DNA of 64,000 nucleotides from a virus. Under the pieces are notes generated by a model. The model worked only from the letters and a program-made list of their open reading frames with translations, was not told the DNA's origin and searched no databases. Below are positions 1 through 64,000 of this stretch, one piece after another. Positions within the stretch are counted from its first letter, which is position 1, and each line of letters opens with the position of its first letter. The position numbers were made by a program, and so were the translations under genes. The stretch covers positions 64,001 through 128,000 of the IMG/VR virus record IMGVR_UViG_3300045988_144812; one strand, written 5' to 3'.

Positions 1-549
1 GACACTTATGCCAATATCGATCTTCCTAATAAAGCCGATATCTTGGTAGGTATCATGAATTCTAGTAATCCTACTGCTTATCGTAATCTTGATGCGATCA
101 CTGAAAATGCAGAGGAACTTGCTCGTCATGGTCAGTTGGTTTTGGCTACTGTAAATACCATTGATAAAACTCGTTTGGCTGCTCGTACATTTGATGCAAT
201 CACTTCGAGTATTCTGGCATTGGTAGAAAATACTTTTAACGATGAACATGCTGAGTTAAAAGCAGTCATTGAAGAAATGCCAGTATTGGAATATCGTGGT
301 AAGATTAACCAATTCCTGAATAACTATTATCCAGGTAATCGTATTTTGGATGTTGACTTGGCTTATGTTGTTTCTGACACTGTATGCGAATTATTCTTCA
401 AAGACACTATGGCTAGTTTGATTCTGAAACACCTTATCGTTGCTGAATCTTCTAAACAAGATTTAGATACTTCTACTGTTGTTTCTACTGCCATTATTAA
501 CATTCTTGTTGAATGGGTAGCTGGTCAGATTGAGATTGTAAAAGGTTAA
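1..549 (+). CDS. hypothetical protein, C-terminal part (5' end lies outside the window)
   Basis: Frame 1 is open from nt 1 to the stop at 547-549. The next gene follows with its own RBS. Confidence 0.6.
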   Translation, partial: DTYANIDLPNKADILVGIMNSSNPTAYRNLDAITENAEELARHGQLVLATVNTIDKTRLAARTFDAITSSILALVENTFNDEHAELKAVIEEMPVLEYRGKINQFLNNYYPGNRILDVDLAYVVSDTVCELFFKDTMASLILKHLIVAESSKQDLDTSTVVSTAIINILVEWVAGQIEIVKG

Positions 550-568
550 TTAAGGAAAGAGACCTACC

Positions 569-1285
569 ATGAGATACGGTATTCGTAATAAAGATAAAAT
601 TATGGCTTCTTTAAAAGAAGTTAATAACCAATTAATTACGACCACAGGATGTAAGATTATATTTCCAGTTCGTTACGAGATGGTAGGTCTTGCTCGTGTT
701 GGTAGTGATACACAATTTTATAGTTTGTTTTTAATTACCAACCCAGATGAAACACATTATGCTATTTTTAACTGTATGGCTAGTGTTCATTCTGATCCTG
801 ACGCAATTAACGTCATCACTATTGATGATGAAAAATACTACGAATTAACTTACGACCCAGGCAGTGTTATCATTAAAAGTCTGGTCGTCGTACGTGAAGA
901 TAAACTAATTGGTAAATCCTATAAAGAATTTGTCACTAAAGGTAAAGTGCCGTTCTTCATCTCTTATGCAGATATGGGACGGGTATTTTCACAAACTGGT
1001 AAATATGCTGGTAAGTCTATTGGTGACACATTTGAATCATTGGCGATTCCTATTAGTATTATCGCACGAAATCCAAATAACATCAATCAGTATTATCGTG
1101 AAATATTGAATGATATCGATCCCGATAAAGTCATGCCTGTATTTGTTCCTGCTTCGTCTGTTAACTTCAGTGCTTCTTCAGCATTGACTAAACTGACAGG
1201 TAGCTATTTCTATACGGGTGTTGTTTCTTCTTTGTGTAACCCTACTTCACAAACAGAATTGATCGATCACGTATTAAGATATTAG
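569..1285 (+). CDS. hypothetical protein (possibly head morphogenesis, by position)
   Basis: ATG preceded by AAGGAAAG; 238 aa; lies directly upstream of the prohead protease-like gene. Confidence 0.7.
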   Translation: MRYGIRNKDKIMASLKEVNNQLITTTGCKIIFPVRYEMVGLARVGSDTQFYSLFLITNPDETHYAIFNCMASVHSDPDAINVITIDDEKYYELTYDPGSVIIKSLVVVREDKLIGKSYKEFVTKGKVPFFISYADMGRVFSQTGKYAGKSIGDTFESLAIPISIIARNPNNINQYYREILNDIDPDKVMPVFVPASSVNFSASSALTKLTGSYFYTGVVSSLCNPTSQTELIDHVLRY

Positions 1286-1305
1286 AATAAGAAAGTGTTG
1301 TAGAC

Positions 1306-2103
1306 ATGTCTAACTTTGTTTATCGTTGTACCCGTTTAGATGGTACGGATAAGAAGGGTGTTCTTACTCCTGATGAAAATGGTTATTATACTATTTGTGT
1401 TGGTGCTTTAGACCATAAATCAAAAAACATCAATCCTAAAACAGGTGAAAATGAATACTATTCTTCTTTAGGAGCCGATAAGTTCTTTGCTCCTGGTACT
1501 TTATTTAACCAGCGTATTGCTGGTGGTTTTATTAAAGCAGAATACGGCCATCCTTCTAAACAGCCAGGTCAAACAGACATGGAATTCCTAGAACGAAATA
1601 TTCGTATCGATGAAAAATCTGTTTGTGGTGTGTTTGGTGAGATCTGGTTGGTTCCTGATTATGTCGATCCATTGACTAACGAAAAATGTGTCGGCATTAT
1701 GGCTAAAGTAAAACCAGCTGGCCCTTATGGTAAATTCTTAGAAGAGGATTTGAAAACCAAAGGCATGAATGTATGTTTCAGTATTCGTTCTCTGACTACA
1801 CGTCAAGTAATTAATGGTAAAAACTGCAAAGTATTGCATACCGTAATCACTTTTGATTATGTGAATGAACCTGGCATCACTTGTGCTGAAAAATTGGTTT
1901 CTCCTTCATTGGAATCTAATAACCCAGTACAAGCAATTATTAACCAAGGCGGTCAGGACGTAGAAGTTACTCCATCTTCAGCACGTCGACTATTGACAAA
2001 TAATGTCGTTTCTGCTGAGTCCGGCACAGTGTCTATTCTGTCAGACATTGCTAAAATGGATACGGTGACTTCTAAAAAACAACCTGTCTTTGTTAACTGG
2101 TAA
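1306..2103 (+). CDS. prohead protease, T4 gp21 / phiKZ gp175-like (S77-type)
   Basis: AEYGHP resembles the GELNHP His motif of T4 gp21. CFSIRSL resembles GVSSRGL, the catalytic Ser motif. Both occur in the expected order and spacing. Recognised from memory, not searched. Confidence 0.55.
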   Translation: MSNFVYRCTRLDGTDKKGVLTPDENGYYTICVGALDHKSKNINPKTGENEYYSSLGADKFFAPGTLFNQRIAGGFIKAEYGHPSKQPGQTDMEFLERNIRIDEKSVCGVFGEIWLVPDYVDPLTNEKCVGIMAKVKPAGPYGKFLEEDLKTKGMNVCFSIRSLTTRQVINGKNCKVLHTVITFDYVNEPGITCAEKLVSPSLESNNPVQAIINQGGQDVEVTPSSARRLLTNNVVSAESGTVSILSDIAKMDTVTSKKQPVFVNW

Positions 2104-2127
2104 TATTGATAAAAAGGATGAATCGAA

Positions 2128-2721
2128 ATGAAGATTAATCCTAATCTTACCGAAGAGGAAAACTTACTCCGACACATAAACGAAAGGGGCGAGTTTCCTC
2201 TTACTTTCCGAGATATTACTATTGGTCGTCCTGAGACTTTATTAAGACAAAGTTTAAGAGTGACTAAAGAAGATGTTCGACTTAAGCGATTCGATACAGT
2301 CGTCAAGAATACACGAGTCTTATTGAAAGTTTCTCCTAATTCTAAAAGATGGAAAGGACAAGTATATATCCAACCATACCGACGAATTCATGTAGGTGCA
2401 CAATGGTGGAAATACGCTGATAGGATTCTCACTCAAGATGGTAATTACGTAGTGACTACTAATACGTATAAGTATCGTACTCCTACAATCGATGAGTTGA
2501 ACGATTCTATTTTGAATGTCGTTCGTTATAGAAAAGAATCTTTAAAGGTAGAAGTCCTTTCTTTTCAAGATAATGGTTTTCAATACGATACCGGAAGGAT
2601 TCGTATCAGACCAATAGAAAATTCTTTATTGTATATTGGTGTCCAAGAATTTGATGTGGTTTATAAACCGATATCGTTTGCTCCTGCTGCATTAAATGGT
2701 TTTGATGGATATTTGCCTTAA
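2128..2721 (+). CDS. hypothetical protein
   Basis: RBS AAAAGGA precedes the ATG; 197 aa. Confidence 0.7.
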   Translation: MKINPNLTEEENLLRHINERGEFPLTFRDITIGRPETLLRQSLRVTKEDVRLKRFDTVVKNTRVLLKVSPNSKRWKGQVYIQPYRRIHVGAQWWKYADRILTQDGNYVVTTNTYKYRTPTIDELNDSILNVVRYRKESLKVEVLSFQDNGFQYDTGRIRIRPIENSLLYIGVQEFDVVYKPISFAPAALNGFDGYLP

Positions 2722-2750
2722 AGTTACGTTATTTAAAAATAATACAGAAC

Positions 2751-2768
2751 TATATTATTAAGTTGAAG
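2751..2768 (+). promoter_or_regulatory. recurrent AT-rich promoter-like motif (TATAyTATTAAnnTGAA class)
   Basis: TATATTATTAAGTTGAAG, upstream of 2841. Confidence 0.45.
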
Positions 2769-2840
2769 GTAAGACAATCAAGTTTATCCTTCTACATGTA
2801 GAAGTACTTATTTTTATTTAACCTAAAAAGGAAAGTTATT

Positions 2841-3335
2841 ATGTCTATTAAAGATACCACCCGCGAACTCGCCGATCTGATTCAGAAAGACTATCTGGTA
2901 TATAATCCAGAATCTCAAAATCTGGAAACCAAGAAAGGTGCCATTGACGCAGTGATCAAACACACCGGTGCTGCAGTTACTGAAAAAGAAATGGATGCCG
3001 TATTCGGTTTGACCAACCAATTCGTAGCTGCGACTGCTTTGGCTACTGGTGAGCTGGGTGTAGAAACCATGGCTAAACACAAAGAAATTGAATCTTTGTC
3101 TGCTAAGTTTGACATCGCCAAAGGCGTGCATACCGAACACATCGTTACTCGCGATTATGTTTCACGCACTCCTCCGCAAACCAAAGGCGGCGAAGCAACA
3201 GAAACCATTAAGCATGGTCGCGTGGAGTCTACACTGACTATTCGCGACAACAAAGATGCTCGTGGTCGCAATGGTGAACACAAACACATCCGTAATCATG
3301 TGTATGATTTGGGTGCCGAAAAACTCGGTAAATAA
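2841..3335 (+). CDS. hypothetical protein, probably abundant
   Basis: Own promoter motif, RBS AAAAGGAAAG and terminator. G+C-richer, with the cgt/ggt/acc codon choice seen in the structural genes here. Confidence 0.8.
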   Translation: MSIKDTTRELADLIQKDYLVYNPESQNLETKKGAIDAVIKHTGAAVTEKEMDAVFGLTNQFVAATALATGELGVETMAKHKEIESLSAKFDIAKGVHTEHIVTRDYVSRTPPQTKGGEATETIKHGRVESTLTIRDNKDARGRNGEHKHIRNHVYDLGAEKLGK

Positions 3336-3341
3336 TATTAG

Positions 3342-3385
3342 TACTCCTCTACCTAATGAAGGTAGAGGGGTATTTCTATTTTTGC
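3342..3385 (+). terminator. intrinsic terminator
   Basis: TACTCCTCTACC-loop-GGTAGAGGGGTA followed by a T-rich tract. Confidence 0.75.
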
Positions 3386-3423
3386 TTTTATTTTTTTTAC
3401 TCTATATTTAAAGGAAATGAATC

Positions 3424-4278
3424 ATGAACATAAGATCCAAAATAATTAAGCTTAGGGATACAAAATACGAATTGGTTAAAGATGATTCTGATATCGTGGA
3501 AGGACGTACGCTTTATCGCATCAAAGCTTTGAAAGATTTTGGTTGTGTTAAAACTGATGATCTTGGTGGTTATATTGAGAAAGAAGAAAATCTTTCTCAT
3601 GAAGGAAATTGTTGGGTAGCTGGAAATGCTAAGGTATATGGTGATGCTACAGTAATTGAAAATGCTCTTGTTTCTGATGGTGCCATTGTTAAAGATAGGG
3701 CGATCATTGGAGATATGGCTTTTATTGGGGATGGAGCCGTTATTTCTAATAAAGCATATATTCGCGGGATGGCTATCGTTGTTGAAAATGCTAAAGTAGG
3801 TGGTGAAGTAGACGTCTCTGATAACTCCTATATTGATGGAAATGCTTTTATTAAAGGTGAGGGTTTTGTTTGTAGTAATACCTATATTGGTGGTGATACT
3901 GATATTGATGGTAATTTCGAAATAAGTAGTTGTACAATTACCGGTGGACAAATTAATGGCACTAACGTGGTTATCAATGACGGATCTTCTATCTTTAGTG
4001 GTACTAATATCACTGGTAATGTTACTGTAAACGGTAGTGCTGTTATTAACTTTAAGTTAGAACACACAACTGATTACTTCACCTATCGTGATCCGGCCCG
4101 ACCACATGTAATTGTTACCGCTGCGATGAAAGAAGACATTTGGAATGTTGGTGGGTTCTCTGGAACTGCTAAAGAATTCATCGAATATGGCTACAACATG
4201 ACCGATACTAATGGTAAATCTAATGAAGAAATGGTTGAATACCATAACAATTTAAAATCTAAATACTGGGGTAAATAA
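3424..4278 (+). CDS. beta-helix repeat protein (hexapeptide/bactofilin-like repeats), paralog 1
   Basis: Long run of short G-x-A/V-x-V/I repeats (GNAKVYGDATVIENALVSDGAIVKDRAIIGD...). Confidence 0.7.
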   Translation: MNIRSKIIKLRDTKYELVKDDSDIVEGRTLYRIKALKDFGCVKTDDLGGYIEKEENLSHEGNCWVAGNAKVYGDATVIENALVSDGAIVKDRAIIGDMAFIGDGAVISNKAYIRGMAIVVENAKVGGEVDVSDNSYIDGNAFIKGEGFVCSNTYIGGDTDIDGNFEISSCTITGGQINGTNVVINDGSSIFSGTNITGNVTVNGSAVINFKLEHTTDYFTYRDPARPHVIVTAAMKEDIWNVGGFSGTAKEFIEYGYNMTDTNGKSNEEMVEYHNNLKSKYWGK

Positions 4279-4279
4279 G

Positions 4280-5113
4280 ATGGCTACTAAAAAAGAGAAC
4301 ACTAAAAAGTTCGAATTGGTTGAAAACTTGACCCTTTATTACAATGGCGGTCTTTTGTATCGTATTCGAGCATTGAAAAATTTTGGAGATGTTAAGAAAG
4401 GCGACATTGGTGGTTGGGTAGAATCAGAAAAGAACTTATCTCAAAAAGGTCTTTGTTGGATCTACGACGATGCGAAAGTAAGTGCTAAAGCACGCGTATC
4501 TGAAAATGCTCGTGTAATGGATTTAGCTGTTGTAGATTCTAATGCGCGTGTTCATGGTACGGCTGGCGTTTGTGATCTTTCCCATGTTACTGACTATGCA
4601 ACGGTTAGAGGAAATTCTATTGTAAGAGATAAATCATGTGTGATGGAATTTGGTTTAGTAGACGACCATGCCTTTTTATACGATAGGGCAACTGTATCTG
4701 GCCGTGCACAAGTAGTTGGATTTGCTCGTATTTGCGATGACACTCGAGTGACTAATGGTTCTATTGTAAGTGGTAATTCATTTATCGTCGGTAATGGATA
4801 TATTGGTGGTGACGTTATTGTCAATGGACATGAACGAATTGACTTTACCGTTATTCGATCAACTGACTACGTTACTTATAAGGATCCTTTTGTTGATGAT
4901 GTTTACTACACTGCGAGTACATCTCGGGATATCTGGCTAAGTAATGATAACAATGCCTGGGCAAATAGTGGTAGAGGTATTTCATCAGAATCTTTCATTG
5001 GTCGATGTATCGGTACGTATGAAAGTAATACTAATGAATATTTACCTATCTCTCGAGCAGACTATATTAAAGGTATTGTGGAAAACCACAAGAAACTTTT
5101 TAATATAGATTAA
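4280..5113 (+). CDS. beta-helix repeat protein, paralog 2
   Basis: Same architecture and the same LYRI(K/R)ALK(D/N)FG motif as 3424-4278. Translationally coupled to it (TAAGATG). Confidence 0.7.
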   Translation: MATKKENTKKFELVENLTLYYNGGLLYRIRALKNFGDVKKGDIGGWVESEKNLSQKGLCWIYDDAKVSAKARVSENARVMDLAVVDSNARVHGTAGVCDLSHVTDYATVRGNSIVRDKSCVMEFGLVDDHAFLYDRATVSGRAQVVGFARICDDTRVTNGSIVSGNSFIVGNGYIGGDVIVNGHERIDFTVIRSTDYVTYKDPFVDDVYYTASTSRDIWLSNDNNAWANSGRGISSESFIGRCIGTYESNTNEYLPISRADYIKGIVENHKKLFNID

Positions 5114-5127
5114 TACATTAATTAGAT

Positions 5128-5167
5128 ACTCTCTTACCATTACAGGTAAGAGAGTGTTTCTTTTTTG
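5128..5167 (+). terminator. intrinsic terminator
   Basis: ACTCTCTTACC/GGTAAGAGAGT followed by TTTCTTTTTT. Confidence 0.8.
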
Positions 5168-5186
5168 TATTCTAAAAAATCTCAGA

Positions 5187-5207
5187 TATATACTATTAAC
5201 GTGAACC
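5187..5207 (+). promoter_or_regulatory. promoter-like motif
   Basis: TATATACTATTAACGTGAACC, after a terminator and upstream of 5262. Confidence 0.5.
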
Positions 5208-5261
5208 TGGGAAGGAAATCTTCCTATCTTATTCATCTTAACCTTGTAAAGGAGTTTTATC

Positions 5262-5735
5262 ATGTTGAACAATATTCTGAAATTTGTTATTGGTGGTGCA
5301 GTAGTAGTTGGCGTAATCGCTGCTATCGATGCAGTGAAAGAAGCCAACGAAGCTGCTAAAAAAGCAGCAGATGCAAAAGTCGATGCGGAGTTACGCCGCG
5401 TCGAGCGAGCAATCGATGCAGAGTTTAAACGGACTCAAGAAGAGTTCGTTAAAGCTCGAGAAGAGTTGGATCCAACGATCCACTCAATCAGTGAAGACTA
5501 CGCGAAAGCGTGTCTTCGCCAGTACGGCATGGTACTCTCCATGCTAAAAGCCAGCCCAGATAACGAGATCGTTCTGGGTATGGCCGCAGAGCGCCGTCGC
5601 AATCTGTTCGAAGTCCAACGCGACTTCGCAGTGCGCTTTGCAAATACTGGCCTCGAGTCAGTAGACCTCGCAAGAGGTTACACCGATCAGGAAGTGATCG
5701 ATTTGGTTAAGCGTGAGTTGGCAGCTCGTGCTTAA
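5262..5735 (+). CDS. membrane-anchored Ala/Glu-rich coiled-coil protein
   Basis: N-terminal hydrophobic helix FVIGGAVVVGVIAAI. Own promoter, RBS and terminator. Visibly G+C-richer than its neighbours. Confidence 0.7.
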   Translation: MLNNILKFVIGGAVVVGVIAAIDAVKEANEAAKKAADAKVDAELRRVERAIDAEFKRTQEEFVKAREELDPTIHSISEDYAKACLRQYGMVLSMLKASPDNEIVLGMAAERRRNLFEVQRDFAVRFANTGLESVDLARGYTDQEVIDLVKRELAARA

Positions 5736-5744
5736 TTAACAACG

Positions 5745-5775
5745 CCCTAGTACCAATAGTGGTACTAGGGTTTTC
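5745..5775 (+). terminator. intrinsic terminator
   Basis: CCCTAGTACC/GGTACTAGGG followed by TTTT. Confidence 0.7.
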
Positions 5776-5804
5776 TATTCTAACTTTGTAAAAGGAATTG
5801 TATC

Positions 5805-6257
5805 ATGTGTAAATTCAATAAAGAACTGAAAAACGAATTGGTTGAAGCTCTCGGCCTCACTGAGGAACAATTAGAACTGCTCGACGAAAGCAAGTTCGAT
5901 GATCTCTTAACCCAAGCGATCAAGAAAAACCTCGACCAATCTGAACAATCTGAAACTGAATCTCAAACTGAAAAGGAAACTGAAATGAATGTTGTAAACG
6001 CTATCGAAACCCCTGTTGTTGAAACTCCAGCTGAAACTACTATTGCTTCTACTACTCTGGCAAAAGTGAAAAGCCCTGCTGCTCGCAAAGCAATTAGCAT
6101 CTTCGCTAAAGTAGCCGCAGGCGTACTCTTCGGTGGTGCATGTGCAGTAGCCGGTGCAGCTCACCACAAAGAGGTGAACAAAACCATTAAGAAAGCCCGC
6201 AAAAAAGTGGGCAAAGTGATTCCAGCTCTCGCTCCAAAACCTTGGTATAAATTCTAA
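5805..6257 (+). CDS. acidic protein with a C-terminal membrane helix
   Basis: RBS AAAAGGA; hydrophobic helix AKVAAGVLFGGACAVAGAA; terminator at 6269-6307. Confidence 0.65.
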   Translation: MCKFNKELKNELVEALGLTEEQLELLDESKFDDLLTQAIKKNLDQSEQSETESQTEKETEMNVVNAIETPVVETPAETTIASTTLAKVKSPAARKAISIFAKVAAGVLFGGACAVAGAAHHKEVNKTIKKARKKVGKVIPALAPKPWYKF

Positions 6258-6268
6258 GGTTCAAGAAA

Positions 6269-6307
6269 GAAACTCCTCTCCCCAAAAGGGAGGAGTTTCT
6301 TTTTTTG
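6269..6307 (+). terminator. intrinsic terminator
   Basis: AAACTCCTCTCCCC/GGGAGGAGTTT followed by a T-run. Confidence 0.8.
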
Positions 6308-6350
6308 TTTCTATTCTATCTTTTGATATTTTTTAGTAAAGGAAATTAAC

Positions 6351-6998
6351 ATGTACTTGTCTGATAACCAAATCATTGGCTCTTCTTTAAACTCTGAAAA
6401 ACCACTCATTAAACCTTTCTCCCCAGGTAGAGAAATCGTTTACGTAAATGACGAAACCAAAAACATCTCTCATGGTTTATCTCAAAATGGATACGATATC
6501 CGATTGGGTTCTGATGTAGAATTTTTTATCTCTGGTAGCCACACTCAAAACTCGGACGATACCAGTACACGTTTAGATCCATTTGGTACTAAGAATGTAT
6601 TAACTGCCCGTATGGATCCGTACAAAAAAGAATTGGTTAATTACAAAGACTATAAAGGCAATATTAGTCAAAAAGAAGTAAAGTGCTGGTTAATCCATCC
6701 TGGTCAATTTGTACTGGCTCATTCTTTAGAAAAATTCTGCATTCCTGAAAATGTCACTGGTTTCTTATTCTGTAAAAGTAGTTATGCTCGCTTGGGAATG
6801 AATATGGCCCCTACTGTTTTGAAATCAGGTTGGGAGGGCCAGTTGGTATTAGAAATTTATAACCAAACAAACCATGCATTAATGATCTACGAAGGTTGTG
6901 GTATTGGTACAATTTACTTTGCAGAACACCATGAAAGTACCAATGATCCTTATAAAGGAAAGTATCATCATCAAGAAGGTGTCGTAAAGGCTCGATAA
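6351..6998 (+). CDS. dcd: dCTP deaminase / dUTPase-superfamily enzyme
   Basis: GYDIRLG, KSSYARLGM and GWEGQLVLEIYN motifs, typical of Dcd-family trimeric dUTPase-fold enzymes. Confidence 0.8.
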   Translation: MYLSDNQIIGSSLNSEKPLIKPFSPGREIVYVNDETKNISHGLSQNGYDIRLGSDVEFFISGSHTQNSDDTSTRLDPFGTKNVLTARMDPYKKELVNYKDYKGNISQKEVKCWLIHPGQFVLAHSLEKFCIPENVTGFLFCKSSYARLGMNMAPTVLKSGWEGQLVLEIYNQTNHALMIYEGCGIGTIYFAEHHESTNDPYKGKYHHQEGVVKAR

Positions 6999-7414
6999 TG
7001 AGTAAATACACGTGGTCTAGGTTCGGTGGGTACGAATGTTCATCTAAGGGAGATAAGCGCTTCAGCGCGTTCTATGCGCGTTTAAACGATGGTCTCTCTA
7101 TTGAGCATCATTTCCAATGTTTTATCAAAGGCTATTCTTCTATTGAAGAAGGAAAAGGAAACCCACCTTTAAGAGAAATGCCTATCGAGGAAAGCTATCG
7201 TCTTTATAAGGAATTATGGAGACAATATTTAGATAGCAAACCTTGGTTATGGATTGAATTGAAAAACAATGTAGAAAGGTGTAATAGCACTGTTTCGGAT
7301 ATGTTTGGTACTGGTGAAATAAATCAAGCAAGAGCTTTGTGTGATTTATTAAATGAGAGATTTACTGATGATGATTTCAGTGGTTTCGAGGTACTAAGTT
7401 TATTTAAGGAGTAA
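6998..7414 (+). CDS. NADAR (YbiA/DUF1768)-like protein
   Basis: RFSAFYARLNDGLSIEHHFQ resembles FSNF...DG....SEHYFQ. DMFGTGEINQARALCDLLNER resembles D.YWG.G...N.LG.LLM.LR of E. coli YbiA. By eye only. Confidence 0.5.
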   Translation: MSKYTWSRFGGYECSSKGDKRFSAFYARLNDGLSIEHHFQCFIKGYSSIEEGKGNPPLREMPIEESYRLYKELWRQYLDSKPWLWIELKNNVERCNSTVSDMFGTGEINQARALCDLLNERFTDDDFSGFEVLSLFKE

Positions 7415-7417
7415 TTA

Positions 7418-7807
7418 ATGAATACTTTATCAGAAGCAGCAAGACGTTTTATCGGAGACATCCATTCTTTAGCCAAGTGTTTTGAAAGTGGTGCTAAGTT
7501 TAGTGGTTTCACTATGCCGATCACCATTATTGATACATGTGTTACACCTTCTCGTTCTTTTAATCCATTTCGATATGGTGGTACCTACTTTATTGTTATT
7601 AATAATAAAGTAAGTTTCCTTTATCGGAAAAAAGGTTTGTTTACTCTTGGATCTTATGTAGATGCAGTTGAAGGTATTGAATTATCAAAACAAGAACTGC
7701 ACTATGTTGCTTTAGAGATTGATAATCTTTTTAAAGCAATTAAGAAAAATGAGTATTACTCTAAAGAACTTGGAGACATTTATGTCATTAAAGATAATTG
7801 TATGTAA
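7418..7807 (+). CDS. hypothetical protein
   Basis: 129 aa; ATG 4 nt after the previous stop. Confidence 0.6.
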   Translation: MNTLSEAARRFIGDIHSLAKCFESGAKFSGFTMPITIIDTCVTPSRSFNPFRYGGTYFIVINNKVSFLYRKKGLFTLGSYVDAVEGIELSKQELHYVALEIDNLFKAIKKNEYYSKELGDIYVIKDNCM

Positions 7808-8351
7808 AAGCAGTAACGATGTTATCGGTATCAATAACAGCATTCCTTGGAATCTGCCTGAAGACTTGATTTACTTTAAAGAACAAACCAAGAATTCAGT
7901 AGTTGTCATGGGTCGTAATACTTGGGAAAGTCTACCCAACCGACCTTTACCTGATCGTATTAATGTCATTATTAGTAATAACCCATCTCGTTATTTCTTG
8001 AACGATGCTGAGTACGATGATCCAAGTATTAAGCATATTTTCCAACTGGATAATGATGATGCTTTTGCTGAGAAAATTCAGGAATTAGAAAAAGAACACG
8101 GAGACGTGTGGATTATTGGTGGACAGAAAGTTTACGATCTGGCTCTAGATGTTTTGGATTTTGATGAAATCCATGTCACGAACATCTTACGAGAAGTCGT
8201 TCCTGAAAATGAAAGCGATGAGGTTGCTTATTTCCCTATGGAAAAAGTATTAGCTAAATACATTCCTGAAGAAGAACATGCTGAAGTATTTACTTCAGTA
8301 CATCTTCCTGATCGCGAACGCTATACAATTACTCGTTATTTTCCTAAATAA
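7782..8351 (+). CDS. folA: dihydrofolate reductase
   Basis: IGINNSIPWNLPEDLIYFKEQT...VVMGRNTWESLP...PLPDRINVIIS...IIGGQKVY. The start was moved to the ATG giving MSLKIIV. Confidence 0.85.
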   Translation: MSLKIIVCKSSNDVIGINNSIPWNLPEDLIYFKEQTKNSVVVMGRNTWESLPNRPLPDRINVIISNNPSRYFLNDAEYDDPSIKHIFQLDNDDAFAEKIQELEKEHGDVWIIGGQKVYDLALDVLDFDEIHVTNILREVVPENESDEVAYFPMEKVLAKYIPEEEHAEVFTSVHLPDRERYTITRYFPK

Positions 8352-8357
8352 AAGAAT

Positions 8358-8398
8358 TACTCCTCTGCCCTTATGGGTGGAGGAGTATTTTCTTTTTT
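8358..8398 (+). terminator. intrinsic terminator
   Basis: TACTCCTCTGCCC/GGGTGGAGGAGTA followed by a T-run. Confidence 0.8.
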
Positions 8399-8441
8399 AG
8401 TTATTTTATCATCTGAACAATTAAATAAAAGGATGATGAAA

Positions 8442-9413
8442 ATGCCGGTACGTGTTATTGAAGAAGACATGTTCAATGATAAAGAAAGTGTTTATTGTGT
8501 TCCTGTAAATACTCAAGGTATTGCCGGAAAAGGTTTAGCACTATATTTTAAACAAAAAAGCCCAATGTGGTATAACCAATATAGAGAAGCATGTAAGAAT
8601 GATGAAATCAATAAAAGAAAATATCATTTATACTCTACGGCAACAGAAACGTTAGTAAGTATTCCTACTAAAATTTCACCTTACGATGATTCATGTATTG
8701 ACTTGATTATTGAGGGTTTAAAAGCATTTGAAAAAGATTACGATAAAACAGAAGGTTTTCATTGGATTACCCAATTAAGATTACCCGCATTAGGTTGTGG
8801 TTGTGGTAACTTAAGATGGGTGGATATTGAAGATAGAATCATCGAAGAATTAAAAGATAGTGAAGTTGAATTTATATTCTGTATTGAAAGTAAGCATCGT
8901 CCTGATCGATGTGCTGAAAGATTCATGAATAACCATCTGTTTTTTAAAGGTGATCACATTCTTGGCATTACTTATCGATTTGATCTAAACTTATTAAGTC
9001 CTAAAGGAATCATGAAGAAGTATCCAAATGTAATGTGTTTCATTATTGATTGGATTGCTCACTATCTTGATATTGATCCTGAAGTATATAAAACAGAATC
9101 CCAAATGGTTTCTGGTATTAAATCTGCTCTTATCGATTATTTTAATCGATACGGTTTTGTAAAAGACGGAATTGATTTTAGAAGACTAATCATTGAGAAA
9201 ATGATTGAGGGTAAGAAAACTCACTACTATTCGGATGCTAACTTTAAAAAGTATTTAGATGACTTAAACGAAGCTGATGTGTTCTTTGCCTATTGCGGAT
9301 ATGATTTCCCAGCTATTTTAGGCATTAACATGGATTTGTCTAATAAGCATTTATTAGATAGGAAGCTTTGGAGTGGATCTAACTATCTGGGTAAACTTTT
9401 ATCTAGATTATAA
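8442..9413 (+). CDS. macrodomain (TARG1/DarG-like) protein with an uncharacterised C-terminal domain
   Basis: VYCVPVNTQGIAGKGLALYFKQK resembles the TARG1-type motif (MGAGIAVLFKKKF). The C-terminal tail WSGSNYLGKLLSRL is reminiscent of NADAR. Start chosen after RBS AAAAGGA; 8433 is also possible. Confidence 0.6.
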   Translation: MPVRVIEEDMFNDKESVYCVPVNTQGIAGKGLALYFKQKSPMWYNQYREACKNDEINKRKYHLYSTATETLVSIPTKISPYDDSCIDLIIEGLKAFEKDYDKTEGFHWITQLRLPALGCGCGNLRWVDIEDRIIEELKDSEVEFIFCIESKHRPDRCAERFMNNHLFFKGDHILGITYRFDLNLLSPKGIMKKYPNVMCFIIDWIAHYLDIDPEVYKTESQMVSGIKSALIDYFNRYGFVKDGIDFRRLIIEKMIEGKKTHYYSDANFKKYLDDLNEADVFFAYCGYDFPAILGINMDLSNKHLLDRKLWSGSNYLGKLLSRL

Positions 9414-9415
9414 AC

Positions 9416-9434
9416 ATATACTATTAAATTGAAG
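9416..9434 (+). promoter_or_regulatory. promoter-like motif
   Basis: ATATACTATTAAATTGAAG, upstream of 9461. Confidence 0.5.
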
Positions 9435-9460
9435 ATATCTAATTATAAGGATTTTTAAAC

Positions 9461-9937
9461 ATGGATAATATAAGTAATAATTTGGTAATGATTGATGTCT
9501 CGTCATTACCAAAAACTCCAGAAGAAGAAAAGTTATTTAAAGAAGCGAAAGAGTATTTAGAAAATGAATTTGAAATTCCTATTTCTACAATATTCAAAAT
9601 CATGATTAACGGTGTAAGTGGATTTGTTATCGATAACGATTACGAGTATGTCGAGAACTTTGTACGTAATTATTTAGATCTACCCAAAGAAGAGCAAAAG
9701 AAAATATTCGTTAATTCAGACGGTAAACAAGTATTCGTTTGGGATGATGTACAAACAGGTGCCGAAGAAGATCACTTATCTTTTCTGGCAAGATTATTTA
9801 TTCGAGAAATTAAGGAAAAGAATAGTTTATTACTTATCGACTATTCTGTTCGTTGTAAAGAAACCTCACTGGTTACTTTGAGTCAAGAATCCGTTCATCC
9901 TGACCACATCGTTGTCTATCTTGATAAAGAGGAATAA
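9461..9937 (+). CDS. hypothetical protein
   Basis: Promoter motif at 9416-9434 and RBS AAGGA; 158 aa. Confidence 0.7.
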   Translation: MDNISNNLVMIDVSSLPKTPEEEKLFKEAKEYLENEFEIPISTIFKIMINGVSGFVIDNDYEYVENFVRNYLDLPKEEQKKIFVNSDGKQVFVWDDVQTGAEEDHLSFLARLFIREIKEKNSLLLIDYSVRCKETSLVTLSQESVHPDHIVVYLDKEE

Positions 9938-9938
9938 G

Positions 9939-10643
9939 ATGTTTCAATTAGCTAAGCAAGAGTTTATCTTGCCTACTGAATTTTTAGTTAATCTAAACAT
10001 AATGGATATTTATCAAGAATGCATCATGCTGTTCGGTAAAGATCCATTTAGGGAACGTTTCAACCATCCTTCGTGTTTTAACTACAATCCTAGTAAACCG
10101 ATATCAGAAGAGGTATTTGAACAAATTTCTTATAGTCTTCTAAGTTCTGTAACCATTACATACAAATACGTTTATCTTGCGAGCATTCCTATTAATGAAA
10201 TGGTGATTAAGGAAATGATGGTATCGTTATGGGATTCTTTCTTTAATGCTTATTTTGATTATAATCCTGAAGACTTAATGGTAGATAACGAGTATCTATT
10301 CAGTGTTAGTGATGATGAAAATAGTGGTTATTCTAATTACATTATGGATAATAAAAATAATGTGGTTACTTTAAAATATGGTTTGGAAGAAGATGAAGCA
10401 ATATTTACATCCTTATTCTTCTTAAGGTATATTAATTATTTAGCCAATCTTTTTCCAAAAATATTTAATTACATTTTACAAAATCCTAAATTGGAACCAG
10501 AAGTTATTCCAAGGACGGTAGATCCGTATACGTATTATCCGAGAACCCATAAAAGAATAGCGGTACCTACAAATTACATTAATGACATTATGATTAACAC
10601 TCATTTGGAGTATGACATCGTATGCAAGACAATAACTATTTAA
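9939..10643 (+). CDS. hypothetical protein
   Basis: ATG after GAGGAATAAG, coupled to the previous stop. The track ORF begins earlier at a TTG. Confidence 0.65.
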   Translation: MFQLAKQEFILPTEFLVNLNIMDIYQECIMLFGKDPFRERFNHPSCFNYNPSKPISEEVFEQISYSLLSSVTITYKYVYLASIPINEMVIKEMMVSLWDSFFNAYFDYNPEDLMVDNEYLFSVSDDENSGYSNYIMDNKNNVVTLKYGLEEDEAIFTSLFFLRYINYLANLFPKIFNYILQNPKLEPEVIPRTVDPYTYYPRTHKRIAVPTNYINDIMINTHLEYDIVCKTITI

Positions 10644-11068
10644 TCGGACATTTAGATCAGGCCAATCTTCCATTATGGGAGGTTGGTCGATCTTATTATC
10701 TTGACCTTTCTGAGATATTCAGCATAACCAGTTCTTTAATTACAAAGAAAACTGGATTAATGTCTCTTAACTTTATTCTGGATATTCTTCCCGAATATAA
10801 TCTTTCTAATATATCTTCTCTTAATGAATTAGTAGATCAATCCATTTTAGAATTTGCTCTAAAAGTTTCTGGATCATCTAATAAAATAGACGAGGGTATT
10901 ATCCGCATATTCTTTGGAAAATTATTCGGATATCTTATAGAGTTGAACATTATCAAGTTTGGAATAACTAAGAAAGTATTCTTTAAACAAGAGAATGATC
11001 CTAACTTAAATCAGAAACAATCTAACATTGTATTCGGCACGATATACACTGTATTAGTGGAATATTAA
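10622..11068 (+). CDS. hypothetical protein
   Basis: 148 aa; overlaps the previous gene by 22 nt; start uncertain. Confidence 0.55.
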   Translation: MQDNNYLIGHLDQANLPLWEVGRSYYLDLSEIFSITSSLITKKTGLMSLNFILDILPEYNLSNISSLNELVDQSILEFALKVSGSSNKIDEGIIRIFFGKLFGYLIELNIIKFGITKKVFFKQENDPNLNQKQSNIVFGTIYTVLVEY

Positions 11069-11070
11069 AA

Positions 11071-11568
11071 ATGAACCAAAAAAGAATCCGTTTATTGGTA
11101 AACATGGGGCCTCTATTTAGAGTGGTTGATGCATTAACGGCTAATCAGTTTATCATTAACCATAAACAGGTCATTAATGAATTATTATTAACTGTAAGTA
11201 CTCGAGAGGTTAACCGTCATTATAACCAAATCGATACCCATATACCGATGTGTAAAGATGACATGAGTATTCAGCTAACCTCTGAAACTTTATATCAAAA
11301 ACTTATTAATGAAACCTACCTTAGTCATGATAAGGCTGTTACAATCTGTAATACTTATATCGATTGCATGTATCAATTTTTAATCAATATACATGAACTT
11401 ATGAGCGGGGAAGAAATCATTAAAGTGTTTGGTCATGTTCCTACATTATACTACTACTTAACTGTAGAAGAATATTTAGGAGATGGTCAATTTATCCTTG
11501 CCGAGTTAGTACCTGGTCAGGATCAGATGGAAGTCGACACAAGTCCTTGGTTTTATCTTAATAACTGA
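11071..11568 (+). CDS. hypothetical protein
   Basis: 165 aa; ATG 3 nt after the previous stop. Confidence 0.65.
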   Translation: MNQKRIRLLVNMGPLFRVVDALTANQFIINHKQVINELLLTVSTREVNRHYNQIDTHIPMCKDDMSIQLTSETLYQKLINETYLSHDKAVTICNTYIDCMYQFLINIHELMSGEEIIKVFGHVPTLYYYLTVEEYLGDGQFILAELVPGQDQMEVDTSPWFYLNN

Positions 11569-11614
11569 TTAGGTATTATTTTATTTAATAAAATCTTACT
11601 TACTCTTTTAACAA

Positions 11615-11800
11615 ATGAAACCATTTTCTAATCGTCACATTTCGGAATTAAATGAATCCATTACACAAAAACATTATAGTCGTATCTTAAAGGATCTTGA
11701 ACCTTCTAAAAAATACAAGACCAATAAGCGGCTCGCGAAGATGAGAATAAAGTATCATCATCTCGAAACGCTTAATAAGAAAAATACAGACGATATCTAG
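11615..11800 (+). CDS. possible small basic protein
   Basis: 61 aa, Lys/Arg-rich, but no convincing RBS. Confidence 0.3.
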   Translation: MKPFSNRHISELNESITQKHYSRILKDLEPSKKYKTNKRLAKMRIKYHHLETLNKKNTDDI

Positions 11801-12004
11801 ATATGAAGAAGTATCTATTTGATCTTTCGGGTAGGTCATGCTATTTCTTTACTCCTAAGTATGTTTGTTCCATTGGTGATTATGTTAGATAGTCACGTAC
11901 AGGTTATTCTTTATAGAGTAATCTGTGCGGGATTATTTACCGGACGGTGGTCTTTAGTCCCATGACATTCTTATTTGTTTTCATATGTCCCTTTACATTA
12001 ACAG

Positions 12005-12045
12005 CTCTACTACTCCTTAACGGGAGTAGTAGAGTTTCTTTTTGT
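12005..12045 (+). terminator. intrinsic terminator
   Basis: CTCTACTACTCC/GGAGTAGTAGAG followed by TTTCTTTTT. Confidence 0.8.
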
Positions 12046-12049
12046 TTTA

Positions 12050-12077
12050 TTTTAAATCTATACTATTTACGTGTAAT
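12050..12077 (+). promoter_or_regulatory. promoter-like motif
   Basis: TTTTAAATCTATACTATTTACGTGTAAT, directly after a terminator. Confidence 0.5.
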
Positions 12078-12130
12078 AGGATTTTAAATTTAATCCTGCC
12101 TTAATCTAACTTAATAAAAAGGAAAATGCT

Positions 12131-12901
12131 ATGTCTAGTAATGATAAACGAAAAGCCGCTAAAGCTAAAAAACGTAAAGAAAACTTACGTCAACGAAAAT
12201 TGAAAACAGGAAGTGCTATTAATCCAAACAACATGATGGTGTTCAATAAAACTTCTACAGGTTTGGATGTTATCCATCGAGGTAGTGTATCTGGTTCTAT
12301 TGCAACAGATATTCTAAACGAACAAGAAACTCAACCTATCGATCCTAAGAATCGAGAGGACTTGATTAGTCAAATCAAAAAGAATATCGAGCTTTTCTAT
12401 ACAGGCACTAAAAAAGAAAGTGCAATTTCTGACTTTGCTTTCTTAACAGAAAACATCTACCTGACTAAGGTATTATTAGAGCTTGCTGAAAAAGAAGTAA
12501 AAGCAGAAGATCCAAATGATCAAATGCTTATCGACATTAATAACAACATGCTTAAAGAAACCCTTAAAGGCATGACTGAGATTTGTAAGAATCTTTATCA
12601 TCAAGCTGTAGAAGGTAAAGAATCCTTATACTTTGTAAACTCTTTGGAATTAAATGCCATTAATATTTCTAAGAAATATTTAGAACAAACAAATATTCTT
12701 TTGCAATACATTGATGTTGGTTTGTTTCAAAAAGGCTGTCGTTTGACTATTTCACGTTTAGGTAATCGAAACTATAAAGATGATCCTGATGTGAAGTATT
12801 TCAGTATTCGTGAAGGTTATGGTTTAATTAAAGACATGATCAAACATGAGAATAAAAAACGACAAGAGGGTAAGCAGAATGACGTTAAGCAAATCCACTG
12901 A
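12131..12901 (+). CDS. hypothetical protein with a basic N-terminus
   Basis: Promoter motif at 12050-12077 and RBS AAAAGGAAAA; 256 aa. Confidence 0.75.
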   Translation: MSSNDKRKAAKAKKRKENLRQRKLKTGSAINPNNMMVFNKTSTGLDVIHRGSVSGSIATDILNEQETQPIDPKNREDLISQIKKNIELFYTGTKKESAISDFAFLTENIYLTKVLLELAEKEVKAEDPNDQMLIDINNNMLKETLKGMTEICKNLYHQAVEGKESLYFVNSLELNAINISKKYLEQTNILLQYIDVGLFQKGCRLTISRLGNRNYKDDPDVKYFSIREGYGLIKDMIKHENKKRQEGKQNDVKQIH

Positions 12902-13175
12902 TAATCAAATATCGGTAATGAATCAGGAGTTACGAAGAAACTTAAAGAAAGTTATGCAAAGTAACAAAGTTACTATTAAAGATGTAGCTGAACATGTCGG
13001 TGCTAACCACAATACTTTATTAGGATATTTTTCAGAATCAAGAAATCTTAATATTCCTATTGGCATTGTGTATGCTGTATGTCGTTTAACTAGAACTAAT
13101 TTCTTTCATGTTGCACCTACCTTAATGAAAGATTTAGCTTCTTTTATAGTAATGCCAAATAATGAATTAAAATAA
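12879..13175 (+). CDS. helix-turn-helix (XRE-like) DNA-binding protein
   Basis: VTIKDVAEHVGANHNTLLGYFS is a typical HTH. Start taken at the ATG after GAGGG; overlaps the previous gene. Confidence 0.55.
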   Translation: MTLSKSTDNQISVMNQELRRNLKKVMQSNKVTIKDVAEHVGANHNTLLGYFSESRNLNIPIGIVYAVCRLTRTNFFHVAPTLMKDLASFIVMPNNELK

Positions 13176-13408
13176 AACCTATAACCACTCTACCCCGTTA
13201 GGAGTAGAGTGGTATCTAGGATTCTATTGAGTAAGGACTGTGTGAATAAGATATACCCGTAATCAGTCCGGCATATTGCTTAAACTAAGCAATTTAAAAA
13301 GGCATAAAGCCAGTGGATAATTTTCAAAGACAAACATGTCTAGCAAATGTGCGAAAATAAATTCGCATATAATATAACTTATTTTTTTACTACAAAACCA
13401 CGTCAGAT

Positions 13409-13816
13409 TTATTTTTTGGTTTCATTAATGGCTCTTTCCATTTCGTTGTTGGCTTCTTGATTAAGAGTCGTTTGTAATTTCTTTTTACGGTCTACAGATT
13501 TCTTAATAATCTTCTGTTCTACCCTAGTCATGTTTAACCACTCTCTCAAAGTCAAACCTGTATTAGGATAAATATCGTAAATCACAAACTCGTCAGACAG
13601 AATACTTAAGTAACTACCTTCACCAAACAAGTCATATGGTTTCTTCATGGTCATTGGTCTCAACGACTCATGAGGAGGTACTAACGAACCATCAGCTTTC
13701 TCAATACTACATTCTGAATAATGATCTAAACCATAGCAAGCATCATGCAAAGATAATAAAGATAAATGCTTCTCACCATCGTCTTTAATGGGTTTAGCTT
13801 CGCCACTCACGATCAC
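13409..13816 (-). CDS. hypothetical protein (start unresolved)
   Basis: The track start is a GTG. The same frame stays open up to 13971 with no in-frame ATG. Confidence 0.5.
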   Translation of the reverse strand: MIVSGEAKPIKDDGEKHLSLLSLHDACYGLDHYSECSIEKADGSLVPPHESLRPMTMKKPYDLFGEGSYLSILSDEFVIYDIYPNTGLTLREWLNMTRVEQKIIKKSVDRKKKLQTTLNQEANNEMERAINETKK

Positions 13817-13971
13817 TCGTAAGAAGTCTTCATTATTTACATTGATTGTTACCGTCTCTTCACCTTCTTCCGTATCTTTAGTTTCCGGAAAAACTTCGTC
13901 ACGTCTAACTTGAGAAATACCAAATAGGGGATCCCTGATGGATCCCTCTACTATTGTAGAAACACTATTGC

Positions 13972-15870
13972 TTATCTGGTCGCGAGTGTTTGATAAATCC
14001 GAGCGGTCAGCGTAAAAAAAGCAATTACAGTATTAATTGGAACGATCTTATTACTTACTGGAGAAGAGTTGTGTTTCTCTTCGTATTCAGAAACAGTAGG
14101 CACACCATAAACTACTTTTACATTTTTATTAATGTACTCTACAACCGCTTCAATCAACTTGTTACGAATCTCTTGATTACTAGAAATCTCATTTAAGATT
14201 TCAATCAGTGTTTCAGGAGAATCGATTGTACTGCTCAAGGATTCTGATTTTCCGGTTTCTTCAAAATACTTGTTGATTCGAATCTTACGGATGAAGTGAG
14301 AATATTCTCGTAATGCCGTAGCCTGAATCTTGTCAGACAAATAACGAGAACGGATATTCTCATCAGAAGTCATGGACAGGGTTTCAGAGATGGCATCTTT
14401 AATATACACATCCCAATCTGAACCATGTTCAACATAACGAGCCATGTCGCTCTGACCAAGCTCAATGTATGTTTCCTGAATGAACGTACCTTCACGTTTT
14501 TCAATCTTACGAGAGAAGATCAAACGTTCAAACACCTCAACATCTTCTTCTTTCTTCCAGTCGCGACGATAGGATTCGATTTCTTCATTAGAAGATGCCA
14601 CACTTTCTGCTTTAATCAGGTGTTGTTTCTGACGTACTGACAGACGAGAGTTAGCATAGATCGCCATATCTGGCAACCAGATACGTCCCATCACATGTTC
14701 AGCTTTACCATTGTCCAGAAGAGCTGTACGGTTAAAGATATAGCCATCAGGATACATGGTACATGCAAGACCCCAAGCAATGGTAGGGATATCCATCGGA
14801 TCCAACAGAGCACGAATGTTCTCTGGAGAAGAATCTTTCAAGTTGATGTAGGAGATTTTACTAATAAACAAATCCACCAACTTATCATTGATGTACCATG
14901 TCGCCGTACCGTAGTTAGAACCACCAATAGTACGACCAACATTAATTTTAGCAGTATCCAAAACGTATTGGAAGTCAATGATTTCAGATGCTACCGGCGG
15001 AGAAATAATCGCTACTAAACCTGAATGAGGCAATACCAGTGTAAAGTAAGTAGACAATCCAAGAGAATCCATGATTGCTGCTTTAGCTTTCAGACCAGTA
15101 AGATTACCACCACTATTAGGAATGGTTGCACGACGAGAACGAATACGTTGAGATGGATCTGCTGTGATACCAATTACTTGTGTCAGTTCGACATCTTCAT
15201 CATTCATCATCTGCTCAGTCATTCGATAATCGTTAGAAATCAATTCACGAGAATCAGACATAGACTGAATTAATAATGTAGCATTTGTTTCATCCAAGTT
15301 AGCTGGGTTTTCTACTAAGTAGCGAACCATACCGTCTGGAGAATCAGCTGGAACAGAAATAGATTTAATGAGATCTTCTGCTTGTTTAGGATCTGCATAG
15401 TCTACTTCTTTAATATCTAACAAGATACGATGTTTAGGATCCAATAAGACGTTCTTAGAAGCTGGTTTAATTTTTTCATCAACTACTTTTACAGAAGGAA
15501 CCCAAAGTTTCAGATCGTCTTTATCGTTACCTACGATCGCACTAAGTTTCTTAAGAAACTCTTTTCTAGGATCAGTTTTCTCTTTTTGTTTAGGTTCTTT
15601 TTGTTTATGTTTTTCTTCTTCACCTTCTGTATCGTAAGTAGCTAATGTAGGAAGATCTTGATCGAGATGTTCGTAATCATTAGTCTTACCTTCTTCTGTT
15701 TCTTCTTTAGGTTTAAATTCAGAAACATCATCTTCTTCAGTGAGAAGTGATGGTGTCAAAGAAGATTCAGATACTTCTACAGTATCGTTAAGATGCAATA
15801 CACCTTCTGATTGTTCGGAAGGTACAACATCTTCTTGTTTGATTTCATTAATATCATTATTCATTGACAT
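13972..15870 (-). CDS. hypothetical 632-aa protein with an acidic, low-complexity N-terminal region
   Basis: Start moved to the ATG after AAGGAAACTAGTC (MSMNNDINEIK). Long ORF in coding-like sequence. Confidence 0.75.
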   Translation of the reverse strand: MSMNNDINEIKQEDVVPSEQSEGVLHLNDTVEVSESSLTPSLLTEEDDVSEFKPKEETEEGKTNDYEHLDQDLPTLATYDTEGEEEKHKQKEPKQKEKTDPRKEFLKKLSAIVGNDKDDLKLWVPSVKVVDEKIKPASKNVLLDPKHRILLDIKEVDYADPKQAEDLIKSISVPADSPDGMVRYLVENPANLDETNATLLIQSMSDSRELISNDYRMTEQMMNDEDVELTQVIGITADPSQRIRSRRATIPNSGGNLTGLKAKAAIMDSLGLSTYFTLVLPHSGLVAIISPPVASEIIDFQYVLDTAKINVGRTIGGSNYGTATWYINDKLVDLFISKISYINLKDSSPENIRALLDPMDIPTIAWGLACTMYPDGYIFNRTALLDNGKAEHVMGRIWLPDMAIYANSRLSVRQKQHLIKAESVASSNEEIESYRRDWKKEEDVEVFERLIFSRKIEKREGTFIQETYIELGQSDMARYVEHGSDWDVYIKDAISETLSMTSDENIRSRYLSDKIQATALREYSHFIRKIRINKYFEETGKSESLSSTIDSPETLIEILNEISSNQEIRNKLIEAVVEYINKNVKVVYGVPTVSEYEEKHNSSPVSNKIVPINTVIAFFTLTARIYQTLATR

Positions 15871-16642
15871 GACTAGTTTCCTTATTAGTCTCTTGTGTAG
15901 GAGGGGTAGTGTTGGTGTAATGATGTAAGTATTCTGCAAAGAATTTTTTCACATCATCAGGCGCTTCTTCTTTGTGATCCAAGTAATAACCAAATTTCAT
16001 GGCTGTAAAGAAATCTGAAATATGCTTGGTCAATGGTTCAGTGATGGCACGAACTCGATTAGAACATACCAGATAACGTGCTTTAATATCAATAATCTTC
16101 TCAATGATATATGGCTCGAACTCAGGAACTTCTGGTTTTACATGACCATTTTCATCAACAAACTTCTCGTAAAGTTTACGAATAGAATTCAACTCACGAA
16201 CCAAACTACGAGTGTCGGTTGTATTCATGGCAACCATTGTAGTCAGTTTTTCTTTTTCTTGGATGTATGGTAAGAATTTCTTATCTTGGGTAAGCAATTC
16301 GTTGAGTGCTTTTGTAGGAGCTTCGATCATCATCTTAATTGTTTTATAAGTTGATTCCAAAGACTCGAAAGTATAGTCATTTAAAGCATCCCATTCTTCT
16401 TGGGTAAAGCGATCTTTAAACTCTTCTGGGATTCGAGCGACACGTTCAACAACTTTAGCTTCACCATCACGTGCTTTAACATAGGGTCGTTTCGGATCAA
16501 TGTCCAAAACTTTTTGTCGTTTTGCCTTTTTAAATTTTGTCTTGGCATTAGGATTAAGATTCAGACCATTACTTTCAATAGTCAGTTTGTCAAAACTAGG
16601 AATGCCTGTATGTAAACCAATACGGTTGTCCAATTTAGTCAT
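15857..16642 (-). CDS. hypothetical protein
   Basis: 261 aa; first gene of a minus-strand block; 14-nt overlap with the next gene. Confidence 0.7.
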   Translation of the reverse strand: MTKLDNRIGLHTGIPSFDKLTIESNGLNLNPNAKTKFKKAKRQKVLDIDPKRPYVKARDGEAKVVERVARIPEEFKDRFTQEEWDALNDYTFESLESTYKTIKMMIEAPTKALNELLTQDKKFLPYIQEKEKLTTMVAMNTTDTRSLVRELNSIRKLYEKFVDENGHVKPEVPEFEPYIIEKIIDIKARYLVCSNRVRAITEPLTKHISDFFTAMKFGYYLDHKEEAPDDVKKFFAEYLHHYTNTTPPTQETNKETSHVNE

Positions 16643-16803
16643 TTTAATAAATTCTCCATTAGCTAATGGGTTGTGGATCGGATTGTTTAAAAAAGAATAT
16701 TCTTTAGATTATTTCTATTAATGTTTCCATAGCTATGAAAATAGAAATCATCACATATATAGTTAACTCTGTATTAAATTACCCAATATAGGAACAAGCA
16801 CTT

Positions 16804-17649
16804 ATGGCTAATCTTATTTTAAACTTCATAGATGATTATTGGACTATGGAGGAAGCAAAAGAATATAAAGAAGCCATCGACTTTATCGATGGCATTCATG
16901 AAGACTGGACGGATAATTTAGAAATCATTATTCGTGGTAGTAACGATGATATTACTGTAAATGAAATCACTTTACGCATTAAGGATTTCATTCGTAATCA
17001 ATTTACTGAACTGTTAGGTGAAATTGGTTTTATCTGTACTGAAGATTTTGTACATGATCCTATTACTCTTTATCGTATTTATTCAGAAGCTATCAGTATA
17101 GAGAATAATGAACAAATAGAATTCTCTTTATCTATCTTAGAAGCTGATAAAGACAATGTGATTACATTTTACGAATTGTTATCAACTGTAGGTGGTTTGT
17201 TAATTGACGAATCTGAATTCAATCAAACCATTGAAAAGATTTCTAACTTTACTCGTGAGCGTTTGGTTAATACTTTACGTGGTAAAGAGTTGGTTAAGAT
17301 AGAAGAGAAACAAGAATTTGATTTAATTCGAGCTTCTAAGAATATCAAGGAATTTACAAAAGCAGTTAATGACGATAGCTTTTATGCTATCCAGCTGATC
17401 CGTAGTGGTGTAGATTTAGGTATTGATTTCAAAAACTATTTATCTATTTATGGTAAAGAAGTATTTGAAATGGATTTAAAAGAAATGGCTTATAACTTGT
17501 ACTTATTTGCTTTGATGTCTAACGATGGTACAGATAATCCAGTTCTTGCTGTAGAATCCCATTTGAATAACTATATCTTCGATCCTAATTCTTACGATGT
17601 TATTTTACGTGCGGTTCAAGATATACAAATTAAAACAAGAGGTGTATAA
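16804..17649 (+). CDS. hypothetical protein, translationally coupled to the RNAP beta-prime-like gene
   Basis: 281 aa; its stop overlaps the next start (TAAATG). Confidence 0.65.
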   Translation: MANLILNFIDDYWTMEEAKEYKEAIDFIDGIHEDWTDNLEIIIRGSNDDITVNEITLRIKDFIRNQFTELLGEIGFICTEDFVHDPITLYRIYSEAISIENNEQIEFSLSILEADKDNVITFYELLSTVGGLLIDESEFNQTIEKISNFTRERLVNTLRGKELVKIEEKQEFDLIRASKNIKEFTKAVNDDSFYAIQLIRSGVDLGIDFKNYLSIYGKEVFEMDLKEMAYNLYLFALMSNDGTDNPVLAVESHLNNYIFDPNSYDVILRAVQDIQIKTRGV

Positions 17650-18945
17650 ATGAATAAACATGAATTCTGGTTAACTGGAATGAAGAATGAGTGGTATAAA
17701 GATGCATTCTGGGTAAAGAGTTGTTTATCTATTTTCCGTACTGATGATAAAGAACATTATTTGGTTCGTGCCGACAGCAATGGTTATTACTACCTTAATG
17801 CAGACACAAACACAAAAGAATATATTGATGGTGCTGTAGATACTTCAAAACCTTTATTGGATTTTAAAGAATTCATTACGGTACCAAAAGGTTTTATTCT
17901 TCCAGAATGGGATGAGATTCGCACCACTGTAGGTAATCTATTACAAAACTATTTACTGGTAGTGGATCCATTCCAAGGAAAGGTTCCGTATATTAATAAA
18001 CGATTCTTCCCTAATGATGTTGAGAAATTATTCATTCGTAAATGGAAACGCTCTAAAGACGATGTAAAAAATGATGAAGTAGAAGGTGAAGTATTTACAG
18101 AGGAATATTTAAAGTTTGCTGAAAATGCTATTTATCTATCGAACTTTACTCAAACAGTCGTACCATCAGTAACTAAGAAAGCTATTGTTTCTAATCCTGC
18201 TGTAGAGAAGCGTAAGAAAGAATTGTTTGAAGAATATAAGGATAAACTAGACGATCCGATTATCCAAACAATGATTGATGATGAGTTAAAGAAAATCGAT
18301 AAAGACTATCTTAAAAATGATGACTTTATGGGTTTTGCTATTTCTGGCAAAATCTTTAACGATGCTCGTAAACGTCTGTATTATCAGTTTGGTTTTGCTA
18401 AAGGTCTAGATGATAATAAAGAACCTACTTACATCAATCGCCCTCTTAACAAAGGTGTGGATCTTAAGAACTTACCTGCTTATGTAAATGATGCTTATTC
18501 TGGTTCTATTGGTCGTGGTCTCGAAACTCAAGAAGGTGGTGTAGACGTTAAGAATGCTGTACGTTCGGCAGCTAACTTAAAAGTAGATGGTAAGGAATGT
18601 GGTACTAAATACGGAGAACCTGTTCAGTTTGATGAAGACACCAAAAAGAATGAGAAGTATTTAGATTACTACTTTATTCAGAATGGTACTTCTGTTAAAA
18701 TTACAGAAGGTAATATTGCTTCTTTAGCAGGTAAAGAAGTAATCATGCGCTCTCCACGTATGTGTGTAAATAAAAACAATAGTTATTGTGAACACTGTGC
18801 TGGTCCTAATATCTCTAGCTACCCTAATGGTATTGCATCTGTAAACGCTTTGCCAGGTTCTAAGATCATGTTGATCTCCATGAAAGGTATGCATACATCC
18901 GCTAAAGATAGTATTAAACTGGATTGGGAAAATCTTATTACTTAA
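17650..18945 (+). CDS. multisubunit RNA polymerase beta-prime-like subunit, C-terminal module (bridge helix and start of trigger loop)
   Basis: [23 protein letters not shown] resembles the bridge helix [45 protein letters not shown]...MKGMHTS resembles VRSVVSC....GVCAHCYG...TMRTFHIGG of E. coli RpoC. Confidence 0.6.
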   Translation: [431 protein letters not shown]

Positions 18946-18949
18946 TGAA

Positions 18950-18990
18950 TACTCCTCTGTCTAAATAGACAGAGGAGATATTTCTATTAT
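18950..18990 (+). terminator. intrinsic terminator
   Basis: CTCCTCTGTC/GACAGAGGAG followed by a T-rich tail. Confidence 0.7.
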
Positions 18991-18991
18991 G

Positions 18992-19018
18992 TTTTAAACC
19001 TATATTATTAACTTGAAT
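18992..19018 (+). promoter_or_regulatory. promoter-like motif
   Basis: TTTTAAACCTATATTATTAACTTGAAT, after a terminator. Confidence 0.5.
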
Positions 19019-19054
19019 GTAGTTCTCTTAAACCAACTAAATAAGGAAAGTAAA

Positions 19055-19165
19055 ATGGCTGTTAATAGCAGTTTCAATAAGTTAAAAGAAATCACTTTAG
19101 AAAAGGCGACTTACGAATTAGTCAAAGATGGAATTAAAGATCCCGTTGTATCGAGTAATTCCTAA
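19055..19165 (+). CDS. 36-aa ORF, possibly a truncated remnant of the beta-helix protein family
   Basis: Promoter motif, RBS AAGGAAAG and terminator. It shares YELVKD with the N-terminus of the 3424-4278 protein. Confidence 0.35.
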   Translation: MAVNSSFNKLKEITLEKATYELVKDGIKDPVVSSNS

Positions 19166-19204
19166 TTCTAGATTTGATGGTAGTGATTTAACATAAAGAC
19201 ACAA

Positions 19205-19240
19205 AACGCCTCTTTTAATAAGGGGTGTTTTTTTTTTGAT
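19205..19240 (+). terminator. intrinsic terminator
   Basis: AACGCCTCTT/AAGGGGTGTT (with G-U pairs) followed by T9. Confidence 0.75.
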
Positions 19241-19251
19241 TTAAATACGGC

Positions 19252-19289
19252 AAAAAAAATACTCACTACCCAGAACGGATAGTGAGTAA
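19252..19289 (-). terminator. intrinsic terminator for a minus-strand transcript
   Basis: On the minus strand, TACTCACTATCC-loop-GGTAGTGAGTA followed by T8. Confidence 0.75.
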
Positions 19290-19609
19290 TACCAAGTATG
19301 AAAAATGAACGAAAAGGAAGTATATACACCATTGTAATCAGAACCAATAGGCAAAAATGAAAAACTACTGAGCCTAATCACAACAGTCTAGATAGTCCCT
19401 ATTAAAGGAAGTTTGTTTACTATTCGCTAGAAAGGCAATAAGAACGAACAGCAACTATACCTAGATAGATTTTTAATTGTCTTACCAACATGATACCATG
19501 GATCTATATATTACCACAATCCCACATGAAAGGACTTTCTAACACGATTACACTTTTTTCTCACACCACAAAACGTGATAATACATAAATAACCCATAGG
19601 TATACCAGT

Positions 19610-19663
19610 GAGGTGATCTCGTAAGTTGAAAGGGGGTCGAAAGACTTACTTTGTGATCACCTC
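19610..19663. other. two-tier hairpin in the untranslated region
   Basis: Outer stem GAGGTGATC/GATCACCTC and inner stem GTAAGT/ACTTAC. Confidence 0.6.
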
Positions 19664-20084
19664 TTACCCTAACTAACCTGGATTTTTATTAGTTAGTAAA
19701 ATGTGGGAAATACGCTAACCAGAATATCAGCCTACAGGATCTAAGAGTGCGAATGACTGTTGTACCTTTAGTGTAGGATTTTATAGAGGTTTTCTGATTT
19801 ATTGCTTTACCATTTAAAACTTTAAATAGGTTCTTCCATAAGAACCAAGTTAGAAGTTTAAACTTTATAACTTTCAACTTTATAGATTTATAACTTTAAG
19901 GATGAAAAGCCCACAACTAAGTGGGGATACTCACGAGATAATAGTTCGTGATATTAGGTATAAATCGATTCCATATCGGTTATTGGTGAGGCATTCTCAA
20001 ATTTTACTTGCTGAGCCTGTCTCCAACTTGACAAGGTTCTTCGCTTTATTAGAATTCGATAAGCGATTAGCGTATTTCAAAAAC

Positions 20085-20168
20085 TGGTGGAGGGAGTAGG
20101 ATTCGAACCTACGAACCTTTCGGGGCGGATTTACAGTCCGCTGGATTTAACCACTCTCCAATCCCTCC
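20085..20168 (-). tRNA. tRNA-Tyr (anticodon GTA), class II with a long variable arm, CCA encoded
   Basis: Cloverleaf built by hand. Acceptor GGAGGGA/TCCCTCC. Anticodon stem GCGGA/TCCGC with loop CTGTAAA. T arm GTAGG-TTCGAAT-CCTAC. 3-bp D stem. Confidence 0.9.
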
Positions 20169-20350
20169 GATGATATTTATTCTCATATAGAGAAGATGAG
20201 TAGGAATAGCTCTTCTAGAAATAGAAAAGGTGAGGTGTCATGAAAGCTAGATATCTACAATAACTCAATCTAAGTTTAAAAAAGTAGAAAGTGTTATCCA
20301 GTCGAGACTATTCCTCTCAAATAAAAGAGTAAACTCTAAAATTTTATTTC

Positions 20351-21001
20351 TTAATAAGAATAAGAAATAGTGTTAGTAGCATTGATTTCTGACAGAATGG
20401 TATCGATCTCAGTCATGAATGTACTAATGAATTCAGATTCTTTTTGAATGAATTCAGCATGATTAAAACCAGAAACTATATCCAGAGAACGTTCTTTCTC
20501 TTTAGCTTCTCGAAATGTTTTAACCAGTTGGTCGATGGCTTCTTTACTACCTGCATTATCACCAAACTGTTTCTCTTGACTAGCCAGATAGGCACTTACA
20601 TCGCTATCAATACCAGCATTAGCTCGTTTTTGTTGATGCAGTGCGTCTGTGTATTGGTCACGAATAGTATTCAAGATATCACGACGATCTTGCAAGATGG
20701 TTTTCTCTACCAGAATTTCTGCTACAGTTACTTCGCCCATATCCAGAACGGTTACAATCTTAGTATCGTTGAATTTGTGAATCGCTGTTTTGATTGCTAC
20801 GTATTCTTTAACTAAAGATTTATATTCGTCGATATTAGCTTGAGAATTACGTTGGTATTGTTGTGCCAGTTCGCCATTTTTCTCGGATGAACGAACATAG
20901 CCTACAAAACATTCTTTTTTCAGATCTTCCAAAAGATCTTTAATAATTTTAGCACGAGCCAGGGCGCGAGTTACGGTTACGGTTACTTCATTAGCCATGA
21001 T
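20351..21001 (-). CDS. hypothetical coiled-coil-like protein, probably highly expressed
   Basis: Start moved to the ATG after AAAAGGAAACTAATC (MANEVTVTV); 216 aa. Confidence 0.75.
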   Translation of the reverse strand: MMANEVTVTVTRALARAKIIKDLLEDLKKECFVGYVRSSEKNGELAQQYQRNSQANIDEYKSLVKEYVAIKTAIHKFNDTKIVTVLDMGEVTVAEILVEKTILQDRRDILNTIRDQYTDALHQQKRANAGIDSDVSAYLASQEKQFGDNAGSKEAIDQLVKTFREAKEKERSLDIVSGFNHAEFIQKESEFISTFMTEIDTILSEINATNTISYSY

Positions 21002-21067
21002 TAGTTTCCTTTTAAGTTTTAAAAAATAAGAACGAGAAGTACTTCTCAATTTATAATTATAATGCCG

Positions 21068-21111
21068 AAAAAAAAACTATATCCTCCTATCCGAATTAAC
21101 GGATAGGAGGA
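21068..21111 (-). terminator. intrinsic terminator (minus strand)
   Basis: TCCTCCTATCC/GGATAGGAGGA followed by a T-run on the minus strand. Confidence 0.75.
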
Positions 21112-21363
21112 GTCTAGCCACTACATAAGGAGGAAACTAACCGTGTGGTTTATTTACACAAGATTATTTGGAGAAACAATGAACGAAATCTAGTTCCGAT
21201 TATTGTTTGGGCGTCAATTAATTACAAGTTCATCTCTCGATTATCTAAACGTTAAAAAGGACTAAGAAATAACGACATTGACTATTTCTTACATTCGTGT
21301 AAGAAGTTATACCGTGAAAGGAGGTTGAAAAGCAAAGCACTTGATTAACTTTTCATATATTAC

Positions 21364-22140
21364 CTACCAATTTAAAAAAGTTTTCTTTCCTGTAAACAGG
21401 TTAGGTGCCATTTCTTTCTTTTTCTTCTTGTATTCGTTCTTATCTAATTTAATTACACGTACGTTATCTTTACCAATGTTATAGAAAACATGATGGCCTT
21501 TATCATCAGTACGAACAATCTCTACTTTATATAAACCCTTACCATACTGTTTATTAGACAGTTGATCAATCTTAACCGTCTTATCCATTACTTCAAGAAT
21601 ATAAGTCGTCACGTATTTTCTAAGAGTATTTTTATTTTCATCCATACCCATGTTCACTACATGCATGGTTTCAACAAATAGCTTAGCGATGATTTCACCT
21701 TTATATTCTTTAGTTTCTTTAGAGTAAGGTACTAACCAAGTCTCCGAAGTACGTACTGAATCATGCACTAACATGTGGTTAGGTTTAAGAGCATATTTGT
21801 AAGGAATTGCGTAGATATACCATCCACCTTTAAACACTTCAGATTCTTCTTCAGTTGTATTATAAAGCATGATATCGGTTAATTCATCCATAGCAAAAAT
21901 ACAGCCTACTATCGATTCAGATACGTGTACACGCATTACTGTGCGATCTTCCATACCCTTAGCATATCGTGCAGACAATCTAGGTGTAAATACTTTAATA
22001 CCTGGATCAATAGAACCATGCAACATGTAAGGATAATCTTCAGGAGCTTTTATAATCTCTGCATTATTTCTTACTTTAGGTTTTTGTTCTTCGAGATATT
22101 TCTCTATCTTCTTTTTCTCTTTATCTTCAGTCTCATCCAT
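21364..22140 (-). CDS. hypothetical protein
   Basis: 258 aa from the first ATG (the track start is a TTG); weak RBS. Confidence 0.6.
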   Translation of the reverse strand: MDETEDKEKKKIEKYLEEQKPKVRNNAEIIKAPEDYPYMLHGSIDPGIKVFTPRLSARYAKGMEDRTVMRVHVSESIVGCIFAMDELTDIMLYNTTEEESEVFKGGWYIYAIPYKYALKPNHMLVHDSVRTSETWLVPYSKETKEYKGEIIAKLFVETMHVVNMGMDENKNTLRKYVTTYILEVMDKTVKIDQLSNKQYGKGLYKVEIVRTDDKGHHVFYNIGKDNVRVIKLDKNEYKKKKKEMAPNLFTGKKTFLNW

Positions 22141-22175
22141 TTTAAAAAATCCATTCAATAATTAAAATAAAACAA

Positions 22176-22197
22176 ATATATATCATTAGATTGAACC
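22176..22197 (+). promoter_or_regulatory. promoter-like motif
   Basis: ATATATATCATTAGATTGAACC, in a divergent intergenic region. Confidence 0.45.
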
Positions 22198-22251
22198 TTT
22201 CTGTTCTAAGAAAGGATTTTATTAATCTAACTTAATTTAAGGAAAACTAAA

Positions 22252-22701
22252 ATGAAGTTCATTATCGGTTTTATCGTTGCGTTCTTCGTGTTAAAATTCA
22301 TCGTGGGTTTATTTCAAGATATAGAGATATCTAACTTTCATGCAAAAGAAAATGAAAAAGAAGAAGTAATCGATCGTCTAAAACGATATATAGAACTGTA
22401 TCATAGTTCTGTTTATATATTGTTAACAGAATATCGTAACAAGTTTAAAAATGGTGAAAACTGGGATGTTATCTCAGATGTTCCAGAAGTAGAAAAACTA
22501 TATTGTTGTGGAAGTATCCGACACCTCATCGATACACGACAAAAGATGGATGTTCTTATTGATAAACTTCCGTATAAGGAATTCTTTCATGAAGGTATTC
22601 TTTATAAATCATTATCAGGATCTTTTCTAGAATTTTCTATAGAAGAAATTGTAATGATTTCTGTAAAACTCTCCAACGCCAAACTCGAAAAATGGAATTA
22701 A
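22252..22701 (+). CDS. hypothetical protein with an N-terminal membrane helix
   Basis: Promoter motif at 22176-22197 and RBS AAGGAAAA. N-terminus MKFIIGFIVAFFVLKFIVGLF. Confidence 0.7.
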   Translation: MKFIIGFIVAFFVLKFIVGLFQDIEISNFHAKENEKEEVIDRLKRYIELYHSSVYILLTEYRNKFKNGENWDVISDVPEVEKLYCCGSIRHLIDTRQKMDVLIDKLPYKEFFHEGILYKSLSGSFLEFSIEEIVMISVKLSNAKLEKWN

Positions 22702-22704
22702 AAA

Positions 22705-22806
22705 ATGAAACACGAAGAAACTTACATCGCTATCATTGTATCAATATCAATAGCATTACTATTCTGCTTGATGATTTTTCAAGTAGCGATGTATTTCGAT
22801 AATTAA
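22705..22806 (+). CDS. 33-aa single-pass membrane peptide (below the track cut-off)
   Basis: ATG 4 nt after the previous stop. Sequence MKHEETYIAIIVSISIALLFCLMIFQVAMYFDN. Confidence 0.4.
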   Translation: MKHEETYIAIIVSISIALLFCLMIFQVAMYFDN

Positions 22807-22818
22807 AGGATTCTAATC

Positions 22819-23247
22819 ATGTTAAATGATTTATTAAATAATGACGCTACTACAGATGTTGAAATTTTAGACGTTGTAAAGTTAGCATCTTACAGTAAAA
22901 CAAATTCTAAAGAGGTAGTGGGATCCAATACTAACTTAGATAAATCCATTAATAAGTTTCTCGAGCTAATGTTTAAAAACATTACCAAGATAAACGAAGA
23001 TGAACTGGATGATTTACTGGAAGAACGTACTAAGTTAGAACGTATCTTTACACGTCATGGCATCGATGAAATAAAATGTTGTGTTACATTTATTGCTCAT
23101 GGCGATAAAGACATCAGTACCTCAGAAGAAGTCGTTATTAAAAGATTTGGTCCAAGACATACCAGTAAGAAACTAGCAATAGACATCTTCGGTATGTTGG
23201 TAAATATCAAGACTAAGATTACACTTAGTCAGTTATCAGAATCCTAA
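22819..23247 (+). CDS. hypothetical protein
   Basis: RBS AAAGGA; 142 aa. Confidence 0.7.
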   Translation: MLNDLLNNDATTDVEILDVVKLASYSKTNSKEVVGSNTNLDKSINKFLELMFKNITKINEDELDDLLEERTKLERIFTRHGIDEIKCCVTFIAHGDKDISTSEEVVIKRFGPRHTSKKLAIDIFGMLVNIKTKITLSQLSES

Positions 23248-23272
23248 CCCCTAACTTGTAAAGGAAAATACA

Positions 23273-23655
23273 ATGTATGATGTTTTTGGATAATGTTTAA
23301 ATGTTTGTGTCAAACGTTTGGATCGGGATAAAATGAACAGTCCTGAAGAAATGGCTAGATACTATAAACGTCTAGATATTACCTTAGCTACTTTAAAGAT
23401 GTAACTTTAGATTCGAAAAGTAATGAAAATGGTGATCATGAAATCATTCTCACTTGCGAGGAAGACTTTTACGATTCACTAAAAGTAAATGGTGAACTTT
23501 ACTTCAGTAAAGAACGTCCTTACTTAAAAATAAATACTAATTACTGTCTCATCAGTATCGATGGTAATATCTTTACTACTGATGATCGTGATGAATGTGT
23601 TAAGGCGCATTTATCTCAACGACAATATCTCTTGAAAAAGCTTATTGGTAATTAA
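23273..23655 (+). pseudogene. disrupted gene: in-frame TAA, then a -1 frame change at T_TTA_AAG
   Basis: A perfect leader/RBS (ACTTGTAAAGGA) is followed by ATG 23273 and a TAA at 23291. The same frame restarts at ATG 23333 and stops at 23402. The -1 frame is open from 23392 to 23655 (87 codons) with no in-frame ATG. Confidence 0.5.
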
Positions 23656-23666
23656 GTTTAAATTAA

Positions 23667-23702
23667 ATACTACTACCCTAAAAAGGTAGTAGTATTTTTT
23701 TT
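23667..23702. terminator. hairpin terminator, possibly bidirectional
   Basis: ATACTACTACC/GGTAGTAGTAT, with T8 on the + side and a U-rich tract on the - side. Confidence 0.7.
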
Positions 23703-24600
23703 GATTTAAATTCGACATATTTCGTTTCCACCACTACCGACCACCTCCCCTACCCCGCCGCCTTTCGACGACGAGGCAGGATCAACAGTAGCCGGCCCAA
23801 GAATGAACTTCAAGCTTTCGCCATCTGTCCTCCTCGGTATAAAGACCTTCAGTATTCACCTTGCATCAGCACAGCGTTAGCCGTTAACATCAGTTTAGTT
23901 TCAACCTAAGCCTTCTGACAAGTCCCGTCTGCACCGAAGCGCCTAACAGTCCCTGCAGAGAATGCACGCGCACCCTCAAGTCCTGACCTTGCATAGCAAC
24001 CGCACAGCTCGACCAAGTAAAGTGACGACTAAAAGCCGCCTATCTCTCGATACCCAGCTCCAAAAGGAACTCGTAAGCTCAAAAGACTCTCGAAAATCAA
24101 TTCAAATATCCAAATCAAAAAGACATGAACACCTAAACAGATAATCAAGAATCTTTTGGATTACGCAATGAACATTATCTCCTTGCGGAAACAACATCCA
24201 AAGGGATACGAGAAACAGACTACTTCTAGCTGAAACCCTACCTAGCCGAACCGGATAGACCGTATAGCGGACTCTCTTGGGATATAACGCACCTCTCTAC
24301 AGTTCGTGCCGTAAGCCAGTGTTTCCACTAACCTACCCGCCTACTAAGCCAGACGAGGTACCGCCTGTTCGCCCTGGTGCATTACTACACAGGTTCAACT
24401 CTTACGAGCCGAAAAGCTGGAGGGAAGCCATTTCTCAGACTTGTCGCAGACATGATCGAACGATAACAATAGTATCTCACCTCTTAAAAGAAGTTCAACA
24501 CACTGCTAACAGCGCATACATTTTTACATTAGCCAGAAAAGCCTAGATTAAAACCAAACCAACATCAACGACCACAGCCATACCAATTACAAAGCAAACA
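23703..24600 (-). ncRNA. candidate large structured non-coding RNA (family not recognised)
   Basis: G+C-rich and strongly C>G on the + strand, with no credible ORF. Several hairpins need G-U pairs and so form only in minus-strand RNA; they have GAAA, GCAA and UUCG loops. The boundaries are approximate. Confidence 0.45.
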
Positions 24601-24879
24601 CTAAAAGTCTAAATACCAAGGAATCTTAATAGGATCCATACCTTAGATAGGATAGTTTTACATCGTATTTACGAATACTAACCTATCTGTTAAGAGGTAT
24701 AGGTCTAGCTAAAATAGCTAATTAAACTTATACAAAAAATGCCTGTATAAGCCTAACTATCTAAATCAACCAAACTTAATAAACTTTCTATTCTTAGTTA
24801 AAAACAATAGTAAAAAAGTAGATAAAAAAGAAAATATAGAAGTAATGAAAAGTTTAAAAAGTATTGTTAGAAGTATTGA

Positions 24880-24946
24880 TTTTGTAGTTATTATTAAGAT
24901 TATTATTAGTATATTTGTATTTAGATTTATTATTAGTATTATTAGT
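24880..24946. repeat. left arm of a perfect 67-bp inverted repeat
   Basis: TTTTGTAGTTATTATTAAGATTATTATTAGTATATTTGTATTTAGATTTATTATTAGTATTATTAGT is the exact reverse complement of 26047-26113. Confidence 0.95.
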
Positions 24947-25008
24947 TTTTGTAGTTAGTTGTAGTTGTAGTTTTTGTTGTAGATAGTAGTTGTAGTTTGG
25001 AGATAAGT
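24947..25008. repeat. cluster of TTGTAG(T/A) short direct repeats
   Basis: TTTGTAGTTAGTTGTAGTTGTAGTTTTTGTTGTAGATAGTAGTTGTAGTTTGG lies directly inside the left IR arm. Confidence 0.8.
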
Positions 25009-25135
25009 TCTCTAGATTTTACTCTTCATAATAGAGTAGTAACTTAAGAAAATCACTACTCTATTATAAAGACTGAAACTACTTCTTCATATACACCTAG
25101 TAACTGAAATATTTTTTCAAGATGTTAGAAAAAGA

Positions 25136-25177
25136 ACCAGTCTATACGACTCCCCCACGAAGTGAGTATAGACTGGT
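25136..25177. other. 12-bp hairpin with a C-rich 18-nt loop
   Basis: ACCAGTCTATAC ... GTATAGACTGGT. Confidence 0.7.
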
Positions 25178-25700
25178 GGAGTTTAACATGCGAAAATAGG
25201 AAAATTCGAAAAGAATAGAATTTAGCTGGATTGGAAACAGCTTAACTTTGTCTTTTCATACAGAGTACCATTCTGAAAATTATCTCTTATCTTATCATCG
25301 ATGTTTATACAAACTGTCTAATAACACTAATGGATTAATAGTTTTAAAATTAGTATTTTGTAAATTTGTTAAAAATGGAATAGTGTTTAAATGGCTCTAG
25401 AATGCTCTAGGATTGATTTTCTTTGTTAAGTAAGGACATTTATCATCCTGACTATTTAATCCCTCTAAAATCGCTTCTATTGGCTTGTAATCGATATTGG
25501 TGTATAATTGCTAGTATAGCGATTTATAGTTCTTGATTATAGAACTACATCTGGATGTATTGGTGTATTAAAACCATCTTAGCCTATCTAACGTAGTGGG
25601 TGATATTACACAATGGTATTGTATTTGCTCTAGCATCATTTAGTCCTTTTGTGTAAACTAGGATTTATTGGCTTTGGTATTAAACACTCTAGATTCATCT

Positions 25701-25808
25701 TGCGCTGCGCTACTCTCACTCTGGTTATTTATCACCTACTGTCTAATTGGGTAATGCGCTGCGCTATACTAACTTTGGTGTTTGTTACCTACTGAAATAG
25801 TCTAGTGA
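25701..25808. repeat. two imperfect tandem ~54-bp units, each starting TGCGCTGCGCTA
   Basis: Unit 1 is 25701-25754 and unit 2 is 25755-25808. They share TGCGCTGCGCTA and ...ACCTACTG. Confidence 0.75.
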
Positions 25809-26046
25809 TATTTTACAATGACTGAATCGAGAACGGATATAGTTTGTCTTGAGATAGTGTTTAAATGGTTTTAAATGAGTTCTCGCTATTCAGGGATAAA
25901 TTTGCTTAAAGTAAAAGTATTTAAATTACGTAGTAATTTAAATACATATCCTTAGAGATTTTAAAACTAATTAATATAAATATTAATTAGTAATAGTTAA
26001 TAAGTAATATCTATCTATATTACTAAAGTAATATATCTAGATATTT

Positions 26047-33616: not shown

Positions 33617-35962
33617 ATGATTATTGGTGAAAACAATATTATTCAGACAGGGTACGAGCCTCATTTACATCGAAGAAGAGATTCTAGAGCTTATTTGAAT
33701 CCCAGATTTGAATCTATTACAGATAACTTCACTAGGAGTATGTATTCTGTAGCTGATGATTATATTTCTAGTGCTACGCCAGAATTCCAAACAATGGAAT
33801 CCGCTCTTTTAGAAGCTAGAAAATTATCCAAAGAACTTATCCCTTTTTATTTTAGATTTTTTCTAAATTCATTTTTATTCAGAGTAAATGATTTTACTCT
33901 AAACGGATCTAAAGATTTCAAATACGCTTCTACTCGAAACACTACTTCAGTTAAAGAACAAATCTACGAACCTATTGTATATAAGAAAATAGATATTAAA
34001 GGTATTTCTATGCTTTATAGCCCATACAGAAAGTTAGAGTTCTCAGGAGTTAGTTATGGTGGGGAGAATCCTAAGAATTATGGTATTAAACAAGGATTGA
34101 TTGAGAACAGTGCCAATACAGAACCAAAATATTTAAATGAGCTTAAAGACTTTGCGATTAGGATTAACAGCATGTTATTTCCTACTAATGAAAGATTTAA
34201 AGCAGATAAAGAAATTTACAAAACCAGTTTTAAAGGAAATGGTAAATTACCTACTATGGCGTATTCTCCTGAGTATTTCGACTTAATGAAGGAGATTAAT
34301 CTATCTAACTCGGTTGGTAAGACATACTACACTCCCAAAGAAGGTGAAGATCTTTTATTAGATAATACTGATGAAGCAGTAGTTACAAAAGATCCAATCA
34401 TTTACTTTAGTGAGTTCGATCCTTTAAAAATGACCTACGACGAGTTTAAATCTAAAGTAAAGAAAAGAGCTGACGAATATAGTAGATGGATGTATGAATA
34501 TTGGGAATCGACAGCAATAAAAAACGGAATTAATTACGAGAAAGTGATTGCTCATTTTGGAGAATATAGATACGTTCTTTCTGATTATGTGCCTAAAAAT
34601 ATCTATTTAAAGAAGAATACAACATGGAATGAATTACATGTTTCATTCTGTAAACTAGCTCTTTATATTACCATGTCAGATCTTTATAAGGTCGGTTTTG
34701 GTACCGAGACAGAAGATAAGAAAATTCTAGTCTCTCCGGATTTATTTAGAAAGAGATTAATTAAACTTAAAAAATTATTAAGAAAATATATCGATAAGGT
34801 AAAATCATTTCAAGCTTATACAGTGTCTTCTTCAGAGAGGATCGACAATCCATGGTTTCATTTTTTCCAATATAGTAATCCGAATCAAGGTAATGGTATA
34901 GGTACAGGGACTAAAATTACCAATCTTGATATTGGTGAATTTATTTTTAATTCACTAAATCGCAAGATGATGAGTTTAGTTTCATTGAATCCTTTTAAAG
35001 GTTGGATAGGATTTGAAAAACCTAACATGCCTTTATTTTATTGTGGTGATGAACTCAATGATAGTCAAGTTAAGTTATACAAAGTGAGTGATAGTCCGAT
35101 ATTTAACTTAATTACTCCCGAAATATTTGTTTATTCTGGCGATAGTGTTAAATTAACTTCCGATTTATCTAATACAGGTACTGTGATTTTAGGTGATGAA
35201 GAAGTAATAGACCTTTTATTTAATAAGAAAGGATATAACACCGCAAGGTCAACTAGTGGACTTACATCTTCTTCTTACGAAGATGAAAAATTAGAGGAAG
35301 AATTTTCAGGTAAGAAAGGAGCACTTACTTGGTTTATGGAGGAATTTAATAAACTATATTCAGTAGAACAACACCGATATAAGACATTACTTAATGCGAT
35401 ATTTGAAATTGTAAGTAAATCCGCTTTAAATAATTTACGATATGGTGTTTTATCAGGAGAAGCTTTAAAGAAATATAAAAGTTTCTCAGGTATAGATCAA
35501 GATGATGAGATTAAAATTTTATTTCTTTTAGCTAAGACTAAAGATAAAAATAAAAGAACCCACAACATCCCTCTTGATAACTTCTATAAACTTGTAACAG
35601 AACCTAAGTATCAAGTTCATGGATATAAAAATAAAATCTCTAATAAGAATGCATTAATGCTAAATGCATCTGAATGGAGTGGTAAGTTATCCGAAGCTAG
35701 TTACTTGAATGAGTTACGGACGAAAATCTTAGCATTGCCAGACCAAGTATTGAAATGGGAACATATCAAACTAATTGTGGAATATGTCTTCTATTCAATA
35801 TTACACAACATCGGTGCTCCCGATAGCCCTTCTTTGATGCCGGATACTATTAATCAAAATGACTCTATTGATAGTGCTGTAGATAAATACATGCGTGGTA
35901 ATCTATTGGAAAATATTAGTACATGGAGAGATAATATTGAACATGTCTATAAAGAGTTATAA
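33617..35962 (+). CDS. hypothetical 781-aa protein
   Basis: RBS AAAAGGAAG; very AT-rich codon use (aga, ata); no motif recognised. Confidence 0.75.
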   Translation: MIIGENNIIQTGYEPHLHRRRDSRAYLNPRFESITDNFTRSMYSVADDYISSATPEFQTMESALLEARKLSKELIPFYFRFFLNSFLFRVNDFTLNGSKDFKYASTRNTTSVKEQIYEPIVYKKIDIKGISMLYSPYRKLEFSGVSYGGENPKNYGIKQGLIENSANTEPKYLNELKDFAIRINSMLFPTNERFKADKEIYKTSFKGNGKLPTMAYSPEYFDLMKEINLSNSVGKTYYTPKEGEDLLLDNTDEAVVTKDPIIYFSEFDPLKMTYDEFKSKVKKRADEYSRWMYEYWESTAIKNGINYEKVIAHFGEYRYVLSDYVPKNIYLKKNTTWNELHVSFCKLALYITMSDLYKVGFGTETEDKKILVSPDLFRKRLIKLKKLLRKYIDKVKSFQAYTVSSSERIDNPWFHFFQYSNPNQGNGIGTGTKITNLDIGEFIFNSLNRKMMSLVSLNPFKGWIGFEKPNMPLFYCGDELNDSQVKLYKVSDSPIFNLITPEIFVYSGDSVKLTSDLSNTGTVILGDEEVIDLLFNKKGYNTARSTSGLTSSSYEDEKLEEEFSGKKGALTWFMEEFNKLYSVEQHRYKTLLNAIFEIVSKSALNNLRYGVLSGEALKKYKSFSGIDQDDEIKILFLLAKTKDKNKRTHNIPLDNFYKLVTEPKYQVHGYKNKISNKNALMLNASEWSGKLSEASYLNELRTKILALPDQVLKWEHIKLIVEYVFYSILHNIGAPDSPSLMPDTINQNDSIDSAVDKYMRGNLLENISTWRDNIEHVYKEL

Positions 35963-35981
35963 AATAAAAGGAACCTATATC

Positions 35982-36059
35982 ATGATAGTGGTAATGAGTA
36001 TTCTGTTATTCTTAACGTATGTTGCATTTGCGATAAGTTTAATAGAAGATTTTATATAA
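35982..36059 (+). CDS. 25-aa hydrophobic peptide (below the track cut-off)
   Basis: RBS AAAGGA. Sequence MIVVMSILLFLTYVAFAISLIEDFI. Confidence 0.35.
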   Translation: MIVVMSILLFLTYVAFAISLIEDFI

Positions 36060-36078
36060 ATTTATTTTTTAAGAATAG

Positions 36079-36115
36079 TACAGGACTATGGATATCCATA
36101 GTCCTGTATTTATTA
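36079..36115 (+). terminator. hairpin terminator
   Basis: TACAGGACTATGG/CCATAGTCCTGTA followed by TTTATT. Confidence 0.6.
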
Positions 36116-36146
36116 ATTTGTTTTAACTATATAAGGAATGTAAAAA

Positions 36147-37208
36147 ATGCAATACTTTATTGGTAATCTTAAAATAGCGGATTATGAAAATACAGAATAT
36201 TTAGTAAGAGAAGAGTCTAAAAGAGTATTACTCCCTGAATTGGTTTTTCTCTCTAAGAAAGTAACCGAATTTAGAAATAAGTTTCTTAATGAAAAACATG
36301 CTCGTTTATCAGTAGCTTATTTTGCTGGTACTTATCAAGTTAGCTACTTTGATTTAAAGACAGATACTTTATCAGGAATCAAAAAACTGATAAATAAAAT
36401 ATACCCTGTTTTTAAAGAGTCTGAATTAAAAGAATACCGAGCAATGGCATCTTTAGGGACTACTGAATTAGGAAAGTCAGCAATTACATCAATACCAGAA
36501 TCGATGAGAGAAGAATTTATAACTAACTTATGTTTTCTCAACATCATCGATCAAGAAGAATTTACTGATTACGATACTGAAGAGTTAGAAAATATTCGTA
36601 AGTTTAGGTTAAATTATCTTTTATATAGTCTAGTGAGTCGTGGACGATTTAACGAGGATCTCGATTATTATACTTTAGGAGATGTTTTAGGAATTGAATA
36701 TCCGTACGATTCTGATAAGTTTTCTGGTAGAAATAATTTAGTGGTTTTTATCAGTGATATTAAAGATAATATTGTTAAAATGTCACTTAGTTTTACTCCT
36801 AAATATTGGCGTAAGTCTGGTTTTAACTCCGGATTAAATCAAGTTCGATTTGAACGAGTTAGTTTTAAAATACTTTTATCTAATAATGGTAAAGATGCAT
36901 TATTACTCAATCAGCTTAATAGTGATTTTGAAACACTTACTAGCGATTACTTGCCATTAAATCTAGATATTAGAAATTTTAAAAGTAAAGGAAACTATAT
37001 CGAATGTATAAAAAAGGACAATCTGTATTTCATTAAAGTAAACGAGCATTCAGCTACTAAACTATACACATTAGAATGTGGAAAATTTAAAGCTGAAGAA
37101 ATACATGTAAATAACTTTACGCAAACTAAAATAACTTTATTAGATGTTGACTCATCTAGTGAATTTATTCTTAATTGCAAGATCTCTGAATTACCATTCA
37201 TGAAATAA
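36147..37208 (+). CDS. hypothetical protein
   Basis: RBS AAGGAATG; 353 aa. Confidence 0.7.
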   Translation: MQYFIGNLKIADYENTEYLVREESKRVLLPELVFLSKKVTEFRNKFLNEKHARLSVAYFAGTYQVSYFDLKTDTLSGIKKLINKIYPVFKESELKEYRAMASLGTTELGKSAITSIPESMREEFITNLCFLNIIDQEEFTDYDTEELENIRKFRLNYLLYSLVSRGRFNEDLDYYTLGDVLGIEYPYDSDKFSGRNNLVVFISDIKDNIVKMSLSFTPKYWRKSGFNSGLNQVRFERVSFKILLSNNGKDALLLNQLNSDFETLTSDYLPLNLDIRNFKSKGNYIECIKKDNLYFIKVNEHSATKLYTLECGKFKAEEIHVNNFTQTKITLLDVDSSSEFILNCKISELPFMK

Positions 37209-37225
37209 ATTAAAGGAAATTAACT

Positions 37226-38296
37226 ATGTATATTACTACGAATAGAGATCAAATCACTGAAACATTAAGAGAAATGTTTCAGAAAATTCAAGAACAGTAT
37301 CGTCGTGTTTCTAATAGTAAAGAATACGAAGTAATAATTTCTGTTAATAATTCATTTAGCGATGGTAATAGTATTAGGACTCTTGCTGGAGAGGTATCTT
37401 TTTCTATTAGAAAAATACCAGAATCTAAACAAACTAAAGAAAATATCTTTTCTAAAGTTTGTAGTAAGTTAGTAAGAAAATTCAAAGACGATAAAGAATG
37501 CGGGTTTAGACGTACAGTTATTCGTAAAGATATTGTTAGTAAAAATCTAAATACTTTAAATAACCTAGGTATCGATGGGTTTTACGAAGTTTATTTATTT
37601 GCTTTTACCATGTGTGACGAAAGCAAAAGTTATAGATTCGAATCTGATACGGACATTGTAGAATTACGTGCTTTTCTTGATTGGGATATCGTAATTATTG
37701 ATTGGTTAGAATACTATCGTAAATTCGTTCGTATTGCTCAACTGTATCAAATTTTGGATAGACCAAGTGTTGTCAAAGATCCTTTTTCAATTAAGAACGA
37801 ATCTGGGTATACTTTACTTACATTGATCGGATTGAGTTTTAGCGACGTTACCTATAACGACAAATACATCGATATTCGTCGTACTGAAGATAATAATGTT
37901 CAGTTTGTTGTTGAAGGTGATAACAAAGAAGTTGTATTCGATTTAGTGTTTGATGAAACACCTAACGAAAAGATGATTAAGAACATGCTTTTGATCTTAG
38001 CTGACCATACCAAGATCAATGGTATTAAAGTTAGTGAGATTACTAATGTTCGAAATGAAATCTTTAGTAATGGGGAACGATATCTTTCAGTAACTATAGA
38101 CAAACAAAATAAATTAGTGCAGATTTTATTGAAAAACAACGAAGGAACAATCATGCGTACTCTAAGTTTTTCTAATTTTAAAGCCAGTAGTACTGTAAAT
38201 GATTTATTACTTGATGCGTTTCCTAAAACCACTATTTACGTAGACGTTGATGACGTGATTGAAGTAGCAGCAAACATCAGCGAATTTTATTTTTAA
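37226..38296 (+). CDS. hypothetical protein
   Basis: RBS AAAGGAAA; 356 aa. Confidence 0.7.
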   Translation: MYITTNRDQITETLREMFQKIQEQYRRVSNSKEYEVIISVNNSFSDGNSIRTLAGEVSFSIRKIPESKQTKENIFSKVCSKLVRKFKDDKECGFRRTVIRKDIVSKNLNTLNNLGIDGFYEVYLFAFTMCDESKSYRFESDTDIVELRAFLDWDIVIIDWLEYYRKFVRIAQLYQILDRPSVVKDPFSIKNESGYTLLTLIGLSFSDVTYNDKYIDIRRTEDNNVQFVVEGDNKEVVFDLVFDETPNEKMIKNMLLILADHTKINGIKVSEITNVRNEIFSNGERYLSVTIDKQNKLVQILLKNNEGTIMRTLSFSNFKASSTVNDLLLDAFPKTTIYVDVDDVIEVAANISEFYF

Positions 38297-38313
38297 CATA
38301 AGGAGTATTTAAC

Positions 38314-38403
38314 ATGGGTGTAGTTGTAGAAGAAGTAATGCCAATGTTCGGTGATGAAGCTGAACAAGGTCAACAACAAGACAGTGATGAAGAAAAGGAG
38401 TAA
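38314..38403 (+). CDS. 29-aa acidic upstream ORF
   Basis: RBS AAGGAG and an ATG. Its last codons contain the nrdB RBS. Confidence 0.3.
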
Positions 38404-38407
38404 AAAA

Positions 38408-39175
38408 ATGGAATTAGGTGAAAAAACAAAACCAATGAAGTTCTCTGTATTTAATCAGACCCCTAATGACGCTACTAAAGAACAAATGTTCTTAGGCCAG
38501 TCTATTAACTTACAGCGATACGATAAGTCTAAATACCAGACTTATAATGATTTGTCAGAAAAACAAAAATCATTCTTCTGGCGACCTGAAGAAGTAGACT
38601 TGTCTAAAGACCGTATCGATTTTGAAGGTTTACCAGAAAATGAGAAACACATTTTTCTACGTAATCTGGATTATCAATCACTTTTGGATTCGATTCAAGG
38701 AAGAAGTCCGGCTATTGCATTTCTTCCTCTAATTTCTATTCCTGAATTAGAGAACTGGACAATTGCTTGGGATTTCTTTGAATCAATTCACTCTTACTCT
38801 TATACGTATATCATGCGTAATGTATTAATTGATCCTAGTGAAGAGTTTGATAATATTGTAGTAAATGAAGAAATTAAGAAACGAGCAAGAGCGATTTCTC
38901 AATACTACGATGACTTGATTATGTATAGCCAATATTATAATCTTTTTGGAGAAGGAGTTTTTGAAGTTAATAAACAAGCAAAAGATTATAAAATGTATTT
39001 TCATCATCGTATTGAGATTAGCAAACGAGAACTGATGAAAAAGCTTTATCTTTGTATGTTCGTAGTGAATGTACTTGAAGCCATTCGTTTTTATGTATCG
39101 TTTGCATGTAGTTTTAGTTTTGCTGAACGTAAACTCATGGAAGGTAATGCCAAGATCATTAAACTTATTGCCCGT
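38408..39175 (+). CDS. nrdB: ribonucleotide reductase small subunit, exon 1
   Basis: [23 protein letters not shown] and [13 protein letters not shown] motifs. The reading frame leaves RNR-like sequence after ...KLIAR. Confidence 0.85.
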
Positions 39176-39481
39176 AAACTTCGTTGCGGCTTCTACCAGT
39201 GATGGTAGTCGAATAACTCTGTTAAACGGGGAAACTCTAATATAGACAATCCCGTAGTAAAGACGTTTAAATTATATTAGTATAATTTAAACTGACAAAC
39301 TCTAACGACTATCGAAATCCTAATTATTAGAGAGAGTAGAGTAGTGGACAATCGTTTAGTTCGCCAAACGCAGAGGGTCTGTATTAATTACAGATCATGA
39401 TATAGTCTGACCCCAGTAGTGATATTGGGCGGGTGTCTTAAGCACACCGGCTACGATTAACGACCGTAGTGGACAGCTTCG
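39176..39481 (+). ncRNA. group I intron (no internal ORF) in nrdB
   Basis: Joining 39175 to 39482 restores in-frame ...IAR|DEALH.... Exon 1 ends in T and the intron ends in G. A P1 pairing (CCGU with GCGG) is possible. Confidence 0.75.
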
Positions 39482-39904
39482 GATGAAGCACTTCATTTAA
39501 CTACCACTCAACACATTATTAACACACTAGCTTCTGGTGCTGAAGGTGAAGAATGGAAACAGATTGCTGAAGAAACTAAAGAAGAATGTATTAATATCTT
39601 TAAAGAAGCAGCTCAACAAGAAAAAGATTGGGCTAAGTATTTATTTAAAGATGGCAGTATGATTGGCTTGAATGAAACTATTCTTTGTCAATATGTCGAA
39701 TACATTACCAATCATCGCATGAAGGCGGTAGGATTAGATCCTATATTCCCAGATGCTAACCATAATCCAATTCCTTGGATTAATGCTTGGTTAACTTCTG
39801 ATAATGTACAAGTCGCACCTCAAGAAGTGGAGATTTCATCTTATCTCGTTAGCCAAGTAGACAGCAATGTTAGTAAAGATGATCTTGGTGGTATTGAACT
39901 TTAA
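39482..39904 (+). CDS. nrdB: ribonucleotide reductase small subunit, exon 2
   Basis: Starts [13 protein letters not shown]..., in frame with track ORF 39659-39904. Confidence 0.8.
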
Positions 39905-39911
39905 CTGATTA

Positions 39912-39955
39912 ATAGAGTAGAGAGGGGTTTCCTTCTCTACTCTATTTATTTTATT
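39912..39955 (+). terminator. intrinsic terminator after nrdB
   Basis: ATAGAGTAGAGAGG/CCTTCTCTACTCTAT followed by a T-rich tail. Confidence 0.7.
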
Positions 39956-39972
39956 ATAAATAGGAGAACAAT

Positions 39973-40464
39973 ATGTTACCGACTATTTCAGATTGTCCTA
40001 AATATAGCCATGCTTATTTATTCAGACTGAATCCTATTAATCAATTTCTGATTAAAAAGTATCCTAGAGAAGAAGACAATAGCTTCTTAGCAAGATACTG
40101 GACGGCTTATCTTTTTGCGTCCTATATTCTTATAGATAATAATTACTCGGATAAAATAGCACCTATGGTTGTTACACCTGAAGAATTCTATAAAATTCCA
40201 AATCCAAGCATCAGTAGCTGTTTTAACGAATGGTTAGAGATGTATAAGAAAGATCGAATATTCAAATCGACTTTTGTCATGGATAGTATTCCTGGGGTTT
40301 CAGAACCTATCTTTATTGAAGTTGATCCTATTCCTGAAGATGCTGTTATTGCATTTACTGGAATGTTAGACAAAATTAAAACAGATGGGATGATCAGTCA
40401 GAAAGACATTGAAAAGGAAATTGAAGATGGACTCGATATACTTCAGAATGGTGGAACTTGTTGA
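39973..40464 (+). CDS. hypothetical protein
   Basis: RBS TAGGAGAA; 163 aa. Confidence 0.7.
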   Translation: MLPTISDCPKYSHAYLFRLNPINQFLIKKYPREEDNSFLARYWTAYLFASYILIDNNYSDKIAPMVVTPEEFYKIPNPSISSCFNEWLEMYKKDRIFKSTFVMDSIPGVSEPIFIEVDPIPEDAVIAFTGMLDKIKTDGMISQKDIEKEIEDGLDILQNGGTC

Positions 40465-42370
40465 TTTAATCAATAAATATTCCTATCATTACTATACCTT
40501 AGATGATCCTTTGGTTTCAGATAAGGAATACGACAAGCTTTATAAGGAACTCTCTCAATTAGAGGAACAACATCCTGACTTAGTGTTAGATGATTCCCCT
40601 GTTAAGAGAATAGGAGATAAAGTTTCACCTACTTTAAGTAAGGTCAAGCATAAACACATTATGGGTTCTTTAAAGAACTGTTTTGATGTAAATGATCTTA
40701 ATAAGTTCTTTTCATTTCTACCGAATCAAACAGAACTCATGGTCCAGTCTAAGTTCGATGGTTTGGCATTAGAGTTAGTTTATCGACAAGGTAAATTAAT
40801 TTCAGCCTCTACTCGTGGTGACGGGTTTATTGGTGAAGATGTGTTAAAGAATGTATTGACTATAACTTCTATTCCTAAAGAAATTCCTATTCAGAAAGAA
40901 ACTATTGTTTATGGCGAGGTCTTGATGTTCATAGATGTTTTTAATCAACTGAATCAAGAACGACTAGCTAGAGGAGAGAAACCCTTTTCTAATCCTCGTA
41001 ATGCTGCCGCAGGGTCATTGAGACAATTAGATCCAGAAATTACTCGTCGACGTCAATTACAATTCATTCCATATACAATAGAACCTAAACAAACCTATAA
41101 ATCTTATTCAGAAATGACCAGTGCTTTATCTAGACTAGGTTTCAATACTTTTGTAAAAGGTATTGTTACTTATCCTTTAGATAAAGAAGTATTAAGCAAG
41201 ATTGTTTCTGAGCATAAGGTTACTCGTAAAACAGATCAGTACGATACGGATGGTATTGTATTTAAGGTAAATGATTTAAGTTATGCGAAACCTAATGAAG
41301 GTAAATTACCTAATTGGGCTTGCGCGTTTAAATTAGACCCAGAGTCAGAAACTACCCAAGTCGTTGATATTGTCGTACAGATTGGTAGAACAGGAGCGAT
41401 CACACCCGTTGCTATTCTTACACCAGTATTAGTATCAGGTTCAATAGTTTCTAGAGCAACTCTAAACAATGCTTCTTTTATTAAGCAGCTAGATGTAAGA
41501 ATTGGTGATTTTGTACAAGTAAGAAAAGCAGCAGAAATCATTCCTGAAATTATTTCTGTGGATTTAGACAAGAGAGATCCTGATAGTAAACCATTTGTCT
41601 TTCCAGATAAATGTCCATGTTGTCAATCTCAACTAGTTACAGAAGAAACCATTACTCGTTGCATGAATAAAGAATGTGAAGAACAGCTAATCCAGAACAT
41701 ATTGCATTTTGCTTCGCGGGATGGAATGGATATTAAAGGCGTGGATGAATTCATTATTCGAGCTTTATTTAAAGCGAAAGCAATTTATTATCCAATTCAT
41801 TTATACCATCTGTCTTTAGAAGATTTAGAAAAAGTATTAGGTAAAGGATTAACTGCTAAAAATGCTTTTGAAGCTATTGAAGCTTCTAGATATACGACTC
41901 CTGAGAAATTCTTATATTCCTTAGGAATCCGTTTCGTAGGTGAAAGAATGTCTAAGCTTTTATTAAAAGAGTATAAAGACATTATGCGTTTATTAGACGT
42001 TACTTACGAGGAATTAGTAAATCTAGAAGGTGTAGGACCTATAAAAGCTAAAGCCATTTACGAATATCTTTCTAATCCAAAGAATCGTGATTTGGTTCTA
42101 AACTATTTAGTAGAATTTAAGTTTAAGAAAGAAAAGAAGCTTTCTAATAAATTAGATCAGAAGACATTCTTGATTACCGGTACGTTAACCAGACCTAGAA
42201 AGGAAATAGAGAAGCTGATTACGGATAATGGCGGTACAATGTTATCGTCAGTTAGTAGTAAGCTAAACTATTTAATTGTAGGTGAGAATGCCGGATCGAA
42301 ATTAGAGAAAGCTAAGAAGTTAGGTATTGAAATCATTGAAGAAAAAGATTTAAATGATTTCTTAAAGTAA
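40427..42370 (+). CDS. ligA: NAD-dependent DNA ligase
   Basis: YYTLDDPLVSDKEYDKLY, the adenylation motif SKFDGLA, a Cys4 zinc finger (CPCCQSQL...CMNKEC), an HhH region, and a C-terminal BRCT-like FLITGTL. Confidence 0.9.
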   Translation: MDSIYFRMVELVDLINKYSYHYYTLDDPLVSDKEYDKLYKELSQLEEQHPDLVLDDSPVKRIGDKVSPTLSKVKHKHIMGSLKNCFDVNDLNKFFSFLPNQTELMVQSKFDGLALELVYRQGKLISASTRGDGFIGEDVLKNVLTITSIPKEIPIQKETIVYGEVLMFIDVFNQLNQERLARGEKPFSNPRNAAAGSLRQLDPEITRRRQLQFIPYTIEPKQTYKSYSEMTSALSRLGFNTFVKGIVTYPLDKEVLSKIVSEHKVTRKTDQYDTDGIVFKVNDLSYAKPNEGKLPNWACAFKLDPESETTQVVDIVVQIGRTGAITPVAILTPVLVSGSIVSRATLNNASFIKQLDVRIGDFVQVRKAAEIIPEIISVDLDKRDPDSKPFVFPDKCPCCQSQLVTEETITRCMNKECEEQLIQNILHFASRDGMDIKGVDEFIIRALFKAKAIYYPIHLYHLSLEDLEKVLGKGLTAKNAFEAIEASRYTTPEKFLYSLGIRFVGERMSKLLLKEYKDIMRLLDVTYEELVNLEGVGPIKAKAIYEYLSNPKNRDLVLNYLVEFKFKKEKKLSNKLDQKTFLITGTLTRPRKEIEKLITDNGGTMLSSVSSKLNYLIVGENAGSKLEKAKKLGIEIIEEKDLNDFLK

Positions 42371-42376
42371 AATAAA

Positions 42377-42410
42377 ATAGAGATACCTCAATAAGGTATC
42401 TCTATTTTTA
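42377..42410 (+). terminator. intrinsic terminator after ligA
   Basis: ATAGAGATACC/GGTATCTCTAT followed by TTTTT. Confidence 0.8.
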
Positions 42411-42433
42411 ATCTCTTTGTAAAGGACGTAATC

Positions 42434-42682
42434 ATGTTTAATTTTATTTGTAAATTATTTTCTAATTCTCATGAGTCAGTTATTACTGGAAAACTTACTC
42501 TCAAGAATAAGGATAAGATTATTGCCGAATTAAATGGTTGTAGTCTAGTAGAAAAAGTCTTATTAAGTCGTACAGGATGTGGCGATGATATGGTGCTTTA
42601 CGTAATATTTAAGAAATCTATCAAGGTAGTGAATTATTTAAAATTACTGCTTGATGAAGTATGGAAAATAAAGATACTTTAA
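42434..42682 (+). CDS. hypothetical protein
   Basis: Leader CTTTGTAAAGGA; flanked by terminators. Confidence 0.65.
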   Translation: MFNFICKLFSNSHESVITGKLTLKNKDKIIAELNGCSLVEKVLLSRTGCGDDMVLYVIFKKSIKVVNYLKLLLDEVWKIKIL

Positions 42683-42703
42683 TAAGGTATCTTTATTTTT
42701 TTG
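42670..42703 (+). terminator. intrinsic terminator
   Basis: AAAGATAC/GTATCTTT followed by a T-run. Confidence 0.7.
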
Positions 42704-42707
42704 TTTT

Positions 42708-42734
42708 ATTTTAAACCTATAATATTAAAATGAG
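42708..42734 (+). promoter_or_regulatory. promoter-like motif
   Basis: ATTTTAAACCTATAATATTAAAATGAG, after a terminator. Confidence 0.5.
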
Positions 42735-42796
42735 TAGTGAAGGAAGGCTACTATAAATAAACTTCTTATTTTTAACCTAAATAAAAGGAATAAGAC

Positions 42797-43708
42797 ATGA
42801 AATCTTATAGTGTTATTGCTAAACAACTCGGTAGTGTATTCGCATCTGCTTCTAGTGATAAAACCATTCAGCAAACCTTAAATGACTTTTACATTTCTGA
42901 TGAAAAAGCCAAAAGAATTAGGGAAGCTAATAATGCTCCCTCTGATGCTCCAATTCCAATGGAAATCACAGGTAAGTTAGCTGCTGACTGGTTTGGGCAT
43001 CTTGATGAGATGTCTAAAAATCCAGATAATCGTGTTCGCTGTATTGAGTTAACTAGACTCTTAAAGAAATCTAGTTTATCTTATTTTCCGTTATTTTTCA
43101 CTTTATTCCACGAAATGAATAAAGTGGTCTCTACAACACGTTATAAAATGGAAATCTTTAAAGAGTTTTTAATTAGTCGTTATGAAATTGAAAATCAAGA
43201 AGAGTTTGATGAGTTTGTAGATCTTGTGGTTAAGGAAATGTGTTACCTGATGGTAACACATAATCATTACCGCAAATTCATTAAAGACAAAATGAATTTT
43301 ACAGGAATTCCAGTCGTAGATTCAAATGGCTTTAAAGAATTCTTTTATAACAGTAGCGTTGAAGAATTGGATAAAAGGGTACCAGTATATTACGATAAAG
43401 GATACTTGGGTACTACTGAAGAATTTATCCAATTACCTAATGAAGAATTAAAGAAACATAGACTTGGTACGTGTTTTGGTTTTGTTTTAAATACTACATT
43501 TGGTAATACTGAATTTATCGCAGGTAAATTTAAACCGAATGAAAAGTGTTTATCTTATCAGTTCCTTAAAGAATATCGTGATGAGAAATTGAAACATAAC
43601 AAAACCATGTTCTATAAACCCAAACATTATGCTAAGTTAATACCTGTTTTCGAAACAATCGACAATAAGAAAGTTTTGAAAATGTTAGTATTTAAAACTA
43701 TAGACTAA
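42797..43708 (+). CDS. hypothetical protein
   Basis: Promoter motif at 42708-42734 and an RBS; 303 aa. Confidence 0.7.
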   Translation: MKSYSVIAKQLGSVFASASSDKTIQQTLNDFYISDEKAKRIREANNAPSDAPIPMEITGKLAADWFGHLDEMSKNPDNRVRCIELTRLLKKSSLSYFPLFFTLFHEMNKVVSTTRYKMEIFKEFLISRYEIENQEEFDEFVDLVVKEMCYLMVTHNHYRKFIKDKMNFTGIPVVDSNGFKEFFYNSSVEELDKRVPVYYDKGYLGTTEEFIQLPNEELKKHRLGTCFGFVLNTTFGNTEFIAGKFKPNEKCLSYQFLKEYRDEKLKHNKTMFYKPKHYAKLIPVFETIDNKKVLKMLVFKTID

Positions 43709-43717
43709 ACTTAATAC

Positions 43718-43750
43718 GGAGTAGGGGTAATATTACCCCTACTCTATTTT
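43718..43750 (+). terminator. intrinsic terminator
   Basis: GAGTAGGGGTAA/TTACCCCTACTC followed by TATTTT. Confidence 0.7.
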
Positions 43751-43779
43751 CAAATTTAATTACATAAGGAAATTTTAAA

Positions 43780-44778
43780 ATGGAATTGTACAACCCTGAA
43801 ATCGAACTGTTGGGTGTAGAAATTGATATTACTGGTGCGTATTCAGAATTAGATAAATTACTGAAAACTGTTCTCGGACCAGTCATTAAGAATTTTGAAT
43901 TGGAATCTACAGATGATAAATATATCTGTAATATTGAAACAACAGATGGAAAGATTCTAATCTACGATCTGGATAAAGAAGGAACTAACTTATCTGAAGT
44001 TAATATATTGCACATAATCGCATTTAATTATTTCAAAGAAAAACGAATGACTGATAACAGTGCTCTTTGTCGATTAATTCAGAAACAATGTAAAGAATTG
44101 TTTGGTGATAAACATTCTGAAATGGTTTATCGAATTGAACATTTGACAGATAAAGTAGTTCTTTATCTGGCTGTATCTAATCTGAATGCTTACCCTAAAG
44201 AGAAAATCAAATCTAATATCCAAAACGATACTCAGTCATCTCCTAACTACACTCCTATCGCTAATCTCGTTGGATTAGGTCCTAGTGCTAAAGGATTGGT
44301 TTCTGCACTTAGTTGTGTTAATTGGAAAATCGAAGAGGAAGTACTCAGATTCGAAGCGATCAGTGTATCGAATTTTTATGTAAAATTTGATCCAGCATTT
44401 GGTAATTTTGGATTCATGATTAGACAGAATAGTGTTGAAGAAAGAAATGCTTTAAGTGAATTAGCTGAATTGCCATTATTCTATCCTAAGAATTCTTATT
44501 CTTACTTATTCGATAAAGAGAATCCAATTATCGGAGCCATAAACAATATTCCAGTTATTGAAACAAAAGACAGAACCATCTTTATTGACGGTTCTTGTGT
44601 TGTTAAGAGTATTGAAGATAGTCTCTTTACAAAATCTAAATTGATTTGTGGTTCTGTAGAAACTATTTTCCGTATTCCTCGTATTGATTTAGTTAATCTT
44701 ATCTCTATTGCTAAGCACAATGCTAAACAATATACTGTCAATTCAAGTAAATTCTCTTTAGAGAATTTTGATCATTAA
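43780..44778 (+). CDS. hypothetical protein
   Basis: RBS AAGGAAA; 332 aa. Confidence 0.7.
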   Translation: MELYNPEIELLGVEIDITGAYSELDKLLKTVLGPVIKNFELESTDDKYICNIETTDGKILIYDLDKEGTNLSEVNILHIIAFNYFKEKRMTDNSALCRLIQKQCKELFGDKHSEMVYRIEHLTDKVVLYLAVSNLNAYPKEKIKSNIQNDTQSSPNYTPIANLVGLGPSAKGLVSALSCVNWKIEEEVLRFEAISVSNFYVKFDPAFGNFGFMIRQNSVEERNALSELAELPLFYPKNSYSYLFDKENPIIGAINNIPVIETKDRTIFIDGSCVVKSIEDSLFTKSKLICGSVETIFRIPRIDLVNLISIAKHNAKQYTVNSSKFSLENFDH

Positions 44779-44791
44779 ACTTTAATAAACT

Positions 44792-44822
44792 AATACTAGA
44801 GGGGCAATCCCTCTAGTATTAG
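44792..44822 (+). terminator. hairpin terminator
   Basis: AATACTAGAGGG/CCCTCTAGTATT. Confidence 0.6.
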
Positions 44823-44843
44823 TAAAAGATAAGGATATTAAAA

Positions 44844-45047
44844 ATGAAAATGCTGGCTAAACGTATTAAATTCCATAAGAGAAAATATCGTTTCGTTAGA
44901 TTTAGTAGCGGTGAATATCTTGTAGGTAAGCTTAAACGATATAAGAATCGTAAGAAGAAACAAAAATTAGACATTTATCTTCGACACATGGAGATTAAAA
45001 TGATAAAATTTATAGAGGAAAATAAAGACGATTTATTTTCTAACTAA
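44844..45047 (+). CDS. small basic protein
   Basis: RBS AAGGA; 67 aa; Lys/Arg-rich. Confidence 0.55.
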   Translation: MKMLAKRIKFHKRKYRFVRFSSGEYLVGKLKRYKNRKKKQKLDIYLRHMEIKMIKFIEENKDDLFSN

Positions 45048-45078
45048 ATTTAAAACTAACTTTATAAAGGAATTGTGA

Positions 45079-45486
45079 ATGAGTCCATCTAATGTCGATT
45101 CAGAAATGGATCAAAAGTTCTACGATGAATTAACAAAAAGTATTGAGTCTTTCTTAAAGATGAATGATTCCAAATGGAATAAACAATACTTTGTTTACCG
45201 AGAATACGAAGGTGATAAAGAAACAAACTTAACAAAACTCATGACTTACAGCATTGATGTATATGCTGATCGAGAAACATGGATCAATTTTTATAACTTA
45301 ATGTCATTTTGGTTTGCTGGCTTAAGTGTTAGTAAAAAGAAAGATCATTACTTTAATCAATGTGTAATCAGTAATGCATACTCTAGAATAGATCGAACAG
45401 TCGTTTATTTAGGTTATGTAGACGAAATTGGCATCACCTATAAATACAACATGGCCATTCACCACAATGAAAGAAAGGAAGATTAA
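45079..45486 (+). CDS. hypothetical protein
   Basis: Leader CTTTATAAAGGA; 135 aa. Confidence 0.7.
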   Translation: MSPSNVDSEMDQKFYDELTKSIESFLKMNDSKWNKQYFVYREYEGDKETNLTKLMTYSIDVYADRETWINFYNLMSFWFAGLSVSKKKDHYFNQCVISNAYSRIDRTVVYLGYVDEIGITYKYNMAIHHNERKED

Positions 45487-45488
45487 AA

Positions 45489-45701
45489 ATGAAGACGATC
45501 CAAAAGAAAAGAAAGAAAGCAGTTAATAGAAAATATACAGCTCCTAAATCATTATCAGGAATGGATAATCCTCTTGGTGAAACATATGGAAAACCATTTG
45601 ATGGTAGCTTTAATCAGAAACCTACCAAGCATGAAATTGAAGAGGCATTCGATGATCTTGGTATAGCTCTTGCAAAAAGGTTTAGAATTCCTTTAGATTA
45701 A
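45489..45701 (+). CDS. hypothetical protein
   Basis: 70 aa; coupled to the previous gene. Confidence 0.6.
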   Translation: MKTIQKKRKKAVNRKYTAPKSLSGMDNPLGETYGKPFDGSFNQKPTKHEIEEAFDDLGIALAKRFRIPLD

Positions 45702-45720
45702 AATACATTAAAAATATAAT

Positions 45721-45763
45721 CCCCTACTCCTGATAACACAGGAGTAGGAGATATTTTTTTTTT
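45721..45763. terminator. bidirectional terminator between convergent genes
   Basis: CTCCTACTCCTG/CAGGAGTAGGAG, with T10 on the + side and a T-rich tract on the - side. Confidence 0.75.
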
Positions 45764-45765
45764 AA

Positions 45766-47571
45766 TTAGATTTTACAAGCACCACCAGCACAACCATCAT
45801 CCAGACTATCTTGAGTATCATTAGATCCATCGTTTGTATGGTGATAGTACAATGTTTTAATACCATACTTATACGCAATCAACAATTCCTTCAATAGTTC
45901 TTTCATAGGTACTTTGCCATTAGGATAATTGATAGGATTATAACGAGTATTCGTAGAAATAGATTGATCTACAAATTTTTGCATAATCGCTACTAATTTT
46001 AACATTCCGATATTGTTACTGTCGTACCACAAGTATTCGTAACTAGAATCTAAATTCTTATAATCAGGAACGACTTGTTTTAAAATACCATCTTTAGAAG
46101 CTTTAATCGTAATAGGACCACGAGGTAAATCAATACCATTAGTGGCATTACTTACTTGACTACTGCTTTCAGAAGGCATTAGACTAGTCAGCGTAGCATT
46201 ACGTAAACCATATTGGACAATATCCTTACGCAAGCTTTCCCAATCTAATTTATATTCAAACGAAGCATATTCGTCGATAGACTTTTTATAAGTGTCTATT
46301 GGTAAAACGCCTTTAGAATATTTAGTGTTTTCAAACGCACCACACTTACCTTTTTCTTTGGCTAATTGTACTGATGATTTTAATGCATAGTACTGAATAG
46401 CCTCGAATAATTCATGAGTCATCTGATGACCACTGCTATTACTATACCGAGCACCATTCTTAGCTAAGTAATAAGCGTAGTTAATCACACCAATACCTAA
46501 TGGACGATACTTATCTACAGAATTACGAGCTGCTTTAACAGGATAGTTTTGATAGTCTAATACAGAATCAAGAGCACGTACAATTAAGTCCATAGACTCT
46601 TCAATCTCTTCAAGATTATCTTTATCCACTGTACCCAGATTCAAAGCACCTAGAGTGCACAAAGCAATTTCACCTTCTTCATCAGAAATATTGTTTAATG
46701 GCTTGATAGGTAAACCAATTTCCATGCAGTTACCAGTCATGATGTTGTTAAATACAACAGAGTTATTTTTTGGTTCAAATACACAGAATGTATCGTGTTT
46801 ACCATCTAACTTTGTAACTGATTTTACAATAGACTGGTCTACTTTAATAATACCTAATTGAGTCGATGGGGTATTCCATTTAGACAGTTTCACACCATGA
46901 ACTAATTCTTTAGTAGGTATACGAGTACCATCTTCAAGAATCCATTTATGTTCACTAGTACAATCTAAATAACGACCATCTACTAATTCTACACGATATA
47001 AATCTTGATCAGTATTTGTTTTAACAAACTCAATACCTTCAGACCATTCAAAACCATTCCAGATAGTGAATTTCTCACCAATATAATCGCCAATCTTAAC
47101 CATGCCTTTATCAGTTAATACTTCGGTATCTCCTGAAACACACAAGTTACTGGTATAAATAGTTGCTTCTTTTTCAATAAATGAAGAATGGGTATTCATG
47201 TGGTCAGTATTCATGATGTAAATACGACCAGTATTAGCACGCTCTGACATCAACAATGTAAACAATTCAGTAGCTTTAATAGTCTTCTTAGGAATAAGAG
47301 GATTTGCTTCAGCTTCTAAATAAAGTTTTTCAAATAACTCTTGGTCGTTAAAGTAAGCATCGTATAAACCCTCTACAGAATGAGGTGACAATAAAGTAAT
47401 GTCTTTATCTTCAATCAGACGCTGATACATTAATTTATTAATCTGCACACCGTAATCCAATTGGCGAATACGGTTGTCTTCTACACCACGGTTATTTTTT
47501 AATACCAGTAATGATTCTACTTCTAAATGCCAGATAGGGTAAAATAAAGTTGCAGCACCACCACGAATCCC
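45766..47571 (-). CDS. nrdA: ribonucleotide reductase large subunit, exon 2 (contains the mini-intein)
   Basis: GIRGGAATLFYPIWHLEVESLLVLKNNRG ... GACKI is colinear with E. coli NrdA, apart from a 138-aa insertion at SNL|C. Confidence 0.9.
   Translation of the reverse strand, partial: GIRGGAATLFYPIWHLEVESLLVLKNNRGVEDNRIRQLDYGVQINKLMYQRLIEDKDITLLSPHSVEGLYDAYFNDQELFEKLYLEAEANPLIPKKTIKATELFTLLMSERANTGRIYIMNTDHMNTHSSFIEKEATIYTSNLCVSGDTEVLTDKGMVKIGDYIGEKFTIWNGFEWSEGIEFVKTNTDQDLYRVELVDGRYLDCTSEHKWILEDGTRIPTKELVHGVKLSKWNTPSTQLGIIKVDQSIVKSVTKLDGKHDTFCVFEPKNNSVVFNNIMTGNCMEIGLPIKPLNNISDEEGEIALCTLGALNLGTVDKDNLEEIEESMDLIVRALDSVLDYQNYPVKAARNSVDKYRPLGIGVINYAYYLAKNGARYSNSSGHQMTHELFEAIQYYALKSSVQLAKEKGKCGAFENTKYSKGVLPIDTYKKSIDEYASFEYKLDWESLRKDIVQYGLRNATLTSLMPSESSSQVSNATNGIDLPRGPITIKASKDGILKQVVPDYKNLDSSYEYLWYDSNNIGMLKLVAIMQKFVDQSISTNTRYNPINYPNGKVPMKELLKELLIAYKYGIKTLYYHHTNDGSNDTQDSLDDGCAGGACKI
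46729..47142 (-). mobile_element. mini-intein (138 aa, no endonuclease domain) at the catalytic Cys of NrdA
   Basis: Begins CVSGDTEVL, has TSEH (block B), and ends ...FNNIMTGN followed by C. Removing it restores SNLCMEIGLP (E. coli SNLCLEIALP). Confidence 0.8.
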
Positions 47572-47929
47572 CAAATACCTTCAATACGAGTCGTTAATTC
47601 GTATTCTACCAATTAAGATAGCTCTATGTCACCATAGACGTTGAGACTATATCTTCTTCTCCAGCATTACCTGGTAAGATTCCAAACATCAGGAAACTAC
47701 ATAGAGGATTACATTAATCCACTGTAGTAGTCGCTCTATTTCCCCAAACTCCGTTACAGAGACCTCACTTGAGTGGTACGTCTTTCGACTAGTCGTTGAA
47801 CCTTCCCTAGATGTATTTATATACAATTAGGTATTGGCTGCTGATTGTCTATACTTTAATATAGATTTCCCAGCAATTAAGAGCGATATTTTTAACTCTG
47901 TATTTCTACAGAGCTGGGCAGGATTGTTT
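47572..47929 (-). ncRNA. group I intron (no homing endonuclease ORF) in nrdA
   Basis: Joining 47930 to 47571 restores ...KSCSQG|GIRGGAAT. Exon 1 ends in U and the intron ends in G. A P1 pairing (GGGU with GCCC) is possible. Contains GNRA hairpins. Confidence 0.75.
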
Positions 47930-50080
47930 ACCCTGGGAACATGATTTAACTGCAGCTTGAAACATTTTCCAAAATGGAATAACGCCAGTATGGATAGCTT
48001 CACCTTTACGAATTTCACTACCTAATGCACGAATACGACCACCATTAATACCAATTCCAGCACGTTGAGAAATATACTTAACAATAGAGGAAGTAGCTGC
48101 ATTAATACTATCCAGACTATCGTCACAATCAATTACAGTGCAGTTATGTACTCCGATACTACCGGCAGTAAATGAATGTTCATTTTCTACTTCGATATCG
48201 TAAACCATCGGGTTAGTCTCATTAAGTAAATGAATGGCTAAGGTAACTTTAGAGAAACAATAACCATCTTTAAAGACGACATTATTTCTTATATACTTAG
48301 AATGTTCTTCAGATCCAGGAACTGTAACCATTACTGAACTTTCTAAATAATTCGCGTATCTTGCTTCATCATTACCTAAATATTCTTTTATAAGACTTAC
48401 ATTAGAACCGATTGAGAAGAATATTAAGTAACTTACCTCTCTAGTAATAACCTCAGAAATTGCTCCATTTGCTCTTACAACAGGGACTTGTTTACCAGGT
48501 TCTCTGAATGAGACACTGGGTTTTAATCCCAAACGTAGAGATATTTCAGTAAGTTGTTTAGATAGGAATTTATTACTTAGGCTTATAGTGATTCCTCTAC
48601 CGTCTAAAAAACCATCGGTTTCAATAACACCTAGCAACAAACTTAATTGTTTGTCGTGTTCCGAATTCATTACTTCTTTACTGATTTTCTTCTTATTGAA
48701 ACCAGTACCGAGATGATAAAGAATGAATTCTTTAAATACGTAGGAGTGTACTGATACTTTGCAACTATGGTCGTTGTCGTTATAGTTAACAGAACAATTT
48801 AAACCGAAGTTATCTTTTATAGTGTTAACTATAAATTCGATCTTATGCTTATCTTTAGCATTCATGGTAAACGCCACACAATGCACATTTTTATCACAAT
48901 GACCGTTTCCAATATACATACCCATTAATCTAAATATATCGTTATTTAAAACAATATCATTTTTAACAGGTTTTATCTTATCATCGTACTCACCCGACCT
49001 AACACGTACGTCTGATGTGGTTTTACGAATATAGCCATCATCACAAAGAGTATATCTTGGATTGTTTACATAATCGATCATTCTAATATTAGTGAATGGA
49101 ATGATTTCATTATTAAAAGGAATAGAAACATAATCACCTATTTTAATATCTTTAGCTTCCACCCATTTAGGCTCTGACTCACCTTTAGGCAAGGTCCAAA
49201 CAAGATGGTCTTCTGTAGACAAGAAATCATTTCGATGACTTAATGTCGATTTTAACTTGATGAAATTTTCACCAGTATATTGTCGGCATGTAAGTGTTTT
49301 TACAGGAGAGAACGACCCTTCCTTAGTTAAAACCATATCTCCAACATTTACATCTTCGATATATTTGTAACCTTCGCTAGTAAGTACTTGCTGGTCAGCA
49401 GGGAAACAACTACTAAACTGACGAGTAGGTGTACGTACACCTGCCATGATTGGAGTAGGCAATGAAATCTTAAACAATGACAAAGCATCGTAGAATTTCT
49501 TAATATATCCTAAACGAGTTTCTTTAGGGTAGTCAGCAAACAAACAAGTAGGAATTAAAACAAAAGCTACTTGAGGAGATTCGTACACTCGTTTAGTCAC
49601 TCGGTTTTGCACCAAGTATTTACTTTCCATTTGTTTAATACCGGCATAAGCGAAATTTAAATCTCGGGTATGGTCTACAAAGGACTCAATGGCATTAATT
49701 TCTTCCTCGGTGTATTTCTCTAAAATCTCTTTATCGTAAACACCTTTTTCAATCATTGACTGAATATGTTTATATAATCGAGTAGGTACGTATTCACCAT
49801 AAGCAATCTTACGAATATGGAACAGTGCTAAACGCGCAGCCATGTACTGATAATCGGGATATTCTGTAGAGATTAAATCAGCAGCAGATTTTACCAATGT
49901 TTCATGGATATCGGTAGTTGAGATACCATTATAGAATTGAATATGACTATTGATTTCTACTTGGGAACTAGAAACATCTAAACATTCAGCAGCCCATTCT
50001 ACTACACGGTGAATTTTAGCAATATCCAATGGTTCAAAATGGCCATCGCGTTTCTTTACTTTAATTTTTTGTTCAGTCAT
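47930..50080 (-). CDS. nrdA: ribonucleotide reductase large subunit, exon 1 (contains the LAGLIDADG intein)
   Basis: ATP-cone N-terminus, then PTPIMAGVRTPTRQFSS|C ... C|TVIDCDDSLDSINA...KSCSQG, colinear with E. coli NrdA. Confidence 0.9.
48143..49408 (-). mobile_element. intein (422 aa) with a LAGLIDADG-type endonuclease domain
   Basis: Begins CFPADQQVLT, has TEDH (block B), LMGMYIGNGH and LLLGVIETDGFLDG, and ends YDIEVENEHSFTAGSIGVHN followed by C. It sits at the position of E. coli Cys225. Confidence 0.85.
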
Positions 50081-50103
50081 TTTAGGAAAATCCTTTTGAG
50101 TAA

Positions 50104-50571
50104 TTAGTCTTTAATATTAAATGTTTGGATAAGAGTGGGGATGAGTCCTTTAGGATCATCTACAATACCGTTTCTAGAAACCAAATAACATTGATCACCA
50201 GAATGATAACGCCCAATATTAAATAAGAACCACTGAATAAGATTATCAGTAGTAATTAATTCAGGATAAAAAGTACTTGTTCTATCACCAGTGGAATAAC
50301 GAATAGTTTCTATTTTACAATATTCTTTTATAGAATTAGAATATAGTTTAATATATTTAGTGATATTATCTATTTTATTTTCTTTATCTTGTCCCTCGGC
50401 ATTTATCACGTTAGGGAAAATAATTTCAAAAGGACGCACTACAAGAAGAAACTTTATTACTTCTTCAGTAGTACATCCTGTTTCTGTTTTAAGAGATTCA
50501 ATCGCGTGTCTGACACAGTGTTTTAAACTAACGATTTTAACTTCGTCAGTAGAAATGGGTTCTTTTTTCAT
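50104..50571 (-). CDS. hypothetical protein
   Basis: 155 aa; immediately upstream of nrdA on the same strand. Confidence 0.65.
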   Translation of the reverse strand: MKKEPISTDEVKIVSLKHCVRHAIESLKTETGCTTEEVIKFLLVVRPFEIIFPNVINAEGQDKENKIDNITKYIKLYSNSIKEYCKIETIRYSTGDRTSTFYPELITTDNLIQWFLFNIGRYHSGDQCYLVSRNGIVDDPKGLIPTLIQTFNIKD

Positions 50572-50637
50572 CTAAATTTGTTCCTAAATTTGAGTGAGTC
50601 GGGTTTGGAAATTCATACACTTACCCTGTTTGATTTT

Positions 50638-50656
50638 TTATACTAATATGTGTAAT
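50638..50656 (+). promoter_or_regulatory. weaker variant of the promoter-like motif
   Basis: TTATACTAATATGTGTAAT (compare 12058-12077). Confidence 0.3.
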
Positions 50657-50732
50657 AAAAATATACAGACTGATAAATATATTGAATAATGACTTATTCA
50701 CTTTACTTACACGACTAATAAAGGAAATAAAA

Positions 50733-51185
50733 ATGGCAGTTAAAAAAGCCGATGTTGTAATGAATATCAAACATCTGTTAGAAGACCTGAAAGACGAAAT
50801 GGTGGCTTATTCTAGCTTACCAATGACTGACCTTAAACAACTTCAAAATGCTCTTCTGGAAGCTCGTGAAGCCATCCAGGATCGATATTATAAGAAGAAT
50901 GGTACTCGTGCCGAATCTCGTCTTCGTCCTATTGCATTCTATCGTAAGAATGAGGAAACAGTTACACGTATTGACAGCCATTCTATTATCCGTGATGGTG
51001 AACAATACAAATTATTCAACCATTTGTTAGATAAAGTAGAAACACCGAACATGTCTGGTAACTATCGCTTGAAAGATTCTACTGGTGGTGTAATTACACT
51101 GACACCTAAAACTCTAGAAGCTATTTACCATTACAACCATGTAATTGGTGATGGTAAACTTCCATTTTATAAAATGAAACGATAA
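50733..51185 (+). CDS. hypothetical protein
   Basis: Start moved to the ATG after AAAGGAAATAAAA (MAVKKADV). Confidence 0.7.
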   Translation: MAVKKADVVMNIKHLLEDLKDEMVAYSSLPMTDLKQLQNALLEAREAIQDRYYKKNGTRAESRLRPIAFYRKNEETVTRIDSHSIIRDGEQYKLFNHLLDKVETPNMSGNYRLKDSTGGVITLTPKTLEAIYHYNHVIGDGKLPFYKMKR

Positions 51186-51187
51186 CG

Positions 51188-51230
51188 TACTCTACTCTAC
51201 CTTAAAAAGGTAGAGTAGATTATTTTATTT
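51188..51230 (+). terminator. intrinsic terminator
   Basis: TACTCTACTCTACC/GGTAGAGTAGA followed by a T-rich tail. Confidence 0.7.
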
Positions 51231-51252
51231 TAAATACATATCATTAAAATGC
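51227..51252 (+). promoter_or_regulatory. promoter-like motif
   Basis: ATTTTAAATACATATCATTAAAATGC, after a terminator. Confidence 0.45.
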
Positions 51253-51287
51253 TAATCCAGCACAGTAAACTTTTAAAGGACTTTAAA

Positions 51288-51635
51288 ATGAACGCTATTG
51301 AATTAGAAATTCACAATATCAAAATTACAGAAATCAATAACAAAATTCGTCGTATGCTTCAAAACATGAAGTATAACCACGAGATTAACATCTACACTGA
51401 TAAAGATGAAAATCTTAATTCACTTTACCATGTAATTGACTTAAGAGGTCATCAGTACGATCCTGCAGGTGAATTGTTCGTAAGTGAGATTATTGATAAT
51501 CCTAGTGTATGGTCTTACTTAAGCGAAGATATCATGGGTAGTAATCGTAAAAGTAATGGTAATGATTCCTATCTTATCAATATCTTTTTGGATGGTAAAC
51601 TTTATACTTATAACTTTTTGTTGGAATGGGAATAA
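51288..51635 (+). CDS. hypothetical protein
   Basis: Start moved to the ATG after AAAGGAC (MNAIELEI). Confidence 0.65.
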   Translation: MNAIELEIHNIKITEINNKIRRMLQNMKYNHEINIYTDKDENLNSLYHVIDLRGHQYDPAGELFVSEIIDNPSVWSYLSEDIMGSNRKSNGNDSYLINIFLDGKLYTYNFLLEWE

Positions 51636-51704
51636 TCATGTATCCTACTGAATATGCTTGAAGTATGATATTTATTTTATAAAATAATTGAAAGGAATTA
51701 ATTA

Positions 51705-52178
51705 ATGCTGAAGTATATTGGTAAATTGTTTAAGAAATGGGGGAATAGACTAGATCCTGAAGAACGTAAAGTCATCGAGATTAAAACAGATAAGTTATTC
51801 TCTACTGTCTGTAAAGATTGCCAGCGAGTAATCGATGCGGAATCAGAAGAGGTTAAAGAAGATAAAGTTATCGAAACTCAAGATTCTGATGAGGAAGATG
51901 ACGATCATCGTACTTCCTATCCAGTTATTTATTTTAATCGTAAAGATGAATATCCTACAGAGTTTTCATTGTACGAGATCTTGGAAGATGATCATGGCGA
52001 AATTAGTGTAGTATTTGCCAGTGACAATTCTAAGAAAGCCAAGAAGACAAAATCAGGTAATTATTCATTAGTGACAACTGATGGACGAGTAGTAACTGTG
52101 CGTCGACACACTATTCTTAATATTGTGAAAACCCATAAAGAAACTGCGGGTCATCGTTACTACAGAAAACCTAATTAA
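51705..52178 (+). CDS. hypothetical protein
   Basis: RBS AAAGGAA; 157 aa; terminator at 52183-52223. Confidence 0.7.
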   Translation: MLKYIGKLFKKWGNRLDPEERKVIEIKTDKLFSTVCKDCQRVIDAESEEVKEDKVIETQDSDEEDDDHRTSYPVIYFNRKDEYPTEFSLYEILEDDHGEISVVFASDNSKKAKKTKSGNYSLVTTDGRVVTVRRHTILNIVKTHKETAGHRYYRKPN

Positions 52179-52182
52179 ATAG

Positions 52183-52223
52183 TACTCCTCTACCTAACAG
52201 GGTAGAGGAGTATTGTTTTTTTT
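52183..52223 (+). terminator. intrinsic terminator
   Basis: TACTCCTCTACC/GGTAGAGGAGTA followed by a T-run. Confidence 0.85.
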
Positions 52224-52228
52224 GTTTT

Positions 52229-52257
52229 ATTTTAAATCTATATTATTAAAATGAACC
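52229..52257 (+). promoter_or_regulatory. promoter-like motif
   Basis: ATTTTAAATCTATATTATTAAAATGAACC, after a terminator. Confidence 0.5.
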
Positions 52258-52306
52258 TCTTGAATTATTTCAAGATTTTATTCAAACTTTTATAAAGGAA
52301 TTGAAG

Positions 52307-52582
52307 ATGAAAAAGATTGTTAATGAAATCGTAGAATTGACTGTTGCGATTTTAGAAAACCAAGAAGACCTATACGGTAAAACTATTTATCAAATCGCTA
52401 ACTCGAACGATACATCTGATTTAGCTAAAATGATTAAGAAGTTGTATCTTAAGTTTAATAAGGTAAAAGACTATCTTGACGTTTCTGTATTTGTTCTGAT
52501 TAACCGTTTGATCAACCAAATGGACATCTCGGCATTTCCGTATGTAATAGCAGGGAAGGATTTATTTCTAAGATTTTCTTAA
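52307..52582 (+). CDS. hypothetical protein
   Basis: Promoter motif, leader TTTATAAAGGA and an ATG (the track start is a TTG two codons earlier). Confidence 0.65.
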   Translation: MKKIVNEIVELTVAILENQEDLYGKTIYQIANSNDTSDLAKMIKKLYLKFNKVKDYLDVSVFVLINRLINQMDISAFPYVIAGKDLFLRFS

Positions 52583-52611
52583 CAGATAAAGGATTTAAAG
52601 CAGAAGTGTCG

Positions 52612-52791
52612 ATGTGTCATTTTTCAATATTGAAAAACAGCCAAAACAACAAAGGTATTAACCCTGTTCTTCTTCCCTTCTATAGATCAGAAGAGAAGTT
52701 AGAGGGAAATGTTGATGAAAACTCTATTAAAACGATTAAAAGTTTAGTGGGTTTTTATATCATGGATAAATCTGAAGTGGAAGGATTGTGA
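52612..52791 (+). CDS. possible small protein
   Basis: 59 aa from the ATG; the RBS is poorly placed. Confidence 0.35.
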   Translation: MCHFSILKNSQNNKGINPVLLPFYRSEEKLEGNVDENSIKTIKSLVGFYIMDKSEVEGL

Positions 52792-52792
52792 A

Positions 52793-53314
52793 ATGAATAA
52801 AATTTTGAAACGTCGTGAAGTTGAATACAAACGTATTAAAAATATCAAACAACGTCAGAAATTCTTTATTGAATTAGGCCGAGTGAATAAAAGAACCATT
52901 AATGTTTCTTTTAAAGAACTTGATAGAGCAGCTTGCCATACCAACAAAGCCTGTAAAGTGATGAAGTCAATTAGTGAAGGTATTGGTGAAGTTATTGATA
53001 GCGCTGATAAATTCAATGATCGGTTTAGCAGAACGATCAAGGAATATGTTAAATTCGATAATGAATATTTCAATTTCTTAAGCGCGGGACATTCTTGTAC
53101 TTATAGGTCGTATCTTTCTGCAGCGCATTTTACTAGTGAAGATGTAGTAAAACAACTTCATGAAAAGCTTGAGCAATTAAGATATATTCGCAAAGAAATG
53201 AAGAAACATTACAATGAAGGTAATGTAGAAGAATTTCAGAACGCGTTAAAAAGAAAGAGTGCTCTCACGTTTGGTATAAACGCAATTAGTGGTGCTTATG
53301 GCACCGATAAGTAA
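52793..53314 (+). CDS. hypothetical protein
   Basis: 173 aa; ATG overlaps the previous stop (TGAAATG). Confidence 0.65.
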   Translation: MNKILKRREVEYKRIKNIKQRQKFFIELGRVNKRTINVSFKELDRAACHTNKACKVMKSISEGIGEVIDSADKFNDRFSRTIKEYVKFDNEYFNFLSAGHSCTYRSYLSAAHFTSEDVVKQLHEKLEQLRYIRKEMKKHYNEGNVEEFQNALKRKSALTFGINAISGAYGTDK

Positions 53315-53318
53315 GTGA

Positions 53319-53360
53319 TTAGAGACTCTAGGGAATATTCCCTAGAGTCTCTAATTATTA
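53319..53360 (+). terminator. hairpin terminator
   Basis: TTAGAGACTCTAGGG/CCCTAGAGTCTCTAA. Confidence 0.6.
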
Positions 53361-53390
53361 TTGAGTACTAATTTTTTAAGGAGATTTTTT

Positions 53391-53744
53391 ATGGAAATCA
53401 ATGATTGGGATGAGTATCGTACTAATACTGGGATAATGTTTGCCGCATTAGAAAGTTGCATCCAGAGTTTAGTTAGAGCTAAAAATAATATCGTTATTAG
53501 TCGTACTGGTAATGTAGATGAAGGTAGAAAAGTACGAGTAGAGTTAATGAACTCGGCAGATATAGAAAATTATATCGAGTGCGTTAATTTTAGAAAAGAT
53601 GTACTGGATTATCTTAAGAAAGTGAAAAAGTATCTTCGCTTTGTTAATAAAAATTCCGTAAGAGAAGTATTTATTTTAGATGCTGGATTTGGACTGACAT
53701 GGTACGAATTCAATTACAATGAACATTTTAAGGAAATAAAATGA
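53391..53744 (+). CDS. hypothetical protein
   Basis: Start moved to the ATG after AAGGAG (MEINDWDEY). Confidence 0.65.
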   Translation: MEINDWDEYRTNTGIMFAALESCIQSLVRAKNNIVISRTGNVDEGRKVRVELMNSADIENYIECVNFRKDVLDYLKKVKKYLRFVNKNSVREVFILDAGFGLTWYEFNYNEHFKEIK

Positions 53745-54523
53745 AACTAATGCAATATAAAATCGATCAAGCTAATGCTTTAGCCAGAGCTTTGTATACA
53801 ATTTTGAAAACAGCATCTACAGAAGAATATTACGGAAAAACATTAGAAGATATTCTTTTAGATAAAAGATTAAATATCGCTAAAACTTCTAATCTTTATC
53901 GTGTGTGTAATTTTTTAACATCTCGATTACAACATGTTAGAAGATTACCATCCAATCAAGTACTAGAAGTTATCGTAAAAGATATTTATTTCTATACTGC
54001 TCAGATGCTGGTTTATAAAATCACGAATCCAGAAAAATATCCTGAGATGAAATGGTTTATTCAAGCTTCTTATCGTTTAACCAATGAGGAGTATAATGAA
54101 TTTATCGATATTGTCAAATCAAGAATTGGTATTTTAAGTATTGCTAACGAGCTGCAGGCTACGTACTTAAACCGAAACAATCTGATTAATAAAGGCATTC
54201 CTATTTTCGATACGACTGGAATTATTGAGAATTATCTTGTTGATCCTTACTCAATGAAGCATCCTGGTTACAGTATTATTCGAAATAGTATTGTTACAGG
54301 TATTAATGTCTTTATGCCATCTATTGGTAAAGATATTGGCAAAGTAAATTTCATTTATCGTAAGGAAGGAAAGATTTACGCAAACATGATTCGTGATAAT
54401 GATATTAGCATTGCTGGATGTATGCTGATACCAAGATTTCTATTCTCGAATGGTAGGTCTAATAATTTATTTTCTTCATTCACTTGTATTTACGCATTCG
54501 ATTGCGTTAAGATAACTGATTAA
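53741..54523 (+). CDS. hypothetical protein
   Basis: 260 aa; ATGA start/stop overlap with the previous gene. Confidence 0.7.
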   Translation: MKLMQYKIDQANALARALYTILKTASTEEYYGKTLEDILLDKRLNIAKTSNLYRVCNFLTSRLQHVRRLPSNQVLEVIVKDIYFYTAQMLVYKITNPEKYPEMKWFIQASYRLTNEEYNEFIDIVKSRIGILSIANELQATYLNRNNLINKGIPIFDTTGIIENYLVDPYSMKHPGYSIIRNSIVTGINVFMPSIGKDIGKVNFIYRKEGKIYANMIRDNDISIAGCMLIPRFLFSNGRSNNLFSSFTCIYAFDCVKITD

Positions 54524-54551
54524 TCAATCTAACTACATAAAGGAAATTAAC

Positions 54552-54956
54552 ATGGAAAGATATACGGATTATATCGACAAAATGTTGAAACCAACTATCA
54601 AAGGTGATTTTACTAATCAGTATAAAACATTAACTAATGCGATAATTAACTCAATGATGTTACAAGGAGATTATTTTATATTAGAGTGTAGTGCAATGAT
54701 AGGTATTACTCGCATTAATATTAAAATGATGAGTGAATCAGCATTCAGAAGATTTGAAGATTTGATTTTTCATTATTGGGATTATTTTCACTTTGCTAAA
54801 GAACATGATACTCAAGGCATGTCAATACACAAAGATTATAAAGAAGGAAAGATCATAGTACGTATCACGTCTGTTAATCAATATTCTAGAATCGAGTATC
54901 GAATCGAAGCAAATATTGAATTTTCACAAAAACTAATTAGTGTAAAAGGAAACTAA
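54552..54956 (+). CDS. hypothetical protein
   Basis: RBS AAAGGAAA; 134 aa. Confidence 0.7.
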   Translation: MERYTDYIDKMLKPTIKGDFTNQYKTLTNAIINSMMLQGDYFILECSAMIGITRINIKMMSESAFRRFEDLIFHYWDYFHFAKEHDTQGMSIHKDYKEGKIIVRITSVNQYSRIEYRIEANIEFSQKLISVKGN

Positions 54957-54957
54957 A

Positions 54958-55455
54958 ATGTTAACTACAAATTTATACATGTTTGTATTTAAGAAAAATG
55001 ACGAACATTTAGCAGCAATGGAATCTTATAAAGATTTCATTACTAAAAAAGAAATTATCATCTCTAAAGATGGGGTTGATGAACACTACTATGTTATTTA
55101 CTGTAATTTCGCAAATCCAATGTCTATTCTGAAAGATGACTCCCTATTCTCAATTTCTCTTGAAATGGATTATACGGCTAATGTCGTAGATCGACTTAAT
55201 GTGGATCTTAGATTTATCGACCTTATCAATAACAAGATCACGTCAGATATCGAGCAATTCTGTATTTTAGATGGTGATGATCGAATTCTTGTGGATATTA
55301 GTGATCTAGAAGGAAATAAAAAGATAGAAAAATTTGTTAGTGAACTGAATAAGTATTCATGTAAAGAATATATTCGTAAATCTAACAAAATGATTAGGAA
55401 TCTCGTTAATTCAGCAGATAACTTATTAGAAAAAGATGAAACAATTGTAGATTAA
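54958..55455 (+). CDS. hypothetical protein
   Basis: 165 aa; coupled to the previous gene. Confidence 0.65.
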   Translation: MLTTNLYMFVFKKNDEHLAAMESYKDFITKKEIIISKDGVDEHYYVIYCNFANPMSILKDDSLFSISLEMDYTANVVDRLNVDLRFIDLINNKITSDIEQFCILDGDDRILVDISDLEGNKKIEKFVSELNKYSCKEYIRKSNKMIRNLVNSADNLLEKDETIVD

Positions 55456-55492
55456 TAGACTCTATAAAACTAACTATATAAAGGAATAGAAA

Positions 55493-56347
55493 ATGAACGA
55501 AAAATTTATTGAATTAAAAGATGACTTAAAAAACATACTGACTAAAGTCAGTAAAAGTCCAAGTTATTATTATAATAACTGGATTACTAAAATGATTAAT
55601 AATGGGAAAACCGCTAATAAAGATATCGTAAATATCTTTAAGCGCTGGACTGACCCATCTTTAACCAATACTCTTTCTGCCAAAAGGTATAAAGAGATAA
55701 CCGATATCAGTATCTTGAAACTATCTACATTATTAACCGATATGGGTAACAATGCAGATCTTGCATTATTTCTTTGTACTATTTACGATTGTGTTGATCA
55801 CATGGAGTATTTAATTGAATTGTATTCTAATGAATTTCAGCATCAGAAATTTAAAGAGCAATATGAAAAGCAAATTAAAGAAGAGACCAATTACGATCGT
55901 GGGATTCTGGTAGATGATAATTTAGGTTTAATCAAAGCAGTATTAGATAATCCTGATGCTGTAAAATCGATAAATCTAAAAGAACAAGTAAATACTTTGG
56001 TAAAAGAAGAGTGGTTTCCAATCTATATTGCTAACAAAGTGGCTGGTTATAAAAATACCGGATGGGTCAGGAATTATCTTGATTTAGGTAGTATCGGCTA
56101 TGTTTGCCGTCTGAAAGTATTGGACGGACAAGTCATGGCTGATGTATTTGGATATCCAGGTGAAGATGATGTACTATTTGAAAACAAATCCCATCCTAAC
56201 TATCACAAAGATCTTATTTTGCGACCAGTCTATATTGTTCAAGATGTGGGTATGGTTTCTAAAGTAGATCCAAGTCAGAAAGATAATATTGTTATCATTG
56301 GTGGATTTGATATATGCATCAATAAGAAAAAGAAAGCTGCTAAATAA
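55493..56347 (+). CDS. hypothetical protein
   Basis: RBS AAAGGAA; 284 aa; terminator at 56367-56410. Confidence 0.7.
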   Translation: MNEKFIELKDDLKNILTKVSKSPSYYYNNWITKMINNGKTANKDIVNIFKRWTDPSLTNTLSAKRYKEITDISILKLSTLLTDMGNNADLALFLCTIYDCVDHMEYLIELYSNEFQHQKFKEQYEKQIKEETNYDRGILVDDNLGLIKAVLDNPDAVKSINLKEQVNTLVKEEWFPIYIANKVAGYKNTGWVRNYLDLGSIGYVCRLKVLDGQVMADVFGYPGEDDVLFENKSHPNYHKDLILRPVYIVQDVGMVSKVDPSQKDNIVIIGGFDICINKKKKAAK

Positions 56348-56366
56348 AATAGCATAAAAATAAAAT

Positions 56367-56410
56367 CCTCTACTCCCGTAAAAAGGAGTAGAGGACTTAT
56401 TTTTTTTTTA
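56367..56410. terminator. terminator between convergent genes
   Basis: TCCTCTACTCC/GGAGTAGAGGA followed by T10. Confidence 0.8.
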
Positions 56411-56454
56411 GTAAGTTCAGTATTCTGCTACTAAAGAATCTTTTCTAAAGTACA

Positions 56455-57789
56455 TTACTTGAACTGTTGTCTAGGATAGTTATAACCAAGGTATAGATAT
56501 TCAGTATATCGACCTTTCCATTTTTTATATAATTCAGATTTAACAAATGAAACATAGTCGATAATAAGATAATGTTCAGTAACATAGAAACGATTAACTG
56601 CTACATTTCTTAAATTATCTCTAGATAAGTGTTTTAATTCATCTATTAGAGAAAGTTTAATTCTGGAATCAGGAAGCAGTATAATAGGAAATCCACTACC
56701 ATCTTTATTTAGAATAACATAAGTTCTACTACTCCAAGTAGTTGCTAATTCGTATACTGGATCTAACTTATCAGGCGTTTTCCATTCTGAAAAATCATCA
56801 ATTCTTTTAATCCGTTGCAGATTACTCAGAATAGGTTGATTTGTCTTCTCTAACATCTTCTTCAGACTAGATAAAGTAATCCCAGTTTCTTTATAGTAAT
56901 CAGTAAGACTACGATAAGTCTTCTCGATGAATTGATTGGTCTTATAATCAATTACAACGATAGGATGTACAATACCACCTCCTTTTTTAACATAGATAGT
57001 GGGTTTCTCAAACTCAGGATCCTCTAGATACTTTACCTGAGTATCGTCAGGCCACATAATCTTCATGTAGTTAGGATCATCTAACCTCTGCCCAATAGTA
57101 GTCTCGTGATAACCCATATATCTAGAAGCATCTATCATGGAATCAAAACTTCTTACTACTCCTCCTTCATTATGGAATTTAATCGATACTTTCTTAGTAG
57201 TCGTAATGAGATTATTTCTTACGGCATGGTGGACGTTTTCAGAATTGGTGATAACCTCTAGATTACACAAATCATTATTCTGTTTATTCCCATCAATGTG
57301 ATTAACAACATATCTTACTCCGTCAATACTATCAAGACCATTATGTTTAGTAACCTTAGCATAATCTTCAGGTCTAAATGTAGCTAGTAATAGGTGATGC
57401 ATTTTCTTAGTCTTTTTCTCCCCGTTATCACCTATTAAAGACAGTACCGTATAGCCATTTCTACCCACAACAGTTCCCATCAATTTATGGTATTTCTTAC
57501 CAAATATCCTACCATCTTTACTAATAAGATAACCAGTATATCCAGGTATTTCTTTAAATTCACTAAAGTCTAGATTCTGATACTCTAATTCTTTAAACAA
57601 TTTAGGAACAGTAATCCATTCTCTTGTATCTGGATCTAAATAGTTATTTCCAGTTATAAACTTATTTCTTATTGTAGAATAAACTTGTTTAGTTTTAGGA
57701 TTTAGCCAAACATAACGGCATCTCTTACTATTTATAAATCCCAATGATTCTAAATCTTCAACAGTATAAATTTTCTTAATAGGTTTCAT
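56455..57789 (-). CDS. free-standing HNH homing endonuclease
   Basis: YTGYLISKDGRIFGK is a NUMOD4-like motif. VNHIDGNKQNNDLCNLEVITNSENVHHA is an HNH motif. Followed by repeated HTH-like modules (SMIDASRYMGYHETTIGQRL, SLTDYYKETGITLSSLKKML). Confidence 0.8.
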   Translation of the reverse strand: MKPIKKIYTVEDLESLGFINSKRCRYVWLNPKTKQVYSTIRNKFITGNNYLDPDTREWITVPKLFKELEYQNLDFSEFKEIPGYTGYLISKDGRIFGKKYHKLMGTVVGRNGYTVLSLIGDNGEKKTKKMHHLLLATFRPEDYAKVTKHNGLDSIDGVRYVVNHIDGNKQNNDLCNLEVITNSENVHHAVRNNLITTTKKVSIKFHNEGGVVRSFDSMIDASRYMGYHETTIGQRLDDPNYMKIMWPDDTQVKYLEDPEFEKPTIYVKKGGGIVHPIVVIDYKTNQFIEKTYRSLTDYYKETGITLSSLKKMLEKTNQPILSNLQRIKRIDDFSEWKTPDKLDPVYELATTWSSRTYVILNKDGSGFPIILLPDSRIKLSLIDELKHLSRDNLRNVAVNRFYVTEHYLIIDYVSFVKSELYKKWKGRYTEYLYLGYNYPRQQFK

Positions 57790-57818
57790 TTTAATAACTC
57801 TATGTCAAATAGGAGGAC

Positions 57819-57863
57819 AAAAAAAGATAATTACCACTACTCCATGGTAGGAGTAGTGGTAAT
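57819..57863 (-). terminator. intrinsic terminator after the tail tube gene, upstream of the HNH gene
   Basis: On the minus strand, ATTACCACTACTCC-loop-GGAGTAGTGGTAAT followed by a T-run. Confidence 0.75.
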
Positions 57864-57962
57864 ATATCTAAACTTTAAAGTTTCACTACTTCATAAACAT
57901 ACCAATTTGCAAAAAACTACCAATAGGTATGTAAAGAAGCCTCGTAATTACGAGAGTATTAA

Positions 57963-58838
57963 TCATTTGAACTGTTGGCGCGAAATGTTTCGGACAGTTT
58001 CCCCAAATGACATCCTAGACGCGGCTACCATGCTATCGAGACCAATGTTGGAATGTATAGCTTCTTCATGATACGCATTCGCGTTGATTAATTTAATACT
58101 GTCAAGGAATTTTTGAGCAAAGAAGTCAACACCAGGACCGTAGTGATAAATACCAGTAAATTCAATTTGAATTTCACGAGTTTCAGAAGGGTTTTCTTTA
58201 TCGTGTTTGGCTTCATTATCACCAGAAGATTTAGGCCACATGTTGATACCGATCCATGATTGAACCACTTTAGTCATGGTTGCGTTAGGTTCGATAAACA
58301 ACATAGACATGGAATACATGTCAGGCATTGCATCGTAATCTTGAGTACCAGCTACTGTTGAAATGGAAGCATATTTAGTTTCCATATTCATCATCAGCAT
58401 TTCGATCCAGTAACGCATGTAGCGACCGATAGCCAAACCTGGACGTTCCCAGAAAGACATAGAAACGTTCAATGGATCTTCAGTCACGTTAGTGAATACT
58501 TCGTATTTTTGACCTGAACCACCAAATGCTTGGTTTTGGTCAGTGGCTACAGTGAGCTTGTGTCCCAAACCAGTAATACGGTGACGAATGGTTTCTACCA
58601 GGCTACGCAAGATAGCGATATGGACTTTACCATCAGGAAGAAGTTTAAAGCCAAGAGGAGCTTCCAAAAGAAAACTAATCAGCGGACGAGAAGTGTATGG
58701 AGTGTTATTAATCCAAGCAGCCCATTGTTTAGCATAACCGAAGTTACCACCCTCGATAAGACCTACAACAGGAGCCTGAATACCATCAGCAAAACCGCCC
58801 GTATTTTTAGACATAAAAACGGGTTCAATACGTGCCAT
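57963..58838 (-). CDS. probable tail tube protein
   Basis: 291 aa, directly after the sheath-like gene on the same strand. Codon use of the highly expressed genes. The size and order match the phiKZ gp29/gp30 arrangement as I remember it. Confidence 0.4.
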   Translation of the reverse strand: MARIEPVFMSKNTGGFADGIQAPVVGLIEGGNFGYAKQWAAWINNTPYTSRPLISFLLEAPLGFKLLPDGKVHIAILRSLVETIRHRITGLGHKLTVATDQNQAFGGSGQKYEVFTNVTEDPLNVSMSFWERPGLAIGRYMRYWIEMLMMNMETKYASISTVAGTQDYDAMPDMYSMSMLFIEPNATMTKVVQSWIGINMWPKSSGDNEAKHDKENPSETREIQIEFTGIYHYGPGVDFFAQKFLDSIKLINANAYHEEAIHSNIGLDSMVAASRMSFGETVRNISRQQFK

Positions 58839-58859
58839 TTTTATTTTTACCTTTTAAAA

Positions 58860-58896
58860 TTTTGAAATAAAATAGGGGTTAAATAAATAACCCCTA
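58860..58896 (-). terminator. hairpin between the sheath and tube genes (attenuator or terminator)
   Basis: On the minus strand, AGGGGTT/AACCCCT followed by a T-rich tract. Confidence 0.5.
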
Positions 58897-58905
58897 GTTA
58901 TAGAC

Positions 58906-61116
58906 TTAGGCGCTAATGCCGCTGAAATTTTCAGGCTTATCTTCGCGACGATAGTTTTCACTGTAGAACGTTTGAACAGTTTTGATGTTGTCGCCGTATA
59001 CACGTGCAACAAAGTGCCAAGACCAAGAACGTTCGGTATCGATAGCAGTGAAGTACAACTCACCTTGAACCTCAATAGTACCACCAAATTTATTGTCTTT
59101 AATTTGGGAGTAGAACCAAGATTCAGCTTCTTGTTTCAGACGCAGTTGTGACCAGTCTTTACCGGAGAAGCGACGACGCAATTCAGCACCAATTTTGTTC
59201 AACTCAACATGGAACAACATGATACGAGCATTCATCAAGGTAGAAGAGTAATCTTCGTAAATGGTACGAATCATCGGGAAGTAGAAGCGACCAGATTCGC
59301 TACGTTCTACCCACATACCGCCAGCAGCCCACGCTTCGTTACGTTGGATGTAAGGTACCCATGGGTTAGAGATATCAGTCAGATAACGCAGATAGTTGTT
59401 ATCACCTTCGGTAGGATCCCAACGAGCATCGGCACGACCAATTTTAGCACCCCAGTATTTAGTAAACAAACGACAGATCTCGTAAGATACTGGAACACGT
59501 TTTTCGTAACTAGATACAGAAGAACGGAAACGACCACTACCACGGATAACCATAGCACGGAATGTTTCAGTACCAAATACTGCAGAATCAGGAGCCAGTT
59601 TCAAACGGTTACGGATGGCTGCCAAACGAGCAATCTCTTCAGCAGCAGTAATGATACCTTCACCAGATACATGAGTGGTAGCACACACCCAACGGTCTTT
59701 ACGGTTAACCAGGTACTTGTTCAGATTGAATTTAGTTTCAATTGGATAACCAGTATCGTAGAAGACAGAATCGTTATAAGTAGTGTCATCCATGTAACGG
59801 CTGTTAGCGTCAGCAAACTCATCGAGCATTGCATCAACAGCAGCAGCAAACAACTCATCAGACATCTCACCATCAGTACCGCCAGTAGACCATTGTACTG
59901 AACCTTCACGCAAAGCAGTTACTTCACCTTCAGTAGTAGAGATGTTGTCAGAATTACGGAAAGTTTGGTAAGGACGACCGTCAGAGTGAGTACCAGTAAA
60001 CAAGTTAAACAGATATTTAGAGTCTGCTTTGTTTTCTTCAGTTACAGCAGCAAAGTCACCGTAGTAACGAGTGGTATTTTCCATCTCGCCAGTCTGAGGA
60101 TTCAGAGTCGGAACTTGAGTACCAGATACATCCAATTCTTTTTGCATGAAAAGAGAAAGGATGCTGTCGATGTTTGCTTGGTAAACGTGAATGTTGCTGA
60201 AAGAACCGAAAGTTGCAGGAAGATTAGGTTCGTCAGGACGATTGTTATTGTAATGTTTTACAAAAGTTTCGCCCAAGTAGTAACGAACACCTACTTTAGA
60301 AACAGCACCTGGTTTCAAACAGAAATCGATTTCACGAGCACCTTTAGTTGTAGTTTCTACAACTTTATTGCTGGTAGCGTTAGGTTTAGTAAATACTTGA
60401 AGACGGAATGGGTAAGAATTTGTATCGCTAAAAGCGATAGTATTCAAAGGAGCTTGGTCAGTGGTCTTAGGTGCCCAGATGGAAATACCGGTTAAATTAC
60501 CCCAAGCACCAGGAGAGCTGGTTTCGAAGTCAAAGATTGGAAGACGCTTACCAACTACACCATTGACAGCAAAGTCAACTTGATTAGTTGCACCTTTACC
60601 CAAACCAGAACTAGATACAGTTCGGCTAGCCAAAGTAATTTGTTCTGGTTTCAGTTCTTCCAAAACCCAACGGTAAGTAATACCAGGAACTTTACGACCT
60701 GTAGATACTTTCTTACCACGGTCTAAACGGAATTGACCAGAAGCATCACGCTCGTATTCATCTACTTCTACTTCGACGTACTCGATAGACAGACGCATAC
60801 CGGCTTTACGCATAGCGTTTTCAGGAACGATACGTTTAGCGATAATGGTACCACTATCTTGCAACATGCCTTCGATGAAGACAGAAGAGTGGTTGTAGTA
60901 CTTGTGGAGAGGATCCAAAGTCTTGTTACCGAAGAGCTTAATAAATGCTTCACCGTCGACAACTACTTCCTCGGTAGGACCTTTTTCAGCGTAGAATGGG
61001 CAAAAAGCCATATGTGGTGCACGCGGAGTGGCGACAACGGATTGAGGTCTACCGGACATATCCTTAGTACCCAGGTGGAAACTGTGGGGTGTAGGATTAT
61101 TAATGTAGATATCCAT
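58906..61116 (-). CDS. probable tail sheath protein (a major capsid protein is not excluded)
   Basis: 736 aa, G+C-richer with strongly biased codons, followed by a ~32 kDa gene. No diagnostic motif was verified. Confidence 0.45.
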   Translation of the reverse strand: MDIYINNPTPHSFHLGTKDMSGRPQSVVATPRAPHMAFCPFYAEKGPTEEVVVDGEAFIKLFGNKTLDPLHKYYNHSSVFIEGMLQDSGTIIAKRIVPENAMRKAGMRLSIEYVEVEVDEYERDASGQFRLDRGKKVSTGRKVPGITYRWVLEELKPEQITLASRTVSSSGLGKGATNQVDFAVNGVVGKRLPIFDFETSSPGAWGNLTGISIWAPKTTDQAPLNTIAFSDTNSYPFRLQVFTKPNATSNKVVETTTKGAREIDFCLKPGAVSKVGVRYYLGETFVKHYNNNRPDEPNLPATFGSFSNIHVYQANIDSILSLFMQKELDVSGTQVPTLNPQTGEMENTTRYYGDFAAVTEENKADSKYLFNLFTGTHSDGRPYQTFRNSDNISTTEGEVTALREGSVQWSTGGTDGEMSDELFAAAVDAMLDEFADANSRYMDDTTYNDSVFYDTGYPIETKFNLNKYLVNRKDRWVCATTHVSGEGIITAAEEIARLAAIRNRLKLAPDSAVFGTETFRAMVIRGSGRFRSSVSSYEKRVPVSYEICRLFTKYWGAKIGRADARWDPTEGDNNYLRYLTDISNPWVPYIQRNEAWAAGGMWVERSESGRFYFPMIRTIYEDYSSTLMNARIMLFHVELNKIGAELRRRFSGKDWSQLRLKQEAESWFYSQIKDNKFGGTIEVQGELYFTAIDTERSWSWHFVARVYGDNIKTVQTFYSENYRREDKPENFSGISA

Positions 61117-61456
61117 TTTTTAAAAATCTCCAATGTCTTAACCTGATTAAGATTAGACTATTGTTAAAATAAATAAATTTTAATTGTATTCGCTGTATTA
61201 GGTTTAACCCTAAACAGATACATGAAAAACATTACCGGTAATGTTCTATTAACGAGCGAATAAGCAATAAATTAAACAGTATTAGTGTTTAAAATGATAA
61301 CGTGTTTAGCCACGATATTCATAATATCGTGGTAATTAGTTTCTATATATAAATCACATTGAAATTTTTATCAGTAAAAAGTATGATGTTCTCTACGGAG
61401 ACTTTACTTATAAAAGCTTTTATTTAATTAAATTAATTAACCTAGGAATAAAATAA

Positions 61457-62365
61457 ATGGCCATTTTTTATTCGCCTTACGAGACTACAATTGGTAGTTT
61501 CTTTAAAACCGACGAACAACAAAAAACTATTCGACAATCATTGGGTTTAAATTACCCTTGGTTGAAAGTGAACGAACAAAATAAATCAATTTTTATTTAT
61601 CCTAATTCAGTCGTTCCAAAATTTGACCATCCGTTGATTATCGAAACAGTAAAAGGTTTGAAATATACTGTTTGTGATTTATCATCATTTATTCGAGAAC
61701 GTCAAGAGGGTGAGTACACAGTAGCGAACAAACCTTTGTTCTCGCTACAAACCATTCGTACTATTTTGACATCTGATCTTGTTAACAATGGTACTCGTTC
61801 TATTAAATCATTGTCCCCTAATGTGGTTAAGACTTACGTAGACTTGATTACTTCTTCATTGTCTATGGCCTTTAGCTTAAATAGTGAAGAGATTGTCGCT
61901 TTACGAGCAATGTCAGGATGGATGTATTACTCGATGCTACATAGCGAAACATATGCAGGTGAATTAGAGTTTGATGCGCTTATCGCTAAACTGTCCCGAG
62001 ATATCGGCATTCCGTCTAGCTTCTTGTATCGATATGTTGATCGAGAATTCTATAAAAATGTAGATGATTTCTTAGACCAATTGAAATTAAAAATGAATAA
62101 TCCAGCTATTCAGAAAATTAATAGCGGTTTGTTCTATACTGTAATTGCCAAGAACCTTAATGCTAATGTCTGGATTGGTTTAGAAAAACAACAAATCCTA
62201 GCAATGTCTGTAGAACACATTCCTACATTCGTAGCTACCTTAGTAGTGTGTTTATCAGAGCAAGTATTTAAAAATGCTGGTTTAACAAAAATGGCATTGA
62301 AGAATTTTAATCGTGACCGTGCTAACTTCATTCTTGCTGTAAATAGTATTGTAAACGATTATTAA
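61457..62365 (+). CDS. hypothetical protein (possibly structural, by position)
   Basis: RBS TAGGAATAAAATAA; 302 aa. Confidence 0.7.
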   Translation: MAIFYSPYETTIGSFFKTDEQQKTIRQSLGLNYPWLKVNEQNKSIFIYPNSVVPKFDHPLIIETVKGLKYTVCDLSSFIRERQEGEYTVANKPLFSLQTIRTILTSDLVNNGTRSIKSLSPNVVKTYVDLITSSLSMAFSLNSEEIVALRAMSGWMYYSMLHSETYAGELEFDALIAKLSRDIGIPSSFLYRYVDREFYKNVDDFLDQLKLKMNNPAIQKINSGLFYTVIAKNLNANVWIGLEKQQILAMSVEHIPTFVATLVVCLSEQVFKNAGLTKMALKNFNRDRANFILAVNSIVNDY

Positions 62366-62385
62366 TTAATAAAAGGAGTGTACCG

Positions 62386-64000
62386 ATGAGTGTACCTTAT
62401 CTAATAGGTCATTATCTCTATAATCTCTGGGCAGCTCCACACCAAGATAACCAAAGTATTGTAAGACCAAAACGCATCACTCCTTTGGGTGGTGCTAGAA
62501 ACCATGTTAAAATCGTTACGGAAGATTATAACCTTCCATCTAAACATGAACGTTATCATGCTTACATGATTGGACAAGTTCCTGAGGAAATGTTCAATTT
62601 TAATTTTGTAGAATGGCATGATCGTTCACACTGGTATAACATGGCGGACTTATGCGTAGAGCAAACCGTAGTATTTCAGTTTTATACTGATAAAGGTATT
62701 GTTATTCCATTGACACATATCTACTACACTCTAACTCGTGAGAAGAATTTAGTATTAGTTATTAAAGAAGATCTGAAAATTAATTGGGACATGAATACTG
62801 AAGATGTCTTATTCAGAACGTATAACAATGCATTGCTTCATCACGATGATCAGAATCTTCCTAAAGAGACAATTGCTATCCAGTATGCTAAACCATACCG
62901 TACTTCTGACAAGAGTCCTCTGATCAACTTCTACAATAAATATAAGTCTAAACCTGGGTATATTTTTACCTACATCAATGGTTACTTGGTTAATGACCCG
63001 ATTACTGTAGAGATTCTTGAAAAAGACGTAGTTGAACTGATTTACGATTCTACGATTACTAAAGTCGTAGAAATGAAGATCAGTACCATCCCTACATTTA
63101 AATCTATTATTGATAAGATCCGTAAGTATCTATTTACGCACGGATTGTCTTATCGTAAGAACTTATTTGAATATTTCGATGATTGTGATTTTCACTTATG
63201 TGCTTATCCGAAAACAACACCTAAATTATTTCGAGGTGTAATGTTGCATCGAAATTCAGAAACCAATATTCGACAAGTAGGTAATTGTGATTTCTCTATC
63301 TCTACTAACTTAGTTAGAGAGATGATGAACAATCACGACTTCATTAATGAGCAAATTGCCAATGTGGTATTTAAAGTATTTTATCGTAAACAATACGGTA
63401 AACGTACAATGCCGTTTGTCAATAATCGCTTACACGAATTGAATAAACTTGCTTTCCAAAATCGTGTAGCTGCCATGCAAGGTGTTCGTAGTAATATTAA
63501 AGAATGGCGAGCTGATGAATTAGAATCATCTACTCTATCTCAATTGATCTCTAAACCTAAAGCGGTTTGTAGTTTAAAAGAAGTACAAGATGCATACGGT
63601 TATAATGCTACGACTTACTATACTGGTAAATCACTACATCCATACGAAACGTTTATTGATGACGGATTAGGTGGTAAGTTAGTCAATGTGCCTTATGCTT
63701 ATCGACCATACTCGACCATTTTCGAATATGATCAAAAAGGTAAGCTTTTGGCATGGAGACGTTTAGGTGATTATAATCAGTACCCAGTAACTTCTCCAGA
63801 ATGTCGCTTAGTTGAATTTATTTCTGGTATCGGTACGCGTCAGCCTAATGACTATATTGATATTCTAGAAGTAGAAATTCCAGAAGATGAGGAATTTAGA
63901 GTATATGCCTGTGTGAAAACTCTGGAAGAAGAACCTGATCGATGGGAAGATGTGACTAACGAAGAAGGGGTGTGGGCTTGGAAGACCATTAATGGTAAAC
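62386..64000 (+). CDS. large hypothetical protein, N-terminal part (continues beyond the window)
   Basis: RBS AAAAGGAG and ATG 62386. I translated the frame to nt 64000 and found no stop. It is absent from the track because it has no stop in the window. Confidence 0.75.
   Translation, partial: MSVPYLIGHYLYNLWAAPHQDNQSIVRPKRITPLGGARNHVKIVTEDYNLPSKHERYHAYMIGQVPEEMFNFNFVEWHDRSHWYNMADLCVEQTVVFQFYTDKGIVIPLTHIYYTLTREKNLVLVIKEDLKINWDMNTEDVLFRTYNNALLHHDDQNLPKETIAIQYAKPYRTSDKSPLINFYNKYKSKPGYIFTYINGYLVNDPITVEILEKDVVELIYDSTITKVVEMKISTIPTFKSIIDKIRKYLFTHGLSYRKNLFEYFDDCDFHLCAYPKTTPKLFRGVMLHRNSETNIRQVGNCDFSISTNLVREMMNNHDFINEQIANVVFKVFYRKQYGKRTMPFVNNRLHELNKLAFQNRVAAMQGVRSNIKEWRADELESSTLSQLISKPKAVCSLKEVQDAYGYNATTYYTGKSLHPYETFIDDGLGGKLVNVPYAYRPYSTIFEYDQKGKLLAWRRLGDYNQYPVTSPECRLVEFISGIGTRQPNDYIDILEVEIPEDEEFRVYACVKTLEEEPDRWEDVTNEEGVWAWKTINGK

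Follow-up and report, generated by a model that had tools for sequence, protein, structure and literature searches.

In the analyzed window, a 64,000-bp stretch of a viral genome of roughly 255 kb (IMG/VR record IMGVR_UViG_3300045988_144812), the forward strand carries dcd, encoding a dCTP deaminase of 215 aa (6351–6998; Pfam DCD, E-value = 4.8e-23; phrog_1663, 2.2e-44), followed on the same strand by ORF-A (6998–7414, 138 aa), a member of the phrog_9995/phiKZ PHIKZ082.1 family, by orf129 (7418–7807, 129 aa), an ORF call overlapping the start of the next gene, by the dihydrofolate reductase gene DHFR (7782–8351; Pfam DHFR_1, 3.6e-31) and by ORF-B (8442–9413, including the stop codon). The stop codon of dcd overlaps the start of ORF-A. 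The most likely start of DHFR is the ATG at position 7782, which yields a protein of 189 aa, the same length as its homologue in the related locus L012, where a 132-aa ORF occupies the position of orf129; orf129 itself had no match in Pfam, PHROGs, PADLOC or NCBIfam. The synteny of the region was retained in L012 and in a second related locus, L013, and the adjacency of DHFR and the gene encoding the macro–NADAR protein was retained even in the distant locus L014. No phage genome was matched when the region was compared by megablast.

A terminator-like hairpin with an 18-bp stem and a T-run (6263–6305, forward strand) lies upstream of dcd and delimits the dcd–DHFR unit at its 5′ end. A second terminator-like hairpin (8358–8397, forward strand), with a 13-bp stem (8358–8387) containing 7 GC pairs and followed by TTTTCTTTTT, separates DHFR from ORF-B, and the two hairpins bracket the dcd–ORF-A–orf129–DHFR unit. 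It should be noted that terminator-like sites are enriched at positions 5000–12500 (16 observed versus 3.5 expected). The original prediction, made from the sequence alone, placed ORF-A and ORF-B between dcd and DHFR in an apparently common early operon. The coordinates and motif strings of both ORFs and the identity of the two flanking genes were confirmed; however, of the two, ORF-A alone is situated between dcd and DHFR, and ORF-B is located downstream of DHFR, past the hairpin at 8358–8387. ORF-A and ORF-B are therefore probably not in one operon, and the claim of a shared one is weakened. The frame of ORF-B, which ends at 9413, contains possible ATG starts at 8373 and 8442; the former was rejected, since it lies inside the hairpin and the homologues of ORF-B start with MPVR, and the start at 8442 was thereby supported.

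N-terminal macrodomain of ORF-B

Residues 1–149 of ORF-B (8442–8888, forward strand) matched the DarG models of PADLOC (1.5e-27) and NCBIfam (antitoxin_DarG, 3.4e-24), in both cases over residues 4–149, the NCBIfam score being under the full-length equivalog cut-off because the match covers the macro half only. The DarG models aligned to ORF-B only over positions 3–141 of 329 and 5–149 of 338. The best sequence matches in the PDB were 7omu, 5m31 and 5m3i (about 1e-10), 5m31 and 5m3i being DarG macrodomains. Similarity to TARG1 was weak (E-value = 0.3), the general Pfam Macro model stayed under threshold (E-value = 0.22), and PHROG 335, which is labelled “phosphatase”, was matched at 3e-17. The identity between ORF-B and gp104 (AdfM) of phage phiKZ was 30% (E-value = 2e-14).

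Conserved positions of the macrodomain included N23, the G26/G29/G31 loop, P75-T76-K77 and G118…G122 (residues 22–39 read VNTQGIAGKGLALYFKQK), with N23 (in V-N-T) and K77 (in P-T-K) invariant in the alignment with the DarG chains and gp104. N23 of ORF-B aligned to N23 of AdfM, the mutation of which lowered activity (PMC13309987). In the DarG chain of T. aquaticus, the counterpart of K77 was the lysine of PTK; the PDB chain is tagged, and we infer that the first Lys of its PTKK is K80 of T. aquaticus DarG. On sequence grounds, the N-terminal part of ORF-B is thus a clear DarG/AdfM-type macrodomain with its key residues kept, and its earlier assignment to the DarG type holds, the DarG models (1e-24 to 1e-27) giving stronger matches than Pfam. 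A DarG-type C-terminal toxin-binding domain was also considered for ORF-B and rejected, as the DarG models stop at about residue 149. Since ORF-B has no match to a DarT-binding domain and no DarT family was found among its scanned neighbours (Pfam), it was regarded as an orphan like AdfM.

C-terminal NADAR-fold domain of ORF-B

For residues 150–323 of ORF-B (8889–9413 including the stop codon, forward strand), previously described as a ~170-aa domain of unknown function, a confident AF2 model was obtained (174 aa, pLDDT 91). Its top Foldseek match in the PDB was the NADAR 8bau (E-value = 1.6e-3, probability 1.0, TM 0.57/0.53), the sole outlying match, with the runner-up at an E-value of 0.77. 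Comparison with NADAR by hhalign gave a probability of 76% (E-value = 2e-5), the positive control, T4 AdfN (gp30.3), giving 89%. ORF-B itself did not reach the threshold of Pfam NADAR PF08719; the profile of the C-domain family reached a bona fide NADAR at 5.7e-4, and the family member P0131 matched PF08719 at 3.7e-6, short of the gathering score. The domain also shares the C-terminal W-G-x-N-x-L-G motif with NADARs. A narrow HMM based on YbiA was tried as a local test and proved powerless, the C-domain family itself scoring only about 0–8 bits. Judging by the predicted structure and the profile alignments, the C-terminal 174 aa of ORF-B is a divergent NADAR fold.

Among 1.84 billion proteins, a profile search retrieved only 10 relatives of the C-domain, nine of which carry it C-terminally (eight proteins of ~300–350 aa and one 131-aa C-terminal fragment), while the tenth is a true, stand-alone NADAR (Pfam, 3e-38). 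No close homologue was found by tblastn in 50,697 phage genomes; all 25 weak matches were in Listeria phages, most of those listed being annotated as DUF1768/NADAR and the others being unnamed and situated at the same locus in related phages.

The catalytic residues of NADARs are E88/K95 of E. coli C7, plus the acidic D171/E173 (PMC11543638). E88/K95 correspond to E48/K55 of YbiA, and in the global profile alignment these positions are occupied by M198 and I205 of ORF-B; the later acidic positions are represented by a gap (YbiA E125) and by Phe (YbiA D130), and the catalytic positions are replaced in every member of the C-domain family, whose columns at these sites show neither acidic nor Lys conservation. 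With the canonical NADAR Glu and Lys substituted, as judged from the predicted model and an alignment at remote distance (17% identity), the domain is apparently inactive. K169, K258 and C285 are conserved in the family and may represent a relocated active site. Against a relative with 75% identity, the macrodomain had a dN/dS of 0.08 and the C-domain one of 0.11, both figures being rough because dS was saturated (1.7–2.1). As the C-domain is conserved despite its replaced catalytic residues, it is probably a non-catalytic accessory module. The residues aligned with catalytic ones are kept in the macrodomain (N23, K77) and replaced in the NADAR-fold domain (M198, I205), and the proposal that one phage carries active erasers of both DarT1 and DarT2 marks falls short because the NADAR fold is the C-terminal half of ORF-B, in which the canonical catalytic residues are missing.

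ORF-A and its relation to NADAR

ORF-A had 134 homologues; its homologue in phiKZ is PHIKZ082.1, and its E36, K44 and D101 are invariant across the family. The strings from which a NADAR-like protein had been predicted are located at residues 22–40 (FSAFYA…DGLSIEHHFQ) and from D101 onward (D101-MFGTG…LLNER). Profile and fold searches did not bear this assignment out. ORF-A had no match in Pfam, PADLOC or NCBIfam, and in a Pfam scan of 121 sequences, ORF-A plus 120 relatives, all but two lacked a NADAR match; these two, the divergent members P0116 and P0118, matched PF22397 (NADAR-DarT1; tested by Pfam hmmscan only) at 22 and 17.5 bits (1.1e-4 and 3.1e-3, respectively), below threshold. The hhalign comparison of ORF-A with NADAR covered 20 columns with a probability of 0.3% (E-value = 0.19, not significant alone), whereas T4 gp30.3 (AdfN), a validated phage NADAR, reached 89% against the same alignment. 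Inclusion or omission of AF2-derived secondary structure left the ORF-A comparison negative or sub-threshold; for the P0116/P0118 sub-branch, an E-value of 0.002 was obtained on the NADAR motif. Single-protein queries for related loci of the NADAR references returned near-identical T4-like copies only.

The AF2 model of ORF-A was confident (pLDDT 90). Foldseek found nothing in the PDB at E < 3, although the library holds the NADARs 2b3w and 8bau, and an HMM profile search of the PDB was likewise empty. In BFVD, the above-threshold fold matches were members of its own family only; nine NADAR/YbiA-annotated and seven DUF4326 proteins were present among the top 50 matches, all sub-threshold (E-value 0.27–8, best TM 0.46–0.55). 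Seven residues (x7) separate Glu and Lys in the main ORF-A family, compared with six (x6) in NADARs; within the family, x6 was found in the P0116/P0118 branch only. Fusions to DUF4326 occur in part of the family; this domain is known from fusions with NADAR, Macro and SLOG domains (PMC9503650). Homology of ORF-A to the C-domain of ORF-B was rejected (hhalign 0.1%). By profile, ORF-A was thus rejected as a NADAR, with Pfam, PADLOC, NCBIfam, the PDB HMM search and hhalign all negative or sub-threshold, and its relation to NADAR is remote at best.

Discussion

ORF-B probably counteracts DarTG2 as an AdfM-like enzyme to which a degenerate NADAR domain is appended, and the view of it as a putative AdfM-like eraser of DarT2-type damage is well supported by the sequence comparisons. 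The reading in which an AdfM-related orphan macrodomain acts on DarT2 marks and is joined to a non-catalytic NADAR-fold module, with ORF-A being separate, is assigned a probability of about 0.6; the domain identities, residue conservation, gene layout and synteny are the observations from which the activities, targets and anti-DarTG role are deduced. ORF-B is a phage-encoded orphan related to the macrodomain of the DarG2 antitoxin and groups with AdfM of phiKZ. Its macrodomain would most likely strip the thymidine-linked ADP-ribose put on single-stranded phage DNA by host DarT2-type toxins, and this removal would let replication continue. The C-domain, conserved and always joined to a DarG/AdfM-type macrodomain, would be a non-catalytic accessory module that may bind ADP-ribosylated or single-stranded DNA, or else a DarT toxin, the latter echoing the DarG2 layout of an enzyme plus a toxin-binding domain. 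ORF-A is a separate, widespread small phage protein, apparently translationally coupled to the dCTP deaminase in the dcd–ORF-A–orf129–DHFR unit.

AdfM (phiKZ gp104), a chimallivirus anti-DarT factor, clears DarT2 marks off DNA and confers protection on phiKZ (PMC13309987, 2026). Both proteins are orphan phage DarG2-like macrodomains with Asn23, the PTK lysine and glycine loops, and ORF-B also comes from a phiKZ-like jumbo phage (no match to a chimallin gene was found within the window, which covers only part of the genome and so says little about nucleus formation); however, AdfM is stand-alone (about 160 aa), whereas ORF-B adds the 174-aa NADAR-fold domain. With DarG2, ORF-B shares the match to DarG models, the catalytic lysine and a two-domain layout with the enzyme first, but of these models (329 and 338 positions) only the first ~140–150 positions are matched, its C-domain has another, NADAR-like fold, and no darT was found among its scanned neighbours. 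The C-domain shares its fold and the W-G-x-N-x-L-G motif with NADAR hydrolases (DarG1/E. coli C7 NADAR, YbiA and T4 AdfN gp30.3; PMC11543638, PMC11825919), whereas the catalytic Glu, Lys and later acidic positions are substituted throughout its family, and ORF-A fails the tests passed by AdfN. Tandem Macro–NADAR proteins of viruses were noted by Iyer, Burroughs and Aravind (PMC9503650), and ORF-B likewise joins both superfamilies in one polypeptide of a large-genome virus; however, their survey describes no protein in which a macrodomain of the DarG clade is combined with a catalytically degenerate NADAR, and this lineage is very rare, with 9 representatives (the stand-alone NADAR excluded) in 1.84 billion proteins. 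AdfA and AdfB, phage proteins that inhibit DarT non-enzymatically by binding it (PMC11481870), are a precedent for the neutralization of DarT by binding, one possible role of the C-domain, although they have no sequence or fold kinship with ORF-B and binding by the C-domain is purely conjectural.

Several other explanations were weighed. ORF-A could be an accessory factor of nucleotide metabolism or replication (e.g., a partner of a pyrimidine deaminase or polymerase), unrelated to ADP-ribose and only incidentally close to ORF-B, which is considered somewhat unlikely. The overlap of its start with the dCTP deaminase stop within an operon lying between hairpins is consistent with such a role, as are the locations of its homologues at the end of a dCMP/cytidine deaminase gene (L017, overlapping), after an HD phosphohydrolase (L019) and 3 nt past the DNA polymerase gene (phiKZ). 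However, the contexts of the family are mixed, also including N4-like early regions and integrase-adjacent sites, no known nucleotide-metabolism fold was matched, and the DUF4326 fusions point toward the NAD/ADPr network (PMC9503650). These fusions would also suit an ORF-A that is an active NADAR erasing DarT1 guanine marks, independently of the ORF-B macrodomain erasing DarT2 thymine marks, a reading that we regard as unlikely. Phage NADARs do counter DarTG1 (PMC11825919), and E36, K44 and D101 resemble the Glu/Lys/Asp set of NADARs (PMC11543638); the PF22397 matches of P0116 and P0118 with their sub-branch E-value of 0.002, the NADAR/YbiA and DUF4326 proteins among the top 50 BFVD matches, and the early-region location of the family in N4-like contigs, where one copy adjoins a SLOG gene, point in the same direction. 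Against this stand the lack of a Pfam NADAR match in ORF-A and in 119 of the 121 scanned sequences, the hhalign probability of 0.3% versus 89% for T4 AdfN, the empty profile and Foldseek searches of the PDB, the x7 spacing, and the fact that every individual fold match was under threshold.

It appears quite improbable that the substrates of ORF-B, and possibly of ORF-A too, are small molecules derived from ADP-ribose (cADPR-type immune signals, ADPr-1''-phosphate, RNA-repair by-products) and not ADP-ribosylated DNA. Macrodomains can use soluble ADP-ribose derivatives or RNA ends, which Iyer et al. hold to be the main role of phage Macro/NADAR proteins, proposing it for most phage Macro, NADAR, SLOG and DUF4326 proteins (PMC9503650); the “phosphatase” label of PHROG 335, the flanking of a related macro fusion protein by SLOG/YAcAr genes in Salmonella phage SA002, and the proximity of the L019 homologue of ORF-A to RtcB, with an HNH endonuclease gene in between, agree with this. 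Meanwhile, the macrodomain is DarG-clade-specific (1e-24 to 1e-27) with weak TARG1 and general Pfam Macro matches, AdfM, the DarG-like phage protein already assayed, acts on DNA (PMC13309987), and the scanned neighbours of ORF-B included no SLOG, Nudix or ADP-ribosyltransferase genes. A joint reading is likewise quite improbable, in which ORF-B would be a single-chain, dual-mode DarTG antagonist, its macrodomain erasing thymine ADP-ribosylation and its dead NADAR, a fossil of a DarG1-type antitoxin, binding and sequestering DarT1 or anchoring the enzyme on ADP-ribosylated ssDNA, while ORF-A/phiKZ gp082.1 would form a minimal NADAR clade, so far overlooked, that is widespread among phages of the phiKZ-like and N4-like types.

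The reversal of ADP-ribosylation on DNA is an active field of phage–host conflict. As AdfN (2025) and AdfM (2026) have already been published, ORF-B is to be seen as a probable variant of known anti-DarT factors; what is new relative to those papers is a DarG-clade macrodomain permanently fused to a NADAR fold without the canonical catalytic residues that is nevertheless under purifying selection. The result for ORF-A corrects a tempting annotation drawn from a motif and draws attention to the phiKZ gp082.1 family, a conserved, as yet uncharacterised protein that is either early or replication-linked. If the dead NADAR does bind DarT or modified DNA, ORF-B would serve as a compact tool to probe the two DarTG branches, and phages would be recycling antitoxin folds as non-catalytic decoys.

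A DarG-type macrodomain joined to a degenerate NADAR domain

The N-terminal part of ORF-B (8442–9413, 323 aa; residues 1–149) matched the general Macro model of Pfam weakly (E = 0.22), and its predicted identity was settled decisively by the DarG-specific models, which matched residues 4–149 only (PADLOC DarG, 1.5e-27; NCBIfam antitoxin_DarG, 3.4e-24). The best PDB sequence matches were 7omu, 5m31 and 5m3i (~1e-10), the last two being DarG macrodomains from T. aquaticus and M. tuberculosis, respectively, and TARG1 reached an E-value of only 0.3. Alignment of ORF-B with the DarG PDB chains and phiKZ gp104 (AdfM) revealed that N23, G26/G29/G31, P75-T76-K77, G118 and G122 were invariant. Mutation of N23 lowered AdfM activity (PMC13309987), and K77 was aligned with the DarG catalytic lysine, named K80 (PMC11543638), whose place on the tagged PDB chain we infer. 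Since ORF-B has neither a C-terminal domain of the DarG type nor a DarT gene among the neighbours scanned, it is, like AdfM (30% identity, E = 2e-14), an orphan and a predicted antitoxin-like enzyme. In the Salmonella phage SA002 (record 110007–112309), a DarG-like macro "fusion protein" had a different C-terminal extension, and its gene was flanked by two YAcAr/SLOG-domain genes; gene clusters built around a Macro protein thus also occur in a jumbo phage that has been cultured.

The C-terminal domain of ORF-B (C-domain, residues 150–323), in which NADAR-like strings were seen by eye (FFKGD… and W-SGSNYLGKLL), is a NADAR fold, as four independent tests agreed. A profile search against 1.84 billion representatives detected 10 proteins only: nine with the domain at the C-terminus (eight of ~300–350 aa and one 131-aa C-terminal fragment) and one, P0134, that was a bona fide Pfam NADAR (3e-38); the family member P0131 matched PF08719 at 3.7e-6. 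Comparison with the YbiA-type NADAR alignment by hhalign gave 76% (E = 2e-5), with 89% (E = 2e-6) for the positive control, T4 gp30.3 (AdfN), a validated NADAR of a phage, against that alignment. The AF2 model was confident (pLDDT 91), and its only outlying PDB match was the Phytophthora NADAR 8bau (E = 1.6e-3, probability 1.0, TM 0.57/0.53), the second-best match being at E = 0.77. All 25 weak tblastn matches in phage genomes were in Listeria phages, and those listed were mostly annotated as DUF1768/NADAR, the rest being unnamed genes of the same locus.

According to the global profile alignment, the positions of YbiA E48 and K55, which correspond to the essential E88 and K95 of E. coli C7 (PMC11543638), were occupied by M198 and I205, with a gap at E125 and Phe at D130. 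The residues conserved in the C-domain family were mostly Gly and aromatic. Both halves of ORF-B were under strong constraint (dN/dS 0.08 and 0.11, with dS saturated). Because the active site is not conserved and both halves are strongly constrained, the C-domain is read as a derivative of NADAR that is still functional but no longer catalytic.

Gene order and transcription units

Both neighbours named in the original prediction, dCTP deaminase (dcd, 6351–6998) and DHFR (about 7782–8351), were identified by Pfam (DCD, 4.8e-23, and DHFR, 3.6e-31, respectively); ORF-A does lie between them, whereas ORF-B, placed there as well, is located beyond DHFR and a hairpin. ORF-A (6998–7414) overlaps the dcd stop and is followed by orf129 (7418–7807, 129 aa), which overlaps the DHFR start and had no match in Pfam, PHROGs, PADLOC or NCBIfam. 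This four-gene unit is bracketed by strong terminator-like hairpins at 6263–6305 and 8358–8387, and ORF-B starts 3' of the latter, at 8442. The ATG at 8373 was rejected as its start, being within the hairpin stem, and homologues begin with MPVR. The gene order was kept, with one extra ORF, in a relative of 75% identity (loci L012 and L013), and the adjacency of DHFR and an ORF-B-like gene was also found in the much more distant contig L014. It should be noted that L012 contained a 132-aa ORF in the position of orf129 and an extra 193-aa ORF there. Terminator-like hairpins were strongly enriched at 5000–12500 (16 found vs 3.5 expected), and their location between gene blocks (5124, 5744, 6263, 8358, 10660 and 12003) suggests many short transcription units.

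The ORF-A family

ORF-A (138 aa) had been proposed as the NADAR protein. The coordinates of both ORFs and the quoted motifs were found as described; membership in the NADAR family was mostly not supported. ORF-A had no match in Pfam, PADLOC or NCBIfam, its profile found none in the PDB, hhalign against NADAR gave 0.3%, and its confident model (pLDDT 90) matched no PDB fold, though 2b3w and 8bau were in the library. No relationship to the ORF-B C-domain was found. There were also some hints of kinship. Two divergent members of the family matched PF22397 (NADAR-DarT1) at 1e-4 and 3e-3, below threshold, and their branch gave an hhalign E-value of 0.002 over 36 columns; among the best 50 BFVD matches of ORF-A were sub-threshold ones to nine proteins annotated as NADAR/YbiA and seven as DUF4326. 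Some family members were fused to DUF4326, a domain for which fusions to NADAR, Macro and SLOG are reported (PMC9503650).

The family is large and well conserved (134 matches, phrog_9995; invariant Y12, E13, S15, G18, D19, R21, E36, K44, D101, Q110 and N119) and includes PHIKZ082.1 of phiKZ, gp084 of PhiPA3 and proteins of N4-like and Rhizobium phages. Its gene contexts were mixed: members followed dCTP deaminase in the window (6351–7414), dCMP/cytidine deaminase in L017 (3559–4378), an HD hydrolase (HD_4 phosphohydrolase) in L019 (3484–4399) and DNA polymerase in phiKZ (L011, 3082–5363). This repeated position directly 3' of nucleotide/DNA-synthesis enzymes, often with stop/start overlap, hints that the family is connected with nucleotide metabolism. 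In three N4-like contigs (L021, L022 and L023), the homologues were found between gp1-like and gp2-like genes in the far-left early region, where host-takeover and anti-defence genes are typically located; the next gene in L022 encoded a YAcAr/SLOG protein, and an Acb2/Tad1-hairpin gene was near the homologue in L021. ORF-A may be either a hydrolase remotely resembling NADAR or an accessory protein of nucleotide metabolism.

Phage setting

The source is a phiKZ-like jumbo phage. Among the products of the window are an RNA polymerase β subunit in split form (phrog_2962, 1e-109), an S80 prohead protease (Pfam, 1.5e-57), ribonucleotide reductase and an NAD-dependent DNA ligase (40409–42370), as well as a tail sheath that shares ~30% identity with its counterparts in Burkholderia and Ralstonia jumbo phages. 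Close relatives were metagenomic contigs of ~254 kb only, and the region had no megablast match in 50,697 phage genomes. The large subunit of ribonucleotide reductase was split across two ORFs (45766–47574 and 47906–50080, minus strand), the upstream piece containing several hundred inserted residues, which in part matched unrelated PHROGs and may stem from an intein or a homing element. A tRNA-Tyr (20085–20168) and a free-standing HNH endonuclease (56455–57789) were also on the minus strand. Two adjoining β-solenoid proteins with hexapeptide/YdcK-type repeats were encoded at 3424–4278 and 4280–5113, and one similar gene was kept upstream of the locus in L012.

Proposed mechanism and significance

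Judging from homology and the conserved catalytic residues, the ORF-B macrodomain most likely works in the manner of AdfM and DarG2 and would remove thymidine-linked ADP-ribose from phage ssDNA. The dead NADAR domain may serve as an accessory binding module, with ADP-ribosylated DNA or ssDNA as one possible target and the DarT toxin as another; precedents for DarT binding by the C-domain are provided by DarG2, which has a toxin-binding domain, and by AdfA and AdfB, whose inhibition is non-enzymatic (PMC11481870). Phage anti-DarT factors of the NADAR (AdfN, PMC11825919) and macro (AdfM, PMC13309987) types have already been published, and viral tandem Macro–NADAR proteins were noted previously (PMC9503650). 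What is new is that a macrodomain of the DarG clade is paired with a degenerate NADAR domain in a very rare lineage, that the NADAR fold has been reassigned to its correct gene and that the gp082.1 family has been singled out as a candidate. Through its NAD-dependent ligase, the phage relies on NAD+, a point that bears on NAD/ADP-ribose conflicts.

Follow-up and report, generated by a model that had tools for sequence, protein, structure and literature searches.

Within the 64,000-nt stretch of viral DNA analyzed here (hereafter, the window), the minus strand from ~24622 to ~23703 very probably carries a functional, stand-alone gene for a structured non-coding RNA (ncRNA) of ~0.92 kb. The gene body (23703-24622, minus strand, about 920 nt) is recognized by the z-score of its fold (z = -12.9), by a conservation boundary, and by a consensus structure of 350 pairs that is supported by covariation. 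The initial annotation had proposed a structured RNA of ~0.9 kb on the minus strand of this block, and that reading is supported by the fold, the covariation, the lack of a conserved open reading frame (ORF), and the conservation among related phages. Judging from the sequences, the genomes that carry the RNA belong to a clade of uncultured, phiKZ-like jumbo phages of ~250 kb, and the RNA appears so far to be a family specific to that one clade.

Strand-specific folding and coding capacity of the block

The RNA block is distinguished from its surroundings by base composition: the G+C content of 23703-24620 is 46%, compared to 34% over the whole 64-kb window, and the GC skew of the plus strand lies between -0.16 and -0.31 throughout the block. 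The elevated G+C content had been noted in the initial annotation, and a recount reproduced its base counts exactly (24 C and 6 G in 23701-23760; 22 C and 12 G in 23941-24000). An octamer reported there as repeated, ACCTTGCA, is found twice, at 23858 and 23986 only; no significance is attached to it.

Folded as RNA, the minus strand from 24620 to 23703 reaches -416.8 kcal/mol, compared to -283 +/- 10 kcal/mol for dinucleotide shuffles (z = -12.9), whereas the plus strand reaches -168.9, compared to -175 +/- 7 for its shuffles (z = +0.9). Thus, the energy is 13 standard deviations better than that of the shuffled controls, on the minus strand only, and L020, the homologue that has diverged furthest, shows the same asymmetry (RNA strand, z = -21.2; opposite strand, z = -0.8). 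The minimum-energy fold contains 359 pairs, i.e., 135 G-C, 127 A-U and 97 G-U; the G-U share of pairs is ~26%. The asymmetry arises because each G-U pair corresponds to a C-A mismatch on the opposite strand, and the dependence on G-U pairs claimed at the outset is thereby confirmed. When the entire 64 kb was scanned with a sliding window of 300 nt, the eight largest differences in folding in favor of the minus strand all fell in the RNA block. With DNA energy parameters, the z-score of the minus strand is only -2.9, and a DNA-structure hypothesis was rejected on account of this weak fold. True DNA inverted repeats make the two strands of the adjoining region 24621-26200 fold to the same degree (z about -13 to -14.5). 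Strand-asymmetric folding combined with local enrichment in G+C can flag genes of this kind in raw sequence of AT-rich phages.

No frame of the block resembles a coding sequence, as the initial annotation had stated. The longest ORF on the minus strand is at most 39 aa, the plus strand contains only ORFs of 60 and 89 aa, and a Pfam search with the block ORFs (31 aa on the minus strand; 60 and 89 aa on the plus strand) yielded no match. In relatives, the 89-aa ORF is frameshifted by indels, and the 31-aa ORF, which has an SD-like motif upstream, has lost its ATG in four lineages. A protein-coding reading was rejected on these grounds (no conserved ORF, no Pfam match, start codon lost in relatives). 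Conventional ORFs are absent over ~3.4 kb (about 23.25-26.75 kb) between plus-strand phage genes, and the block occupies the left end of this gap; no interrupted gene was found on the minus strand around it.

Conservation and consensus structure

Related loci were reached through the flanking proteins and an exact 19-mer, in IMG/VR and in ENA metagenome assemblies. The same locus is present on related phage contigs of 244-260 kb, and on some shorter ones; their sources are IMG and MGnify assemblies, one of them an HMP sample. These provided 12 further distinct homologues, 86-99% identical to the RNA of the window, so that the alignment comprised 13 distinct versions of the RNA region, including that of the window itself; the homologues represent about three sub-lineages. 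The core enclosed by the closing stem (about 23920-24531) has an identity of at least 91% in every homologue, and of 91.5% in the most divergent one. For the 3' strand of the closing stem (23831-23919), identity to this most divergent homologue is 72-74%, with the pairing kept. On the same contigs, identity is 66-76% for the flanking coding DNA and 70-73% for the adjacent 278-aa protein. By these comparisons, the RNA block is the best-conserved DNA of its locus, above the neighboring protein genes; part of this high conservation could result from recent exchange between phages.

A conservation boundary lies at about 24618-24625. Upstream of it, the mean column identity is 68%, and L020 is essentially unalignable upstream of about 24620. 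Downstream, conservation of the RNA strand ends at an A-tract just before a terminator hairpin. Because conservation drops on both sides, the unit is taken to extend from about 24622 to 23703, plus the terminator. The predicted 5' end of the RNA has the sequence UCCUUGGUAUUU and lies at or just upstream of 24622.

The consensus calculated with RNAalifold from the 13 versions contains 350 pairs in 23-27 helices, and standard pairs occupy 99.8% of the 4535 sequence-by-pair cells. Both partners have changed in 17 pairs, compared to 7.9 +/- 1.5 when the 3' partners were shuffled (none of the 500 shuffles reached 17), although these 17 covarying pairs represent few independent events, the alignment being shallow, with about three sub-lineages. 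In a second control, in which the partner was slid by 1-3 columns, there were 1-6 two-sided changes. A further 66 pairs have changed on one side only, with a standard pair retained. The compensatory changes occur in eight helices and include GC to AU and CG to GC; covarying pairs belong to the closing stem, to helices within branch B, to a single hairpin of branch A, and to the 3' domain. The GNRA motif occupies 6 of the 12 hairpin loops, and in three of these only the N position varies: GUAA/GAAA/GCAA at 24402-24405, GCAA/GAAA at 24183-24186, and GAAA/GCAA at 23816-23819. Variation of this kind is a signature of RNA, as opposed to DNA or protein. Covariation at related loci, which the initial annotation had named as a check of the proposed RNA, was thus observed both as compensatory changes in eight helices and as N-only variation of GNRA loops. 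These results show that selection maintains the fold through compensatory and wobble-compatible substitutions. It should be noted that the near-invariant core yields almost no covariation, so that its helices rest mainly on energy, and that the single-sequence minimum-energy fold and the consensus differ in detail within the core. No pseudoknots were identified in the RNA, and no palindromic kissing-loop candidate was evident in its hairpin loops.

The dominant feature of the structure is long-range pairing: the ~90 nt at the 5' end (closing stem 5' strand, 24532-24622, minus strand) pair with a segment ~700 nt downstream (closing stem 3' strand, 23831-23919, minus strand). The initial annotation had placed local tetraloop hairpins in the foreground, and this emphasis did not hold. 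The closing stem (helices 1 and 2) consists of 83 bp, including 25 G-U pairs and 10 pairs with two-sided changes; in L020, matched deletions of 2 nt occur in both of its strands. Variation is nearly absent from the enclosed, branched core of ~600 nt, whether in loops, in junctions or in helices. Branch A of the core (24358-24519, minus strand; consensus helices 3-8) is a multi-helix domain with GNRA loops at 24402-24405 (G[U/A/C]AA) and 24382-24385 (GUAA); its sequence is nearly invariant, and its helices are supported mainly by energy. Branch B (23924-24357, minus strand; consensus helices 9-18) consists of quasi-coaxial long helices of 17, 25, 44 and 38 bp with side hairpins, has GNRA loops at 24322-24325 and 24183-24186, and contains the covarying pairs 277:705, 278:704, 303:308 and 341:667. 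A helix run of 37 bp in the RNA is continuous. The 3' domain, which lies outside the closing stem (23726-23830, minus strand; helices 19-23), comprises a small hairpin (loop G[A/C]AA, 23816-23819) and a long G-rich/C-rich hairpin (loop GAAA, 23763-23766), with covarying pairs 848:892 (CG/GC) and 868:875 (UA/CG).

Six local hairpins had been named from the sequence alone. Four of them are part of the covariation-supported consensus as local hairpins, three in a longer form: 23753-23776 extends to 23748-23781 (GAAA loop), 24316-24331 to 24311-24336 (GAAA loop), and 24179-24190 to 24169-24200 (GCAA/GAAA loop), and the fourth is 24056-24071. The other two are better explained as strands of long-range helices. 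The segment 23931-23942, with its UUCG, is flanked by the covarying pairs 277:705 and 278:704, and is more likely one strand of such a helix; the same holds in the consensus for 24024-24040 (GGCGGC/GUCGUC).

The hairpin 23667-23702, at which the unit had been expected to end, is present and is scored as a terminator in a terminator scan. It is a bidirectional intrinsic terminator (both strands; 13 pairs followed by T8 on the plus strand), common to the RNA gene and to the convergent plus-strand gene. The sequence of its stem is not the same in all lineages, and the RNA probably ends at this hairpin. Upstream of the gene, at 24633-24705 (minus strand), a hairpin of variable sequence and conserved structure is found in the window, in L010 and in L020 (z = -7.6 in L020); the transcript may extend far enough in the 5' direction to include it, or it may act as an insulating terminator or as a promoter-proximal element. 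A scan of the minus strand near this hairpin revealed no sigma-70-like promoter, which is unsurprising because the phage encodes its own RNA polymerase subunits.

Distribution and genomic neighborhood

The phage encodes a split RNA polymerase beta subunit of the phiKZ type, an NAD-dependent ligase, and an intron-split ribonucleotide reductase (RNR). Its tail sheath shares only ~30% identity with its counterparts in jumbo phages of Burkholderia and Ralstonia, and no close cultured phage was found. In a blastn search against cultured phages and plasmids, the RNA block had no match, and a single 110-bp segment of RNR was all that matched cultured phages in the 20-kb neighborhood. Exact scans with a 19-mer and a 16-mer (IMG/VR) and with a 20-mer (GTDB genomes) returned the same clade plus chance hits only; the GTDB genomes contained no match to the RNA beyond chance pattern hits in the 20-mer scan. 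Loci L017, L022, L024 and L049-L056 were set aside as chance pattern hits on unrelated contigs (43-67% G+C where measured). A metagenome search anchored on the flanking 278-aa protein likewise led to the same clade only. In distant jumbo phages reached through a DUF7338 neighbor (49-51% identity), there was no nhmmer hit within 10 kb, and no large non-coding gap or comparable fold asymmetry within the same distance.

Around the RNA gene, the proteins encoded are tail-fibre-like, endolysin and unknown ones; a replication protein is not among them, and the neighborhood contains no functional pointer. Several features around the gene were recorded in their own right. An inverted repeat with arms of 145 nt (24802-24946/26047-26192; arms 96% and 79% complementary) brackets a 1.1-kb ORF-free segment adjoining the RNA gene, and at least eight related contigs of ~250 kb begin or end exactly at its arms. 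An invertible segment was considered and rejected, since the three lineages that assemble across the repeat are all collinear with the window; the contig breaks appear to stem from ambiguity in assembly, and are not taken as evidence of DNA inversion or of genome termini. The 12-mer TATTATTAGTAT, with up to one mismatch, has 10 copies in 24901-26597 and one elsewhere in the 64 kb, compared to 2.2 expected for the whole window. The cluster is iteron-like and lies in and around a stretch of 14-25% G+C; it might serve as a replication origin or as a hub for protein binding. On the minus strand, a hairpin with a U-tract at 25140-25180 covaries in L020, an indication of a further unit that is located to the right and transcribed from this strand; just downstream of it on that strand, a conserved hairpin with 29-nt arms is located at 25017-25078. 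The segments 25371-25502 and 25701-25815 are conserved in relatives and may be further non-coding elements. A telomerase-template-like idea, raised by nearby T/G-rich repeats, was dropped: no complementary stretch of the RNA was seen by eye, and the repeats are a variable low-complexity tract. On the other side of the gene, a plus-strand frame at 23365-23657 is open for about 95 codons and offers no start codon of the ATG, GTG or TTG type. Shortly before the common terminator, it is overlapped in a different frame by an ORF of 28 aa (23318-23404). The frame may belong to a gene that is frameshifted, starts in an unusual way, or is decaying.

Elsewhere in the window, a tRNA-Tyr (GTA) with a long variable arm is encoded at 20085-20168 on the minus strand, the strand of the RNA gene and 3.5 kb away from it; there is no tRNA island. 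Group I introns (RF00028) occur at 47622-47991 (minus strand, 85.8 bits) and 39166-39429 (plus strand, 56.9 bits). The former splits the gene for the RNR large subunit into ORFs 45766-47574 and 47906-50080, and an insert at residues ~223-342 of the N-terminal ORF, which matches unrelated phage families, might be an intein or endonuclease. The GC-rich, strongly folding block 5301-5800 was rejected as an ordinary ORF of 157 aa: this ORF (5262-5735, plus strand) has 51% G+C and folds unusually well on both strands, encodes a protein with an N-terminal hydrophobic segment and no family match, has its own terminator, and may be horizontally acquired. A YadA-like trimeric autotransporter adhesin with head, stalk and anchor domains is encoded at 30155-31561 (plus strand), which suggests a Gram-negative host.

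Interpretation and comparison with known large RNAs

The 4227 models of Rfam 15 were compared to the whole window at gathering scores and, with permissive filters, to 23400-25100 at E <= 10. Infernal found no family match in the RNA block, even at E <= 10; in the flanks, miRNA- and sRNA-like hits at this threshold were judged meaningless. As a positive control, the same library did recover the two group I introns and a tRNA in other parts of the window. Neither the GOLLD model (RF01998) nor the ROOL model (RF03087) matched in either scan. The cmscan comparison proposed in the initial annotation thus shows that the RNA is not GOLLD, ROOL, HEARO, a group II intron, RNase P RNA or tmRNA. For a group II intron, there is no Rfam match, the 5' end UCCUUGGUAUUU is not GUGYG, the closing stem is long, and there are no flanking exons; for a group I intron, the matches of RF00028 are those given above, with none in the block. 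RNase P RNA, tmRNA, 6S, SRP RNA and rRNA were also rejected (no Rfam matches; no tmRNA in ARAGORN). A viroid-like or Obelisk rod does not fit a sequence that is collinear within DNA contigs of 244-258 kb in several assemblies and whose RNA strand contains no ORF longer than 39 aa. At about 920 nt and with no conserved ORF, the RNA falls within the informal class of large ornate ncRNAs (>500 nt, non-coding, multi-helix, covarying).

We propose that the product acts through its three-dimensional fold, i.e., as an RNA scaffold, as a component of a ribonucleoprotein (RNP), or as a self-assembling RNA-only particle; its mode of action would be neither coding nor simple antisense pairing. The invariant, branched core with GNRA loops points to a function that requires precise tertiary structure, and not mere duplex formation or antisense pairing, whereas the specific scaffold or particle mechanism is put forward only tentatively. 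The closing stem would resemble a processing stem of the rRNA type, holding the ends together: a variable, covarying stem around a conserved core is the layout of an rRNA precursor, and by this analogy maturation by RNase III at the stem is plausible. The excess of G-U pairs would make the fold strand-specific, leave an antisense transcript unstructured, and keep the DNA from forming a long perfect palindrome; it might also reflect, in part, a C-to-U bias on a heavily transcribed non-template strand. A bolder variant, which we consider rather doubtful, is a giant phage RNA machine whose core would be a ribozyme or RNP subunit, or which would form an RNA-only assembly, serving in host takeover; ribosomes, RNA polymerase or a defence factor might, for instance, be sequestered by it.

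The RNA could alternatively be, in the main, a long double-stranded substrate, either a precursor of small RNAs processed by RNase III, or a decoy or sponge for RNase III or a dsRNA-binding factor. Its elongated, rod-like overall shape and its unusually long, nearly uninterrupted helices (83, 44, 38 and 25 bp, and the continuous run of 37 bp) fit such a role. However, a mere duplex would be free to covary throughout, whereas loops and junctions of the core hardly vary, and neither do its helices; moreover, six GNRA loops are typical of tertiary contacts, and no small-RNA products or targets are known, so we regard this explanation as unlikely. A still less probable reading, quite improbable in our judgment, is that of an origin-associated transcript, in which a G-rich RNA beside the AT-rich, iteron-like region would serve as an R-loop, primer or replication activator. 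ColE1 RNA II and origin transcripts of phages are precedents for RNAs that prime or activate replication. The RNA-like strand is indeed G-rich over a C-rich template (GC skew about -0.3), and the gene adjoins a 2-kb ORF-free region of 14-25% G+C that holds 10 of the 11 copies of TATTATTAGTAT in the window (2.2 expected) and the 145-nt inverted repeat. Nevertheless, the predicted transcription leads away from the AT-rich region and stops at a terminator that separates convergent genes, it is intramolecular pairs and GNRA loops that are under selection and not a hybrid-forming sequence, and none of the genes nearby encodes a replication protein.

Could the covariance models have missed a highly diverged GOLLD, ROOL, OLE, group II intron or RNase P RNA? 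Size, GNRA loops, a phage host, and a same-strand tRNA 3.5 kb away are all compatible with this, but it is very improbable, given that nothing relevant appeared in the 1.7-kb slice at E <= 10 with permissive filters while the controls were found elsewhere, that the RNA starts with UCCUUGGUAUUU and not with GUGYG and lacks flanking exons, and that the long closing stem is unlike those families. Least credible of all is that there is no RNA gene, and that the block is a decaying DNA inverted repeat with a C-to-T bias, a structure of single-stranded DNA, or a dead protein gene. Changes from C to U on one strand keep G-C pairs as G-U and could mimic a dependence on G-U pairs, and true DNA-level inverted repeats do exist in the neighboring region. 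However, a one-way bias cannot give 17 double compensatory changes (GC to AU, CG to GC), nor does this reading agree with the block being the most conserved DNA of the locus, the N-only variation of GNRA loops, the weak fold under DNA parameters, or the lack of ORF conservation and of a protein match. A non-RNA DNA feature is thus essentially excluded.

With a stand-alone structured RNA gene as the preferred reading, the block can be set beside known systems. To our knowledge, only a handful of bacterial and phage ncRNAs above 500 nt have been described (GOLLD, ROOL, OLE, HEARO, raiA, and a few others); those known have been structurally surprising, e.g., RNA-only nanocages or dimers. Our literature search on large ncRNAs of jumbo phages, and a search for the sequence itself, returned nothing relevant. 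The RNA described here is a defined target for structure determination that can be transcribed in vitro, and its locus is a clear genetic target for learning what large RNAs do for phages. The initial annotation had likened the block to phage-associated large RNAs that lie near tRNAs; the RNA is phage-encoded, and the link to tRNAs is weak, with a single tRNA-Tyr 3.5 kb away.

GOLLD, ROOL and OLE are self-assembling RNAs (PMC12286853). GOLLD is a structured ncRNA of phages and prophages, >800 nt long and of unknown function, with conserved and less conserved regions (PMC12286853). The present RNA is also large, phage-encoded, non-coding and supported by covariation; however, it is longer than GOLLD, has an 83-bp closing stem and long helices where GOLLD has many short stems and pseudoknots, is not located by a tRNA island, comes from lytic-type jumbo phages, and does not match the model. 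ROOL, also a large ornate RNA associated with phages, has no known protein partner and is thought to be an RNA-only assembly (PMC12286853); our RNA is about 60% longer, differs in the layout of its secondary structure, and has no match to that model either. With OLE, a large conserved ncRNA with long coaxial helices (PMC12286853), it shares long helices, here quasi-coaxial. It differs from OLE in being phage-encoded and in having no model match. OLE itself is cellular, occurs in extremophilic Firmicutes, and has protein partners dedicated to it. The flanks of an rRNA precursor likewise form a long covarying stem around a far more conserved core, but the core of the present RNA has no similarity to rRNA in Rfam. 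As in 6S RNA and in viroids or Obelisks, the molecule is elongated and largely double-stranded, and G-U pairs make the fold strand-specific; yet it is five times larger than 6S RNA and has no match to the 6S model, and, in contrast to viroids and Obelisks, it is encoded in the DNA of 250-kb phage contigs, is branched, and has no Oblin-like ORF. Its design, a long G-U-rich closing stem around an invariant core, is unlike the known classes of large RNAs, and these comparisons argue for a new family of the GOLLD and ROOL kind that is a member of neither.

Follow-up and report, generated by a model that had tools for sequence, protein, structure and literature searches.

A jumbo-phage nrdA gene with two predicted inteins and a predicted group I intron at conserved catalytic sites

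Layout of the nrdA locus and occupancy of its insertion sites

The window analyzed here is a 64,000-nucleotide stretch of virus DNA (positions 64,001 to 128,000 of IMG/VR record IMGVR_UViG_3300045988_144812), in which the minus strand at 45766-50080 holds a complete nrdA gene divided over two open reading frames, ORF1 (47906-50080, 724 aa) and ORF2 (45766-47574, 602 aa). Three inserts separate four extein segments, arranged as follows.

45766..50080, minus strand: complete nrdA, class Ia ribonucleotide reductase (RNR) alpha subunit, three inserts and stop codon included (open reading frames, Pfam domains, PDB match)
49409..50080, minus strand: extein segment 1, NrdA residues 1-224, ending ...RQFSS (joined directly to segment 2 in allele L003, which lacks the intein)
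48143..49408, minus strand: intein 1, 422 aa, with endonuclease domain (profiles, exact indel versus L003, dS)
48902..48928, minus strand: LAGLIDADG motif 1, LMGMYIGNG, intein residues 161-169, Asn where the catalytic Asp is expected
48611..48637, minus strand: LAGLIDADG motif 2, LLGVIETDG, intein residues 258-266, canonical Asp
47930..48142, minus strand: extein segment 2, residues 225-295, CTVIDC...KSCSQG (last base U47930, the 5' splice-site uridine)
47572..47929, minus strand: group I intron, 358 nt, no ORF, ending at G47572 (Rfam, exact indel, covariation)
47916..47925, minus strand: internal guide sequence of the intron, AAUCCUGCCC (read from sequence)
47143..47571, minus strand: extein segment 3, residues 296-438, GIRGGAAT...TSNL (alignment to NrdA and to element-free alleles)
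46729..47142, minus strand: mini-intein, 138 aa, no endonuclease domain (profiles, homologues, exact indel versus L001)
45766..46728, minus strand: extein segment 4, residues 439-758, CMEIGLP...GGACKI, and stop codon (alignment to NrdA)
45719..45752, no strand assigned: GC-rich hairpin with T-runs on both strands just 3' of the nrdA stop, likely a bidirectional terminator

Pfam recognizes the ATP-cone, Ribonuc_red_lgN and Ribonuc_red_lgC domains in nrdA. Once 48143-49408, 47572-47929 and 46729-47142 are taken out of the minus-strand gene, a 758-aa NrdA is left, which aligns end to end with PDB 7mdi (1147 bits) with no gap at any junction. An earlier note on this DNA had claimed that these three removals restore colinearity with E. 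coli NrdA, and E. coli R1 (2r1r, 1119 bits) indeed aligns likewise gap-free at the junctions. With the intron removed, all 1318 codons are open, and the reading frame is intact over all six insert junctions. A search for terminator-like sites inside nrdA found none, and the hairpin just 3' of the gene probably serves as a terminator in both directions. In the same window, nrdB also contains a group I intron, at 39175-39481.

Each of the three elements sits at a catalytically essential, highly conserved nrdA site. The +1 residues of the two inteins are the equivalents of Cys225 and Cys439, and the intron lies in a conserved barrel loop, which agrees with the earlier placement of all three in conserved catalytic motifs.

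DNA alignment with the syntenic alleles L001 and L003 gives indels of exactly 1266, 358 and 414 nt, with a 1-nt sliding ambiguity: the 1266-nt indel of intein 1 is seen against L003, the 358-nt indel of the intron against both alleles, and the 414-nt indel of the mini-intein against L001. The boundaries proposed in the earlier note, for a 422-aa intein at the Cys225 equivalent, a 358-nt intron between KSCSQG and GIRGGAAT and a 138-aa mini-intein at the SNLC cysteine, were all reproduced to the nucleotide, and its three classes (LAGLIDADG intein, group I intron, mini-intein), tested separately, each fit. Moreover, alleles naturally free of each element read exactly as the predicted spliced junctions.

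Seven of the eight possible presence/absence combinations were seen among 26 alleles, three of which carry none of the elements; intein 1 is absent from 19 of the 26 clade alleles, and the mini-intein site is empty in nine. Chance is excluded as the source of the three-insert pattern. Such high polymorphism at all three sites can confuse assemblers, and the gene could in principle come from a chimeric metagenomic contig fusing different alleles. We judge the probability of this artifact to be close to nil: the exact ORF1 and ORF2 proteins each recur on five contigs, the longest of about 248 kb, making a single-assembly artifact unlikely, the contigs of L010 and L071 have all three sites occupied independently of the window, and the frame survives every junction.

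The group I intron

The assignment of 47572-47929 to the group I introns is supported by a match to Rfam RF00028 over the full model length (positions 1-253; 85.8 bits against a gathering score of 50; E = 1.8e-21), and its self-splicing is predicted from the structural elements described here. P1, of only 4 base pairs, joins the 5' exon GGGU (ending in U47930) to the guide GCCC, with a U.G pair at the splice site; it is invariant in four clade alleles and the same in Vibrio phage BONAISHI. P10 pairs the guide AAUCCU with the 3' exon GGGAUU over 6 bp and shows two double-sided compensatory pairs in L010 (G-C to C-G and G-C to A-U). The terminal G expected of group I introns is present as G47572. 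Where the intron-bearing allele reads GGU↓GGG (↓ marks the insertion site), as P1 and P10 pairing requires, intron-less alleles use the synonymous codons GGA/GGC and GGC.

Covariation was scored on four sequences of two intron types, against a structure derived from the window sequence itself, and P4-P6 were left out because their architecture differs between the types. On this basis, 15 pairs have changed on both sides among the four alleles versus 0-1 in all slid controls, and 99.7% of cells in the helices are paired versus 36-47% in the controls. P3 and P7 are invariant, and 13 further compensatory pairs are held by P2, P7.1, P8, P9, P9.1 and P9.2.

Beyond the conserved core, no close sequence relatives of the intron were found, and the insertion site is also occupied by a group I intron in BONAISHI and at other distant loci. 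In the sister allele L011, a 735-nt insert in the P6 loop encodes a 230-aa protein matching Pfam HNH_3 (33.2) and NUMOD4 (28.7); judged by this comparison, the intron exists in a sister phage with an HNH endonuclease ORF and in the window in its ORF-less form.

ORF1 is closed by an in-frame TAG at 47906-47908, eight codons inside the insert, and a TTG that has a weak GAAGG upstream of it could serve as the start of ORF2. The 358 nt might thus stay unspliced, with ORF1 and ORF2 translated separately and assembling non-covalently, as in the functional split nrdA of Aeromonas phage Aeh1 (PMC3045599, PMC2677866). However, the insert is a complete group I ribozyme whose core helices are conserved and which shows 15 compensatory changes, none of which a spacer would need, and joining at the splice sites set by P1, P10 and the terminal G, which fall precisely on a codon boundary, restores SCSQG↓GIRGG. 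The GAAGG lies just 3 nt upstream of the TTG, whereas each of the 14 other start codons examined is ATG, in most cases preceded by AAGGA at a distance of 6-10 nt; moreover, the break falls within a conserved catalytic-barrel loop rather than at a domain boundary. Separate translation is therefore extremely improbable. The locus does not fit the genes-in-pieces type of nrdA, defined by two translation signals and no splicing element, as it has a complete ribozyme and a poor ORF2 start signal.

The two inteins

The segment at 48143-49408 is supported as a class 1 intein with a LAGLIDADG-type endonuclease domain, and its protein splicing is predicted from its junction residues. It begins with CFPADQ, ends with GVHN and is followed by Cys, the +1 residue being the equivalent of the redox cysteine Cys225; C1, the block B T-x-x-H (T65-E-D-H68), H421-N422 and Cys+1 are invariant in five alleles. 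The comparison with intein HMMs proposed in the earlier note bore out the assignment, with scores above the cutoffs of Pfam Hint (30.0; cutoff, 29.7), NCBIfam intein_Cterm TIGR01443 (25.1; 15.6) and Pfam Hom_end PF05204 (26.3; 21.1); the score for Pfam Intein_splicing was under its cutoff (31.8; 35.8), as were those for LAGLIDADG_2 and LAGLIDADG_3. The two LAGLIDADG motifs lie about 100 residues apart. A catalytic acidic residue is expected at the end of each motif, and motif 1 has Asn instead, making full double-strand cleavage by this endonuclease uncertain; the Asn is kept in five of five intein 1 alleles, and the distant relatives P0023 and P0024 carry Asp. Foldseek of an intein 1 model matched TliVMA, PI-SceI and PI-PfuI best, at E values of 3e-7 to 7e-5, with TM-scores near 0.2 and low model confidence (pLDDT 46.1), and at the sequence level the endonuclease domain had no significant PDB match (E 0.12-0.7).

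Comparison of L011 with L012 gives a dS of 0.012 for intein 1 versus 0.86 and 0.69 for the exteins on either side, and comparison of the window with L001 gives 0.085 versus 0.78 and 0.30. At a dS of 0.012 versus about 0.8, intein 1 is far younger than the gene that hosts it, which points to recent homing, although recombination independent of its own endonuclease could also account for so low a dS. The central domain has an omega of 0.084 at a dS of 1.13.

The segment at 46729-47142 is likewise supported as an intein, for which protein splicing is predicted. It begins with CVSGDTEV, ends with IMTGN and is followed by Cys, the +1 residue being the equivalent of the thiyl-radical cysteine Cys439, and C1, the block B T-x-x-H (T62-S-E-H65), N138 and Cys+1 are all present. 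Here too the HMM comparison agrees with the earlier note, as the mini-intein passes NCBIfam intein_Nterm TIGR01445 (35.1; cutoff, 24.5); it has no match to NCBIfam intein_Cterm and reaches only 14.5 bits with Pfam Intein_splicing. Matches in the PDB include the DnaE intein (E = 8e-5) and, using a family profile, gp41-1 (1.9e-5); an AlphaFold2 single-sequence model had a pLDDT of 39.5, too low to use for the HINT fold. About 24 aa link the splicing halves, and a 329-aa LAGLIDADG intein that phage PH357 carries at this site aligns to the segment with 41% identity over 97 aa (E = 2e-18). Inteins at this site measure 329 aa (PH357, two LAGLIDADG motifs), 241 aa (L010), 147 aa and 138 aa, and the 1666 relatives found are mostly inserted at SNL↓C or xNP↓C. 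By sequence similarity, the mini-intein belongs, as a form lacking the endonuclease, to a very large family of inteins at the thiyl-radical cysteine hotspot. Its dS of 0.80 is similar to that of its flanks (0.65 and 0.38), and it appears to have been inherited vertically.

The penultimate His is absent from the mini-intein, Gly137 standing in its place. Family members usually have G, A, S, Y or K there, with His in 11 of about 171 aligned copies, and splicing without this residue is documented (Chen, Benner and Perler 2000, cited in PMC8772380; PMC5050341). The missing His and the Cys at block F position 4 are family traits. As in class 3 inteins (Tori et al. 2010, PMC2807308), the family has Trp at B:12, Cys at F:4 and Thr at G:5; this WCT triplet (W67, C120 and T136) is invariant in a six-member family alignment and aligns onto the gp41-1 engineered positions F65W, D107C and T123 (PDB 6riz). 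Unlike class 3 inteins, which lack the N-terminal nucleophile and usually have Ser/Thr at +1, the family keeps Cys1 (185 of 185 related copies examined) and has Cys+1 in every aligned copy, and the class 3 structures 6bs8 and 6rix were unmatched by it even at E <= 10. By sequence, the family appears to group with class 1 inteins (gp41-1, DnaE, DnaB).

The motif 1 Asn for Asp and the Gly for penultimate His could be taken as signs of a decaying pseudogene, in which at least one element no longer splices, nrdA is non-functional and the phage uses the host RNR; degenerating, intein-filled nrdA genes have been reported in Campylobacter phages (PMC3653736). However, the Asn bears on the endonuclease and not on splicing, and members of the mini-intein family as a rule have a residue other than His at the penultimate position. 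All splice-junction nucleophiles (Cys1, Cys+1 and terminal Asn) are intact in both inteins, the 1318 codons are open, and identical ORF1 and ORF2 proteins recur, on five contigs each. Omega is 0.006-0.05 in the exteins and 0.01-0.11 in the intein splicing blocks (0.11 and 0.01 in those of the mini-intein). Decay is therefore quite improbable.

Proposed route to active NrdA and comparison with known systems

We favor, with a probability of roughly 88% for the full proposed route and history, a single functional nrdA of a jumbo phage (roughly 248 kb) colonized by three independent elements predicted to splice themselves out at the RNA or protein level. The gene would be transcribed as a single pre-mRNA, from which the 358-nt intron would remove itself by guanosine-initiated two-step transesterification, with P1 (GGGU/GCCC, U.G) setting the 5' site and P10 and the terminal G setting the 3' site, joining ...KSCSQG to GIRGGAAT... 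in frame. Translation of the spliced RNA would give a 1318-aa precursor. The 422-aa intein would leave it at ...FSS↓C...HN↓C, restoring Cys225 as +1, and the 138-aa mini-intein at ...SNL↓C...GN↓C, restoring Cys439 as +1, and with both inteins out the 758-aa NrdA would be released.

The three elements probably have different histories. The intein 1 endonuclease would be under purifying selection, with recent homing between diverged nrdA alleles. The window intron is without an ORF and the sister-phage copy encodes the HNH/NUMOD4 protein, so the window copy is probably limited to movement in trans or through recombination. The mini-intein would have lost its endonuclease domain and be maintained through vertical transmission, since its imprecise removal would inactivate an essential gene.

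RNR genes with multiple elements are already known, in SPbeta nrdE and Pectobacterium phage CB7. The earlier note had named the SPbeta RNR genes as a comparable mosaic, and Dwivedi 2013 (PMC3653736) confirms this: in the nrdE/nrdF genes of Bacillus subtilis prophage SPbeta (Lazarevic et al. 1998, 2001, summarized there), the small-subunit gene is also intron-bearing, as is nrdB here (39175-39481). As far as that summary goes, SPbeta differs in having a class Ib nrdE with one intein in a Gram-positive temperate phage, whereas the present gene is a class Ia nrdA with two inteins and one intron in a jumbo phage. In CB7, one RNR gene combines a LAGLIDADG intein with a group I intron and the other an intron with an endonuclease-free intein, and RNA splicing was demonstrated by RT-PCR (PMC7344957). 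Unlike the CB7 elements, which are spread over two genes, all three elements here are in one gene, and the window intron is ORF-less, whereas CB7 introns carry HNH ORFs, as the L011 copy does.

Individual elements have counterparts as well. The nrdA of BONAISHI (MH595538) has an intron at the identical site, CSQG↓G, with P1 GGGU/GCCC and core sequences in common; unlike the window intron, it is 454 nt long, has other peripheral elements and scores 32.2 with Rfam, below the gathering score. The BONAISHI record annotates two CDS and no intron, and its nrdA is without inteins. The NrdA intein of Pseudoalteromonas phage PH357 (KX822733) shares the site SNL↓C with the mini-intein, 41% identity in the N-terminal part and 50% in the C-terminal part, and Cys1, T-x-x-H-K-W, Cys at F:4 and Thr at G:5, but has a LAGLIDADG domain of about 210 aa in contrast to the 24-aa linker of the window copy and ends in Gln instead of Asn. 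The thiyl-radical cysteine is where contiguous RNR inteins most often insert (Dassa et al. 2009, PMC2677866). In Aeh1, a phage nrdA is likewise interrupted by a mobile element, but there a free-standing HNH gene splits it into two separately translated genes with no splicing (PMC3045599), whereas here the ribozyme is complete and a search for a separate start signal found none. Finally, the window intron resembles the group I introns of phage T4 td, nrdB and nrdD in its (predicted) self-splicing, its location in a nucleotide-metabolism gene, its ORF-containing and ORF-less forms, and its extra helices P7.1 and P7.2 between P7 and P3', which, being typical of subgroup IA, suggest that it belongs there by its derived structure; it differs from them in host-gene site.

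The interrupted nrdA gene and its natural empty sites

Mapping the open frames of the nrdA gene (45766-50080, minus strand), which encodes the class Ia ribonucleotide reductase (RNR) alpha subunit, we recovered one colinear protein once three inserts were removed, as an earlier note had proposed, and its coordinates for all three inserts were each regenerated by script.

Components of the nrdA gene
47906-50080, minus strand: ORF1, 724 aa
48143-49408, minus strand: intein 1, 422 aa
47572-47929, minus strand: group I intron, 358 nt
46729-47142, minus strand: mini-intein, 138 aa
45766-47574, minus strand: ORF2, 602 aa, nominal TTG start, adjacent to ORF1

ORF1 ends at an in-frame stop inside the intron. 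By Pfam, ORF1 holds an ATP-cone, the RNR all-alpha domain and RNR barrel positions 1-74, plus Hint and homing-endonuclease signals, and ORF2 holds barrel positions 74-523. Residues 4-758 of the predicted 758-aa processed product align with solved class Ia NrdA, scoring 1147 bits against 7mdi, with no gap at any of the three junctions, and 1119 bits against E. coli R1 (2r1r). The residues following the two inteins are positions 225 and 439 of processed NrdA, matching E. coli Cys225 and Cys439, for whose roles we assume established RNR biochemistry. On this sequence evidence, the reading of nrdA as triply invaded is correct and well resolved.

Length variants in the 90%-identity clusters of the ORF1 and ORF2 proteins serve as natural deletion controls: a 1180-aa protein (P0003) has intein 1 but both KSCSQGGIRGGAAT and SNLCMEIALP unbroken, and a 900-aa protein (P0006) has RQFSSCTVIDC unbroken but retains the mini-intein. 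In syntenic DNA of two related loci (L001 and L003), the indels relative to the window fall at the claimed positions and measure exactly 1266, 358 and 414 nt, and the empty intein 1 site reads ...CAATTTAGTAGCTGTACTGTAATTGAC... in L003 and L013. Decay into a pseudogene is unlikely, since all 1318 codons are open, the junction nucleophiles are all intact, and exteins (the host NrdA segments) and splicing blocks are under strong purifying selection. An assembly chimera is also unlikely, since the arrangement recurs on several contigs; proteins identical to ORF1 and to ORF2 each come from 5 contigs, the longest of ~248 kb. Similarly, a split nrdA gene of the Aeh1 type, with ORF1 and ORF2 yielding separate polypeptides, is an improbable explanation, because the ORF2 start is TTG with GAAGG only 3 nt upstream, whereas the other gene starts checked are ATG in 14 of 14 cases, mostly with AAGGA 6-10 nt upstream; moreover, nrdA contains no terminator-like site, a strong hairpin follows its stop codon, and the 358-nt insert is a constrained ribozyme. 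In a megablast of the whole triply invaded gene against 50,697 phage records, no genome proved close; the only matches were a 77% one to Vibrio phage VAP7, in one exon stretch, and a 37-nt one in the intron core.

An IMG/VR scan yielded 73 related loci, in which occupancy was scored by chaining tblastn matches over the three junctions. The clade analyzed comprises 26 alleles of at least 66% identity, including the window, although some contigs may be one phage sampled twice. Seven of the eight occupancy states are present, the sole absentee among the 26 alleles being intein 1 plus thiyl-site intein without the intron. Thus, the three elements are independent, separable insertions.

Occupancy of the three nrdA sites (intein 1, intron, thiyl-site intein)
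Present, present, present: 3 alleles (window, L010, L071)
Present, present, absent: 2 alleles
Present, absent, absent: 2 alleles
Absent, present, present: 10 alleles
Absent, present, absent: 2 alleles
Absent, absent, present: 4 alleles
Absent, absent, absent: 3 alleles

The group I intron

Identification of the 358-nt insert as a group I intron agrees with the Rfam model (85.8 bits, gathering score 50, E = 1.8e-21), but since the model's 5' end ran into the exon, boundaries were fixed from pairing rules. The 5' exon ends in ...CAGGGU (U47930), its GGGU pairing with intron GCCC to form P1 with the canonical U.G at the splice site; in P10, AAUCCU (six bases 5' of GCCC) pairs with GGGAUU, the first six bases of the 3' exon; and the last intron base is G47572. 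Two intron-less alleles have the synonymous GGA/GGC and GGC in place of the GGU and GGG that flank the insertion in the intron-bearing allele, and the bases that differ are exactly those required by P1 and P10. An explicit structure (P1, P2, P3, P7, P7.1, P7.2, P8, P9, P9.1, P9.2 and P10), derived from the window sequence, was counted over an alignment of four sequences and two intron types (the window and three fetched intron-bearing alleles, with 30-nt flanks), leaving out P4-P6 because their architecture differs between the types. Standard pairs occupy 99.7% of cells, and 15 pairs changed on both sides, compared to 0-1 in every slid control. Two of these 15 fall in P10 of the L010 allele, where the 3' exon reads GCAAUU and the guide sequence is changed to match; exon and ribozyme appear to have co-evolved there, changing in step. 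From the extra helices between P7 and the P3 3' strand, we infer subgroup IA.

From L010:6032 onward, exon 2 opens with GCA (Ala), not GGG (Gly), so that a very conserved loop would read SCSQG-AIRGG. A different P1, CAGGGU/AUCCUG, was rejected: it would put U-A at the splice site in place of the U.G pair, and it cannot form in L010.

The window intron has no ORF, whereas the introns at the same site in L011, L026 and L059 are 1117 nt long. That of L011 (L011:5652-6768) has 735 extra bases in the P6 loop, with a TTTAA direct repeat on both flanks, encoding a 230-aa protein that matches Pfam HNH_3 (33.2, cut-off 24.8) and NUMOD4 (28.7, cut-off 23.4). The L010 intron lacks this insert but is otherwise near-identical to that of L011, which makes the endonuclease gene look like a cassette gained or lost on its own. 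The window carries the endonuclease-less form of a mobile intron.

With the intron as blastn query, matches were confined to short core stretches of introns in unrelated genes (e.g., a capsid gene), which are therefore not orthologues. Vibrio phage BONAISHI (MH595538; locus L008:1386-1839, record ~230429-230882) has a 454-nt insert between CCSQG and GVRKG, at the same site as the window intron, and shares its P1 pairing and core sequences. Large peripheral indels made global MAFFT alignment of the two introns uninformative, so the Rfam model was applied at an E-value threshold instead, giving 32.2 bits and E = 2e-6, below the gathering score. The public record annotates BONAISHI nrdA as two CDS, ORF232 and ORF233, and judging from these sequence features the insert is probably an unrecognised group I intron. 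Other distant loci also have extra DNA at the nrdA intron site (339 nt in L079; 1540 nt in L076-78 and L084).

Two inteins with different histories

The 422-aa insert, described earlier as a LAGLIDADG intein, opens with Cys, carries S-T-E-D-H as its block B and closes with His-Asn, the next residue being Cys. Searched by itself, it scores above the curated thresholds of Pfam Hint (30.0, cut-off 29.7), Pfam Hom_end (26.3, cut-off 21.1) and NCBIfam intein_Cterm (25.1, cut-off 15.6), which bears out the description, and falls below those of Intein_splicing, LAGLIDADG_2 and LAGLIDADG_3. Its two LAGLIDADG dodecapeptide motifs, LMGMYIGNG and LLGVIETDG, are 97 residues apart, and motif 1 has Asn at the position of the expected metal-binding Asp. 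This Asn is kept in all five intein 1 alleles, one of them diverged to dS ~1.1, and two distant relatives from a word-indexed search of ~5.8 billion proteins have Asp. With an omega of 0.084, the endonuclease domain is not in decay. A profile search of this domain against PDB gave PI-SceI matches that were not significant; an AlphaFold2 model of intein 1 from a 7-sequence alignment is of low confidence (pLDDT 46.1), and its best Foldseek matches (TliVMA, PI-SceI and PI-PfuI; E = 3e-7 to 7e-5, TM-scores ~0.2) would lend weak support to the endonuclease assignment.

Between L011 and L012, dS is 0.012 in intein 1 but 0.86 in the N-extein and 0.69 in the extein between intein 1 and the intron; between the window and L001, the respective values are 0.085, 0.78 and 0.30. 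Such a difference from the flanks is the hallmark of homing, in which an element has recently been transferred laterally with short conversion tracts. By this measure, intein 1 is much younger than its host gene, and its transfer is independent of the intron, 213 nt distant. None of 53 more distant loci has an insert at the Cys225 site; the literature consulted names RIR1 alleles b, g, k, l and m without mapping their sites. Intein 1 may define a Cys225 RNR insertion site occupied only in this phage clade, one that may be driven by a LAGLIDADG enzyme in which one active site naturally carries an Asn substitution.

The 138-aa insert starts with CVSGDTEV, has T-S-E-H in block B and ends in ...IMTGN before Cys. 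NCBIfam intein_Nterm (35.1, cut-off 24.5) and PDB matches to the DnaE and gp41-1 inteins confirm it as the proposed mini-intein; Pfam did not report the region in ORF2, the mini-intein alone reaching only 14.5 bits, and its single-sequence AlphaFold2 model is of low confidence (pLDDT 39.5). At the same site, between SNL and C, the intein of Pseudoalteromonas phage PH357 is 329 aa long and contains two LAGLIDADG motifs; its identity to the mini-intein is 41% over the N-terminal 97 residues (E = 2e-18) and 50% over the last 22. The L010 homologue is 241 aa long. Close mini-intein alleles of 138, 140, 142 and 147 aa differ mainly in the linker that takes the place of a would-be endonuclease domain. 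Across the clade, thiyl-site inserts measure 387-432, 723 or 999-1017 nt, a series that would fit progressive loss of this domain. Unlike intein 1, the mini-intein has diverged to the same degree as its flanks (dS 0.80; flanks 0.65 and 0.38), and purifying selection acts on its splicing blocks (omega 0.11 and 0.01), a pattern that fits a vertically inherited element presumably still obliged to splice.

A word-indexed protein search with the mini-intein alone gave a single match, and exhaustive HMMER was required: among 1.84 billion cluster representatives, at least 1666 relatives were found at E <= 1e-3, with 722 at E <= 1e-10. The best 150 of these at least 1666 relatives contain 185 intein copies, 111 of which directly precede the thiyl-radical Cys (SNL before C in class I, xNP before C in class II), known as the most frequent insertion point for contiguous RNR inteins (Dassa et al. 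2009, PMC2677866). Where length is measurable at this site, 46 of 107 copies have at most 160 aa. Many of the relatives (P0026-P0175) are proteins of 1300-2100 aa with 3-5 intein-like stretches, usually one of them at an RNR thiyl-Cys motif in copies with listed flanks. Their sequences suggest RNR genes with several inteins at once, and RNR genes invaded three or more times may be frequent in metagenomes.

In the mini-intein family, F:4 is Cys, G:5 is Thr and B:12 is often Trp. Class 3 inteins are defined by this WCT triplet together with an absent N-terminal nucleophile (PMC2807308, PMC3196547). A six-member family profile best matches 6riz, gp41-1 engineered with F65W and D107C (27.8 bits; wild type 22.2), with the family's three WCT residues aligning onto the engineered positions; it matches no genuine class 3 structure even at E <= 10. 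Among the 185 related copies, Cys1 is universal, Thr at G:5 nearly so, Cys at F:4 is found in all 172 alignable copies, and the +1 residue is Cys in all aligned ones. The penultimate His is rare, Gly, Ser or Ala being seen at the thiyl site (window, L010, PH357), and Gln outnumbers Asn as C-terminal residue (Asn in the window, Gln in L010 and PH357). These shared features therefore belong to a large class-1-like family as a whole and are no peculiarity of one copy. Assignment to class 3 was not adopted, given the universal Cys1, the +1 Cys and the unmatched class 3 structures. A transition between such classes has been argued to be implausible in a structural study (Beyer et al. 2020, PMC7664689), and we regard as unlikely the joint reading in which a family pairing Cys1 with class 3-type residues represents such a transition and intein 1 defines a Cys225 site particular to this clade; if true, the window's 138-aa mini-intein would be a compact natural test case.

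Phage context and comparison with known systems

The source is a tailed phage of ~248 kb, whose tail sheath shares 26-30% identity with its counterparts in jumbo phages of Burkholderia, Ralstonia, Xanthomonas, Erwinia and Pseudomonas. Elsewhere in the window, the following were found.

Other features of the window
20088-20168, minus strand: tRNA gene (Rfam RF00005, 58.5 bits)
38351-39907, plus strand: nrdB (RNR small subunit), split by a group I intron
38351-39174, plus strand: nrdB exon 1
39175-39481, plus strand: nrdB group I intron, 307 nt (Rfam 56.9 bits, gathering score 50)
39482-39907, plus strand: nrdB exon 2
40409-42370, plus strand: NAD-dependent DNA ligase gene (adenylation, OB-fold, HhH and BRCT domains), just downstream of nrdB
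56455-57789, minus strand: free-standing HNH endonuclease gene, 444 aa (PHROG 59; Pfam HNH_3 30.1)

The nrdB intron separates KLIAR from DEALH, which we take, from E. coli R2, to be the iron-ligand motif. With introns in nrdB and nrdA, both RNR subunit genes of the phage are therefore invaded. A 163-aa ORF between nrdB and the ligase gene (39973-40464) has no Pfam match. The HNH gene, by its sequence probably another homing element, adjoins genes for a virion structural protein (57963-58838) and the tail sheath (58906-61116).

To gene callers, nrdA appears as a 724-aa 'hypothetical protein' and a 602-aa RNR fragment, and recognising the inserts returns a single intact essential gene to the annotation. 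Moreover, the clade is a natural experiment: seven of eight occupancy states are represented, and the homing cycle can be seen at three stages within a single gene, namely intein 1, apparently spreading actively; the intron, with and without its HNH gene; and the thiyl-site endonuclease-domain series at 333, 241 and 138 aa. Since intron-encoded endonucleases of jumbo phages have been found to mediate the competition among phages that infect the same cell (Birkholz et al. 2024, PMC11620839), the polymorphic nrdA elements may shape which genotypes win in mixed infections. The compact mini-intein is of possible interest to protein engineers.

The finding does not overturn current understanding; what it contributes is better annotation and a natural population in which the homing cycle is on display. 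A Trichodesmium RNR gene reportedly carries four inteins and three group II introns (Liu, Yang and Meng 2003). The comparison with SPbeta drawn at the outset stands, its nrdE carrying an intron and an intein; Twort nrdE has two introns, and a Campylobacter phage nrdA two putative inteins (PMC3653736). In phage CB7, one RNR gene combines a LAGLIDADG intein with an HNH intron and the other an intron with an endonuclease-free intein, and RNA splicing was demonstrated there by RT-PCR (PMC7344957). Multiply invaded RNR genes are thus already documented, and the triply invaded nrdA adds to them.
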